From: Hormiphora californensis | Lineage: Eukaryota; Animalia; Ctenophora | Direction: 5' to 3' | Assembly (NCBI GenBank): GCA_020137815.1 | Contig: CM035356.1 | Span: forward strand, 2,046,001-2,110,000 | Length of the DNA stretch: 64,000 nucleotides | In this document: piece after piece, positions 1-64,000 of the stretch | Position numbering within the stretch: position 1 is the first letter of the stretch | Layout of the letters: every line of letters begins with the position of its first letter | Program-made: the position numbers and the translations under genes | Notes under the pieces: generated by a model | Told to the model about the DNA's origin: nothing | Database searches by the model: none | The model's input: only the letters and a program-made list of their open reading frames with translations

Positions 1-61
<61 letters not shown>

Positions 62-175
62 TCTCTCTCACTCTCTCGCTCTTTCCTTGGCTTCGAGAAC
101 ATCTCAGGGATGTCTCATTTCCTAAATTCTCAGCGAAGAACGGAAATGAGACACGGTGACAATCTTGAGACAAAC

Positions 176-3100
176 CTTTTCAAAATGATGTATGGCCAGC
201 CAGATTTCCCCCTGTGCGTTATACACACACCCCAGGTTGCTCCATGCAACTGCAAAGTCAGGTTGTGTCTCGATAGCTTTGTTGTAACACGATCTGGCGT
301 CGTCAAGTTTATTCATTGCTTTGTATAAGTTCCCCAGGTCACTCCGCACACAATACAGGTTCTGAAAAGAGATATAGAGTTTGAAAAACATGAATATCTC
401 AATAAAATGATGATAATAACGTCATAACCAAATATCATGATTCATAGGTAACTGGCTAAACTGGTTGTGGGCCAGCCGTTGTTGCTCCTCGTTGTCCTTG
501 CGTGTTCAAGTTGGTTGAACACAATAACCCGCGCAGAGAAACGCCGCGCACACCAAATGCTGAATTGGGTAGACTTTTGGTTGCGCGGAGTGAGCATAAC
601 CAGCGACAGAGACCACTTTTCGGAGAGCCTCGTGCGGGACGTTGCTCCTGCTCACTGATGCGGGGATGTATTAATAATATCTTACCGGGTTATATGCAAG
701 GGCGGTACGATAGGCATTCACAGCCTGGTCCAAGTCTCGGGCCGCTACAAGAGCCGCTGCCAGGTTGATATATCCGTCAATAAAATCTGGCTTTAATCTC
801 ACTGTGAGAGAGAGTAATTAGGGGGTAATTATAAAATAATTAATTCATTGGGATAATTAATTAAGAAAATGAATTGAAAATAAAGGAGATGATGTGAATA
901 CATGGCCCGCTCTTCTTCTTGTACGAGGATGCTACACCCCCTACACAGAAAAAAATAATAATGTGAGGCATGGTGTGAGGGGTGGTGCACTGTGAGGGGT
1001 GGTGCAGCACTGCGAAGAACACATGGAATGAGTGTTACTGCCACGTACAGCTTACTACTTATATACCCCCTGCCCCACCCACGATGTGAGAGGTAGTATG
1101 TAATCATAATCACACACTCAACCTCGCTCAACCACAATTTGTCACTTTACTTTTGACAAGTGACAACCACTCACTGACATACACTGACATGCACCCCTAT
1201 CACCCTGCTATCTGTTGTGTGTCATCGACTAGCATACAATGTGTTTTTCTAGATGTTTTTCTAGCCATGTGTGTCTGCTCAAATTACTGTCTCCATACAG
1301 GAATGAGAGCACTAGATAAAATTATACCGCTCTCCCAAACTATTATTGTAGAGACAAAGTTAAACATATGGTGACATGTCCACATAAAGTATCCGTCCAA
1401 AATAAACATTCAAACATAAAACATTCAAACATTGCTCAGACCTCTTTATTTTAGTCAGAAAGATTTCACACACACAATGCCGAGATAAGAGCTAAATTTC
1501 TGAATTTTTGATGACCGGTGCGATACAAATTTGTAACAAATGTGAAGTAACAAATGTGAAGTAAATGCAAATTAAATAGATCTGGACCACACCCCAACAT
1601 CATATCATCAAGAATTACCTGCCCAACGTGTGACATGAGACGGTTTTTACATGATATGAGTCAAGTGGTACATTGTAGAAACACCCTCCCGGTATTATAA
1701 TTGTACCAGGAACCGACCGAATCAGGAAATACTGGTCCCTGATTGGCTGATAACCAGTCACGTGACCAGAATAACGCGTTCTGATTGGTTGTTTACTGTG
1801 TCGGTCGGTTCCTGAATTGTACCTGCGTGTTGGTAATGTTGTAGAGCCTCAGTTAGCATTCCTTTCTCCTTATAAACATTACCCAGATTAGAGTAGGCCT
1901 CCGCGAGATGAGGATTCAGCTTTATAGCCATTGTACTGAACTGGGCCGACCTGAGGGGGGGGGGGGGGTTGAATCAATATTACCAGTGGTTTGAGTAGAG
2001 TCAAAGAAATATTGCACCTGCCGCTGGGAGAGTGAGAGTAAGAGAGAGTGAAAAAGAGAGTGTCGATGGAGAGAGAAAGAGAGGGTGGGAGTGAGAGAGG
2101 GTTGGAGTGAGACATAGAGAAACACTGATAGAAAGAGAGAGGTATTATAAATGATACAAAGAGTGGGACACTGTGGCACATGTTTCCTGGTGAAATGATG
2201 AGAGATGAGGCACACGGCCGGTGTAATGAAAATGTTATTCACTGCCATGACATGTTATACTGCCCCACTGCCTACAAATAATTATCAACAATCGATATTC
2301 GATACCCGTCCCACCAAATTGGCTTGTTAGCACGGGGACGATCCAAAAAAGTGTACTTGATGCTTCCGTTCTACTGCTGTACTGTAAAAAAGTGGCCCGC
2401 TTTTTCACTAAATTAAATTGGATATTGGAAGTTCCTGAACGAGACATTTGACAAGAAACAGACATGAAGTGGAAGTACACGAGGGAGGGAGAGAGGGAAA
2501 TCTGTCACATTATTCTGTCTGAGGAATCATACCACACCAGTACGTGGGCTTCCTCTTGATTTAAAACAGACAAAACTTGTGAACAAAAAAGTTATAATTC
2601 TACTACGAACACAGTTTGATTGCCACTGACACACAGACATACGCTAAACTCGTTTAGCAACATTCAATTTGAGAGTGTGTGTTGTGTGTTGAACACTAAA
2701 CGAATACAGAAACACGGACATACACAAAAGTTACACATGCAGCTAAAATAGTGCCCTGACTGTGACACACAGTACTGACAGACAACATTTCAGTTATCGG
2801 GTATTTCATGATTTAGCTTCTCTCTTGATGCAATTTCTCCTATTACTGATACATCCAATCTTCCTTGTCTGTCACATGCTAAATAGGTGTCTAATAACAC
2901 GTACAAATTGGTTTAATAATCACAACTACACACAGGTATTTTACCAGAGTCTAATTATTTGATTAAATAATCATACTCACATAGACAAACTAATCCTCGA
3001 GAGGAACACATAGACAAACGCACATTCTGGCCCCCTTGAGAAACAAGAACTGAAGGACTGCAGTTCGGAGCTTTGCAGCGCTATGACGTATGTGTCCGGG

Positions 3101-3837
3101 GTAGAGGTAATGATCATTTTATTTCCATAATTTTGCTCTCATATAACATCACTTAACATAAATCTTGAAAACAACATAAAATTTATTATGCATATATGAT
3201 CACGTTTATGTTACTCCGGGAAAAGCGTTTTAAAAAGTATGTTAATAAGATGGGACCAGTTTAAAAAGTTTTCGAGAACTTCAATTTTCTTTACGGGACA
3301 AAGTTTGTTCTTACGATGCATATCTGAAAAAGACTGGGTAAATTTGGATTTTCAGCTTCTAATTAAACTTTCTAGCGCTCTGAAGCAGTGATCATTGGAC
3401 ATTGATCAATGACACGAGAAGATATTTAACACATCCCTTTGGAAAAATACGGAATCAATTTCCTGGTTTCGTTATCAATTTTCCAATGTTTGTCTGTGTG
3501 CGGTGAGTGTAAATGTGAGTGAATGTGAGTGCATGGTTAAATGGTAGCAATGATAGCAATGGTACTATACATACTTGTCAAGCTTCCGGCACTGGAAATG
3601 AATCGATGAGATAAGTAGTAGAACACCGGTGTTAGTGGGATCTCTCTTCCACAGCTCCATACAAAGCTGCTCCGCTCTCTCGTAGTTGCCATTGCTGTAC
3701 TCCCTGTGAGCCAGCTCGGCAAGAGAACGAAGTGGAATAATCACCACACTGTTATTAGCGGTTGTCTGGGGCAGCTGTCCAGATGGGGAAGTGTACAAAT
3801 TGGTGTGCATCATTCCGACATCGTTATTGATGATCAT
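176..3837 (-). CDS. OGT: O-GlcNAc transferase, N-terminal TPR exons (3837-3575, 1950-1823, 801-686, 361-176); gene continues beyond the window start
   Basis: Spliced translation [36 protein letters not shown] / [16 protein letters not shown] / [16 protein letters not shown] / [39 protein letters not shown] is near-identical to OGT TPRs; GT-AG boundaries are in frame. Confidence 0.95.
1707..1814. mobile_element. 108-bp hAT-like MITE
   Basis: TIR CAGGAACCGACCGA..TCGGTCGGTTCCTG; 8-bp TSD AATTGTAC at 1699-1706 and 1815-1822. Confidence 0.9.
3007..3500. mobile_element. Probable MITE in OGT intron
   Basis: Terminal CACATAGACAAAC / GTTTGTCTGTGTG inverted repeat; no clear TSD. Confidence 0.45.
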
Positions 3838-3949
3838 GATGTCCTCCTTTTTCTCCGTTAAGATTGTGCAAGCAAGGGCACTGGAGAGCGGCAGCTAAAA
3901 AACTAAACAAGGAGCAAAGTCACATTCGATTCAACCGGTTGTAGAGCGC

Positions 3950-4180
3950 CGAGAGATGACGGCAACGACCACGGCTTCAAAATTCTTACCGCGGGAACGA
4001 ATATGGGCATCAGGTGATCGCCTTATATGGTCAACACGTGGCACCTCAAACGCTTCGCGGTGCTATTTGCTCCTTCATCAAAATTATCATCTTTCAACGA
4101 ATAAAATAGGCGCGCGCAACCAAAATGTCCAGTTTTAGGCACGCGCAAAACCAAATTATACGCCGCGCACAAGAATCTCA
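3950..4180. promoter_or_regulatory. CpG/CGCG-rich putative promoter of OGT, divergent from the zinc-finger cluster
   Basis: Local CGCG enrichment just upstream of the OGT 5' acceptor (TTTAGTTTTTTAG, ~3895). Confidence 0.4.
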
Positions 4181-4234
4181 ACCTCGATCGTCATCAAAAA
4201 CGAAACAGTTTTTTCTCTCTTTTTTAATTTATAG

Positions 4235-4645
4235 GACGTGGTATGTACTGGACTCTGGAGGGATATGCAGTTGAGTTATTTTGATGTACGGGTCTTCCAT
4301 CCAAATGCCCCATCTTACATAACTCAATCGATAGGCAGCCTCTACAGATCGAAAGAAGCAGGGAAGAAGCAAGCGTACGGGCAAAGAGTCAGAGAGGTAG
4401 AGGGAGGAACATTCACCCCTCTCGTCATGAGCACCTTTGGCGGCATGGGAGATGAGTTTGAGAGATTCCTCAAGAAGTTATCGAGGAGGGTTTCAGACAA
4501 GACCAAGGAACCCTATGCAGAAGTTATCAGCCACTTCAGAACAAGGCTGCGATTCGGACTTTTGAGGGCCTGTCTGATCGCCCTTCGAGGGAACAGGAGA
4601 AAGATCGTGCCTATCAATATGCACGAAGTTGAACTTTTAACGTAA
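4235..4645 (+). mobile_element. 5'-truncated CRE-like non-LTR retrotransposon fragment (restriction-like endonuclease C-terminus)
   Basis: FDVRVFHPNAPSY..KKQAYGQRVREVEGGTFTPLVMSTFGGMG..RLRFGLLR..LRG resembles RLE domains of CRE-clade elements; no RT present. Confidence 0.7.
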
Positions 4646-4878
4646 AATGATATGAGATTTTAGTCACTATTTATTTATTTGTGTATGTTTATAAGTCGCA
4701 TGGGACGTGCGAGGTGTACCAGGAGTGGTGGATTGTGAAGCCACTCTTGTTGTGTCCCTCTCCCATCTTCTCCGTGTCCCAACACAACACTTTAATGGTA
4801 CACCCGCACAGTCGTGTTCCTTTCTTACAGTATATTTCTTTCTTTGATTTATTACAGTTTTTATCATTGTCAAGTGTC

Positions 4879-5033
4879 TAAAGTCGGATTTTTTGAAGTT
4901 GTCACCCCCCTTCTCGTGCGCGGAATGTTTTTGCGCGTCACATCACATGTTAACGTGTGGTGTGCGCGTCAAAATTGATAAATTTCACATGCGCGGTCAT
5001 TTGGGGGTGACAACTTCAAAAAATCCGACTTTA
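4879..5033. mobile_element. MITE, TAAAGTCGG-TIR family
   Basis: ~30-bp TIR TAAAGTCGGATTTTTTGAAGTTGTCACCCC; same TIR family at 61955-62180. Confidence 0.8.
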
Positions 5034-5280
5034 CACGTATTTATATTCAGGCCGATGTTGGCCGCCACCCCCCTCTTTTTTAAAAACATTTTTTAAACAC
5101 TTGGTGAAACGTGAACCGACTACCCAGAGCGTCATTAACATCTTTAAATGACGGGACTGTGGAAAAATCGCTATCCTTCGACAACCAATTTATTTTTCAA
5201 ACGATCATCTGCTCAGTTTAACGCAGTAAAATTGTTTAAAGACCTCCCGTGAGCTAGTGTATGTTGATTGTGATTCAATG

Positions 5281-5437
5281 TATACTCCATTTTTTTTCAA
5301 CTGTTCACCCCCAAAGTCGTGCGCGGAATTGTTTTGTGCGTTTATCACATGTTAACGTGTAGCGCGCGCCACAAAAATTCTAAATTTCACTGAAATTTCA
5401 ATTTTGGGTGAACAGTTGAAAAAAAATGGACTTTATA
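5281..5437. mobile_element. Related MITE, diverged TIR
   Basis: TIR TCCATTTTTTTTCAACTGTTCACCC; internal sequence similar to 4879-5033 (TCGTGCGCGGAAT..TCACATGTTAACGTGT). Confidence 0.7.
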
Positions 5438-5667
5438 CAAATTAGATAGATTAAATAATAATAAATAAATCCCGTTAGCTAGAAAGGTTAAAAAGAGACT
5501 CACCACAGCATGAGAGAACAGCAGCCATTAGACACACCAATATCACGCGTCATACTGCGAGAGACCCAGAGCAGGAGACCCCCCAGTATGACGCATGAAG
5601 TTCAATCTGATATCGATTATTGGCGTGTCTCCTTCTATCACTAATGAATAATTTTTTTCAGCGAGAT

Positions 5668-8046
5668 ATGGCAAAAAGAAGAAGAAAATTCGTTATTCCT
5701 TCCCTCTTGAAAACGGAGCAAATTGAGGTGGAAGTTGACGTCAAACCAGAGATTGCCACGCCCTGCACAGACTCCAAGAGTTCCATATCTTCGAACAACA
5801 TTTTATTCACATGTTTGGCTTGCGGAAAATCTGGTTATCACCATTTGGGTTTAGGGTACCGAGTTGTTAAAACGGCTATGTTGGTGGAGGCTGGTACTCA
5901 AACTGGGGATGAGTCTAGTGACCCTGACATTCAATTAAAAGATTCTGGAATGTTAGGGGATATGAGACTCTTGGATTGTGACATTTCTAAAGATCCTGTA
6001 AAATATATAGATGGGAATGGTGCCACAAACTCAATTCCTGCTACTTCTACTGCTTCACCAATTATTGTGTCTTCTGATGATGGTAAGCTTCTTTCATCTC
6101 GCTGCCATTTACTTTTTTCTCATTTCATTCACAAATCACACCCCTTGTACATAGTAGTTAGGAACACTATTGGTGCGCGGTCGTGCCCACGGAAGGAGTG
6201 CTTGGATCATCTTGAAACCGGTTTTAAGTTAACTAATGCATATCCAAAAGTGTCTGTAGCTATTTGGGTGATGTTCTGACAATCCAATCACGAGTTATGA
6301 CCAAAAAACAGTCAAAAAGACGTTTTAAAGTGACAAAAAGGAGGACCTGAACACAGCCCTTATATGAAGGGTTGGGGCTATGAAACTTCTTGAGTGGACA
6401 GAGAATCGTCCAAATTTGCAGTGTCAACTTTGGAATAGTTTCTATCTTTTGTAGTTATCTCATTAGAGCTGTTTAAACATGTGAGAAGATGCTGTAGGGG
6501 CCTCTAATACTGTGTATTTTTGCTTGTGAAGTGATCACTTGACGAGATTTACCCAATTAGAGAGCAGATTAAAGCATACAAGCGGTGAGAGCAAGCAATA
6601 TGGGGTGGAAACAGTACCAAATAACCCTGTTTTGCAGATCGTCTCACATGTTTGAACGGCTCTAATTAGATAACTACAAAAGATAGAAACTATTCCAAAG
6701 TTGACACTGCAAATTTGGACGATTCTCTGTCCACTCAAGAAGTTTCATAGCCCCAACCCTTCATATAAGGGCTGTGTTCAGGTCCTCCTTTTTGTCACTT
6801 TAAAACGTCTTTTTTGACTGTTTTTTGGTCATAACTCGTGATTGGATTGTCAGAACATCACCCAAATAGCTACAGACACTTTTGGATATGCATTAGTTAA
6901 CTTAAAACCGGTTTCAAGATGATCCAAGCACTCCTTCCGTGGGCACGACCGCGCACCAATAGTGTTCCTAACTATAGTGTCATTTGACCAATTTCACCTG
7001 TTTCAGATGACGATACCTCAGACGATGAGGAGTGTTCAGACGAAGAAGATTGTCTGGGTGAATCTGGTGGTGAGGAGGAGGAGGTTAGCAGCTCTGAAGA
7101 TGACATGATGTTGGGTCTTACAGATCTTAGTGACTCCAGTGAAGACGATGAGACAAATTGTATCCAGCAATCAAACCTTTCCCAGCAAATCCAACCATCT
7201 ACCCGGCCTGTTTCTTCCAGTTCTCATCGGATTTCTACCAGGATTAAACGAGCAAAAGCTAATCCATCTCAGGAACCTTCTTCCCCTGCGTCTTCATCCG
7301 ATTCCAGTGATGATAGGGAACATACTTCAAAAGTTGTCAATAAAACAAATGAGCAGAGTTCGTATTTCCAGTGTAAAATCAAGGGTTGTTCAGTTGAAAA
7401 ACCATCGGAGCAGGACTTGTTCGAGCACGTTAGAATTTACCACTCGGATAGAAAACACCGGTGTGATATTTGTCCAATGGCATTTGCAACTCTCGGTAAC
7501 CTCGGTATACACAGCAGAGTCCACACTGGAGATAAACCCTTTGAGTGTGATAAGTGTGATAAAAGATTCAAATGGAAAACTAACCTTGAAAATCACAGAC
7601 TTACTCACAGCAGTCAGTTGATGATTTCTTGTCGGGTAGGAAAGTGTGGATTGAGAATGCTCCGAGATAATCTGGAAGTGCATGTCGAAACAGCACACCC
7701 AGAATATAAGTATAAATGTCCCGGTTGCCCCAAGACATTCAAGACAAATGCTGCTTTTATTGTACACAAACGAGTACATACTGGAGATAAACCCTTTAAA
7801 TGTAAGGAGTGTGGAAAAAAGTTTTCCCAAATTGGCAATTTTCAATCCCATCAACGGATTCACGCTGGTGAGCGACCATTTAAATGTATGAAGTGTGGAA
7901 AAACATTTACACAGTTAGGAAACTTGAAGACGCATATGAGGATACACACCGGAGAGAAGCCCTTTTCGTGTACTACCTGTGGGGAACAATTCACTCAATC
8001 AACGTACCGGAAACTTCATGAGATATCCTGCTCAAAGAAACTCTGA
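5668..8046 (+). CDS. C2H2 zinc-finger protein, paralogue 1 (exons 5668-6082, 7007-8046; ~484 aa)
   Basis: About 8 C2H2 fingers with HTGDKPF/HTGEKPF linkers; phase-1 GT-AG intron joins the exons in frame; acidic linker. Confidence 0.9.
6155..6974. mobile_element. 820-bp foldback DNA transposon, 3-bp TSD TAG
   Basis: ~340-bp inverted arms starting TAGTTAGGAACAC; empty site visible in the paralogue intron; second copy at 33293. Confidence 0.92.
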
Positions 8047-8281
8047 TAATTTTATCTTTCTTTATGAATTTATTGCGTCTGAATGCAACAGTGGTGCTTG
8101 TAGGTATGTAGTAGGAAAGTGCTAACCGTAGTGCCTGAGGGTTTCATTGTTAATGATAGCATTGAAGTGTAATTGTAATGTTTCATCTTGTAATCTCACA
8201 AAGTTATCATTCATTTTAACCTTTCTGTAACCTATTTCTTGTCCAAGTCCAGACTAATAAACCATTTTTCTCCCACAAGGT

Positions 8282-9968
8282 ATGGCAAAACGCAAACTAA
8301 GATCTGGTACTGGAAGTTCAGCGAAAAACATCTCAAAATCAGCCAGGAAATTCCTCATTCCTGCCCTCCTGAAAACGGAACAAATTGAGGTGGAAGTTGA
8401 CGTTAAACCAGAGATTGCCACACCCTGCACAGACTCGAAGAGTTCAATAACTTCGAACAACATTTTATTCACATGTTCGGGTTGCGGAAAATCTGGTTAT
8501 CACCATTTTGGTTTAGGCTACCGACTTGTTAAAACGGCCATGTTAGTGGAGGCTGGTACTCAAACTGGGGATGAGTCTAGTGACCCTGACATTCAATTTA
8601 AGGATACTGGAATGTTAGGGGATATGGGACTCTTGGATTGTGACATTTCTAAAGATCCTGTAAAATATATAAATGGGGATGGTGCCACAAACTCAATTCC
8701 TGCTACTTCTACTGCTTCACCAATTATTGTGTCTTCTGATGATGGTAAGTTTCTTGCCTTGCTCCACCTGATCATTCCGTGCACTCCGTAAAGGAGGGTT
8801 AGAACATAACAATTCAAGCTTCTTTCATCTCGCTGTGATTTACTTTGCTCTCGTTTCATTCACACCCCTTGTACACAGTGTCATTTGACCTATTTCACCT
8901 GTTTCAGATGACGATACCTCAGACGATGACGAGTGTTCAGACGAAGAAGATTGTCTGGGTGAATCTGGTGGTGAGGAGGAGGTTAGCAGCTCTGAAGATG
9001 ACATGATGTTGGGTCTTACAGATCTCAGTGACTCCAGTGAAGACGATGAGACAAATTGTATCCAGCAATCAAACCTTTCCCAGGAAATCCAACCATCTAC
9101 CCGGCCTGTTTCTTCCAGTTCTCATCGGATTTCTACCAGGATTAAACGAGCAAAAGCTAATCCATCTCAGGAACATTCTTCCCCAGCGTCTTCCTCTCAT
9201 CCCAGTGGGGTTATTTCTTCTAAAGGATATGATGATAGTACTCAAACTTTCAAAGTTGTCAATGAAACAAATGAGCAGAGTTTCCAATGTAAAATCAGAG
9301 GGTGTTCAGTTGAAAAACCATCGGAGCAGGACTTGTTCGAGCACGTTAGAATTGACCATTCAGATAGAAAACACCGGTGTAATATTTGTCCTATTGCTTT
9401 TAAAATGAAAGGTAACCTTACTATTCACAGCAGGACTCACAGTGAAGATAAACCCTTTGAGTGTGATGAATGTGGAAAAAGGTTCAAATGGAAAGGTTCT
9501 CTTCGTTATCACAAAGTTTCTCACAGCGGCACACCGTTAATGATGCCTTGTCGTGTAAGGAACTGTGGACTAAGAATGCTCCGAGAGAATCTAAAAGATC
9601 ATGTAAAAACAGCACACCCAGAATATAAACATAGATGTCCCAGTTGCCCCAAGACATTCAAGTTTAATGCTACTCTTATTGTACACAAACGAGTACATAG
9701 TGGAGATAAACCCTTTAAATGTAAGGAGTGTGGAAAGAAGTTTAACCAAATTGGCAATTTTCAAGCGCATCAACGGATTCACGCTGGTGAGCGACCATTT
9801 AAATGTATGAAGTGTGGAAAAACATTTACACAGTTAGGAAACTTGAAGACGCATATGAGGATACACACCGGCGAAAAGCCTTTTTCTTGTACTACCTGTG
9901 GGGAACAATTCAGTCAATCAACGCTCTGGAGACTTCATGAGGTTTCTTGCTCAAAATATCAGACATGA
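8282..9968 (+). CDS. C2H2 zinc-finger protein, paralogue 2 (exons 8282-8744, 8908-9968; ~507 aa)
   Basis: Tandem duplicate of 5668-8046 with the same intron position. Confidence 0.9.
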
Positions 9969-10462
9969 GTTAATTGCGTCTGAATGTAACAGTAGAAGTT
10001 TCGAAAATAGTATTTTGCGTGCTAAACGTAGGGCATCACTCGTGAGGGTTAGGTATCAACAAAAAGAAAGCACTGAAAGCATTGAAAGCAAAGTGTGATC
10101 ATCGCTGTGCCAAATGTGCACCCTGTTAATCTAGCGAAAATTAGTCAATATTTAGAACGCTTCTTACAGCTTTGAACCGCGACCGTTGTCTCACTATAAG
10201 CAGCCTTTTAATGGTAGCAAGCAACTGTTATAGTCGTTTTTATCAAATGGACATTCAGAGGTCTTTCGATAGGACCCACACTGACCATTATATGTTTTTA
10301 TGAAGTGTATTATACTCGGTGAATTGTAATTGTCATATTTTAACTTGTTATCTCATGAAGTTTGCATTTTATTATTAGTATTTCATTTATTTTAACCTGC
10401 CTATAACCTGCTATAGAACCAGTCACTTAATACCTGATTTGCTCTAGCGATGAGACAATAGT

Positions 10463-12427
10463 ATGGAGAGAAAGTTACTACACGCAGGCCACAACCATCC
10501 CCACCGGGAACTTAGTGACAAGGAGAAACAATTCGTGTAAGTATACTCTAAACATGTTATATTTTTTTATACCAAAAGCTAACAGAAATTAGTTGATTGG
10601 AAAGGTGACCAATTTTGTTTTGAAACTGCCACCTTTGCCCTCTCCCGGGATTTTCATCAATTGGTGTAGTGGGACTGGGGGTCTCGCTATGGACGTCGAA
10701 AAATGCCAGTCTTGTATCAACTAACTATCGTCTAACACCTCTTCTTCCTCAGTGCAGAGCAGGCGGAATGGCAAAAAGAGCACGAGGGTCACGAGGTGAT
10801 GCATGCTGAGATGTTACTGGTGCTATTTGGAATGCTGTTCCTCTCTCAAATTGTACTGATTATCTGGAAAACCAAACACGCCCGATCCTATAATGTTAGT
10901 ATTCCCACATTCTATTCTGATCTCTAGATTCAATTATCATACTGTAATCTTGTTCTCCGACACTCCAAAATGATATCTCACTAACCTAATCTTGTCAATT
11001 ATATCTCTGACTCCTTCCTTCAACCTCTTAGATAGTGTCCCTGACGGGTTTATGGATAATACCTCTTGGGATGTCTGTGTACCATAGCTATTGGCGCTTT
11101 TGTGGTGTTTGGATGTTATTCACCCTTGTCACCCTTTACATAATCAAGCTAGCCCGATGTAAACCACTGGGAGGAAAGACGCCAAGGTTAGAGAAAGACA
11201 CCCCTTATAACCTATCTTTGTTCTCCCCTTCTATTCCCTCCTCTCTTTCCCTCTACCTTTCCAGCTCTTACCTTCTTTCCCAATATCTACCTTTCTCTCA
11301 CTCTATCTCTACCTTCGTCTCCCATCTCTAACCCGACATGAAATTAATTGCAGGTTGGTATATAAGTGGTTTCAGTTCACCTACAATGCCTCGTATGGAT
11401 TTGGTATCTGCTCCTATGTAATCATGATGTGCGTCCTCTTTGGTAAGTCTTAGTTTAGTACTTACCGTAAGTGTGACTCACAAATTAATTGCTAAGTAAG
11501 TGTGACTTACATATTAATTGCTAAGCACTAAATTATGTTCCAACATCTTTCTACCATGGATGGTAAACTTGAACCCAGTTTTTATGACCCACTCTCTGTT
11601 CAGGCCTACATATGCTGTTTACCGAAGACCCCGAACCCGTCATTGACTTTTGTATCGTCCTATTCTTCTACGGGGGCTACTTTGGTGTTTTGGGTCGTGA
11701 TCTCAGTGAACTATGTGCTGAAGAAATGGCGTCTACCATTGGCGTAAGTAAGGATTTTGTAATATTTGATATTTCCCACTGCCATATAGTTCCACCAAAC
11801 GACCAACACCATTTCTATATGTCTCCCCTTCGTCTCATTAATCAATGATATTAATATAATGATATATCCATCCTACACCCTCTCCCTCAGTACTACGATA
11901 AAGATTCCATCTCAAGTCGATCGTTGGAGGATAATATTTGTGCGGTTTGTGGGCAAAGTACCACTACCCCGGACGATGCTACTGACCCTGAACCAGTCTA
12001 CAAACTATCTTGTGGACATGTGTATCCTTTACTGCTTTATTACTGCTATTACAGCCCCTGATGTTAATCACTTTCTGGCTACTTAACTGACGGGGACGAG
12101 AAAGATTGTCGGCTTCATACTTTTGGCTTTCCGCGCGCCGACTCCAAATTGATTCCTTGTATTAAAATAAGTTGGTGTAAGTACTCGTTCCACGCGCGTT
12201 TTGTGCAATAATGTGCAGAAATGAGACGTCATACCCGGTCTTGCAATAACAATCAACACATCAACATGTCTCATTACAGAGGGGACCTAAATCAATAAAC
12301 GTTATTGTTTTCCTTAACTCCTGAAATCCAGATTCCACGATTATTGTATTAGAGGATGGTGCATCATTCGGGAAAAAACAAACTTGTCCCTACTGCTAAA
12401 GAAAAGGTAAAGAGGATAAATGATAAT

Positions 12428-12496
<69 letters not shown>

Positions 12497-12695
12497 ATCT
12501 ATCTATCTGTCACTCCGTCATTACTCCACCCTTTCCTTCCAGGTGGATCTACAGCGTCTGTTCAGTGCTCCCTGGGAAAAACCCCACATGTTATACGGTA
12601 GGCTACTGGACTGGATTCGATATTTGATTGTCTGGCACCCATGCCATTCATCATGGTTGCCCAAGGTATTCAATGATCATCTTGGTCTAAAGTGA
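10463..12695 (+). CDS. RNF121: RING finger protein 121-like membrane E3 ligase (exons 10463-10536, 10753-10894, 11032-11186, 11354-11442, 11604-11743, 11891-12021, 12332-12406, 12543-12695)
   Basis: GHEVMHAEML.., FYGGYFGVLGRD, ICAVCG..LSCGH/FHDYCIRGWC..KKQTCPYC, PWEKPHMLYGRLLDWIRYL; a few apparent 1-nt insertions in the last two exons. Confidence 0.9.
12022..12331 (+). other. U12-type (minor spliceosome) GT-AG intron
   Basis: 5' site GTATCCTTT; branch TTCCTTAAC at 12310-12318, 13 nt before the 3' splice junction. Confidence 0.9.
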
Positions 12696-13344
12696 GGGAT
12701 TTAGAGATTTGGTGTGAGGCGATGTTTGTGAGCAGCTCTTTTGTGGACTTTCAGGGGAGGGAGGGGCAAAAGAGATGCGAATCAGACATGAGAAGAGGCG
12801 ATGTTTTCCGCACTGGCTGTGTGAAAGATCTGTGATAACTTGTTGAGTAAGGGGTTACTCAACAATTAATAGCGACAGTTATCTCAAGTGTAACTTCTTA
12901 GAAATAGGAGGAGGGGTGGGAAGTCATATATTGTAATAAGGGTATTTTGCGAGGTGAGCATGTGTGCTATATCGTGTCTGTGTGTACATTTATCTGTAGG
13001 TATCTCTTTGTGTGTGTATACGAATGTTAAACTGAGTTTAAAATTTATTTCACCTTACGAGAGCCGCCGAGTTTCAGTTCTCAAGAGTTGGATTTACAAG
13101 AAAATAAGTTCCATAATTCATCATTTTGTCAGTAAAATGTCACCCCATAGAAAAATAGAAAAGTCTTTGTAAGAATCAGTTTATTAGCACATTGTCTCCT
13201 TTCATCTCTTTTCATCTTCATGAAGTCCATAATATCCTGATCTTTATTGCCAGATCGAAACATAGCACATTGCATCCTCAGACTTTAGACAGAATTCTTA
13301 TTACTCAGACACTAGACAGAATCCTCAAACACTAAACCGAGTCC

Positions 13345-16300
13345 TCAGGCAGAGTCCTCATCTCTAGATTCAGGGCTCCTATACTGAGTAAACTCAGTCC
13401 CCGCAGTAGTGTATCTCCTTGTATTGGCTGTAAAACTCCTAGGTAGAGAGTTATAGTTGTCATAGTAGCCCCGCTGGTACCTTGATGAAGAAGATGATCC
13501 ACCTCCGCCCTCATTCTTATCCCGGAGCTGTTGATTCTCCAACTCTAACCGTATCCGTTCCTCACCGAGCCGCTCTAATTCGACCTTGATATTCTTAATC
13601 CTGTCATTATTCCGTGCGATCTTTCTCTCCCGCTGTTCCTGCTCAAATCGTCGGTTGAATTCCGGTGATTCACCCCGACTACCAGTCCCTTGGTGACTGA
13701 GATCGTCGTGTGAGCGGGAAAACCCAGACCCAATTCCACCTCCCCCTGCTGCACCTCCATAGCTGTAGTTGGGTGACAGTAGGTCGGGCGAATGGGAGGG
13801 ATATGCTCTGTTGCCATGGCTACTAAGATGCGAGGAGAAGGAGGAGAAATCAGAACGGTTAGGGGTGTGGAGATCATTAAAGGAGTGTCGGGGAGTGTGG
13901 AATGCAGAGGTACTGGTGTAACTGGGACGCTGTTGTACTGGGCTGGGTGACCGTGTTCGGATGGGTATGGAATCCTCAGAAGGAGTCGCTGAATCCTTTC
14001 TAGTTTTTGGTTTTGTTGTTCCCGGATCTTCTTCCTCTTGACTCCAAGGGTTGGAGGAAGTTGGCTGTTTCGTTTCTTCAGTAGCTGTGGGTTGATCAGC
14101 CTGATCTCCTCCTTCTGTCCCAGGCACATTACTCCATTTTGAAGCCAGATTGGCTGAGTAGGAGTAACCGCTCCCACTCGATCCGTGATCACTATTGTAG
14201 CTGCTGTAGGAGGAGTAACTAGTGAACCCAGAGGAGCCTCCCCCGACTCCTGGTGTTGGTATGTGATACGATGTCTGGGTCCTACGTAGTCCAGACAGCA
14301 TACTTGCTGTTTTCTTCCTCAGCGCATCATCCCTCCTCGCTCTCTCCTGCCGTTCTCGTTGCAGTTGTTGTTCCTTTAGCATGTATTCCTCCTCTCGTTC
14401 CTCTCTCTGCCGGGCCAGCTTCTTGCGTTGCTGTTCCATCTTGAATTCCTCCTCCCATTGCTCCTGAAAGATGTAGATTTAGTACCTGGAAGAAAGACAA
14501 ATTGGCACTGGCTAGTATTTCAAGGATAACAATAAAAATCAAATTGATATACCCGAACAGGGAGGAGTGGTGTCCCATAGTGTCCGAGCAAGTTGTCAGT
14601 GTGTCTGTGAGGGGCAACCATTTACGTAGCAAATATAGACCTGCACTTAGTTCTCTACTGTGCATGTATGCAACCCTTTATTGAATTGGGTAGTGAATGG
14701 TCGGTACCGCGGGAACGTGCTTCTATTGTCAAAAGTGTACGTGTGTATTTTAAACATGGCGCCATACACGGATGCTGTTTTCCGCTTTCCAGGCCATTCT
14801 CCCCTTGTATTCGCATTTATGAATATGCGGTTATTCATTCGTTTTGTGTGTCACGTGCGAGAAAGAGGGCGTTTTGTCCGTGTTTTAGAATGTGTGTTTG
14901 TTTGTCTGTCGGAATAAACACATGTTTGTGTCACAGGCTAATTATAACAATAAGCAATGGAATGTCACAGTCAATCAGTCTCCCTCCAGGCTCCATCTCC
15001 CCCTCCAGGCTCCATATCCGGTAGGCGGTAAATGTTAACCAGATCTGTGAGAATTTCGCACATTTTTGCCCATAACTAAGCCATTCCTTGACCAATTTGC
15101 AAAATCTTTGGCTTATTGGAAAGAGGACATTGAGATCTCTCAAATGAGCTCAAGAAAATGAAAATTGGCGCAAATTGCGCGGCGTGGTGGCGAAAACGCG
15201 CATTTTGCGCCATGACGCCGCGCATTTTGCGCCGATTTTAGTTTTATTGGGCTCATTTGAAAGAGCTCAATGTCCTCTTTCCAACGCGCCCAAGATTTTG
15301 CAAATTGGTCAAGAAATGACTGAGTTATGGACAAAAACGTGGTTTTGCACGTACGTTTTCTCTCAGATCTGGTTAACATTTACCGCCTACCTCCATATCC
15401 CACCGTGTTTCCCTCTACCCTTCTCTTTGGCTAATACATTTCCCATCAAGATCATGTCTGTCGACACCGAACCCGGATCTCTATTCCGATCGGGGGGAAA
15501 CAAAACGGCAATCAGACGATGTATCAGACACCCAATAGACTCCCACAACTCCCTTACATGGGTGCTTGTAGTGAGAATACGGTATCGGTTCAACACGGTA
15601 TCAGTAAAAAACGGTAAGGCGAGACACGGTGTCCCTTAAGGAGGTGAAACCTCGGCTAGAATAAGTTTTTTGGAGACCGGACCTAGGTTACGTATTTTTG
15701 ACCGAGGAATCCGAAAAACATAAAACTAAAATCGAAAACGTAGCGGTTTTTGCGTAAAACGGCAAAAACTGTCATTTTTCAGCGATTTTCGACTTTTTAC
15801 GCTTTCTAGAGATTTAAAAAATATTTCCTTACAAGATATGATCTTGTGCTTCTAGACTAATAAAATACAATCGATTTGCTACAAATTGGTCCCGGGTTTG
15901 TGTGATTTGGTCAAAAGCTCTCTTTACTGTGGCCCATCAAAGATGGCCACTCTGCAAATATGTATTTGGCTCCTGTGGCTGCAGATGTAAACCAAAAGAA
16001 GATTTATTACACACTAAAATTTGCGTCTTCTCAAGGCGAACAAACTGGTTTTTACGGCATTCCATTTCATGCAGGCGTTGAGGAGTTACAGCTGAAAAAC
16101 TGGTACAGTGGATTTTGGAAATACCCCTACTTCAACAAACCCTAATCCAGATAAGATTTCGAAAAATATACATCTGCATACATGAAAATGAAGCTCAGGC
16201 AAATGCCAACGTGATGCAAAAAACGGGAAGTGTCTAACTTATTTCGTTTAGAAGCTATAGCCAAAGTAAAAGTGCTTATATTTGCCTTGAAAACACCCTC

Positions 16301-18903
16301 TAAAAGCCCTGAAAAACAGCAAATCTGTCTAAAAATGCAATACGAATAAAATGTCACCTCCAGTGCACCAACGTAGCCCCCTGTGGACAGAATTTGTTTG
16401 AAATTGTCAGAAATTGTCTAAAAGTATGGTTTTTAGAGGGTGTTTTCAAGGCAAATATAAGCACTTTTACTTAGGCTATAGCTTCTAAACGAAATAAGTT
16501 AGACACTTCCCGTTTTTTGCATCACGTTGGCATTTGCCTGAGCTTCATTTTCATGTATGCAGATGTATATTTTTCGAAATCTTATCTGGATTAGGGTTTG
16601 TTGAAGTAGGGGTATTTCCAAAATCCACTGTACCAGTTTTTCAGCTGTAACTCCTCAACGCCTGCATGAAATGGAATGCCGTAAAAACCAGTTTGTTCGC
16701 CTTGAGAAGACGCAAATTTTAGTGTGTAATAAATCTTCTTTTGGTTTACATCTGCAGCCACAGGAGCCAAATACATATTTGCAGAGTGGCCATCTTTGAT
16801 GGGCCACAGTAAAGAGAGCTTTTGACCAAATCACACAAACCCGGGACCAATTTGTAGCAAATCGATTGTATTTTATTAGTCTAGAAGCACAAGATCATAT
16901 CTTGTAAGGAAATATTTTTTAAATCTCTAGAAAGCGTAAAAAGTCGAAAATCGCTGAAAAATGACAGTTTTTGCCGTTTTACGCAAAAACCGCTACGTTT
17001 TCGATTTTAGTTTTATGTTTTTCGGATTCCTCGGTCAAAAATACGTAACCTAGGTCCGGTCTCCAAAAAACTTATTCTAGCCGAGGTTTCACCTCCTTAA
17101 GGGACACCGTGGAGACCAATCAGAACGCCAGATTGACAACACGTGACACCGAAATATATATGTATTTGAAATACCCAAATTAAAGGGAGGGTACGTTGGC
17201 CTTCTTTTCACCCAGAAGTTTAATTTCAATCACTCTGATATTTTGACACAATGTCTACATGGGTACTCATTCGAGGAATCCGAAGTTTCAAATCATAAAA
17301 GTTGAAAGTTCATTAATGAACTCAATTTTTCGTTTTTCGGGTTTTTTGAGGTTTTCTCTTGATTAAATTCGATTTTATTATTTTAAAAACCGCCATACAA
17401 TAGAATAAGTATCAACAAATGGCAATCTGCATTTTTATTAAAATTGAATCAAGTTTAGTGGGTGAAATAAGTTATTTAAAGATGATATTTTTTACCAAAC
17501 ATCGATTTTGACCTGTTTTGACCAGAAATCGGTAAATTCAGGCGCTAAAAATCTGTACGGCCACTACACTTGATCAATTTTGATGTTAGCCGGAATTTAA
17601 GCTCTCTATCTTAAAATTCATTTTTCCGACTGGAATGAATCCTGAATGAACTTGAAAACAGGAATGCTTTTTGGAACCGGAATTTCACAGTCGCCTACGG
17701 GTATCGATTTCCTTTTAAACGCGACTAATTTGAGCTCAATTGGACCACCACAAGAGACACAGTGTCTAGTTATCTAACCCTAGGTTTGGTCATCTGACAC
17801 CTAATGAGACGATAGCGTCATTACTAAGTGCCAATAAGCAGATGTAACGGTCGAGTATCACGTATCACGTCTGCTAATGAGGATGGTGTACCGATACAGC
17901 ATCCGTTAAAATGTAAGCTCTCTTGCTAACACGTCATAATTTGATGGGGATCACATGACTTACCCTAGGTTTAGAAAACGGATCACTGTGATTCTTGTGG
18001 TGATCCAATTAAGCTCAAACTGGTCCCATTCGAAAGGAAATCGATAGCCAAACAAATTTGTGAAACTTTGGTACCGAAATATGGTCCCATATTGGTGTTC
18101 ATTCAATGTTCATTCGGTCGAAAAAAATGAACTTTTATCCAGAGGGCTGAAACTTCGGATTCCTCGAATGAGTAACCATGCAGACATTGTGTCAAAATAT
18201 CTGAGTGATTGAAATTAAACTTCTGGGTGAAAAGAAGGCCAACGTACCCTCCCTTTAATTTGGGCCACGCGGTACATATGTATTTCAGAAACCGTAATGG
18301 TCAAATACCGTATTATTCAGACACCGTATTCCCACTACAAGCAGCACTGTTACCTGTTCTTTCCTCCGTTTCGCCTTCTTTCTCTCCCTGGCTAGTTCCC
18401 TAATCAGCATCTCTAGTTCTGCTTCCTTCTCATCAAACTCCTCAACTAGCTCATCGTCTGATTCCTCTCCCCTCAGCATCTTGGTCAGTTTCTGAAGAGG
18501 GAACATTGTAAAAACAAACATAAAGTTGGGGTTGAGCTTAGTGGTTCGGGAAGAGGACTAAAACTTTCTTTTTTTTTGGAAACGCAAGTCTCAAAAAGTA
18601 AAAAAATTAGAAGGATCATGATATGTACCTCATAGGCCTCCCCAATATCCAGAAACTTTCTCGTTGCTTCTTCATCCCCTGGATTTTTGTCCGGGTGAAA
18701 CTTTAGGGCAAGCTTCTTATAGGACTTCTTGATGGCAGCCTCATCAGCCCCTGCCTGGAGAAAATTAGGATTTCAAATTCTTCAAAATACCGAAACCCCA
18801 TCATTTCGAAAGACGAGGTAAAACAATATTTGCTGATCACAGCATTTGTCTCTGCTATTACCTGAATCTCTAGCTGCTCGTAATATACATCATAGTTCTT
18901 CAT
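13345..18903 (-). CDS. J-domain (DnaJ/Hsp40 class C) protein with coiled-coil and Ser-rich tail (exons 18903-18862, 18754-18629, 18491-18354, 14463-13345; ~474 aa)
   Basis: [50 protein letters not shown]; phase-0 junction joins RRKEQ to [11 protein letters not shown] of the 364-aa ORF. Confidence 0.8.
15020..15391. mobile_element. Mutator-like foldback MITE
   Basis: TIR GGTAGGCGGTAAATGTTAACCAGATCTG; 9-bp TSD TCCATATCC. Confidence 0.88.
15625..17111. mobile_element. 1.49-kb foldback element, Chapaev-like ends
   Basis: ~685-bp near-perfect inverted arms; CAC..GTG termini; 4-bp TSD GAGA. Confidence 0.88.
17184..18254. mobile_element. Foldback element flanked by TTAA (Kolobok-like)
   Basis: TIR AGGGAGGGTACGTTGGCC; TTAA on both sides, but inverted symmetry extends 6 bp beyond TTAA so the ends are uncertain. 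Confidence 0.75.
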
Positions 18904-19164
18904 GGCTCAGTGGAGACCTATCTATTTCCTAATCCTATCGGTTTAGACCAGCTCTATTTCCTATCGTCTCACTAACAGTAACACTGTTCCTTACTGGTCC
19001 TTGTATTCTTACATCTCTCCTAGCTTTATCCTAGGAATGACATATATCACTATAACGGGGCTCGGGGTATTACAATTATTGCACCAATCACATTTTAGAT
19101 CTGTGTTATCACAGGCAAAAATCAGGGGCAAGTGCTGGAACTTCAAGTACTACATAACACTGTT

Positions 19165-19251
19165 TTGGGCACGTCGCGCCCCCCATGTTCGCGCGCCCGT
19201 AGGGCGATCCCCTCACATAGCCCCTATGGGGCTTGCCTGCTTCGCAGGCAA
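19165..19251. mobile_element. Short GC-rich multi-hairpin insertion
   Basis: Flanked by direct repeat AACACTGTT; four hairpins including TTGCCTGC-TTC-GCAGGCAA. Confidence 0.5.
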
Positions 19252-20676
19252 AACACTGTTATTAACAGACACAACGGTAGTAGCGGAGGAATACAACTAG
19301 AGCTAGTACTGTAGACTACACACAACAACTTAGAGCATCTGGTAGTGTCAATAGTTAACAGGGTAGTACTGCTCAGTGCTTTCAACAGGGCAATCCTCTG
19401 TACACCCAATTCCATGAATTCCAACGAAGTTGTTAAGTCTTGACTGTTTCGAATTTGTCTACAATTACAAAAAGCCCAAAAAATGTACATACAGCTACAG
19501 TAGGTAAGGACTCGAAAAAGCTATGCGTTCATGTGTGAGAGAGAGTGGGAGAGAGAGAGGGAGAGAGAGAGAGAAGAGAGGAAAAAAAAGAGAGATTAGG
19601 AGATAGAGACAGAGAAAGCAAGAGGGAGAGAGAGAGAGAGAGAAGAGGGAGAGAAAGAGAGGGATAGAGAGGGAGAGAGAGAGAGAGAGGGAGATAGAGA
19701 GAGAGAGGGAGAGAGAGAAAGCAAGAGGGAGAGATAGGTGTTGAAATCACGTTTCCAAGGCATACTTTAGGGAAAGCTGGAATTGAAAAGACTGGACACT
19801 GTTCATATGTTATGCCATGCCAATATGAGAAATTATCTGCTACTACAATGTGTATGTTATATAATGTCAGAACCAGACGGTGTAACTGCTATAGTAAGGG
19901 GCGTTAGGACCTGGACAATCAAGCTAAACTGACACAAAGTTTTTCGTAATTGCTAAGCACTTCAACAGGACCGGAATCAAGCTATTTAGGCCCTCAATCA
20001 CCAGCATCCTGGCCACACTGTTAATGTCACAGCACATTTAGAAAACAAGGAAGCGGTTTCGTGCCTGTCAGGGAAGCGGTTTGTGGCTGGTCATGCATGT
20101 ACGTGTTTGTAGAAATTACTGTAACTGCAGTGCCAGGAGTCTTTCTGTGTCAAAACAATAGTGTCAGTAATGACTTTCGTAACTGTTTGAGGAATTTATC
20201 CTAGCGTATAATACAGGAAGCAGGCCAAAGAAGACAAACAGAGACAGAGACATGTAGAGCCAGTAGACATAGATAGGCAGCACAGTTTTAACTGGATTAT
20301 AGTTTTTAGGAACCCCTCGAATCACTTCGTTATTTATCCCAATTATCGGTTAAATCACGGCCCCTGTAGTTGACACCCATTACAGAGATACGGGGCATAA
20401 TGAGTGGCAAAAAGGCACAGGAAGACAGCGCATTAATTGTAAAATGGGCCCAACCCAAAGAATTACAAAGGCATGTGCGTTTTATGTCTGTGTAGCGATA
20501 AATGTGCTTTTTGAAATTGTAAAAGTGCCAAAAACGTACATTTTAGGCGAGTACGAGTTTCTTAGAGGCCAATAAAAAGAAGGCCTAGCTGATTGAAACA
20601 AGGCCAGAAACCAATCCGCCACTAGAAACACGCACACAAACGCAGGAACCACAAAGTACCAGGTTGCCCACCGATG

Positions 20677-20770
<94 letters not shown>

Positions 20771-21337
20771 AGAGAGATAAAATTGTGCTAATTGGTGGCC
20801 GAATTATGAACATGTAGCGTGTGGACGGGAAAAGAAAATTGGAAAAGAGCGAGAAGGTTTCGGTAGTCAACTGATGGTCCACTGTTAAAAAGAAGGCTTG
20901 CAGATGCCTGAGTTTAACTACCATTTAGCCTGTTTGCAGTTACACAGTGTCATGTCACAGTGTATATTCTGTCTGGTGTGATTGAATATTAGCCCACGAC
21001 CATCATTTTCCTTGTAAACTCAATTAAAAAAAGCATATTTTGGGGACTGCTTGAAATGTAAAATTTAGTAAAAAAGAAAAAAAAACACATATACGAATGC
21101 TTTAAAGGTTCTACAAATACGTCCCAAAACAACATACACAGGGGTCAGTGCGAGTCAAGCAGTGACAGAAAAAGAACTCCACATGCTTTCTCTTTGTCCT
21201 TCTCTCCGTCTCATATATATATTGTCTTTCTCTCTCCCTCTCTTTCTTTTCCTCCCTCAGTAATTAACAGTTCAAGTAGTGTTCATCACTCTTTCACAAA
21301 CACGGTCGTACAAATGTTCATATGTTTATAATATTTT

Positions 21338-24300
21338 TTAATCCCAATGTAGCAAATCCTTCTTTAAATCCTTTTCCTCTAGCAGTTTTGTGACCCAGGA
21401 TTTCGTTTCGGAGCCCTTGAATTTATAAATATTTCCTGAAAAATAGAGTGCATTGTGTTAAATTGAATAATTGAAGTTGCTCTCTTTTCCACATCAACAA
21501 CACACACATAAATTACACCTGAAACTCAATTTTCAAATTCGTGTCTTTTTTATAGCCCACAGAGACATAAAATTTCGTTTCTTTCAAAACTTACCAACAG
21601 TGTCAGCCACTGTAAAAATGTCGCTGTGCTTCCAGTCATAGGAAACAGTACAGTTCTCCAAAGCAATACTCTTTTTCAAGACAGATGATTGGCCAATACC
21701 ACTGGCTGTGCGGTGTTTTTTCACGTGATACAGGTTCAGTTTCCCATCCGATACCTGTAGGGAAATGGTTTGTTTTATGAAGGAGCGGTGCCTTGATCTT
21801 GACCAACAAATGGTTTTATGAAGGAGTACGGTCGCGCGCGTCAGAAAACAGGAAGTGTCCCCGACCTCACGTGCGCGTGGCGCGTTAACCCGCGCACAGA
21901 ACTGCCTCCCGAGACAACCGCGCGTTCCAACCTGTCATCCCACAACACATTTCTCAGTGCGTGATGTCAACCTACCAAACAATAAAACGTTTTCCAACGC
22001 CGAATTTTGGGCTGCTTGCCAAGTCGTTGACAGGTTTTCTTCATCAGGAGCCCTTCGTATCGGACCTCTGAGATCTTGGTGAGGGTGGTGGCCGAGATTT
22101 GGCTGACTACTTGGCAGTTCGGAGGCTCCGATATGGACCTGCAATGAGAGCGCCGTCTGGGTGGGCTGTTAGGTTGCTATGTATAATACTTGTTGACAGG
22201 AGAGATGCTGATAGTATGATTATGGGCGTGTCGGGGAGATAGTTATAACTAGAGTGAGAGAGAGAATGAGCAATGTAGGAGATAATGATAGTGAAGCGGT
22301 GATAGACTCTCTCTCTCTCTCTCTCTGTCTCTATCTAGTGCTGCAGTAGGATGGTACGGTGTGTTACCTGTTTCTTCGAGCCCAGCTATCATCGATGAGA
22401 TTCTGGTCGCACTGGTTGGAAAACGTTCTCTCTATCGTAGGGGAGCTCTGAGGAAAGAGAATATTAAAAACAGGTCTTTTAGCCCGGGTTGTACTGCTGT
22501 TTTGCAACTCAGACAATAAACGATATGATACCCTTTTGTGAGGTTAGACATGGTCGAATAAGACAACAACCCTTCACTTATCGAATTGTATTGTATTGGG
22601 GGCTAAAAACACCCAAAATTCTTACCAAAAGTAAGGCAGTCCCAGCTTTCTCCTGATCTGTATTGAACCCCTCCAACATTGAGAGACTGTGGGTCTTTCT
22701 GTGTCCTGGTTTCCATGTTGACTTTTTGTTGTTGGCGTGGGTTTTGGGGTTATTGAACTCGCCCGATACTTCGTGAAGTGGGTTCGCTAGTGTGATATCT
22801 GGGAGGGAGAGATGGGGTTGGTTAATGTTATACTTGAAGAGAGAGATGGGGTTGGTTAGTGTTGTACTTGAAGGGAGAGATGGGGTTGGTTAGTGTTGTA
22901 CTTGAAGAGAGAGATGGGGTTGGTTAGTGGTGTACTTGAAGGGAGAGATGGGGTTGGTTAGTGTTGTACTTGAAGAGAGAGATGGGGTTGGTTAGTGTTG
23001 TACTTGAAGAGAGAGATGGGGTTAGTGTTGTACTTGAAGGGAGAGATGGGGTTGGTTAGTGTTGTACTTGAAGAGAGAGATGGGGTTGGTTAGTGCTATA
23101 CTTGAAGGGAGAGATGGGGTTGGTTAGTGCTATACTTGAAGGGAGAGATGGGGTTGGTTAGTCCAAAAAACAACATCATATGACGAACTAGAGCTGTGTT
23201 TTGAGTAGTAGGGTGCAGTGGGCTGTTGACCACAGTGTGCAGTGCCAAGTATACAATGTATACATTTCACACCCTGCTAGTATACACAAACATGTGCCAA
23301 GTACTCACTAAATACAAGTGGGTACTAATTGCTAAAACCAGAAAGACAATACACACATGGCAATGTGTGTGTACATAAAACGGATGTAGGGGGTGGGATG
23401 GAGAGTGAGAGGAGGAGAGCGAGCAGGAGAGAGACGAGAGAGAGAGAGACCGGAGAGAGAGAGAGAGGAGAGAGAGAGAGAGGAGATGACGAGAGAGAGA
23501 TGAGGAGAAGGAGAAGAGAGAGATAGAGAGCAAGGGCCTGGGTAGTATAATAGGGGATAATACAATTAGGGTTATAATTAGGTATATCCTAAGTAGCGGG
23601 GTCCCTCTCTCAGTACCCAAGTTTTTGTATTGTTCATACTATTATTGCAACAGCACAACCAAGTTTAAAAGTAGAATACATTTGAGAGGGAGAGCGAGTT
23701 AGAGGAAACACCATGGATATTTACCCTGTTTAGAACAGAACAGTGCTATAATTCATTGTGAAATGGTATATTTCGAATGCATGTTTGGCAGAAACATGCC
23801 TTTTCTATTCTTGGATATATGTTTGTTGTGAGGCGGCCCCGAAATTAGAGGGTGGATTTAGCTTCCTTGTAAGGTGACATGTAGTGACGTAATCCAGACA
23901 CAGTGGACACCAAACAGGATATATTCAGGGGAGAATGCGGATGAAAGTGACACACAATTTATTTAGAGAGAGAAAGTGGGAGAGAGAAATAGCCCCTATA
24001 GTTTCTTGAAACTCGGGGTCATAATGTTCTGAATTTGAAAGGATGACAAGGATTTCTAACATTACCTACCCTCAAGAGAGCGGCTTGGTGTCTTGTGTCG
24101 GCGATGTTTAGCAGCGGAGGGTACAGGGACGGCAGTTGCAGGGGACCGACTGGTGGGCTCTCTCTCAAATGACAACCTGAAAAACGGGTTTGTTATGAGG
24201 TTACAATTACATAGTTTGTTATGAGGGGTTACAATTAGTACTGGTATGAAGTTTAATTAATTACAGAGGGAGTTGTCTGTGGGTTTGGGAATACTCCCTG

Positions 24301-27300
24301 TAAATTAGGATGAAGGGTGGGTATTATAACATGTGGAGCTATGATGATGATGGCATGGTGATGTAACCGTGGAAATTAGGAAGTTTGTAATTGACTGGGA
24401 GTGTGATTGGGATCTACTCAATTAGAGAACACGTGAGATGGCCTGGGAACTAAGAAGAACTGAACGATAGATTGATCTCAGGTATCAGAGTATATGAAGT
24501 GAAATATAATTCCACATGCGATCAGAAGTGGGTAAGAATCAGAAGTGGATAAGAATTACAGAAAGCCTTGGATGGTACCGTAATCTGGGGTAACTTTGTT
24601 TTGCAGGGTAACTTTGGACACTTTCAAAATTTGGCTTTAGTCCAAAATTACCAACAGATAACGACAGATTTGGCATAATTTTTGGGTGTACAAGTAATCG
24701 ACCCACAAATGTCTAACTAACGGTACAAATATTTTTTTAAATTCTATGCTAATTAGCTCCTAATTAGGGGCAAACATAATTGATGTCAAAATCGCTAAAA
24801 ATGTTCAAATCAAAATGGGTACCATAGATTTGACCGGGCTAATGACCGAATCAAGTTTGCTCCATAGAGTGGAAGGGTTTCGATCAAATAATTCGGGGCA
24901 CCATTTTTCAAACCCGATCAATTACTTTAATTGAGACTAATAGGGGTGGCTAATGTTACCCCACCATATTTTGAATTTTGGGGTAACTTTGGACGGGGTG
25001 CCAAAGTTACCCCACACTACAGGTATTGAACTTTTGATGTCTGTAGAGTTGCCTTAGACCCTCTCTGAATTGTTTAGGGCCATATAACCAAGATTTAGCC
25101 CACTCCACGCCCATTTCCATCTATCTATTCGATAGGTTAGTGAAAAAACTAGGATTTGGACTATTTTATGGAGCTAAATCACAGAAATCCGGCCTGAAAC
25201 CCATCAAACTTCAATAATTTGGGGTTCCTCATCCATCCTGTAGCTTGTTAGATGGTATTGGATCTCTAGGAGAGTGTTCTTGTAGACAATCTATGCAGGA
25301 GCACAGGTACAGCCAAAATAGGTACTGGCTAAATAAAGGAGTTTTGAAAACTCCTTTATTTAGCCAGTACCCATAAGTAGACCACTTCCTGTCTATCCAA
25401 TTCAGCAAAAAGAACTAACACACTCGCCTAGAGGGCCAATACCATCTACCAAACTACAGGATGGATGAGGGACCCCAAATTACTGAAGTTTGATGGGTTT
25501 CAGGCCGGGTGTGGCAACCTCTAAATCAAGTCCGATTGAGCTGAAATTTTATTTGGTGGCTAGTTTCATCATTCCTCACACCCAAAAAAGTTGAGTCGAC
25601 ATCATTATTGGCCCATTTAAACCCCATTTAAACATTTTAGGTTCATTTATTTATCATTGCAAAATGTTTGGATTTATGTTTGTTCCAATATTACTATCGT
25701 GGGGTAACTTTGGACGGGTGTCCAAAGTTACCCCACCCTCATTCCAAAGTTACCCCATGCCCTAAAACCCCACTTACACTAAAATACACGTTAATTAATG
25801 TAATTAAATGAGATGGGACCAAAAATTTCACTAGTTATATCTGGTGTACTAGGTCTGGAACGGGATTATTTGGTTCAAAAATTTTCGAGTGTGGTTCTGG
25901 CAAGGAGTTATTTTAGGAGAATGCTAAAAAGTGGTACAAAGTTACCCCAACTTACGGTACCAGTGTGGAGATTACCCGGGGGTCAGGGGAGGGGGTCTAC
26001 ACAGATATTATATTCATTATTAGAGACATGCTCTGTTTGTGTCTCCTACAACATGCTGCCTGCACTGTACTATTTTAGGGCAGTATACAAGGGTAATAAT
26101 AGCACCTGTCACACTTCCGATACTATTCGAACACACACAACATATTGTGCTGCTGCATGCAGGACTGTCCCTATGTCTCTCCTGTCTGGCATCTGGTATC
26201 TGGTATATTTCTAATACTACTTCTTATTCTCCCCCCTGTCTGGTATGTTCTAGTAAGTGTCTGTCTGTCTGTCAGTCTGTCCGTGTGTCACAACACACAC
26301 GGAAAGCGTGCAAGTTAATTAGCATATGCACACACACAAGACATGTGTAATTCTGTTTAGAAGGCACACAGTGAACTGTGAAGTGTCACGGTCGAGTGAG
26401 CTGGCACTGCTGCAGTACTGTTGAATATATGTTACACACGTGTTCTCATGATTCCACGTCACTTCCGTCATGTACATGTGTTTCTATTAGACACACGTGA
26501 GATATTATATAGGTCGACAAAGTCATTATATTTTAATTACAAATGTCGCTCATTATACCCAGAATATCATCTTATTGTACCATATTAATTATTATGTAAC
26601 ATTTTAGTCACAAACTGGTCATAACCTGGTCATAACCTTGTACCAAATAATCTGAATCTTTTATGTTTTCCAGCGTATTATTTCATTCATTACGTGACTC
26701 AAACACATGATACACACCGTACATCTGGTATATTACAAGTCACAGTTCACACTCATCAGCTTACTCCTATACTTTCTCATACATCTCTCTCTTTCACTCG
26801 TTCTCTCTCCCTCTTTCTCCCTCTCTCTCTCTATCTCATTGCCTCGCGAAGACGTTCGAAGCTTCACACGCAGCTTTGTGAAGAAAATTAAGTACATAAT
26901 TCCCACATGAGCATATGTCGTTCTCATTGGGCATATGGTACCCATGAGAAATAAAATTGCTGGTGTGAAATTGTGAGATTCTTCGAAGTCATACAGGACA
27001 TCTCCCGACTCCCGCGTCGTAGGAAAATTTGTGCAGTAGTTGCCAACTTATTAATTTGTACGATGGGGGGGGGGGTGTCACGTACAAGATGGAATCTAAT
27101 TGAAGTTGACTATTTTAATGTCACGAACAGGCTCTATATTTTGCAAGGGCTGTTTAAGGGTACACCTCGGCAAAATTTTTGTCGAGTGCCCGCTTAGCTC
27201 TCCATATGGGGTTGTAGGGCATACCAAGCCGACCTCAAGTATGCAATTTTAGCCCTTAACTCGAATTCATATTTTTGCTACAGCCCCTCAAAGTTTGACC

Positions 27301-28937
27301 CTAAAAACCGGTTTTTAAGGTCCCTAAATTTTATTTTTAGGGCTAAACATGTTCAAATCTTAAAATACGATTTCTGAAAAAACGGTTAGACTTAGAGCAA
27401 AATGTCTAAGAGACGACCCCCCAAAAATCGGACCCGCTGAATCGATTTAGCACGAATTTAGATCGCTAGGACCTACCACTTTTGAGATATAGCCATTTTA
27501 AGTTTTCCTAAAATATGTGCTTTACAAAAAGAAACCTGTAGGCCACATTTCAAATTCGGACCTCCTGAAAATTTGTGGCTACTTTGACAATTGTTAGGAG
27601 CACCAAATATCCAATTTTTAGCCTTAACAGTCCATAGGAACATGTCCAAATATGGCCTCAAAGTCAAAAAAAGTAAAATAGTCTCAGACAAAAAATTGAG
27701 CTCCGTTTCAAAAAACTTTTGTTTGAGCTATACACCTTGGTATCCTCTATGAATCCCTAAATTTTCAGCTTTCTAGCCCTAAAAATAAAATTTAGGGACC
27801 TTAAAAACCGGTTTTTAGGGTCAAACTTTGAGGGGCTGTAGCAAAAATATGAATTCGAGTTAAGGGCTAAAATTGCATACTTGAGGTCGGCTTGGTATGC
27901 CCTACAACCCCATATGGAGAGCTAAGCGGGCACTCGACAAAAATTTTGCCGAGGTGTACCCTTAATCGGATTCATATCTCATTAAAATAACCGGTCGTTG
28001 TGGCGGACCGTGTGTTTTCCAGTGGTAATGAGATTGAGGGGCCAGTCATGGAAATACTCCCTCTCTCTCACACAGTACACACACACACACACACTCTCTT
28101 AACCTACTTCAAAATGTTTTCCTCCATAAACCGCTGCATTTCCAGAATGTATTTCTCGCTCGTCAGGAAGTCCTGGATGTGGTTGATGTACTGGATATCT
28201 GGGGAAAGAGAGTTAAACTTGGTAAATTGGTCAGAATTCTTGGAGTAGCACTTGGTAAATTGGTCAGAATAATATACGAGTTCTTGGAGACATGAAGGTT
28301 TCATTTCTCTCGCAAGTAATCTAGCGTACATCTTTTCTTTCTAAGGTTCTCAGAATGTAAACTGTCAACACATGTATCACATGGTACTACACTACTACTG
28401 TAGTAACACACGTGACACACTCTCAGAGGGGTGTGGCATCTCAGAACTTTCTGGTTCTCGTGATACAGGTGGGTATTATTCCCCTAGTGGTCCAGGTTTG
28501 CCCTCAACCATTGGGGGTACCGCAAAGGAGCTAGTACTTTCTGGATGCTACTACTAGTTTCATAATTTAGGTTGGTACTATAATTATAACAGGAGTGGCC
28601 GGTAGGGTGTAGGTATGATCTGACTATCTGTCAGGGGTGTGTCTAGAAAGGAGTGAGTTGTCTACGTGTATCCTACTCAACATCCAGCTTGAATACAAGT
28701 AGATTGCAAAGTTTTCTAGGGCATGACGACAATAATTATCTCGTCATTTTCTAAAAATTAGACGTTTTCTAGTAGGGCACTTCTCAGAAGAATAGAGAAA
28801 TGAGGAAGGTAGAGGAATGATAGATCCTCCAATTATACATACCGTATTTAGAAGACTGGAAGTGTTCAATGCTATCAATCAGTTTCTGGGCCTGGAAATA
28901 TGATCATGAGTTTCTTGTTTCTGTGCCTGTCTGTCTT

Positions 28938-28970
<33 letters not shown>

Positions 28971-31900
28971 TCTGCTTGACCTGCCGTTTCAGTCAACTCT
29001 TGGAAAAGTCAAGACATACATAATTGTTCAGTCTTTCCTGCGAGGTATTCTTACGAACTCTTTCTGAATGTCTGTAAGCAACATTATATGCTTTCTAGAA
29101 AGAAAGACTAGAGAGAGGGAGGGAGTAAGAGAGGAAAAGACAGAAAGATAGTGAGAAATAGTGAGAGAAATACAGACACAAACTGACGGGTTAGCTGACT
29201 ACAAAGTTAGTGGCAGATACAGCTCTAGTTACAGTAGCTCAAATTGACCAAAGTTAGAGCTTACCTTTTCCTCCTTGTGCGTCATTGGCAGCTTGGGGTG
29301 CGAGTAAGTTCCTGAAATCTGCTGTAGATACACTCCTGTAACAGAGAAATATATTTTATTGGGAGAGCTGTCTGCTTAATTGTAACAGAGGAATAATGGG
29401 GGGGGGTACTGTCTGCTTGAGTGAGACAAGCAGTTGTCTACAATCCTAGATGAGAGGGATTGCGGGGGATTGATTCACAATCATGTGAAAAATTGGAAAA
29501 TTGTACGTGACGCTAATGTTATGACGTGGAAAGAGGAAAGACAAAAGAGGAGGAAAGATAATAAAAAACCGTTCCGATTCAGTCCATTAATTTAGGCAGT
29601 TGTTTCCCACAACATGCAGCCTTCTTTTATCTTGTGTCTGATAAGACAATAATAACGTTAGAACAAGCTCTTCCGGTCTGCTGTTGCAGATAAACTCATT
29701 TTAACGCTCTCAGCTCCAACCCCAGATAACACGTACTAACACAAATATACATGCACCACTGCAAATTCTGCTCAGTACTATTACACAATAACAATCATGT
29801 GATGTAGCTGTAAAACAGCTATCTGTGTTGTGATCTACTAAACCCCTCTCAATCACACCCCTCCTCTCTTTGCCAAACCCTTGAGGGTCATTAGCACTAC
29901 CCTATAAACAGGTGCTAAGATAACCTAATCAGGTATGTGTGTTTATGAGACAGGGGTCTAAAATAGGTCGCCCCGTACACACCGAAAATATTAGGTTGTC
30001 CCAGAAAGAATGTCGTGTCCCGTTTTCTCGAAGTTGGCCCATCGATTTCGATTTAAAACTTTTCTAGCTCGTTCATTTAACCCTTGACTCTATGAAACAA
30101 GTGTCTATTTTGAAAAAATTGATTTTCGACGCACCCTGGCGAACCCGGAAACAAGCGAGCTAAAATTTCCGCTGAACGAGAAATATGCGCATGTTGAAAA
30201 CACTGCTGTACTTTTTCCTGTGAGTGTCTGTAAGATATTACACTACCCCAAGCTTGTTTATTGGACAATTCTCTATCGTTTGAGTGGTGGATGAAGACAC
30301 AGGTCAGAATTGTTGCTGAGCTATGGAGCTCTAAAAATTTTTGGTCAAAATCTGAAATTTCCACTTCCGGGCCACTTCTGAGTTCATTCGATTGGTGTAT
30401 TGACATTCTTTTTGCAGCTTTGAATAGTCCCGACTAAGCTTTTAGTCATAGCGATGTTGGCGATTTGATTTGGTAATGTTTGAAGATGAAATTTGGAAGT
30501 TTTTGAAAGTAGCCTAAAAACAGGTCAAAAACAGGGGTTAAATTTTTGATTTTTTCGCTTTTGCACAGTATATTAGCTTTGTCTGACGCTTCCACAGGTT
30601 GCGTCGAGACTAAAATCGCATAGGTTCCTTAACTTTGGACAATTTGCTATCGTTTGGTGCCATTTGGAGTTCTAAAAGCTCAAAGGGCATTATTTCAGAG
30701 ACGTTTTAAGAATTGGAAAACCTCCGTTCAGCGGCACCTCGACTTTGGGTTTCAAAATACCGAATTACAAACGGATGAAATGAGCATTTGAAATTTTGGA
30801 CACGTTCCTGAGTTAGGAATCGCCATATTGACAAGATAGAACTGGTTAGAAGTCTCTAACCCATGTATTTCTCCTAAAAATCGGTACACGACATTCTTTC
30901 TGGGACAACCTAATATACTTAGTGCAGCATTGTTGCAAAGAGAGGTTATACTGCAAATAACACGTCGTGTGTTCTGTACATGTTCGTTTGAGTAATAACA
31001 ACGGAACCGGGCTGGTGCGATGGGAAAATATATACAGGGCTATATGTGGTCTTGCTAAACATACAGCTTCCTGTTAGGACCAGTTTAGGTTCTTGCTCAG
31101 TAACCATGACACGAACATGACGTGTGAATTGGGCGTGAATTTGAAGGGGGTTTGAAGCGAGTTTTTAGCTGCTAACAACTGTAACAGCTAGAACAGTAAA
31201 ACCATATTATTCAAGGAAACACGGTGACTTTTGGGGCTGTGGCATTGCCACCACGCACGAACAAATCTGGTTAAAAAGACAATTTATGGACGACAGCAAA
31301 TCACAATATCCCTGTTACTAACCAAGATGGGGTATTGCTGGAGGGAGGGTGTTATCCAGTATCTCCTTGAGCTGTTTCCAGTTCCCAGCTGATAGATCAA
31401 CATACGATTTAAACAGATTCTTCTCCTTTTTACTCACCAACTAAAGAAGGACAGGGATGTATTAATTACGTTTACCAAAGGGACCGGAAGAGGAAATCAT
31501 GATAGAAAAACCTTACTCTGGTACTATTGTAGAATTAAAAATATTTGTCATCTTTAGGACATCTTTACCTCCCAAGTGTTGTGAAGACGAAAGACAGCGT
31601 TGATATTGATGCCCATGATCACTGCCACAAGAGAATGGTAGTTCCGTAGTTCTTCCAGACACTGAGAGAGAGAGATGTAGATATAGAAGTGGGGAGAGGG
31701 ATGTATTAGAAATTATAAACCTGGGAAATATTGATAGAGATATTGACAAACCTTTGACATCCTAAGGAAGTATGAGATCTTGTCAGCACGAAGTTTGGGT
31801 GTCAGTTCCTTGAGAATTTCCCCTGCGACCCAGTAGGAAACCTGTGAGAAAGTTCCAATTAATTATCGTAACTAATAATTTCATAGTTTCAGATGCAATT

Positions 31901-32345
31901 AATGTTACCTGATTAAATTGAGTTGTAAATTTATAAATGTTTGGTACAAGTTTTAGTTTCTCAGCTTCCTTTTTCTCCCAGCCTCGAGACCACAGCTCCC
32001 CCGTACAGATACATTTAAAACGGTCCACATCACATAACGTTATCTGACGCTGTATAAAAGGGCAAAGTGGTGTGACTTTTGCAAATCGTTATCAGCAGGT
32101 TAAAATGATGAAATATAACTCACCGCAAGAACATCTGGCTCAAGTTTAAAAAGGTCGAATAAGTTGGGATCGTACGCATAGACTGACTTGACGTGAACGT
32201 TCTGAAGACGATAAATATACAAATTAAAACTAATCGTTATCAAGCATATATTGGTGAACTATCAAATCTTGGTGAGAACAAACCTCAGTCCTTTTCCGTT
32301 TATCACAACGCCGATTATAATCCAATTCTTGCATTACGTTACCAT
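21338..32345 (-). CDS. RALGPS: RalGPS-type Ras-family GEF (CDC25 domain without REM, C-terminal PH); ~15 exons, start codon uncertain
   Basis: FDLFKLEPDVLA/RQITLCD..GWEKKE..VPNIYKFTTQFNQ/VSYWVAGEIL../LRNYHSLVAVIMG../PAIPHL; FLTSEKYILEMQRFMEENILK/LSFEREP; PH-like end GNIYKFKG..SWVTKL. Confidence 0.82.
22803..23162. repeat. 34-bp minisatellite, ~11 copies
   Basis: GAGAGATGGGGTTGGTTAGTGTTGTACTTGAAG(A/G) units. Confidence 0.95.
24578..25957. mobile_element. Tc1/pogo-like non-autonomous element
   Basis: TA TSD, CCGTAA..TTACGG ends, reiterated GGGGTAACTTTG motifs, internal inverted repeat ~25190-25510. Confidence 0.82.
27158..27961. mobile_element. Kolobok-like MITE
   Basis: TTAA TSD, purine termini GGGTACACCTCGG, ~190-bp inverted arms. 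Confidence 0.85.
29991..30913. mobile_element. mariner-like MITE
   Basis: TA TSD; TIR TTAGGTTGTCCCAGAAAGAATGTCGTGT. Confidence 0.88.
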
Positions 32346-33116
32346 CTCTGTTCAAAACAATACATCCGTCAGTCATCTATGATCTTCAGGGTGGTTTCGA
32401 TTTAATAATAGATTCCATGGGAGCATGTTTTGGTGGGACTATGGCCTAAAATTTTTAGGCAAAAAAGTTCGGGTACTCTGCCTAAATTGGAACTCTTGGG
32501 TGCCCTTATACCGACACCATATTTAAGTTTGCGGTAAGGTATCTGAACTAAAAATACAGTACGGTTGGTCTCTCATCAGTTAGCAGCTAAGCGGAGAAGC
32601 AAAGCGTTTGACTCGAGCGAAGCGTTTTGACTTTTGAAAACTTTTAAACGGCCGTGTTTTTTATTTTATTTAACTTGACCAGGCCACGCGCGCACAATCT
32701 ATATTTATTGCGCGCTATTTATTTGCGCGTTCCAAAAGTGACGTCATTGGATTCTTACGTTTTTCGACCGAAAGGACCTTTTCTAGTTGATTTTAAGAAA
32801 CGCAGATAAACAAATTCATGTAGTCTGAGATTTTTAGATGCAATGAAAATCAGTGGCATACATTAAGAAACATAAAAATCGTAAAAATTTTGTTTAATGG
32901 GCTCAAATGTGCACGCGTGGTCATATATGGTCACGTGTGTGATTTGACACCCAAGTAAACGCAATACTAAAGCCAGATAATCTCATAATTAAAGAGGATG
33001 CGAGAGTGCGTTCCACATAAACTAAACCAACGTGGAGAACAGCCTTAAAACAATTCAGAGGGAATTATGAGTTCAATATTATTTTTATAGCCCGACTGTA
33101 ATTTTGTAACAACAAG

Positions 33117-33151
<35 letters not shown>

Positions 33152-33292
33152 TCTCTCTCACTCTCTCTTTCACTTTTTCCATAATACACAATTCAACAAA
33201 ATGAGTCTCAAACACACATCATTATATTTTTAAACATATTATATGCCTATATTGCAATATTTTGTCCCCTTTTTGCAACTAATTTCCACTGA

Positions 33293-34113
33293 TAGTTAGG
33301 AACACTATTGGTGCGCGGTCGTGCCCACGGAAGGAGTGCTTGGATCATCTTGAAACCGGTTTTAAGTTAACTAATGCATATCCAAAAGTGTCTGTAGCTA
33401 TTTGGGTGATGTTCTGACAATCCAATCACGAGTTATGACGAAAAAACAGTCAAAAAAGACGTTTTAAAGTGCCAAAAGGGAGGATCTGAACACAGCCCTT
33501 ATATGAAGGGTTGGGGCTATGAAACTTCTTGAGTGGACAGAGAATCGTCCAAATTTGCAGTGCCAACTTTGGAATAGTTTCTATCTTTTGTAGTTATCTA
33601 ATTAGAGCCGTTCAAACATGTGAGACGATCTGCAAAACAGGGTGATTTGGTACTGTTTCCGCCCCATATTGCTTGCTCTCACCGCTTGTATGCTTTAATC
33701 TGCTCTCTAATTGGGTAAATCTCGTCAAGTGATCACTTCACAAGCAAAAATACCTAGTATTAGAGGCCCCTGCAGCATCGTCTCACATGTTTAAACGGCT
33801 CTAATTAGATAACTACAAAAGATAGAAACTATTCCAAAGTTGGCACTGCAAATTTGAACGATTCTCTGTCCACTCAAGAAGTTTCATAGCCCCAACCCTT
33901 CATATAAGGGCTGTGTTCAGATCCTCCTTTTTGTCACTTCAAAACGTCTTTTTTGACCGTTTTTTCGTCATAACTCGTGATTGGATTGTCAGAACATCAC
34001 CCAAATAGCTACAGACACTTTTGGATATGCATTAGTTAACTTAAAACCGGTTTCAAGATGATCCAAGCACTCCTTCCGTGGGCACGACCGCGCACCAATA
34101 GTGTTCCTAACTA
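33293..34113. mobile_element. Second copy of the 820-bp foldback, opposite loop orientation, TSD TGA
   Basis: Near-identical to 6155-6974. Confidence 0.92.
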
Positions 34114-34621
34114 TGATATTATGATCTACCTATGTCACCATGGCAACACTTCATCTCAGCGATTTAACCCGTGAGTGATAACTTCAAAAATATATTCTTC
34201 ACCGCCATCTCTCTCTCCTGATTGTTTTCATTATAATTAGTCACAAAATACATCCTCTCTCTTTCAGATCACAATAACCCATGTATCCTACAAGATATAT
34301 ATCTCACTCGGAGGAGAGATCATCAAGCACTTTCCTAGTTTGTCAGATATACGGTCCCAGTTCTCTGTTGGTATGCTGTGTACTGAGACGGAATTCAAAC
34401 GAGGTGACTGTGCTACCTAGTCGCTCTGCAAATTGACCTGAAATGAGGATTATTTATTGTTTATGCCTTTATTGAAGCAATAAACAGCCGAAATTTAGTT
34501 CAAAAGTTTCCCAAATCTACAGTTGTCCAAAATCCAAATCAGGGGCCAAAGCTAGCCCTTGCCTACTGACTCCACTATGTTGTGGCCACATACTAACCTA
34601 CAATTTTCCAGTGGAAGGCGC

Positions 34622-37600
34622 TCACAGGGCTTTCACTCTTTCCAGGGCTTCTGTAGCTCGCGAGGAGGGATTATTGCTGTTATTCCCTCTCGACCGTGTT
34701 CTGGTGTTCTGAAATAGGAAGAGTATAGTTAGCTGACAATAATATTAATTAATATTAATAGTTAGCTGAACAGCTAGGGATCGAGAGCTCGGAGGAGATT
34801 GGTGGGGTGTGATCACGAGAGGGGGAATGGATAAAAAACACTGTGCTAGATGGATGAACGGGGGATAAAATATCAACCCATATATGATCTCTGAAGATAA
34901 TACAAATTGCATTGAACCTACCCCTCCGGCGGGTGTGCTGGTGAGAATGTCGTTTAGGGAATCTCCATCATTCTTCTTGGGTGTTAGACCCGAACCCGTG
35001 TTGCTCCGTTTACCTTTCGCTCCATCTCCTGAAAACAGATAGAGTGATATTGGTAACATTTAAATTAGTAATAGTAAACACTGGTCTAATGTGTCGATGA
35101 AATTATTCATCAAATTCAAAACACACACATGGGTAATCTACAGATAAAACCCCGGGGACACAGTAAATAATTCGTTGGGGACACAGTAAATAATTCGTTG
35201 GAAAAACTTGATCATGATGATAAAAACAGCGTAATTAAGAGGGTTAATTAATTAGAATTTTGATGGTTAACACAGGCACCTCGCATTTCCTTCTGAGGCT
35301 TAGCACCACGCCGCAGGTTTGGTGATGATTTCCCACCTATTTTGTAGTACGTAATAAAACAAAATGGGAAACAAACCATTATGGGGACCATTTAATGATT
35401 CCACCCTTAGAGTTAGAGAGATTATCACTTTCTTGGGGCCCTTTGTTATAAGAATAAGATCCCAGCTACCTTTGTAGTAAAATTGATAGAAAGAGGTCAA
35501 AGGTTCTTACGTGGTTGACGTTGTTTTGTCCGGACGGGTCGGTCTCTATACGCCTTTCCGGTCTTGAGACCAATCAAAATGTCATCCAAGACACCCTCTC
35601 CCTCGCCTTGGTCATCGAGAATCTTGCCGTACCCCTTACTCCTATAAGGGAAGAGATTCTTGGTTATAAGGGGAGCGAACCAACCATAAATCATACAATT
35701 GGAGGGTTGGAGGGGTAAGCGGATATATCGAGTCAGATTGAATAATATGCATCCGATTGTGTACGTACGTCTCCTTTTCTTTTTCTCTCTTCATCTTCTC
35801 CATTTCCTTCATCTCCTTCTGTTTCTCCTCCCTCTTCTTGGCATCTCTGATCTTAGCGTTCTCAGCACGAGCAGCCTGGGGGAGGGGGAGTTTAGGGGGG
35901 GGGGGTGAGAGAGGGGGTTGGGATTGGGCAAGTAAATATGGGGCTATCATTATGGATCAATACACTTTATCTGGAAACGTTGGGGAAACGTTTTCTTTTC
36001 AAGCTCCCTCGCACATAAGATTCCGCTGTGAAACCAACCTCAAAGTCATTGCAGAAGGTAATAATGTCACTGAAGAAATCCTCGATATTCGTCTTCTTGG
36101 GGTCCTCACCATAGTACGTGATCAGCTCAGTCACGTATTTGCCCATACTCTGGTAGGCTGTCTCCAGTTTATTGTACTGATCCTCAGCCACCTCCAAGAA
36201 TGCAGACATCCGTGTTCCAAACTGGTCATCCAAACTGTTGGGGAGGGAGAGATTTGAGTTGGTTTATCGAGAAACATTTTATGGACAGGGGAGGTGGGGG
36301 TAATGTTCCTACCGAAACTAAGAGGGTATACAGTGTATTAATACACAGCAGTATCTAGTTCGGAGAGGGGAGGGAAATACAGATCCAGTTGAGCTTACAT
36401 ACCTTTCTGGAGTTTTATGGAATTCAAGCTCCCTTTTCAGGTTCCCCAAACTCTTCTTCATTCCCCTCAGCTGCTTTGACAACTGGTCATCACATACTCT
36501 CCTCGCTTTGGAGACACTCTTCAAATCGTCCTAGGGTAGAGGATCGTAAAGCAAATTAAATCCACACACTAACTCTCGATCTCCGAAGGTTTTACTATCA
36601 CTATGCCCTATGGTAACTATGGTAACTATTTACTATGGTAACTATGGTAACGTACCTTGAAGTTAACCCACTGTGGGTGTTTCGTTTCCAGAAGATCAGC
36701 TAAGAAGTGCAACATGTTCGTTCGGTTATCTTGAGTCTTCGTGTTTTGCAGCTATTGAGGAAGGGAAATTATTCATTAATTCTCTCTGTCAAAATTATAA
36801 TTTAGACAAGGAGAATGATAAAAGTATGGCGAATTGTAAAAAATGGTTGCTTGGAAACTGTTTGCTGTACCTTGGTGAGGAAGTTGAGTTTAAATCCGTA
36901 CGTTGAAGCGTTCCTTGATCCAGAATTCATGTAATTACCAATCAATAGAATCAACTGAAAAACAAAGTAGGTGTCACTTGCTGCAGTTTTTTATCATCAT
37001 AGATATGGTGTTTTTTTTCCTTCTTTTGGGGGGGGGGAATACTATCCCCCCCAAAGAAGGGGATAGGGGGGCACTCCGGTAAACAATCTTTGATGCTGAG
37101 AGTTCTCTTTATCAAACCCCTCACCTCGAGTGTTTTGGCGAACTTTTCTGACTCCCTAACTTCCTCACATGCAGCCATGACGTTAGCGATATCAGGAGTT
37201 AGCTCCTTGAGCTCCTCCTCGAACTTCTTTCGGAATACCATGGCTTGTAACCGGGGCTCAACCCGTGGAATGTTACTCAACTGAAGAAGAAGTAATTATC
37301 AGCTCAATAATATATATCATTGATTAGCCAAACATGACCAACCATGTTCTATCATACCAATGGACAATGAATCATTCTACTAAACACGTCTAAGCAACTG
37401 TCAACTAACCACAAATGCGAACTGTTCAGCAGGACAGAGATCGTCATATTCCCCCTTGAGCTGTCTAAGATTACCCATCTCCTCAGCCGAGGGCAGGTAC
37501 CGCAACATTGACTCTAGTACCGAGGGGCCTGAAAATAGAGAGTTGTTAACAGGAAATAGAGAGGTTAGGAGGAATACAAGGACATTGGGAGAAGAGGACC

Positions 37601-40600
37601 TTTTTTGGGTAAAAGTTCATGAATTTCATGAATTTCTGAACTATTAAACTTACTTAGTGAGCTCTCCGAATCGTCACACTTCAGGACAGATACTCTGATT
37701 TCTTCAAAGGTATAATTCTTCAGATTGGCGTTGAGTAGGATGCCCAGGTTTTGTGACATCTTAGGATCGATCACCTTCAACTCCTTCACCTTCTTCTTGG
37801 GTAGTGCGATGGCTGCTGCAGATTCTGAGAGGTATGTGGTGTTACAAATCATACCCCAAACAAAGTTACAAAAAAGGAAAGACTTTGAAATTACCTTTGA
37901 CTTGTTTTTGTGCGAATTGGCTGTTAATCTGTTTGAACAAATCGGTGTTCTCCAACTCCACCTCCCTCGTTTTAGCCCAGAAAGTTTGTTTGTTAATGGA
38001 CCTCATGGGGATCTGGGACCAGTTCAATTTCTTAACCGTTACCTGGGATAAATATGGGGATTATACTTAGATCATTCTAAATAGAGGTATAACTCAGATA
38101 AATCGTGTGATTTTATTCCATATTATAAAGATTAAAAGACGCCTGTGTGTTGATGTAAATGTAGTGCTATCACGTATAGATTTTGAGGGAGAGAGATGGG
38201 ACTCTAGAACTTAAGAAGATCTTTATAAATAGCGCTATTTATATTCACTATTATATATTTCTATTGTTCTCTCTATTTCTCTTTCCATCTCCTGTATTCC
38301 TCTCCAGGTCATGTGTCTCTCACTTTTCCGCTATGCGGGGGTACAAAAGCAAGTTTACACACAGTACAACTAGCTGTATCTTGAGATATATTAGCTCTTT
38401 TCCTTTGGATCGCTTTGCTTTGAGTATCTCCTTAAATCACCAAAATATCTGCACATTAATTATCTCAGTTCTGGTGGCCACGTTGATACGTCATGTTGAA
38501 AAACTGGCGATGCTACGGGATAGTCTTCCTCCTCATGATCCCCACTATACCCCTGGCCATCTACAAATACACACTGGTAGTGAACCTGTATGCTATTGCA
38601 GACAGTCAGGCGGTTCAGTTCCTTAACATCGCATATCTTATCATGACTATCAGGTATATGACGTCACTTTATAGGGAGTTTTTAGGGTTTAGGTTGTTCT
38701 TGAAAAAGTACCTAACTGTTGCCTTATTCGACCTTCTCTCTAGAACAAAATATCTCAACGTGTACGGGGGTTCCACAGTGGCCTTTTTCATGGGAGTAGG
38801 TGGTCATTAAGGAAAATATTTTTTTGAACCTATCTGGTAGCTTTTTTGACGTAGAATCAAATGCACCCCTCACTCATGCCTTGATTTTTTGAGGAAAGTG
38901 GTGTTTTTCCAAAAAGAAGGGTAATTGAAAAATTTTCGAAAAAATTTTTATGAGCTTATCTGGTAGCTTTTTTGACGTAGAATCAAATGCACCCCTCACT
39001 CATGCCTTGATTTTTTGAGGAAAGTGGTGTTTTTTCAAAAAGAAGGGTAATTGAAAAATTTTCGAAAAATTTTTTATGAACTTATCTGGTAGCTTTTTTG
39101 ACGTAGAATCAAATGCACCCCTCACTCATGCCTTGATTTTTTGAGGAAAGTGGTGTTTTTTCAGTTTTTAGTCTTTTTAGGCTTCTTGGACAACCATACT
39201 TAAAATTTAGCTGGAGCAGGTGAAATGGGGATCCATAACAATTTAAATGTGGTTGATAGTAAGAAATCGAACAAATTTATATCTCATTCAAAATTTTTTT
39301 TTCAAACTTCATCCAGGGCGTTTTTATGGTCAAAAAACGAAGAAAACTTGATTTTTCGACCATAATATACAAAAGTACGCACTTGAAACCTTTTTTATCT
39401 GAAAGGCCAGACAATTTCCTATCTTTTGGTCTATAGGACATCGATGAGGTTCGATGAGGAGGCTGGGGAGAAAGCGTTAAAGAAGGCGTGTTTGTTTACT
39501 TTAAAAAAACGATCTTTCAAAAGTTTGAGACCTAACTAAACACGTTTTCCGACCTTATTTTACACGTAGAATCGATTGCCGATAGAATTGGGACTCTAAT
39601 ATTGAAGGATAACGGTGAAAATCACATGTTGTTAGACCATGAATTTTGTTAAGCTTGGATTATCCGATGGGTAGACACTAGACATGTTCCTGCAAAAAGG
39701 AATTATACATTTTAACGCCTTGTAATAGTCGACCCATTCTCGCTCCTCGGAGCCCTCTAATTCACCGGCAGGTGCAGGAGCCAATCAGCAGCAGTGAGGA
39801 GAACGAAGAAGATCAGTAGATGCCCACCATTTCATTATAATCTATTATTTGCTTTTTATCTCATCATCTTGACCACTTTTATGCAAAAAAGGACCACACA
39901 AAGACGAAAAAACGTGTTTTCACCGTTATCCTTCAATATTAGAGTCCTAATTCTATCGGCAATCGATTCTACGTGTAAAATAAGGTCGGAAAACGTGTTT
40001 AGTTGGGTCTCAAACTTTTGAAAGATCGTTTTTTTAAAGTAAACAAACATGCCTTCTTTAACGCTTTCTCCCCAGCCTCCTCATCGAACCTCATCGATGT
40101 CCTATAGACCAAAAGATAGGAAATTGTCTGGCCTTTCAGATAAAAAAGGTTTCAAGTGCGTACTATTGTATATTATGGTCTAAAAATCAAGTTTTCTTCG
40201 TTTTTTGACCATAAAAACGCCCTGGATGAAGTTTGAAAAAAAAATTTTGAATGAGATATAAATTTGTTCGATTTCTTACTATCAACCACATTTAAATTGT
40301 TATGGATCCCCATTTCACCTGCTCCAGCTAAATTTTAAGTATGGTTGTCCAAGAAGCCTAAAAAGACTAAAAACTGAAAAAACACCACTTTCCTCAAAAA
40401 ATCAAGGCATGAGTGAGGGGTGCATTTGATTCTACGTCAAAAAAGCTACCAGATAAGTTCATAAAAAAATTTTCGAAAATTTTTCAATTACCCTTCTTTT
40501 TGAAAAAACACCACTTTCCTCAAAAAATCAAGGCATGAGTGAGGGGTGCATTTGATTCTACGTCAAAAAAGCTACCAGATAAGCTCATAAAAAATTTTTC

Positions 40601-43600
40601 GAAAATTTTTCAATTACCCTTCTTTTTGGAAAAACACCACTTTCCTCAAAAAATCAAGGCATGAGTGAGGGGTGCATTTGATTCTACGTCAAAAAAGCTA
40701 CCAGATAGGTGCAAAAGAAAATTTTCGTCAAATTCTTAGTGACCACCAAAAGGCCACTGTGGGTTCTAGTCTCTAGAACCAACAGTTTCGATTTAAAGAG
40801 CTGTCCTTAGCTTTCTAGCCGGTAGCCTGACAATTCCCAGTTTCTAACTCCATCCTCTCAGTGGTATGCCGGCGTCCCTCTGCTACGAGAGAGCTATGGA
40901 GATACGGCCCAGTTACCTTGTTCCCACAGTAGCCGGTATCCAGGTAAAAAGAGAGGGACATTCTGCTCGGGTGTAACTTGGAGAAATTCAAAATTCATAT
41001 TTCACCAGAGTTTTTTCAAAGTGGTTACCAAACCTCTCAATTTCTGTCTGGGTGTCTCTCTCCCCAACATCTCCCACTTTCTACCAGGGTCTATCAGCCC
41101 TGCTGTACGGTTTAATAATGTCCCGTGAGGGTGTATTTCATCCTACAACAAAACTCTTCCTGGGTATCATCACCGGTACACCCTGCTACATTATGTACTA
41201 CTTTACACGTGAGTAGTTACCATGGTTACCATGGTTACTGCAGTTTAGCTGTTACCATGGTTATTGGTTTAGCTGTTAGTTACCATTGTTACTTGTTTAG
41301 CTGTTAGTTACCATGGTTACTTTTTAGCTGTACCATGGTTACTGATTTAACTTTTGTTTAGCTTTCATGTGTGGGTTTGTAGCCTATTACCCCTGTCTCG
41401 AGGTATAAGGGGAGGGATAGGTGGCAAATGCGTGGGTGGAGATTCTAACAATGTTTCCACAACCACTTCCCTCCCAGGTAACTACATAGATCGGCACCTC
41501 ACGATAGAGATATCACGTGTCCACAAGATAGAGCTGGGGACCCTCAACTCAGCCATGACTATGACCAGCTTTGTGTTGTTGGCCCTCTTTTCAATGCTGA
41601 CTGGGAAACTTTTTGCGGCATTCTCCCTCCGAGATGCGACACTACTTGCAGGGGGAATCTGCGGGGCTACCTGCATCCTAACTGCAGTGTTATTAACTGT
41701 TGCTCTCCGGCCCTTCGCAGCCATACCAGAAAATAAGAAGCGGGGTGAGAGGAACACATTCGCACAGTTTGGTAACCAATGGCAACGCTTCAAATCAATC
41801 CCCATCCTCAAGATAATAGTGGCTGTGGTAGTAGGACGGTGTGTGCTAAAGGGCAGTTATTACGATTACATCCTGTTAGAATGTGGACTAACACAGGAGC
41901 AACTCAGTTGGAATATTGCTGCGTTTTATGTCATGTTGGCTATCGGTTCAATCATCAACATACACAAGAAGAAGCTAGGTTTCACAGACCAGTATATCCC
42001 TATTTATGCCCATTTCAAGGTCTGGCAATTAGCCAGCGCTGTGTATCTCTCTGTCGCCTACTACTTTGTGATATTCCTACCGTGGTACCAGGGTGGGGAA
42101 CTATTGCCTACTGCTGCTACTGCACTAATGGAGACGCTCCCTAACTCTACTCAAAGTGAGATCATTCCAACAGAGATGGTGACGGAAGCAGCTGGATCAG
42201 GGGGTATAGCCCTGTGGCTAATAATATTTATCTTCTCAACTCTCCTCCTCGCAGCATTTGCAGAGTTCGAGGTACTTGTTATGAACGAATTCTACCAGAT
42301 AAACATCCCTAAGGAGGATCGAGGTGCGATTGTGGGGGTGGACGAGGTTCTAACCCTGATCCTTCTCTCTGCTCAAAGTGGCCTGGGTCTGTTCCTGGAG
42401 GAACAATGGCTGATGACGGAGATGTTCATTCTCCATCTGACTGTGGTGACGGCAGGTTTGGTACTGAGTGTGTGGTACTTGATTGTGGATGATAAGAGAG
42501 TGACGAGTAATAAACTCCACCGTGGAGAGGAATCCCCATTAATGACTATTGACTGAAGTAGTGTAGTGGTGAATATACCGGGCTAATTGTAATTATGATA
42601 GTCACCGTAACAATTGATCATGATTTGCGTTCCGTGTTTAACTTGTTTTTAGACCGGATTCTGAACCATATTCCAAAGTGTGTATTTGTGTGTATTTGAT
42701 TGAGATTCTAAATTGTGGATTTGATAATTCCTATTTCTTACCGGTAACGTGTATGTTTTCTTCTTCGTAACACCCTCAGGAAGAGCGTTCCTGCCCGCAG
42801 CTGCACCCGGGGCACGGGGAGGTCCAGGGGCGCCCGGTGCTCGTGGTGGACCTGGTGCTCGGGGTGCGCCTGGTGCTCTAGGTGCTCCTGGGGCGGGAGG
42901 GGCACCAGGTGCAGGCGGGGCTCCTGGGGCTCGGGGTGCACCCGGCGCAGGGGGCGCTCGAGGGGCACCGGGTGCTGGTGGCGCTCGTGGGGCGCCAGGG
43001 GCTGGTGGTGCACCTGAAGGGATTGATTGTTAGGGAAGAGAAGGAAGACATGGTTCTATAATACCACGAAACATCACTATTAAATGCCCATTCTAAACCA
43101 CCCAGTATTACGTGGTGCACCAGGAACTGGCGGGGCTGGTGGCGCTCCGGGAACACGGGGAGCAGGAGGAGCTGGAGGGGCACCGGGGACCGCTGAAATA
43201 AAACAAGTTCATCTTTAGTTTGTTGTCATGTTGGTTCCAGTCGAGTCGTCATTCGTCCAGTCAGTCAAACAGTCAGGTCAGCATTCAGCAAGTCGAGGAT
43301 GGTCCAGGAGAGTCAAATTATGTGATGTTGTCAGGCTGACAAGTTAGTCCAGGGGGTCTAACAAGTAGAGACGAGGACCCAGCTAGTCGAGGGCGTCCAA
43401 GTTTCCCCCAACAACCCATGATCTCTCTTTTTTAGCACAAAAAGCAGTTGTCATTCCCTTGTCCACAGTCTAGTCACTAATAATTGTATCACATGACTAA
43501 CTAACAATATTACTCACGGGGTGCAGGTGGAGCTCGAGGGGCACCAGGAACGGGTGGGGCAGGGGGTGCACCGGGGACTGGGGCTCCTGATCGGGGTCCT

Positions 43601-46600
43601 GCCGCTGCTGCTGCAACTGCACGGTCTTTCTGAAATTAGGAAATAGAAGCTGACGTGAACCGTTCAAACAGGACAAATTGGAATGTTCAATGTACCAATA
43701 TCAAATATAAGTGTCCCTTCTAAGCACTCAAAACTCTGAAATAAAATGATCCTAAAATTATTACCTCAGCCAGAATCGCCTTCTTCTCTTCCTCAAACTT
43801 GGCCATTTTTGCCTGGTACTCTACAAAGGCTTTAGAATACTTTCCCTCAGCCTCCTCCAGTTCCTTGGTTCGATTTGCAAGCTCCTGCTCCAACCCTACC
43901 TTGGCCTTTTCCAGTTCTTTCAACCGCTGTTCTTCAACCAATGTTTCTAATAGGAGAAGACATGTGTCAAAGTTGTTTATTTGGGGTTAGAATGATGGTC
44001 TTGGATGAGTTCTTATTCAAGCCCCGTCCTATTCTAATTTCTAATTTCGATAAATTATTGTCGTTTTAGCACTTACCGATGACATTTTCAATGTTACAAT
44101 CCTCCAGTCTTTTAACCTTGAAATCAGGGTCTACCCCTGACTTTTGGAGGACTATCTGGCTGATCACATCGTCAATTAGCCGGAAATACTGTGGCCTGGT
44201 GGAGGGGGATTGTATTTAAATTATCTCGGTAAAATATGTCTGTACAGAAATATAGTACAGAAATCTAGTACAGAAATCTAGTATAGAAACACGAGAGGGG
44301 AAAGGTATAAATTCGAGACCCGATAAATTGAAAGTATACTTGTTGGTTGTATTCCTGCCTAATTTTACTCACTTGGCTTCAGGGTCATCCCTAATTAGAA
44401 CGAAATGTTGAAGGATAGAAAGAAGTGATCCCTCGACCTCGGTATGTTTCGCCATGTTGAATATGATCTGGAACAGCTCAAATGGATCCTCAAACTCGCT
44501 CTGAATGTCTCCAAACTTTTGCTGAGGGGAAAAGATGTCAGTGGATCTTAGTGGATCAAAACTGAGAGGGAGATTGGAGCATGAAATGCATGTTTCAGTG
44601 GAAATTCCGGCGGGGGAGTGACAGTATGTCTTTGAGAAATGAGAAGGATAGGGGAGAGACAGTGAGAGGGAGTAGCTCTTACCGTTAATTCGTGATGATC
44701 ATCCTCCTGATTGTTGTCTAGCACTGTAATCTGAACAAACAGCTCGTCATCCTCTACACTCCTATAAAACACAAGTTGTCAACGGGGGGACACTCCTATA
44801 AAACACAAGTTGTCAGGGGGGGGGGACACTCCTATAAAACACAAGTTGTCAGGGGGGGGGGGGACATTCCTATAAAACACAAGTTGTCAGGGGGGGGGGG
44901 GGACATTCCTATAAAACACAAGTTTTCAAGGCTATTCATTCAATCAATTATCAATAATAGTTTAGACGCTCTGCGTTGCGGTTGAAGGGCCGCCTAATTT
45001 AAGATACACAATACCTCAAGTTAGGATCTGAGTCTGACCTGTTGAGATCTCTGAGGCTGGGTATCACGTGACGCAGTCCACAGTTCATTAACTCATTCCG
45101 GATATGCATTCGGAATTCAAGCTCACTCGGAAACGTCGTTAGAGAATTTGCAAGCTGTGATAGAGATTAAATTAAACTAAATTGAATCACACCAGAAATA
45201 TTAGGTCATTCGGTAAATATCTGGACAGGTATGATTGTGAGAGAACGGAGCCAGATAGAGCCAAGCGACCTGTTCCAGCGTCTTCCTTGGACATTTTTAG
45301 GTTGGACTAGGGTGGTGGGAACCTTCGCCTGCTGGCAGTATTGCCTCACGAGCAATATGTTTCAATGCTACTCTAGCTGCCGCTTTATGCAAGAAAAAAC
45401 TGTGGCACTACGGATGACTGAATATGTCATGGCATTTTCTCTATTGTGGACAGATGATCGGTTTGACCAGTGTTCCTAGATCACTTTTTAAGCCTGAATA
45501 TGATGCAACCATAATTGAAGCGTTTAGATTCCATCTTCATCCTTAAAAATTGGATTTTTGCCAAAATTGCGCCTTGCGCACTTCATGGCCGTTTTTGTAC
45601 GTTCTAAACGTCTAAATGACTTGAATCCAACGTTAAATGTTAGCTCATACAATTTTCTAGGTCCTATGTTAGTTTTATTACGATCGGTCAATGGATACTT
45701 GGCTCATGGCGGCTTTTTTCAACATTTGTAAAAAAATTAAAATCCAGCTTTACCAAATCTAGCGAAAATCGCTTCCCCATGCTAGAAATTTTATCCAAAA
45801 ATTTCAGGAAGGTTTATGGAGTATCTCAAGGCATTTAATAAGCAATATATAGGGTTAAAAACTTTCCGAATTATCCGGAAGTAGGTCATATTGGTCCAAA
45901 ATTGAGCATAAAGCGGCAGCTAGAGTAGCATTGAAACATATTGCTCGTGAGGCAATACTGCCAGCAGGCGAAGGTTCCCACCATCCTAGTCCAACCTAAA
46001 AATGTCCAAGGAAGACGCTGGAACAGGTCGCTTGGCTCTATCTGGCTCCGTTCTCTCACAAACATACCTGTCCAGATATTTACCGAATGACCTAATAAGA
46101 AATTCCCCCATGATCACACCAGAAATAAGAAATTCCCCCATGATCCATATTATATCTTCGTCATTCCCCCAAGATTTTATACCGTTAAAATTCCGATGGT
46201 TAATTGTTGAGGGGCATGTTCTGCTTTTAGGTTATCCACTAAAACCTGAAACCTTGGCCTCCCTGTTTGCTCTCCATAACTCGACAGAGCCTCTAAAACT
46301 GCCTGATGCCTGGGGGATGGGGGTGATAATCAAATCACAAGTTCCCAACATCCCTTTATCTGTCGTTGAAATCACCAAATACAAATGCCCCCAATCATCA
46401 TGAACTATCAGTTAACTCCAAACCATCCCAATTTGTTATCCACTTCACCCCTATAATTGTACTACCAGACAGATCAACTCACCCTTCATCGCTGACATAA
46501 CTAACAGCGGCGAGGATCCGCAACACTTCCGTCATCATGACGTGGTTCCGGGGATCAAGACACTTTGTCAGCAGCAACATACCCTCCTTGTTCTTCATCA

Positions 46601-49600
46601 TAGACATCAAACCGTACTGATGGGATATGGGGGTGTTAATATACCCTCCCGTACTATTCAACAGTAGGGGGTTGTTGGATTTGAAGAGATGGTGAGGTGT
46701 TGTCAGGTTTTATTCATGTTATTGGATATGGGAGATGATTTCAACCAATAACAGAGCTAGGGCACTGCAATTTTTCACTCGTACCCTGTACACATGGCAC
46801 TGTAAATTATTGTCAATATAATTCACTCAGAGTACGTACCTTGTTGTTCATGAATACTTTGAGGCACTTGACACACTCGTGTGTTACTTCACAATAGTCC
46901 CGTTCCTGACTCTTTTTCAGCCAGTTTAATAACAGCTCTAAACCGTTATCCTTACCTGTAAAACGTGTTTACAGTTAGAATTGGGTTAGGAAATGTCACC
47001 TATATGATCTTAGAGAGAAACATTTCATCAACATCAAATCAGAAATATGTGGTGCTCTGATGAATTACTAACCAAAGTTTTTCAGCCACGATATCGTGTA
47101 ACTTTGAAGACTAACTCTCAGCGCTTCCAGTGCTTTCCGACTCGTGTCTTTGTCCATTTCCTTCCGTAGCTCATGTGTAAAGTACTCAGGTGTACCTCTT
47201 TTAGGACCATCTGCATTCTGTGGATTTCGTTACTGTATAAACTACCTGATATCACTGACTAACCCTCCAAATATATCAAGAACTACTGTCGTTGTGCCTC
47301 CCAATTCCACATTCCTGTCCCACTAGTACTGGGACAGGAATCAACAGAATTGGGAGGCACGACACCTACCTCCGCAGGTTCTGCCACCACGTTCTCCTTC
47401 AGACTTTTGTAGTGATTAGACAGCATGTTCTTTTGTAGTGCTGTAGTCATCTTCCGAATGGGTGTTCTCTTTTGATCAGGAACATTCATATCGTCCTGAA
47501 AGAATGAACAGTTATTGACTTGTATTGTTATGTTATAACCCTCCTTTGCATTTGTGCGGTGAAACAGGGTCGAGCAAGGCACGGCTTGTAGAGGTAATAG
47601 AGTATTTTATATATTGGATTGGGATATATTCCCTCTCTTTTGTGATGTCACATCGTGACGTCATTAACTAATAGTTAAGTTATCACCACCTACCATCATT
47701 TTCTCCAACTCAGTTTTCAGCTCATCTGCCCCCATGTTCTCCACCCTCTCATCAGAGACATCGTCCGCCCCTCCTGTGTGGTGTGGAGGATTGAGAAATA
47801 TAATTGGGATTGTATACTATGAGTCTTTATCATAATACGGCAAAGTAAAACATACACTAATTTGGTAGTATCGTTGTGTATAAAGCTACTAACCAGAGGG
47901 ATTTTGGGCGGGTTTAGGGGCAGAGATGGCATCTCCCTTTTTGATTCTCTTATCCTTTACCATTGAGATGGTGGTGCGAGGGGCGGAGTTTCCTCAGTGT
48001 GCCCCTTCTAATCACATGCTAAACGCTGGCAATCAGTGGTTAGGGGGTTGGAGAGAGGCAGTCAGAAGTGGTTAGGGGGTTGGAGAGAGCTGAGAGGCAG
48101 TCAGAAGTGGTTAGGGGGTTGGAGAGAGCTGAGAGGCAGTCAGAAGTGGTTAGGGGGTTGGAGAGAGCTGAGAGGCAGTCAGAAGTGGTTAGGGGGTTGG
48201 AGAGAGCTGAGAGGCAGTAAGAAGTGGTTAGGGGGTTGGAGAGAGCTGAGAGGCAGTCAGAAGTGGTTAGGGGGTTGGAGAGAGCTGAGAGGCAGTAAGA
48301 AGTGGTTAGGGGGAGTCATGTCGCAGTTAGAAGTTGTATGGAGGGACAGGAAGTGGGGTAGTTAGAAGTGTTAGAGTAGTTTGTACCGGGGTAAAACACT
48401 AAACAGAGACGCACAAATAAAAACCACATTTAATTGATTCAGAGTGGGACATATATCTCTCCCGCTGCTATATACACACAGTATATTAAGTGTTTTGTAT
48501 GTGTGTGCAGCAGAGGTCAATTGTTTTGCAGCGTGCAGGCTGAATTGCCCCCCAAATTAAAAAAGGGGCCGCGGGCCAAGAGGGCCCATTCTGTGTGTGT
48601 AAGGTAAAGGGGAGGGACGCGCATGATAAATGCTGACATCAAGAACGGTAAAGAATTCTGTTGTGCGCGCGTTACATCGTCCCAGTGTGTGTATCGCTAC
48701 TGCTGCAGCTGGAGGCGGCAGTGTGTAGATCGATCTTTTGGGTTTGGTTGTGTGTGTGTGAGTGTGTCCTTTCACACACAGCAGTAGAGACAGCAGATAT
48801 ATCAACTGACAGGAAGAGAGATGTTGTTCAGGCCTTTGTTCGATACATCTACATACAATACCTGCCGAGAGAGAGGTAGGATGTTTAATGGAAGAGTGTG
48901 TGTGTTATGGGAAAGGAACTAAACAATTACATGTAGGTACATTTGTGTACAAACTACACAATCAGGACAAAGCTCACAACAAATAACAACCCTGCTGCAA
49001 AATGGGAAAAGCAAAAGGGCAAAAAATAGGATATTGAGTACGAGTAACTCAAGCTAATATTCCATCGAAATCATATATCACCCACCTATCACTTTTCTGC
49101 TTTCTCCTTCTGTCTAACATCTCCTCGTGAAACCTGCCTTCCTTTCGAGCAGACTTTAGTTCTTTTGTACCCTGAAATGGGATAAAATTAGATATTGAGA
49201 TACAAGGGGAGGGGAGAAGAAAAAAAGAAATACGGTGGCAAAATTAGACATGTCAAAAATGTCCTCTCCATGGTCCCTCTCATTACACGAAGTATATTTT
49301 ATATCCCTGTATATATCAGATATACACACACAACAAGCCAATCCATCTGTGTCTATATTTTTGCTGTTGTCTGTCTCTCTCTGTGTTAACAGGTGTGCAG
49401 ATTGCCGTTTATATCCCGGCACCCCCCTGCTGCATCGTGTAAACCAAACACCTCATCAAATGGTATAACAGTAGTCAATTTCAAAACATATAGCTAGTCA
49501 ACATTATATGATAACAGTGCAGTCACTTTCAAAACATCATACACAGTTATCAGTCACTTTCAAAATATCATACACAACTAGGGCTCAGTACTATAAAGTT

Positions 49601-50072
49601 GACTAGCTGCTCAACTTATGATACCGATCCCTACTTCACCAGGGAAGATGCTGGTAGTAGTCTGCACGGTAAACTATACTGTCACTAAATTATGCTATCT
49701 CTCTCATGATTTATATGACGGATGACACCCAAAATGACATACTCCGTACTCGATCATAACTAACGTTACTACGTTAAGTCATCATCACTCCGGGCCCTCC
49801 TGTTATAGGTCACAGAACGTGGGCAGAACGTCCAAACTAGAATATATCAACCAAATATTAAATAAACAACCAAAATAATATCAAATTGCAGGATGTATAT
49901 GCAGATTTAATCAGAGATTAAATATGGTTAACTTTTTTAAATAGAATCTCACCTTGTCTGAAATTTTGAGTTTTTTGTCCTGGAATTTCTGGTAGAGTTT
50001 CACATAATTCACTTCATACTCCCGAGCACTTCCCTTTTTCTCCTTTTCCGCAAGGGTCTCCTGTTTTCGAAC
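34622..50072 (-). CDS. DIAPH: Diaphanous-related formin (GBD/FH3, coiled coil, FH1, FH2, DAD); 5' end not resolved
   Basis: [83 protein letters not shown]-terminus ALERVKAL*. Confidence 0.9.
38493..42556 (+). CDS. Nested multi-pass membrane protein, MFS-like (exons 38493-38653, 40862-40943, 41088-41208, 41478-42556; ~480 aa)
   Basis: In-frame GT-AG junctions, ~12 hydrophobic segments, [14 protein letters not shown]-type motif; lies inside formin intron 38043-42741. Confidence 0.75.
38774..40761. mobile_element. Transib-like non-autonomous foldback element
   Basis: CACAGTG termini, 5-bp TSD GGTTC, ~850-bp inverted arms each with ~3 x 126-bp subterminal repeats. Confidence 0.9.
44757..44925. 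repeat. Minisatellite with variable G tract, ~5 copies
   Basis: CCTATAAAACACAAGTTGTCAG(n)ACA units. Confidence 0.9.
45201..46095. mobile_element. mariner/Tc1-like MITE
   Basis: TA TSD, ~180-bp TIR TTAGGTCATTCGG; uninterrupted copy of the target repeat at 46111-46143. Confidence 0.88.
48036..48312. repeat. 39-bp G-rich minisatellite, ~7 copies
   Basis: GTGGTTAGGGGGTTGGAGAGAGCTGAGAGGCAGTCAGAA units. Confidence 0.95.
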
Positions 50073-50267
50073 CTGAGAAAAAACAATTAAAAATAACAAA
50101 TAAGAAGTTGAAATGTTAGATCTATAGGTAGAATAAAGCATAAAAAGTAGAGCATCTTTCTTCTTCAATGCGTTTGATCAACTGCCAACTAAGTGGGAGG
50201 ATGTGAGTGTACAAATGTTAGGATTATGAATTAGACGAAGGAGCTGTTGGTTGCAAGGGGCAACCGG

Positions 50268-50448
<181 letters not shown>

Positions 50449-51301
50449 GAACAGTAGAACACCCCTAACTCTCACTCTCCAAAGATGAAGCCGCCAGCGG
50501 ACAGGACTCAGAGAGACCTATTTTCTTGTTGAGTGGGTGTTGAATGAGTACATACAATATAATCACATGGAAAGCAAAGACACAATCTAGACAAAACTAA
50601 GAAAATGTCCACACAGCGATATGCCCCACGGAGAAGAAAATTACTGTAATTTAGAGGTCCAAACACTCGAAGACAACGTTACTACTGCAGCAGAGATAAA
50701 GAGGAGGGGGCGATATATAGTTCATGATTACCCTCTGACACATGGTTCCCTGCTTCTAATGATCTAGCGAGACAGAGGGGTCCATATAATGATCACTTAC
50801 ATCGTCTAGTTATATACCCTGATACACAAGGTCTTGCTTTTTGGCGCTGTTGAAACTTGAAAGTTTCAAAACATTTTTATTTGATTGAAAGATAAGTTTC
50901 GTATGTTGAGTACCATTCAAAGAAGTGGGAAGAAGAGCGGGATCTCCCTCTCTGGCCTCTAGCCGAGACCTTGGCCTTGCATTACATACAGTTGTAGTGG
51001 ATAATTATTATGATGCAATTCCCTATGCACGTGATCCCATGTAGTTTGGGATATCTCTCTCTCTTTCTCTCTTTTTCTCCCAATCTATTTTTTTTTCTCT
51101 TTCTCTCTCTCTCTCTTTCTCTCTTTTTCTCCCAATCTATTTTTTTTCTCTCTTTCTCTCTCTCTCTCTTTCTCTCTTTTTCTCCCAATCTATTTTTTTT
51201 CTCTCTTTCTCTCTCTCTCTCTTTCTCTCTTTTTCTCCCAATCTATTTTTTTTCTCTCTTTCTCTCTCTCTCTCTTTCTCTCTTTTTCTCCCAATCTATT
51301 T

Positions 51302-51333
<32 letters not shown>

Positions 51334-53679
51334 ACTCACACACACACACACACTCTCTTTTCTCTCTCTACCAACTTGTCCAAATCTAACTACAATGCCA
51401 TGTGTACAATAAGTGATCTGTGATCTATAAACACGGACAAAAGACCGCTATTTACAATTACAAGGCACCGGTGGAAAACAATAAAACCTGAGAAAAGGAT
51501 AGTAAAAGGATAGTAAAACAGTTATTAAGTCGGACAAACAGCCATTTGCATTTGGGTGAAAATATCTTAGACCCTAACAATGGATCCTGCTGAGTGCTCT
51601 TGGGACAGTGCCAGTTATGTTTCAACTTGCACCATTCAAGCTGTATCATAGAAAGATATCTTTTAGAATATTTTTGAAGCATGCAGCTTAATGTACATGC
51701 ATTGTAATATCCGATGGTCCCTATACGAAACCGATGGGAAACCAATAGCCTAAAATAAACCTTGCTCAAAGATTTAAAAAATTTCGGACCATGAATGATT
51801 TACCAGCCGGTTTCACAACTTCCCCTCTATCATTTACCTTGTCTCCTCGTGTCCTGATTACAACATGTGAATTATCCTTCTCTTCCTGTCCTGTACAGCC
51901 AATAGATCCACTCTTATCAAAAGTTAGATATCGGCCATTACACCCTACTAACGTCTGAAAGGTTATGGGTTATAGAAGATGGGAAGAGACAGAAAAGTAA
52001 AGTGGACAGGAAAATTATGGAAGAAAATGGGGGAAGGTTTTATCAGAAATAATTGGATTAAAAAAAGAATTAATAATGGTAAAACATGAAGCTGAAATCT
52101 GAATGAGGTTATCATGAGATGGAGAGTTAATTCATCCACAACCCGCCTGACAGCTACTGTCAACGTAAAATGAGGCGTATTCTCAGACCTCCTCTCTTTC
52201 TTTCATCACAAAAAGATGGCATTGAAGGTGGTGCAGGTGCGTATGTAAAACTATAGGTCATGTCCTAAGTAATTTATACCTATACACTAGAAATGGGTCT
52301 GAGTGACTAAATGTCACGAATACTAAGTTGAATGATACCTGTACAATGGAATATACACCTGCCGACCACAAGTTGGACCCCGACCAGCCATGGCAACAAG
52401 TGAGAAACACAGGGTCCCGTGGTCCATCCTAGCTAGACCTTAAAAACTTCCGTTGTTTTTAATTTGAATATACACTCTCAAAATGTTTCGATCTATTACC
52501 TTGTTAGAATGTTTTCATGGTTTTCCCGAAGGGTATGCGAGCGTCTCTGAGTTTGCTTTTGGTCGTTCCCTGATCTCTAGCTCATCTTTCATACTTCATT
52601 CTCGCCTCTTTATCCACACGTCCCAACGTCTCTTGAGGTCTTTGAATGCTTCTTCTTCGTTATACTAGTTCTTGCTTTCCCAACCCTCTCCTCTCGGCTT
52701 TCCTTCGTAGTCGAAGAACCTCACGCACCTCTGGATTATCTCTCCATGGCTTTATTCTCGCCCCTTTCTTCTTTTTTCCTCTTCATGGGACAGTTTGTGG
52801 GTACCCGGTTAACCACCACTGATCGCTAATCAGTAGTCCCGGCCGGGTTCCATGTTAACGGGGGGAAATATACACTCTGGGGTGATCTTAGGCAGGTGGG
52901 TGGGTGGATAGGTTTGTTCAATTGCGGTTCGTCACCCAGGATTTTCTCAAAACACAGGGTGTTCACCGGGTTTCGTAACTGTAGTCTTGGGGTAATCACT
53001 CCACACAATCTTCAATCTTCACTGGTCCACAAACTTTGGTGCACAGCACCAAGTAAACGCTCACATCGACATCAGATACGGTCAAGAAACACGGGCAAGT
53101 TCTCCCTCACAAGGATGGTAGGTGCTCTCGGGCAATAAATACTCACTGACTCACTCTTGGCTTTAAATATCCCGACAAACACACAGTCACTTGAATCCGT
53201 ACCAGAAACAATTCGACAACACCAAAGTTTTGTACCACTTCTCCGCTCGAACTGTCGACAACCGTCCGAGTAAAAGAGGCGATACTAATCGGACAGACCC
53301 GTCTGACTGACTTTCACTATGGCTCTCTCTCTACTCAACTACCTTTCTCACTCTAAGCTATCTGACAGTCTTAGTAAGCTCATTGTTCACACCTCACTTC
53401 ACCAAGCTCTCGCACATGGCTGGGAAAACGTGACAACTCACCACTAAACTAGGGAAAGGGATACTGGGGTAACAGGGGTATCTCTCATATCCCACATTCA
53501 CCCTCTCCTGTGAAACAGAATTGACCCATTACTCCAGGTTAGAAAATATTCTCTTCTCAAAGCTCTACTGACTACTCTAATACTAAAAGAAATTAAACTC
53601 TACAAGAACTCACTCAATATAAACTCTTCTCATATATGACATTTCGTCTATGGCGGTTATGGTTTATCTGGACAAGCAC

Positions 53680-54270
53680 TCTCAGGGACAAACATTCAAA
53701 CAGACTAACTCAGGGACAAACTACCTCAGGGACAAACTATCTCAAGGACAAACTACCACAGGGACAAACTAACACAGGGACAAACTAACACAGGTACAAA
53801 CTAACACAGAGGCAAACTAACACAGGGACAAACCAACTCAGGGACAAACTAACACAGGTACAAACTAACACAGAGGCAAACTAACACAGGGACAAACTAA
53901 CGCAGGGACAAACTAACACAGAGACAAACTAACGCAGAGGCAAACTAACTCAGGGACAAACTAACACAGGGACAAACTAACACAGAGACAAACTAACTCA
54001 GGGACAAACTAACACAGGCACAAACTAACACAGGGCACAAACTAACACAGGACAAACTAACACAGGGCAAACTAACGCAGGGACAAACTAACGCAGGGAC
54101 AACTAACGCAGGGACAACTAACACAGGGACAAATTAACTCAGGGACAAACTAAACACATGGCAACAACTCAGGGACAAACTAACACAGGGACAAACTAAC
54201 TCAGGGACAAACTAACACAGGGACAACTACTACACAGGGGCAAACTAACACAGGACAAACTACACAGGGC
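53680..54270. repeat. 16-bp tandem repeat inside the LTR element
   Basis: GGGACAAACTAACACA units. Confidence 0.92.
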
Positions 54271-55711
54271 AACAACCTACAACCTAACTAAACAAATAAA
54301 CACAGGACAAAAGGACAAAGGCAGCCACTAACATTCAAGCAGACACTTAGACAGCCACCATTTTCTAACAAACGTCACATAAAAACCATGATTATCAACA
54401 ATTATTTTTCCAGACGAAACCCACAACACGTCTTAAGATCTGTCATAAGGCGCTCTCAAGATACTAAAGATGATATATAAAGTTATAATTCTCTAATTAC
54501 TCTCAGGATTTGCTCCATCTGGTTCTACAAACTGCAAAGAAAGTGCACATGCACGTCGATTCTTCACAATTCTCGAATTACTCTCAGGATTTGCTCCATC
54601 TGGTTCTGCAAAGAAGAGTGCACATGCACGTCGATTCTCATCACAAAACCAGACGGGCAACTCAACTTTATGACCGAAAGTTACAAGCATACTACACAAG
54701 TTCCTATCAGTCACAAAATGGCTCAAGGTGTTACTGATAAAATTCGCCTATCACAGTTGGTCAGACTGATACTGAAATTGGGTGACGGGGACCAACCTTC
54801 ACCACAAATGACATCACAACTTCTTGTGTCAATTCGTATAGACGATACTACGATCGAAACACGGTTCGTCTACTTGAGCCTTCGCGACGTCTCGCATCTA
54901 ATCTCATCTAAACCCGACGTCTCAGCGTGTTCTGGGTTAATAACATTCTCTCAATTACATATTCTCACTCTCTTTCGTATGTCACTCTGCGCAGCCCAGA
55001 ATCACTAATCATTCGGGTTAGAACGCTCAACTCTTCTCGATTTACAGCTCACTCTCCAATCTCTAGATAAACTCAAAAGCTCTCAGCATTACTCTTTTTA
55101 TGGGGGCGCTATGTCTAAACTATAAACGTGGGGATAATGGAGGGTGAACACGTTCATAGTCCAGATCAAGCTAGTCTCAATGACTAACTATATAATATTC
55201 TCTAAATTCTTAGCACTGTCCTAAGAGAAACACACAAACGGGCACTTGCTCTAACACTCATCTCAGAACTCTCAGCGGATATACTAACTTTTACTAGACT
55301 CAGAATTTTGCAAACGGGTGTTGTTTCTGGCACGGAAATCATAATAGGGCAGCAACCAACACACATTTCATCAGATCAATGATTACGAAGAACAACTCGT
55401 CATTAGAGACACCACAGTTTGAGCCAGTCAAGAGAAACGAATTCACTTGACACGTTGTTCTTTCACTACACAAAGTTCGTCATATTGTAAAACGTGTCAA
55501 TCCTTTACCCATACCAGCACAGAACAATATAAATCATCCCTTGACAGTCTAACAGTTTGCCTGTAACGGACAACACTTAGCTATGGTGACGAATCCGAAA
55601 TCCACACCTCTGGTGGCTATGGGACCAGGGCACTTGACCACGGGAACACTTGGACACGGGACCACAGATCCACAAACCGCAAGAATCAAGAATCAAAAGA
55701 CCGCAAAGAAC

Positions 55712-55998
55712 CAGCATCACAGGACCGTCAGAACACAGCAACAGACCGTCAGGAACACAGCATCACAGGACCGTCAGGAACACAAGCATCACCAGGACCG
55801 TCAGGAACACAGCATCACGGACCGTCCAGGAACACCAGCATCACCAAGACCGTCAGGAACACAGCATCACAGGACCGTCAGGAACACAGCATCACAGGAC
55901 CGTCAGGAACACAGCATCTCAGGACCGTCAGGAACACAGCATCACAGGACCGTCAGGAACACAGCATCACAGGACCGTCAGGAACACAGCATCACAGC
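55712..55998. repeat. 25-bp tandem repeat inside the LTR element
   Basis: CAGGACCGTCAGGAACACAGCATCA units. Confidence 0.92.
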
Positions 55999-58900
55999 AC
56001 ATGGCTGCCAGAATTACAGCATCACCAGGACCATTGACCAAAGCATCGCCAGAACGACCAATGGAAACCCGGAACAGTCACACAGGAACAGATGTCAGCA
56101 TAGCACCAGGAATCGCCAATGTCTCCGATCGTTTCTCTTCGAACCTCGTCAGTTCCACGATAACAAACCTGCCTGATATTCCCACAATACTTGGACTCCT
56201 CTCTCTGTTCATGATTGGTCCCTTCGGGGTCGCCAGATGTGGGGTACCCGGTTAACCACCACTGATCGCTAATCAGTAGTCCCGCCGGGGTTCCAGTTGA
56301 ACGGGGGGAGAATATACACTCGGTGGGGTGATCTTAGGCAGTGGGTGGGTGATAGGTTTGTTCAGATTGCGGGTTCGTCACCCAGGATTTCTCAAAACAC
56401 AGGTTCACCGGGTTCGTAACTGTAGTCTTGGGGGGTAATCACTCACACAATCTTCAATCTTCACTGGTCACAACAACTTTGGTGCACATGCACGCAAAGT
56501 AAACGCTCACATCGACATCAGATACGGTCAAGAACACGGGCAAGTTCTCCCTCAGCAAGGATGGTAGGTGCTCTCGGGCAATAAATACTCACTGACTCAC
56601 TCTTGGCTTTAAATATCCCGACAAACAACAAGTCACGTGATATCCGTACCAGAAACAATTCGGAACAACACCAAAGTTTTGTACCACTTCTCCGACTCGA
56701 ACTGTCGACACCGTCCGAGTAAAAGAGGCGATACTATCGGACAGACCCGTCTGACTGACTTTCACTATGGCTCTCTCTCTACTCAACTACCTATTCTCAC
56801 TCTAAGCTATCTGACAGTCTTAGTAAGCTCATTGTTCACACCTCACTTCACCAGAGCTCTCGCACATGGCTGGGAAAACGTGACAACTCACCACTAAAAC
56901 TAGGGAAAGGGATACTGGGGTAACAGGGGTATCTCTCATATCCCACACAGTCCTCTCCACAAGATCCTCGATTATCCTCGAATAAGCAGCCAAAGCATCC
57001 TCAGCAGATTTAGACTCCATCACCGCACTCCAATCCACATCTCCAAAAGCTCGCCTGAACAGTTCCAGTCAACTGCCCTAAAATCCTGTATGTGTCAATC
57101 TGTTCACGGTTTTTGTATTCACTTCTAGTAGTCTCGATTAACAGATCAGCTAAAACCATAAAGTGATCCGAAGTTGTCCCTTCTGGAAATATTGTCACTG
57201 ATTGAACTTTGGAAACTCTGTCTTTTTGGCACAGCAAGAGATCAAGAGTACCTCCTCGAACATGGGTGGGTTGCATTGGAACTAATTGATCAAACCCCAG
57301 AGAGTCAAGCAGTGCAAGTAATTTCTTGGCATAGAAGTTCTGGGTGTCGTGGACTTGGAAGTTAAAATCACCCATCAGAACGGGATATCCAGTTTTGCAG
57401 ACTAGCTCGGACAGATAGTCATTAAACTCATCCAGGAACTGTGCTTCCGTATATCTTGCCTTGCCCGTGTAAGGAGGCCTATAGATATTGCACAACACTT
57501 GTAAGATCCTGCCCATTACCGATAAGGGCTTCCTGGACCTGAATGATTTAAACTTAGTCTTTACTGGTGTGTACTTGATCTTTACGCCATCCCTGTACAA
57601 GATCCCAATTCCTCCTCCCAGAGCGTTCGGCCCTAGGAGAGGAGAAGATGTTCCAACTATAATCTCTGATCTCCTGAAGTTTTGCAGTGTCACTTTGCTT
57701 CAGATAAGTCTCCTGTACCAAGCAGATGTCGCATCCTTTTTCCTCCAAGTGGTTAATTACACCTGACGTTTTATTCAATTGAGGAACTTAGTGAGCCAAT
57801 CTTCCAAGTCGTTTTCCTCTCAGGTCCTCCCATGCCCTCGTCTGATACAGGTTTTTTTCCTCCTTAGTCACGCCACTTGTGCTCTCCATGAGTCTAGCTT
57901 TAGCATTGATGTAGAATGGACACATACTGCTTGAGGCTGGGTGACCTTAGCATGACGCTTGTCCTCTTTGCTTCCTCCATGATCACAGTTGACACATTTC
58001 ATTCTGCTCACTACGTTATCCTTCTTGGCTTGGCAACCCCTAGTATCATGATCCCCTGTCAGAAGGCACAAACAGCAGATTTATCCTTGTTTGGACAGTA
58101 GATGGACCCTGCTACATGACCAAAGCGCTGACAGTGGAAACACTGAGTGACATAAAACCGTTCCTAACAAAGTGCTGTCGGAGCTTCAAAAAGAGCTTGT
58201 CCTTCCGGTCAGCAATCACCTCCTCACCTCTGGGGTTACCTGAATCACAGCATATCTCCCTGTCTTGTTAATATGACCACCTTCACAACATGACCCTCCT
58301 CAACAAGCCTCTTCACTGACTCATTCTTATCACTGACAATCTCGGAGAGAAGACTATCCTTCTCTAACAGGTCCTGATCAAGGTCATTACCATTATCCGG
58401 GGATCCTTCTTCTTCTCTTTCTCCACTGCAGAAGACACATCAAGGAATGGAGAGAGAACCCCTTCGCTTGTTCCATCTGATCATCCGTCTCAAAACATAT
58501 TAGTCCGTCTCTTGTTACGGAAAGATCTAACACCGGAATATTCTCAAACGCTGTTTCCACTTTTGTTCGTACAACTTCGGTCCATTTCTTCTCACACACA
58601 TTGGTCCATCTTCCCCTTTGTCCTTGATTGTCAGGTACCTCTTTATCGGAGTCACAGGAGCCACTGCTCCAGTATTTGAGTCAGGAGAGTCACACTGTCA
58701 GGGATGGTTCCTCGATCAGCTGCAAGAATCTTGCTAACCTTGGGAGCTACTAGATCCGGAAGTGAACCTAAGAACCTCTTTCGCTTTTCCAACGTCTCCT
58801 GTAAATCTCCTGCCGGTGATGAAGATACAGATTCAGATGAGTGGGTAGATATGCGTCTGTGTCCGTAACAAAGCATCAGTTGTTTGATAACTGTCCATAA

Positions 58901-59237
58901 ATCGGTTTGGTAGTCCCCCTCGGAGGTTCCGCCGTATCATCCTTGATGCTCTGTGCATGCTGGCACCTTTACAACTATCAGAGAGCTCGTGGCGAGCAAC
59001 TTACCCTCCATATCTGTCTTGCACTATAACATCATGGGTAGCCACACCGACATCCTGTCCTGTATAGAGGCGCGAGGAACCGTTCCTTGCAAGTCTTGGC
59101 GTCCTTGGTTTAACCCAACGAGGTCCTCTGAGATCTGTTTACTTAGAAAAACCAGACACGTCTTCTCTTGTCTTTTCTTTAAGGAGAGGGATAAACAGAA
59201 GTCTCAGAAGGATTAGCGAGGGGCAGCAAAACGGATC

Positions 59238-59281
59238 CTCAAATTAATTTGTTTAAAGTAGTGTTGAAAAGTTTGAAACTC
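59238..59281 (-). other. Genomic copy of the ctenophore spliced-leader exon at the LINE 5' end
   Basis: GAGTTTCAAACTTTTCAACACTACTTTAAACAAATTAATTTGAG, followed by GATCCG rather than GT; identity with the SL is from memory, not a search. Confidence 0.85.
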
Positions 59282-59574
59282 CTAGGAGTGTTCTCTCCAT
59301 CTTACTGAGGTTTGTTCTCTAGCTGGTACCTGTTTTATTTTTTCTGTATTTTGGCTCGTGGCGAGCAGAAGTGTGAAGCACGTTTTGGGTTTTTTCATAG
59401 CACGAGTGTTTTCTATCTTTTGGACTTTTAAACCATCTTTTTAGAGTTCCAGGACTCTATCTCAGTCTGTTATGTTTTCAGTTACCGATAGTTATGTGGG
59501 CCGTTGTTTTTTTTTCTTTACCATTTTTTGTGCAATATTAAGGATAAGTCGGCAGGTATATTCAAGTATGTTAA

Positions 59575-59668
59575 CCGTTCAGATCATCCCTCAGTGACAG
59601 CAACAGTTCTACTGCTCTGTCCCTGTCGGATATGGGCGGAATACAAACATAGTTATTATTATTATTAA
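59575..59668 (+). mobile_element. Possible 3' end of a LINE/SINE
   Basis: Short GC-richer segment ending in a (TTA)n tail. Confidence 0.35.
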
Positions 59669-60959
59669 TATATTCAAGTTAGGGTACTTATTTGGGTATG
59701 TGATGTATTATTTCTACTCAGTACTCACATCAATAATGTCCGCGCCGGATGCAGTATGTAATTGAAGATGACGATTCTTCATGTCTTGTAAACTTTACTC
59801 AGTCAACTTTCTGTATTTGGCCGTCGTCATCACGATCCAGGCTTGACTGGAGCTGAGGTAGGATGAGTATCGGATACTGTCCATGCCAATGGTCATCAAA
59901 AACGCTTTACTACAGCTACATGGTATATCATTATCATTATAATTTTGTATCAAATTCTAATATAAATTTTCACAATTCCCACAATTGACATAACTACCGC
60001 TGCAAAGTGCAAAGGATGAAAGTGGTAGGTTATTACTATCAATATCATGACTTAAAAAGCAATTGAGGACGAGAAAGCTAAGCCAGGTGATAGGGTGGCC
60101 ATCAAGTTAAGAACATGAATCATGCTGCCGATCCCAAGGAACCGAAACAAAACCACAAAACCCTCCACACCTAACTGCAACCACACAACACCTAACACCA
60201 AGAAAACCAGAACAGCGGAAAGACCGAAACCCTCCTTCCACTAAGATGGTAACCGTGGACACTCGCCAGAAACCGAGACTCAGATCGAACTCAACAGCAG
60301 TAAACCTGACACCGTTTCGGGGCTTTAATTCGGTACTGGTACTAAGAGTGGCGCCCCGGCAATCTCGACAATCTGAGACCATGAATGAATTGTCGACTGG
60401 GGTCCCTCACTGCCTCCCCCTTTGACAGGTTTATGACAGTAAGGGTACACCCATCTAAAAACACTCCACTGCGAGGGCGAGTCTCAACCACTTCACTGAC
60501 TCCACTACCCCACTACTCCCACTCCTTCTTCGTCGACAGGAAGTGGATCCATGCATGGAACAGTGAGCAGCTTCTTTCCCCGTATCCTTCACCAGCTTCC
60601 TAACTCTGAAACTCAGCCTCGCAGCTGCTCTAGTCAGACTATCCGCTACCTGACCTCGAGCCCCAATCTCAACAGCCATGTTGAAACAAATCCACCCATT
60701 AGGTGGCAATTAATAATTATTTCATAAAATTTATACTCATGGAAGATTCGTCAAACATAAACACGATTGAACAACACATTCCTACACGTCGACGCCCTCA
60801 TACCACACCTCCTCAGCTCTTATCCCAAAGGGCCTGCTTGGCGCCGGCTGCTTCTTCTCTTTTAGCTCAGCCACCAACTTCCCCCTCTCCTCTCTCTCCT
60901 CGGGTGAATGGACTGGGGGATGTACAGATCTTTGTACCTATCACACTTGAACTTCAGAC

Positions 60960-61560
60960 TACTCTTGCATGACAGGACAATATCTCGAAATGCTCGGCAA
61001 GATTCTCTCGCAAAACTAAGTTTCCCTGGGATCATCGAATACTTAGTCCATGGACAACAACATTGCTAGTCCTGTTCTCTATAGCACTCGTAATTGCTGT
61101 ACGAATGCGCTGCAGAGCTAGGAAACTTTCACAACCCTTCTTTAGTACTGAGGAAAAGGTCTTCTTCAGCAGTAGACTGCACACTGCACAGCAGTAATCT
61201 CTCTTCTCGAGCAACTGACACTGAGATTCTACCAAGGCTTTTTGTGCAGAAATTAACTCCTCTTTGCTGTCCAATAACCTCCTTTCATTCTCTTACCCTT
61301 CAATCTACATTTCTCAGGCGGTCAAGAACAGGGTAGCACCTCTCCGAAGCAAATGGAGAGCTTTCTCGGTAAAATCCTCTAGCTCTGGCTTTTTAATTAC
61401 TCTTAATATTGCTATTGCTAAGGTACTGTAAAGTGTCCCACAACTACGGCCAGCAGTCAAACTTTAAAAAACATTCCTTCACACGTACCAGCATGATGAA
61501 ACATAAACAGCTCCTTCAACAGATCAAATAACTCCTTGAACTTTACCACAAACACTCCGG
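60960..61560 (-). mobile_element. Degenerate LINE ORF1-like fragment
   Basis: Coiled coil SKEELISAQKALVESQ.. then R.SNVVVHGL, typical of CR1-group ORF1; frameshifted. Confidence 0.5.
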
Positions 61561-61954
61561 TGAACTTTTTATCAGTGTACACTATCAAACCGGTCCTTGA
61601 AACTGGCAGCAGAATTTATACTCATAGCCGGTGAGCCGGGAAGAGATTGCTCTCATAACAAGGGAGATTCACAAGCACAGGAGATATAACTGATAAGAGG
61701 CAGCTCATACTCTGACAAAATGCGATATGATATGTAGAATCAAAAAAGCCCACGAAGTAATTCATGGTAGTAAAATTACAGTCGGAAGAGAAAAGCAAAA
61801 AAGGAGCGAGATATGAGATCGACAACTTCAGTGTTGGCGTGAAATATTTGAAATATCGATTGTTTGCGGAGTGAATGGAGCTGCGCGGCTCTTTCAGGTC
61901 CGCGCGCGCCTTGTATTTGCGCGCACCATTGTATGCTGAGGTTCCAAATCTCGA

Positions 61955-62180
61955 TAAAGTCGGATTTTTTGAAACTGTCACCCCCCTGGGTATTTTCAAA
62001 TTTCGTAAATGACCATAAATCCGGTTCCTGACGAGATAAAGACTTGAAATTTGGAGGTTACGAAGATCTTGCTAAGTTCTTCCGAACCTCCAAATTTCAA
62101 GTCTCTATCTTATCAGGAACCGGAGATATGGCAAATTTTGTTATTTCAGGGGGGTGACAGTTTCAAAAAATCCGACTTTA
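61955..62180. mobile_element. MITE, TAAAGTCGG-TIR family, almost fully palindromic
   Basis: TIR TAAAGTCGGATTTTTTGAAACTGTCACCCCCCTG plus internal inverted repeat. Confidence 0.85.
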
Positions 62181-62548
62181 CCCTGACTCTGTTAACGTGT
62201 AGCGCGCGCAGCGTAAATTAAAATATCGCACGCGCATGAGTTGGAGGGTGAACATAACAGTTGAATAAATTTTTAACGTCGACTGAAATAATAAAACAGC
62301 TCAAGTAAAAAATAGACGCGCGGTCAATTTCAGCAGATTAAACTTGCATATTCTGCGCGGTACGTATTACGGTGTGCAATTGCATCGCGTCGGGCACAAA
62401 TTTTCGGTGGGCCGTGAAAATAAAAAACTCAAGGAGAGCTCTTTTTTAAAAGTTTTTTCTGAAGTGGACGGCGGACCGTAGGTCGTAAGAGTTTGGGAGA
62501 TTGCCGACTAAGGATCGAAGTAGCATCAACTGGTAGGTGATAGTGAGG

Positions 62549-63841
62549 ATGGGCGAGCTAAACTTTTTCTCCACCATGGAAGACCTGATTGCTTCGTCAG
62601 ACGAACAAATTGTTCGGGAAATGGGAGCAGTTTCACCAGAAGTAGTGATAGAGTATGTCCTTTTCCTGAGAAGAAAAACAGGCTCCAGCTCACAAAACTT
62701 TGAAACAAAAATCCAGCCTCCTCCGTATAACCCTGACTATCATGATGAAACCTTAGGAAGCAGTAGAGAGTTTGCAAACATTGCGGAGCACACCCCCGTC
62801 CATACCACCTCTGACTGGGGATCTGCACTCGAACGTGGAGTGGTCACACGCCACGAACCGTCACCGGGTAGTTTTAATTATAGACTCAAGATGGAAAAAG
62901 GGGAATCCAGTAGGTCTTCATCTTCGTTGAGGCTGTCCAGCAGGCCGGATCACGCACAAAATCTCGAATCAGATATTCAACTTGATATTCATGGCAGTGA
63001 ACTCAAAAATGTGAAAGATTTTGTTTTCGAGAGGAAGCTAAGAGTTGGCGATAAGATAGTTGCACAAGGTTTCCTGAATGCCCGGACTTCATTCTCCATC
63101 ACCTTCCGTACAGATATTATGAGGAACGCTGTTCATATCCAATTTGATGAACCTGGTGAGATGGTCATGACTGGCCCTGATTCTTTGTCTACTGTTTATG
63201 ATTCAGTCCAACAAAAAGTCCCTGGTCAGAAGTATACGATGGTTCTCTTCTGCGATACAAATGAGTTTAGAATACTTATAGATGGAATTGAGAAGAAACC
63301 ATTCCCATATCAGACACCATTAGACGAGCTCACAGGAATATGGTGTCAGCCTCGCTGGGTTTGGAGCTCCGTTGACCTTCCCCGACCATTCGTCACCGCT
63401 TCTAAAACAAGGCTCAACGAATCCTACTTCTTGAAAAAACCTCTCGAATTTATGGATAAAATTGAAATAATGGGAAAGTATGCTGCTGTTGGATCGAAAC
63501 CATTTGCGTTCTACCTGAAACGACCAGGTGCTCGTCGATGGGACGATTGGAAGGCTGACTTCTATGTCGCACTACATCCTAATAACAATCTTATTATGGA
63601 TTCCGAACTGTATGGACATTCCTTAAGAGTGTCAGCTAAACGCCCACCTCTTGATGATGGCCAACTGTTTCTTGTCGAAATTTTGTGTGACAGAGACGCG
63701 TTCCGGGTGTTTTTTGATGGCGTCGAGAAAGGAAATTTCCCTTATTTAGACGGTACTCATCATATTAAATCGGTTTATCTAGAACACGGAGGGAAAAGAA
63801 GTGGTTGGTTTTGGCTCAATACTACGTCTATACAGTTTTAA
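62549..63841 (+). CDS. Intronless tandem galectin-like protein (~430 aa)
   Basis: Two ~130-aa repeats: L..GDKI...G..F....H....GQ.F...I.CD...FR...DG.EK..FPY, consistent with the galectin fold. Confidence 0.72.
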   Translation: MGELNFFSTMEDLIASSDEQIVREMGAVSPEVVIEYVLFLRRKTGSSSQNFETKIQPPPYNPDYHDETLGSSREFANIAEHTPVHTTSDWGSALERGVVTRHEPSPGSFNYRLKMEKGESSRSSSSLRLSSRPDHAQNLESDIQLDIHGSELKNVKDFVFERKLRVGDKIVAQGFLNARTSFSITFRTDIMRNAVHIQFDEPGEMVMTGPDSLSTVYDSVQQKVPGQKYTMVLFCDTNEFRILIDGIEKKPFPYQTPLDELTGIWCQPRWVWSSVDLPRPFVTASKTRLNESYFLKKPLEFMDKIEIMGKYAAVGSKPFAFYLKRPGARRWDDWKADFYVALHPNNNLIMDSELYGHSLRVSAKRPPLDDGQLFLVEILCDRDAFRVFFDGVEKGNFPYLDGTHHIKSVYLEHGGKRSGWFWLNTTSIQF

Positions 63842-64000
63842 AAATCCTGAGCTCTTCCACTAACAATATGATCACGTTACTGTTATGTTATGAGTATCAT
63901 TGTGTGACGTGTTGCACTATTAAAAATTGATCAACTATTTTATTGTCTTTTTATATTAACTTTTAGCCAATCAAATATTTTTAAATTTACTGATTTTATG

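Follow-up and report, generated by a model that had tools for sequence, protein, structure and literature searches.

A 1,988-bp element in the window (the whole 64,000-nucleotide stretch of DNA that was analysed) is, with a probability of roughly 0.8, a non-autonomous subgroup I Transib mobilized in trans by the transposase of a ctenophore Transib. Most likely it represents a new family of the Transib type that has already been described in ctenophores with equal lopsidedness. The novelty that the sequence-only reading of this DNA had implied was overstated, since ends that differ by one helical turn have been in print for Transib since Kapitonov and Jurka 2005 (PMC1131882) and, ctenophores included, in Tao 2022. 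What is new here is that 810-bp arms are 98.8% identical while the tips remain unequal. The parts of the element and its surroundings, read from the letters unless another basis is given, are as follows.

38774-40761: element proper, 1,988 bp, with CACAGTG at both tips
38769..38773, forward strand: left copy of the 5-bp target-site duplication GGTTC; the empty site in run X5 has one copy
38774..38780, forward strand: left heptamer CACAGTG, the predicted cleavage end
38781..38787, forward strand: the 7 nt after the heptamer, common to both ends
38788..38798, forward strand: 11-nt spacer segment present only in the long (left) end; ungapped in X2, X5 and X7 and partly in X6
38799..38811, forward strand: the 13-nt block conserved further in at the long end, also from the shuffle test
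38812..39621, forward strand: left foldback arm, 810 nt
38812-39189: about 2.8 tandem 126-bp units that open the left arm, with a unit junction that resembles the long tip without its CAC
39622..39916, no strand: unique centre, 295 nt, in which no transposase remnant or RNA family was detected
39917..40726, reverse strand: right arm of the foldback, 810 nt, which differs from the left arm by 10 mismatches
40727..40734, reverse strand: 8 nt that the short end has in addition and that preserve its register with the 126-bp unit
40735..40747, reverse strand: the 13-nt block conserved further in at the short end, in agreement with its left counterpart at 12/13 positions; its letters recur in loose ends in X5
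40748..40761, reverse strand: right heptamer plus the 7 shared nt of the short end, with the reverse complement of the heptamer at 40755-40761
40762..40766, forward strand: right copy of the 5-bp target-site duplication GGTTC
38061..42648, reverse strand, borders approximate: formin gene intron that hosts the element, between the FH1-like and FH2-start ORFs
42649-43029: proline-rich FH1-like ORF of the formin gene, flanking the intron
37866-38060: FH2-start ORF of the formin gene, flanking the intron; FH2 (Pfam) was found on the neighbouring ORF

The two CACAGTG tips and the 5-bp GGTTC duplication, both already proposed, can be read directly in the DNA; the span given with them, 38769..40766, includes the duplication, and so the element itself is shorter by that much. 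By analogy, the long (left) end would be the 5' end and the short (right) end the 3' end. The first 14 nt are identical between the two ends. The earlier description of the rest of the arms as nearly identical agrees with the 10 mismatches in 810 nt, but it overlooked the 8 extra nt that the short end carries past the block. The likeness between the 126-bp unit junction and the long tip was reached by 16 of 2000 shuffles; for the short tip and the upstream part of the unit, 318 and 535 of 2000 shuffles did as well, which is no more than chance. A Pfam search with nine of the element's short ORFs (a subset of those at least 40 aa long) returned no families, and thus no transposase, and an Rfam search of the element returned no matches. 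The element is a gene-less foldback and most likely non-autonomous.

The two ends differ in how far the second block lies from the heptamer. The block GGTGGTCAYTAAG begins 18 nt past the heptamer on the left and 7 nt past it on the right, and so the 11-bp offset of the shared block that was first proposed stands, with the left end being the longer one. TCAYTAAG begins 23 nt (left) and 12 nt (right) past the heptamer. The label '12/23' says too much: the 11-nt difference is set by the sequence, but the figures 12 and 23 hinge on the starting point of the count, because it begins inside the 13-nt block. At the arms beyond the block, which lie 38 nt (left) and 35 nt (right) from the tips, the offset has shrunk to 3 bp because of the 8 extra nt at the right end, and therefore 11 bp holds for the heptamer-block distance only. 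The observation that there is no canonical nonamer was confirmed, with 4/9 identity in both the 12 and 23 slots. Nonamer positions 5-6 read TA at both ends with spacers of 12/23 and AA with spacers of 13/24, which are within a tolerance of +/-1, and there is no A-rich nonamer.

Several of these features were compared with chance. The 5-bp flank match has a p of about 0.001, and the 12/13 block match was reached in 0 of 2000 shuffles. A search of the window for CAC...GTG ends no more than 8 kb apart that share a 5-bp direct flank and agree at 11 or more of their 14 terminal bases yields only the pair described here. CACAGTG occurs 16 times in the window versus 6 expected, which is weak evidence alone. 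The tips of the element match at 27 of 60 nt without gaps, compared with 59-60 of 60 in each of six further elements of the window with long inverted repeats that were tested. The combination of near-identical arms and unequal tips hints at a one-long-one-short rule, short of proof.

Contigs from four of 15 sequencing runs (X2, X5, X6 and X7, of which X2 is possibly the source sample) were aligned to the left end of the element only. One contig from one sample provides the evidence for an empty site: X5 record 10 follows 38609-38773 with 0 differences and then continues with the letters of 40767-40796, leaving a single GGTTC. This empty allele in another sample supports recent movement, as the sequence-only reading had supposed. 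Contig pieces bridging flank and element were absent among the matches listed, from which a filter drops some records. Depth jumps at the edge of the element in all four runs (0 to 1252, 366 to 4312, 0 to 9129 and 3 to 16528, figures that are not copy numbers), and this indicates that a repeat family is present in both organisms, A and B. The zero cover of the bin 38756-38772 in X2 and X6 proves nothing. In X2, X5 and X6, a third haplotype parts from the window at position 38746.

The long tip is ungapped in a diverged contig, X5 record 12, with 19 differences over 38775-38908, and in organism B (X7 record 30, 10 differences); there are no indels at 38774-38818 among the matches listed. The short tip was found in two X5 contigs (agreement 1), its variants being visible only as loose ends of left-end alignments. 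A loose-end print in X6 that might have been a new short-tip variant was rejected as a majority mix of ordinary short-tip and internal-unit contigs. The suggestion to see if the offset is fixed in other copies could be followed part of the way: both tip types recur and the long one does so ungapped, but short contigs cannot reveal how the ends are paired in each copy. Both kinds of end turn up again in other samples, and the long kind in a second organism too, so damage to this one copy does not explain the asymmetry.

The assignment to a family rests on the ends. As printed in Kapitonov and Jurka 2005 (PMC1131882), 5-bp duplications together with terminal inverted repeats (TIRs) that start with CAC (CACAATG- or CACAGTG-like) mark Transib; the element has both, and the name 'Transib-like' was well chosen. 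It also has the asymmetric bipartite TIRs of subgroup I. Tao et al. 2022 (PMC9435367) report asymmetric TIRs in all subgroup I Transibs, illustrate the group with ctenophore elements and characterize its transposase by an alpha11-alpha12 region and a CTT1 tail. Chapaev (CMC), the second group with CAC...GTG ends, leaves duplications of 3-4 bp and does not fit the 5-bp duplication. The target site GGTTC stands after a G-run, although this is one site only and the Transib criterion is a GC-rich target preference.

The host fits as well. The formin exons that flank the element match Pleurobrachia bachei (EukProt P006134) at 91-100% identity in six of seven tblastn pieces, the seventh of which spans introns, and so the 'early-branching animal' of the sequence-only reading is a ctenophore. 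An MFS-like ORF had no homologue among 7,998 candidates. Scans of the JGI metagenomes with the end pattern and then with the arm word gave 0 and 0 matches. A scan of GTDB gave 11 matches, where 13 were expected by chance, and one of IMG/VR gave two; these 13 loci were rejected as chance because none has a second end, a block or arm similarity.

Judging from the family, the transposase would bind each heptamer plus the second block further in, cut at the CAC through a nick and a hairpin and paste the element with a 5-bp stagger. The heptamer-block distances differ by one helical turn (11 bp here and 10 bp in three published ctenophore elements), and this would leave both blocks facing the same side of the helix once the ends are paired in a complex. 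The anatomy suggests that the long arms formed by copying the subterminal DNA of one end onto the opposite side and that the 126-bp units may be old end duplicates that lack the CAC. A long-short pair may transpose better than two equal ends do, which would explain why the tips have remained unequal; this is the least secure step, to which we give somewhat less than even odds. Copying that began inside the tips, or that halted at heterology, also leaves the tips unequal without selection. More tentatively still, and with the odds rather against it, a RAG2-free ctenophore Transib may enforce a strict one-long-one-short rule, with an 11-bp difference as in the 12/23 rule, that this foldback family displays.

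The alternative that survives best, with close to an even chance, keeps the Transib identity and regards the asymmetry as inherited baggage: the transposase would need only the terminal ~14 bp, and arm copying would have stopped before the tips. It concerns function alone and is compatible with the family assignment. Martin 2020 (PMC7204232) proposes, as printed, that invertebrate RAG-like enzymes depend on the outermost 15-17 bp and respond rather little to asymmetry, and in Carmona 2016, RAG1 without RAG2 no longer needs asymmetric substrates and HzTransib alone transposed 12/12 RSS, with 12/23 requiring RAG2. The arm mismatches are also denser beside the tip (3 in 20 nt versus 7 in the remaining 790 nt), as one would expect where a copied tract ends. 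However, the second block has been retained at both ends across an otherwise dissimilar spacer, the one-turn offset is repeated in three published ctenophore families of differing sequence and ProtoRAG favours its asymmetric pair.

As indicated above, the element is tied to no transposase, and this would allow another superfamily with 5-bp duplications and CAC ends to move it. We consider this very unlikely, as the complete heptamer, the spacing between heptamer and block and the TTA(A/G)G with which the block ends match those of Transibs printed, with their transposase genes, for the genus of the host.

A RAG-like partner (RAG1L + RAG2L) in place of a single-gene Transib is highly improbable. 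RAGL elements do share CAC ends, 5-bp duplications and a 9-11-bp asymmetry; the AanRAGL spacing is 4/13 (Tao et al. 2022, PMC9435367), the asymmetry given for PflRAGL-A is 10 bp (Martin 2023, bioRxiv 10.1101/2023.08.20.553239) and the coral FcoRAGL ends printed in the Tao 2022 supplement have an offset of 11 by hand count. However, the protostome RAGL consensus printed in Martin 2020 (PMC7204232) has AAA at positions 8-10, where the element has GCC, its ends resemble those of ctenophore Transibs, and the main text of Tao 2022 gives ctenophores six Transib-like proteins and names no ctenophore RAGL. Finally, an 11-bp difference that is an indel private to one copy, which the closeness of two indels (11 and 8 nt) might suggest, is largely refuted by the presence of both tip types in X5 with its empty allele at the site, by the ungapped long tip in a second organism and by a mixed print from organism B, attributable to one contig in its left half only, in which the heptamer lies 27 nt before the arm anchor versus 38 (11 more) in the long tip.

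A non-autonomous Transib with unequal tips, the reading that we prefer, bears on the question of whether the asymmetric pairing of ends was already a trait of the Transib transposase or required RAG2. Carmona 2016 links the 12/23 rule to RAG2, and statements in Tao 2022 (PMC9435367) and Martin 2023 (10.1101/2023.08.20.553239) place asymmetric ends in the ancestor by inference. If the one-long-one-short rule were true, the V(D)J pairing rule would predate RAG2, and Pleurobrachia would offer a living, still-mobile system for tests of pairing rules. A polymorphic multi-copy family whose two ends are alike except at the tips is a handy substrate, and a census of its copies would be inexpensive. 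In the literature outside subscription journals and Repbase, our searches turned up neither a functional study of subgroup I Transibs nor a paper that joins Transib, nonautonomous and foldback.

The closest known elements are the ctenophore subgroup I Transibs of Tao 2022 (PMC9435367), of which PbaTransib_0868 and PbaTransib_8175 (Pleurobrachia bachei) and MleTransib_3931, _2823 and _6236 (Mnemiopsis leidyi) were compared as printed. Hand counts from the supplement, accurate to ~1 nt, give 23/13 nt from the heptamer to TATTAGG in PbaTransib_0868 and MleTransib_3931 and 24/14 nt to CATTAAG in MleTransib_2823; the element described here has 24/13 nt to CAYTAAG. The offset is 11 in the element versus 10 in these three two-ended Transibs by hand count. 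All four start with CACAGTG, and a 5-bp duplication is common to the element and PbaTransib_0868 (CTGTC). The layout is also common: past the heptamer come a few shared bases, then, at one of the ends, an insert of one turn, and then the shared block, which in the printed ctenophore Transibs is 10-14 nt long and ends in TTAGG or TTAAG, by hand count at 27-28 or 37-38 nt from the tip. In contrast, the sequence past the heptamer differs from that of the printed elements, and the element has no transposase. Because of these differing ends, the printed Pleurobrachia elements are probably not its partner. The element has 810-bp foldback arms with 126-bp units, whereas the ends of PbaTransib_0868, as printed, diverge directly past the block.

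Transib5, Transib2_AG and TransibN1-N3_AG, as printed in PMC1131882, resemble the element in their 5-bp duplication, CAC heptamer, short- and long-spacer ends and non-autonomous members; they have an A-rich nonamer (consensus AAAAAAATC), whereas the second block of the element is not A-rich. ProtoRAG (Tao 2020, PMC8289069) and RAGL-A (Martin 2023; Martin 2020, PMC7204232) are described with bipartite asymmetric ends and 5-bp duplications as well, and the second element of ProtoRAG has, in the account of Tao 2020, little likeness to a nonamer, as is the case here. However, both have an A-rich stretch right past the heptamer, which the element lacks (GCC at positions 8-10), and both carry a RAG2-like gene, whereas this copy has no genes. 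The V(D)J 12RSS and 23RSS share the identical heptamer, the 11-bp spacer difference and, if the spacers are taken as 13/24, AA at nonamer positions 5-6; their ACAAAAACC nonamer is matched at only 4/9 positions at 12 and 23. The ends described here are transposon ends that face inward round non-coding DNA, whereas the RSS of V(D)J recombination are joining signals.

The foldback Transib-like element listed first below is real, its bounds are well set and its movement is recent. We consider it most likely to be a non-autonomous subgroup I Transib, with a probability of about 0.8.

Mobile elements and other features of the window
38774-40761, foldback Transib-like element, 1,988 bp, GGTTC on either side
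15625-17111, foldback element, 1,487 bp, identical ends starting CACGGTG, 684-bp arms, 4-bp GAGA flank duplication
6155-6974 and 33293-34113, TAG...CTA element in two copies, 820 bp, 3-bp duplications TAG and TGA
27154-27965, 45199-46097, 17174-18264 and 29988-30916, four further MITE-like inverted-repeat elements
5611-9968, plus strand, C2H2 zinc-finger gene, tandem duplicate (ORF translations)
57010-57699, minus strand, endonuclease (Exo_endo_phos) fragment (Pfam)
62537-63841, plus strand, single ORF of 434 aa, galectin domain at the C-terminus (Pfam PF00337)

The left and right ends of the element both start with CACAGTGGCCTTTT. The heptamer CACAGTG occurs 16 times in the window and alone carries little weight; the element is the sole CAC...GTG pair there that combines matching ends with a direct flank of 5 bp. 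Each tip holds a 13-nt block, identical at 12 of 13 positions between the two ends, a match equalled in none of 2000 shuffles. The left (long) end has 11 additional nt before the block and the right (short) end has 8 additional nt after it. The sequence-only reading had placed TCAYTAAG 23 and 12 nt from the heptamer, and these distances are correct, but the block itself starts 18 nt (left) and 7 nt (right) after the heptamer and only the difference of 11 is set by the sequence. The arms, which start 38 nt (left) and 35 nt (right) from the tip, are each 810 nt long and mismatch at 10 positions, near-identical as claimed; each contains about 2.8 units of 126 bp, and a 295-nt unique centre lies between them.

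Contigs from four of the fifteen sequencing runs listed (X2, X5, X6 and X7; three samples, two organisms, with X2 possibly the source sample) were compared with the left end of the element. One X5 contig (record 10) equals 38609-38773 with no differences and continues with letters equal to 40767-40796. This is an empty site carrying a single GGTTC. This one contig settles where the element begins and ends, confirms the 5-bp duplication and makes the insertion polymorphic, which supports the claimed recent movement. Depth, which is not a copy number, climbs steeply at 38773 in all four runs, organism B included, and this points to a repeat family. Diverged contigs (X5 record 12, 19 differences; X7 record 30, 10 differences) align to the long tip with no gap, and in the four runs no indels are listed at 38774-38818 and no substitutions at 38774-38808 among the rows listed. 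Two X5 contigs have the short tip as a loose end (agreement 1), and a mixed X6 print shows it in register; in a mixed X7 print the heptamer lies 27 nt ahead of the arm anchor, 11 fewer than in the long tip. Both tips recur in other samples, in contigs too short to tell how the ends are paired, and none of the pieces listed for the left end bridges flank and element. Metagenome, GTDB and viral collections were also scanned, with no matches above chance. At 38746, 28 nt before the insertion site, a haplotype in X2, X5 and X6 departs from the window and is an additional structural allele close to the element.

Neither Pfam (nine short ORFs) nor Rfam has a match to the element. It is intronic to a formin gene on the minus strand, with a proline-rich ORF on one side and the first FH2 ORF on the other. 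A downstream formin exon matches one protein at 99% identity, EukProt Pleurobrachia bachei P006134; six of seven pieces of P006134 are 91-100% identical to the window by tblastn, and the seventh spans introns. These matches place the host, a ctenophore, in Pleurobrachia or close to that genus. The same intron holds, antisense, an intronless membrane-protein ORF of 401 aa (41351-42556, plus strand), with a weak MFS_1 match (E 0.012) and no homologue among 7,998 candidates.

Foldback elements are abundant in the window. The one at 15625-17111 fits a Chapaev-type non-autonomous foldback. The 820-bp element, which we take to be Academ-like, is inserted in one copy of the tandem zinc-finger gene, and the paralogous gene near 8870 has the empty site. 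The element at 27154-27965 starts TTAAGGG and is presumably Kolobok-like, and the Exo_endo_phos fragment is likely a non-LTR retrotransposon remnant.

From its family, we predict that a transposase acting in trans would pair the two ends of the Transib-like element, cut at CAC by nick and hairpin (PMC4840297) and insert with a 5-bp stagger; the block would be a putative distal binding site that lies a helical turn farther from the tip in the long end. The anatomy suggests that the arms became identical through copying and that the 126-bp units may be end duplicates since decayed, because the junction between units can be aligned with the long tip, CAC having been lost (16 of 2000 shuffles, the window being picked after inspection); its alignment to the short tip is not significant. 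Six other elements of the window with long inverted repeats were tested, and in every one the two tips agree at 59-60 of 60 nt, so the unequal tips are special to the Transib-like element. They may have been kept by selection for a long-short pair, which agrees with the preference of ProtoRAG for its asymmetric pair (PMC8289069). A copied tract halting at heterology explains unequal tips too, and Martin 2020 (PMC7204232) and Carmona 2016 (PMC4840297) offer grounds for expecting that asymmetry matters little when RAG2 is absent. A real long-short pairing preference is a tentative proposal, somewhat short of even odds, and a strict pairing rule is slightly less likely still.

Asymmetric RSS-like Transib ends in comb jellies, Pleurobrachia included, are already published. 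What is new is one more ctenophore Transib family, an offset of 11 bp instead of 10 bp, recent movement proven by an empty site (one contig) and a foldback build whose tips are unequal. A literature search, with most subscription journals and Repbase outside its scope, found no paper on a foldback Transib and none in which a subgroup I element was tested for function. Canonical V(D)J RSS nonamers are absent from both ends, as claimed, and AA at nonamer positions 5-6 is found only if the spacers are counted as 13/24. Chapaev has CAC ends like the element but duplications of 3-4 bp (PMC4079192) rather than 5 bp. In the consensus of protostome RAGL ends, positions 8-10 are AAA (PMC7204232), which the element lacks. 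Transibs are defined by CAC heptamers and 5-bp duplications, and five families have RSS12/RSS23-like ends (Kapitonov and Jurka 2005, PMC1131882). Tao et al. 2022 (PMC9435367) report six Transib-like proteins in ctenophores and asymmetric TIRs in all subgroup I Transibs. Hand-counted on loci printed in the supplement, from the heptamer to the last seven block bases, the distances are 23/13 in PbaTransib_0868 and MleTransib_3931 and 24/14 in MleTransib_2823, the long end being 5' in all three; in Pba8175 and Mle6236 the printed passages compared mark the 3' end alone, of the short type. The element measures 24/13 on the same scale. It therefore represents a different family from these printed ctenophore Transibs, with the same tip layout and an unlike post-heptamer sequence.

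What the first reader, a model, noticed from the sequence alone, without database searches (positions are those of the whole stretch)
52470..59282. LINE retrotransposon whose genomic 5' end is a complete spliced leader: candidate trans-splicing-dependent, promoterless retrotransposon cycle
Seen: the LINE (-) begins with the 44-mer GAGTTTCAAACTTTTCAACACTACTTTAAACAAATTAATTTGAG, fused directly to ~200 nt of UTR and ORF1. No GT donor follows, so this is not an SL RNA gene, and one extra G precedes it. Established (from memory): ctenophore mRNAs carry this SL. Inference: the LINE RNA was trans-spliced and then reverse-transcribed to its 5' end; the extra G may be cap-templated. Trans-splicing would remove an internal promoter, but the inserted SL ends in T-rich..AG and could itself act as the next acceptor. 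Host read-through plus trans-splicing would then regenerate an identical capped LINE mRNA each cycle. The copy lies co-oriented upstream of the formin coding exons.
Basis: partly seen in the sequence, partly recalled or inferred. Interest (0 to 1): 0.9.

Follow-up and report, generated by a model that had tools for sequence, protein, structure and literature searches.

The report
Comb-jelly LINEs headed by spliced leader
A broken jumping gene (LINE) in a comb-jelly genome carries the exact leader that these animals splice onto their mRNAs, four distant relatives start with the same leader, and the group therefore likely copies itself from trans-spliced RNA and may need no promoter of its own.

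Summary
The 44-mer is real and identical to the published Hormiphora californensis spliced leader (SL). The insertion spans 52473-59666: the SL, 5' UTR, ORF1 and the first ~40% of ORF2 are inverted and joined head-to-head to the same family's 3' UTR and (TTA)n tail. The RT domain is missing and an LTR element sits inside. This fits twin priming and puts the SL inside the insertion, so it was likely on the RNA template. The 'extra G' is 3' UTR sequence, and co-orientation with formin follows from the inversion. The SL head is clade-wide: 4 of 4 related contigs that reach the 5' end start with 40-43 unchanged SL bases, although ORF1s are only 43-59% identical. SL-UTR contigs occur in three DNA runs and one RNA run, and no other 5' extension was listed. 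Repeated trans-splicing is likely. Lack of a promoter and reuse of the SL's terminal GAG as acceptor are untested. This scan noted SL-headed LINEs before in dinoflagellates, Perkinsus and Euglena (unchecked AI notes); its search words found none for ctenophores.

The parts
52467..52472 (+). left copy of 6-bp target-site duplication (AATATA)
   Evidence: removing the insert puts this 6-mer at the centre of a 22-bp near-palindrome (10 of 11 pairs; 6 of 63,960 window positions reach this)
52473..52795 (-). ORF2 linker stub (residues ~297-395), outer end of the inverted segment; last ~12 nt unaligned
   Evidence: tblastn P0002 297-363; 80% to L001 2239-2489; weak match on to ~52484, 4 of 2000 shuffles as good
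52796..56947 (-). nested LTR element: LTRs 56947-56238 and 53496-52796 (94% identical, TG...CA), primer-binding-site-like and polypurine-like stretches, 5-bp duplication with one mismatch; tandem repeats inside, no stop-free frame over 207 codons
56948..57833 (-). ORF2 N-terminal part: APE endonuclease, frameshifted
   Evidence: Pfam PF03372 and PF14529 above cut-off; 85% identical to P0002 over 178 aa
57788..59053 (-). ORF1 (about 430 aa in intact relatives, two CCHC-type knuckles), broken by frameshifts and stops
   Evidence: 85.7% nt to L001
59054..59237 (-). 5' UTR, 184 nt
59238..59280 (-). spliced leader, 43 nt from its first A to the terminal AG
   Evidence: exact match to published SL; other SL loci in run X1 diverge upstream of 59280 (table 7)
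59280..59652 (+). 3' UTR of the same LINE family, joined head-to-head to the SL (base 59280 shared)
   Evidence: 82% to L001 4318-4709, 84% to L002; 4 contigs of X5 run from 59280 into the normal ORF2 end (table 7)
59653..59667 (+). (TTA)5 tail
   Evidence: same kind of tail in L001, L003, L005
59667..59672 (+). right copy of the target-site duplication (shares its first A with the tail)
35970..50072 (-). neighbouring diaphanous-type formin exons (context only; 5' end of the gene not mapped)
   Evidence: Drf_GBD, Drf_FH3 and FH2 hits at 35970-46709; more upstream exons read by eye

Best explanation
This is a dead, 5'-inverted copy of an APE-type LINE whose clade begins with the host spliced leader, likely because its RNA is SL-trans-spliced before each round of reverse transcription. 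Shown: exact SL fused to the 5' UTR here and in four diverged relatives; inverted 5' part joined to the family's 3' UTR and tail, RT missing, 6-bp duplication at the outer ends. Inferred: twin priming made this copy, the second cDNA running to the RNA's first base, so the SL was on the template. Inferred: the SL stays identical to the host's while the UTR behind it diverges because a fresh SL is spliced on repeatedly. Inferred and untested: the substrate is RNA that starts upstream of an SL-headed copy (host read-through, or upstream starts driven by the element) and is spliced at the terminal AG of the old SL, which resets the same 5' end.
For: SL identity. 4 of the 7 clade loci among 76 kept start with 40-43 unchanged SL bases; the other 3 do not reach the 5' end; the best SL score among the other 69 is 29 against 80-86. 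Among the four, ORF1 is 43-59% and full-length ORF2 56-66% identical, and the UTRs of (window, L003) and (L004, L005, L063) align no better than shuffles. SL-headed lineages lie on both sides of the split (support 0.98) that holds all but one of the close relatives. SL-UTR contigs in X1, X5, X15 and RNA run X11, with 0-11 differences from this copy; no loose end behind 59237 in the 18 of 20 rows shown. No SL-plus-relic tandem in 5 of 5 heads. SL lies inside the target-site duplication. Hydra full-length CR1 transcripts carry an SL (PMC12220107). Outron acceptors are laxer than cis acceptors in Schistosoma (PMC5832876).
Against: The SL ends in GAG, not YAG; 13 of 13 formin acceptors picked by eye are CAG/TAG. 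No RNA 5' end, cap type or strand was seen; X11 is one contig at depth 9 and may be DNA. The four SL-headed contigs share one record prefix, so they are not independent samples, and that assembly's DNA or RNA nature is not given. Contigs show presence, not absence, so a rare outron-bearing master could be missed. With 18 nt of SL in the stretch, no contig meets the tool's 31-letter bridging rule. No contig was seen across the inversion joint. 5' inversion is reported almost only for human L1; ZfL2-1 gave none (PMC4245944), and no microhomology was found at the outer junction.
Confidence: 0.6

Rival explanations
1. Rare master copies keep a promoter and outron and are renewed from unspliced RNA; the SL-headed copies are trans-spliced offspring and mostly dead ends.
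For: Ordinary LINEs have internal promoters (established). L1Tc makes unspliced transcripts from Pr77 in a trans-splicing host (PMC1874656, search listing). Avoids the weak GAG acceptor. One low-depth X5 contig joins the SL to a site 143 nt further down the UTR, as alternative acceptors would.
Against: No contig continues the UTR into non-SL sequence in the 18 of 20 loose-end rows shown for 371 contigs laid; 0 of 4 complete 5' ends lack the SL. Every lineage would need a steady supply of unspliced retro-copies.
Confidence: 0.2
2. The SL was captured once and is now a DNA-encoded part of the element, acting as internal promoter or translation aid; transcription starts at its first base with no further trans-splicing.
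For: The Ascaris SL exon holds promoter elements for its own gene (recalled; one search did not retrieve it). No acceptor is needed. No tandem SL relics are seen.
Against: Zero differences in 40-43 nt across lineages with 43-59% ORF1 identity, while the SL differs between Hormiphora and Mnemiopsis. Copies lose 0-3 bases at the 5' tip, which would erode an inherited leader.
Confidence: 0.14
3. The element inserts site-specifically into SL RNA genes, as NeSL, CRE and SLACS do, so the SL is target DNA.
For: SL exons are known targets of non-LTR elements (PMC4640811); 718 SL copies are reported in the H. californensis genome.
Against: Here the SL is internal to the duplication and joined to the 3' UTR. 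4 of 4 tails (window, L001, L003, L005) are followed by unrelated sequence, not the GT-led SL intron seen in X1. The endonuclease is APE, not restriction-like.
Confidence: 0.03
4. For this copy's shape only: two separate head-to-head insertions followed by deletion, a later inversion, or a misassembly, rather than twin priming.
For: Short 6-bp duplication; no read support at the joint; many indels against run contigs (table 4); rarity of 5' inversion outside L1.
Against: The two parts are complementary (one lacks all that follows residue ~395, the other all that precedes the 3' UTR), are about equally far from L001 (80-86%), and their removal restores a near-perfect palindrome centred on the duplication.
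Confidence: 0.2

Closest known systems
CR1/L2-group LINEs (APE endonuclease + RT, two ORFs, short tandem-repeat tail)
   Same: Two overlapping ORFs, APE and RT in intact relatives, CCHC knuckles in ORF1, (TTA)n tail, ~5-6 bp duplication like ZfL2-1
   Different: The 5' end is the host SL. Clade assignment rests on recalled features; no labelled reference tree was run.
SL-trans-spliced CR1 transcripts of Hydra (PMC12220107)
   Same: LINE RNA receives the host SL; about 30% of TE Iso-Seq reads carry one
   Different: The passages seen concern RNA; here the SL is in the genomic element across a clade.
SL-containing transposon gene models of Schistosoma mansoni (PMC5832876)
   Same: Six TE models with an internal SL, suggested to be trans-spliced retro-transcribed elements
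   Different: Left open there as possible misassembly; no clade-wide pattern or cycle in the passages seen.
SL-relic retrogenes of dinoflagellates (PMC12014239)
   Same: Trans-spliced RNA returns to the genome with its SL and is spliced again
   Different: Host genes, not the autonomous element; re-splicing at an internal AG leaves SL-plus-relic tandems, absent in 5 of 5 heads here.
NeSL, CRE, SLACS (SL-gene-targeting non-LTR elements)
   Same: SL exon next to the element's 5' end
   Different: Restriction-like endonuclease and SL gene as target; here APE, unrelated flanks, SL inside the insertion.
5'-inverted L1 copies (twin priming; PMC2912911, PMC4245944)
   Same: Inverted 5' part, internal deletion, sense 3' part with tail, duplication at the ends
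   Different: Not an L1; 6-bp rather than 10-20-bp duplication; the inverted part reaches the RNA's first base.

Membership tests
APE-type LINE, CR1/L2 group | APE endonuclease at the ORF2 N-terminus | tested here: met
APE-type LINE, CR1/L2 group | RT domain in ORF2 (this copy) | tested here: not met
   no match beyond residue 363 of P0002 in the window: the copy is defective
APE-type LINE, CR1/L2 group | RT domain in ORF2 (family) | tested here: met
   RVT_1 in L001 and L003
APE-type LINE, CR1/L2 group | short tandem-repeat 3' tail | tested here: met
   (TTA)n in window, L001, L003, L005
APE-type LINE, CR1/L2 group | no RNase H or C-terminal zinc finger in ORF2 | tested here: inconclusive
   Pfam lists only endonuclease and RT families for 2 of 2 full ORF2s scanned; absence of a hit is weak
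APE-type LINE, CR1/L2 group | RT tree placement among named CR1/L2 references | not testable with these tools
   no labelled references held; the tree has unnamed rows only
SL RNA gene | GT donor directly after the exon | tested here: not met
   GA follows; SL loci with GT exist elsewhere in X1 (table 7)
SL-gene-targeting retrotransposon (NeSL/CRE/SLACS) | restriction-like endonuclease | tested here: not met
   APE found instead
SL-gene-targeting retrotransposon (NeSL/CRE/SLACS) | SL exon is 5' target DNA and the SL intron is the 3' flank | tested here: not met
   SL inside the duplication; 4 of 4 tails have unrelated flanks
Twin-priming 5' inversion | inverted 5' segment joined to a sense 3' segment with tail | tested here: met
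Twin-priming 5' inversion | target-site duplication at the outer ends | tested here: met
   6 bp, short and AT-rich, backed by the palindromic empty site
Twin-priming 5' inversion | microhomology at inner and outer junctions | tested here: inconclusive
   1 shared base at the inner joint; none seen at the outer one, ~12 nt unaligned
SL-relic recycling (dinoflagellate type) | DNA-encoded SL at the 5' end of a retro-copy | tested here: met
SL-relic recycling (dinoflagellate type) | new SL followed by a shortened relic | tested here: not met
   single SL in 5 of 5 heads
Promoterless trans-splicing-dependent LINE (proposed) | RNA SL comes from the SL RNA pool at each cycle | not testable with these tools
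   needs raw 5' reads or cap analysis; only contigs were served

The most novel reading that the evidence does not exclude
A whole ctenophore LINE clade has given up its promoter: it is transcribed from upstream, the copied SL serves as the next trans-splice acceptor, and SL-onto-SL splicing resets an identical capped 5' end every cycle. This would be an animal parallel to the protist cases in this scan's unchecked notes, and would make some of the hundreds of genomic SL copies LINE heads rather than SL genes.
Probability: 0.4. Interest if true: 0.85.

Novelty: new variant of a known kind. Interest (0 to 1): 0.67.

Why it matters
Non-LTR elements must regain their 5' end and a way to be transcribed after each round of reverse transcription. 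Known answers are internal promoters, self-cleaving ribozymes and insertion into transcribed gene arrays. Using the host's SL trans-splicing would be another, and ctenophores offer a lab-cultured animal with a chromosome-scale genome and Iso-Seq data in which to test it. It also bears on annotation: genomic SL matches are not all SL RNA genes. The inverted copy acts as a natural 5' RACE, separating 'SL on the template' from 'SL as target'.

Tried and rejected
No whole genome was held, so no census of copies, orientation bias or empty allele was possible. SL pattern scans of viral and prokaryotic collections gave 0; ORF2 scans gave none in viral contigs and 4 distant loci in prokaryotic assemblies, not used. 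The continuation of the 3' UTR into ORF2 is not in the window, which rejects insertion into an older copy of the family. A longest-match search for a duplication found only an off-boundary 7-mer before the boundaries were fixed. X22 (RNA, guessed) covers only the SL: no evidence either way. The X5 joint 59094-59238 is one contig at depth 12 with 2 shared letters and a purine-rich upstream stretch, so it may be a deletion; not counted. Summed contig depths are not copy numbers and were used only as a hint of multiple copies. Cap-templated G: not needed, not excluded. No second SL-like match in the window (next score 28). Derelle 2010 and Malik and Eickbush 2000 were not held, and the supplement of PMC8527503 could not be read; it may describe the 718 SL loci.
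Full report
1. Observation. The 44-mer lies at 59238-59281 on the minus strand, once in the window, with no match in 100 shuffles. It equals the SL consensus printed for Hormiphora californensis, where 718 genomic copies and 56% of Iso-Seq reads are reported to carry it (PMC8527503, passages). The host is therefore a ctenophore of that kind; this rests on the SL alone. GA, not GT, follows. SL loci with a GT donor exist elsewhere: 22 contigs of run X1 leave the window sequence at 59237 with such a continuation. A 184-nt UTR leads to ORF1, then to an APE endonuclease.

2. The copy is not what it first looks like. Full-length ORF2 relatives exist (P0002, 988 aa, 85% identical), but only residues 1-363 match the window and no RT does. 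A 4.15-kb LTR element interrupts ORF2. The 390 bases beyond the SL are the 3' UTR and (TTA)5 tail of the same family on the plus strand, 82% identical to L001 and starting a few bases after the ORF2 stop; four X5 contigs run from 59280 into the normal ORF2 end. AATATA stands at 52467-52472 and 59667-59672, and removing the insert centres it in a 22-bp near-palindrome that only 6 of 63,960 window positions match in quality. One insertion, 52473-59666, with an inverted 5' part and about 1.8 kb missing, is the structure that twin priming gives (PMC2912911, passages). This step is inferred. Against it: 5' inversion was seen almost only with human L1 and not with ZfL2-1 (PMC4245944, passages), the outer junction shows no microhomology, and no listed contig crosses the inner joint.

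3. Three consequences. First, the SL lies inside the duplication, at the point where the second cDNA would end, so it was likely on the RNA and is not target DNA. Second, the two G's before the SL's first A belong to the 3' UTR; a cap-templated base is not needed, though it could have helped the join. None of four relatives has an extra G. Third, the SL points the same way as the formin exons only because of the inversion; the tail points the other way, and the copy cannot encode RT.

4. The SL head is clade-wide. Seven belong to the close clade. L002 holds only the 3' half, L006 begins inside the UTR and L001 is cut inside the UTR. The other four (L003, L004, L005, L063) begin with 40-43 SL bases without a difference, after 5-102 unrelated bases; the best SL score among the remaining 69 loci is 29 against 80-86. 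The four have ORF1s 43-59% identical; the three full ORF2s among them are 56-66% identical. UTRs of (window, L003) and (L004, L005, L063) align no better than shuffles. In an ORF2 tree of 29 rows chosen by length, SL-headed lineages fall on both sides of the split (support 0.98) that holds all close relatives but P0027. Caveats: the four share one record prefix, its library type is not given, and flanks at contig ends may be misjoined through the SL.

5. Runs. Twenty-two runs were listed and five laid. On 59076-59255, 371 contigs were laid; 25 pieces and 18 of 20 loose-end rows are shown. Pieces cross the UTR-SL boundary in X1 (4), X5 (2, with 11 and 3 differences), X15 of a second organism (3 variants, one with 0 differences at depth 1862) and the oligo-dT run X11 (one 368-nt contig over the whole stretch, 0 mismatches, 1 gap). 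None meets the tool's 31-letter rule because only 18 SL bases were given. No shown row continues the UTR into non-SL sequence at 59237; the loose ends on that side fall inside the UTR or are SL with an indel. Contigs cannot show absence, RNA ends or strand.

6. Mechanism. An unchanged SL on lineages this far apart is best explained by repeated addition from the host SL RNA pool (inferred, 0.6). With no outron-bearing copy seen and no SL-plus-relic tandem, the simplest cycle is RNA starting upstream of an SL-headed copy and spliced at the old SL's last AG. That AG is in GAG, while 13 of 13 formin acceptors picked by eye are CAG or TAG (not verified by transcripts). Outron acceptors are laxer than cis acceptors in Schistosoma (PMC5832876, passages), so this weakens but does not exclude the step. 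Whether the upstream RNA is host read-through or driven by the element is untested. Rivals: rare promoter-bearing masters (0.2), SL as an inherited internal promoter (0.14; the Ascaris precedent is recalled), SL-gene targeting (0.03).

7. Known systems. The family looks like CR1/L2-group LINEs (clade name from recalled features, not from a reference tree). Hydra CR1 transcripts carry an SL (PMC12220107, passage and supplementary figure legend). Six S. mansoni TE models contain an SL, left open as possible misassembly. Dinoflagellate retrogenes recycle SLs and leave relics (PMC12014239, passages). NeSL targets SL exons (PMC4640811, passages). Passages of PMC7986045, PMC5240408, PMC10282587 and PMC5137427 added nothing on the question. 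I found no report of a LINE clade whose genomic 5' end is the host SL in searches; most subscription papers and Repbase are outside that library. This scan's notes hold similar cases in dinoflagellates, Perkinsus and Euglena (8 of 59 shown, unchecked); the word ctenophore was met in none, and a look-up by sequence found nothing.

8. Verdict. New variant of a known kind; interest 0.67. The promoterless SL-onto-SL cycle has probability about 0.4 and can be tested with existing ctenophore long-read data.

Noticed in passing
run X1 loose ends at window 59237 and 59280: Other SL loci continue with a GT donor and a T-rich stretch (22 contigs) and have C, not G, before the SL's first A (34 contigs). 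The SL gene exon probably starts at A, so the 5' G of the published consensus may be non-genomic.
   Followed up: partly
window 59094-59238 (run X5): One low-depth contig joins the SL end to a site 143 nt down the UTR after an AG: alternative trans-splice site or deletion.
   Followed up: partly
first 10 nt after the SL in window, L003, L004, L005, L063: A short shared pyrimidine motif (TCC/GCC) follows the SL even where the UTRs do not align.
   Followed up: no
window 52796-56947: LTR element without long ORFs, with two internal tandem arrays (16-nt and 25-nt units).
   Followed up: partly
window 60850-61770 (-): Decayed reading frames that resemble a LINE ORF1 of another family (recalled motifs); no SL-like match near it.
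   Followed up: no
window 62537-63841 (+): Intronless 434-codon frame with two galectin-like stretches (PF00337).
   Followed up: no
window 6988-8046 and 8889-9968 (+): Tandem paralogous C2H2 zinc-finger frames.
   Followed up: no
window 41351-42556 (+): 401-codon membrane-protein frame with a weak MFS_1 match, nested antisense within the formin gene's span.
   Followed up: no
window 38807-40731, 15625-17111, 6155-6975, 33292-34114: Long, 97-100% inverted repeats, probably foldback or MITE-type elements.
   Followed up: no
window 57000-59240: Many one- or two-base indels against most run contigs (table 4): decay of this copy or long-read error in the assembly.
   Followed up: no
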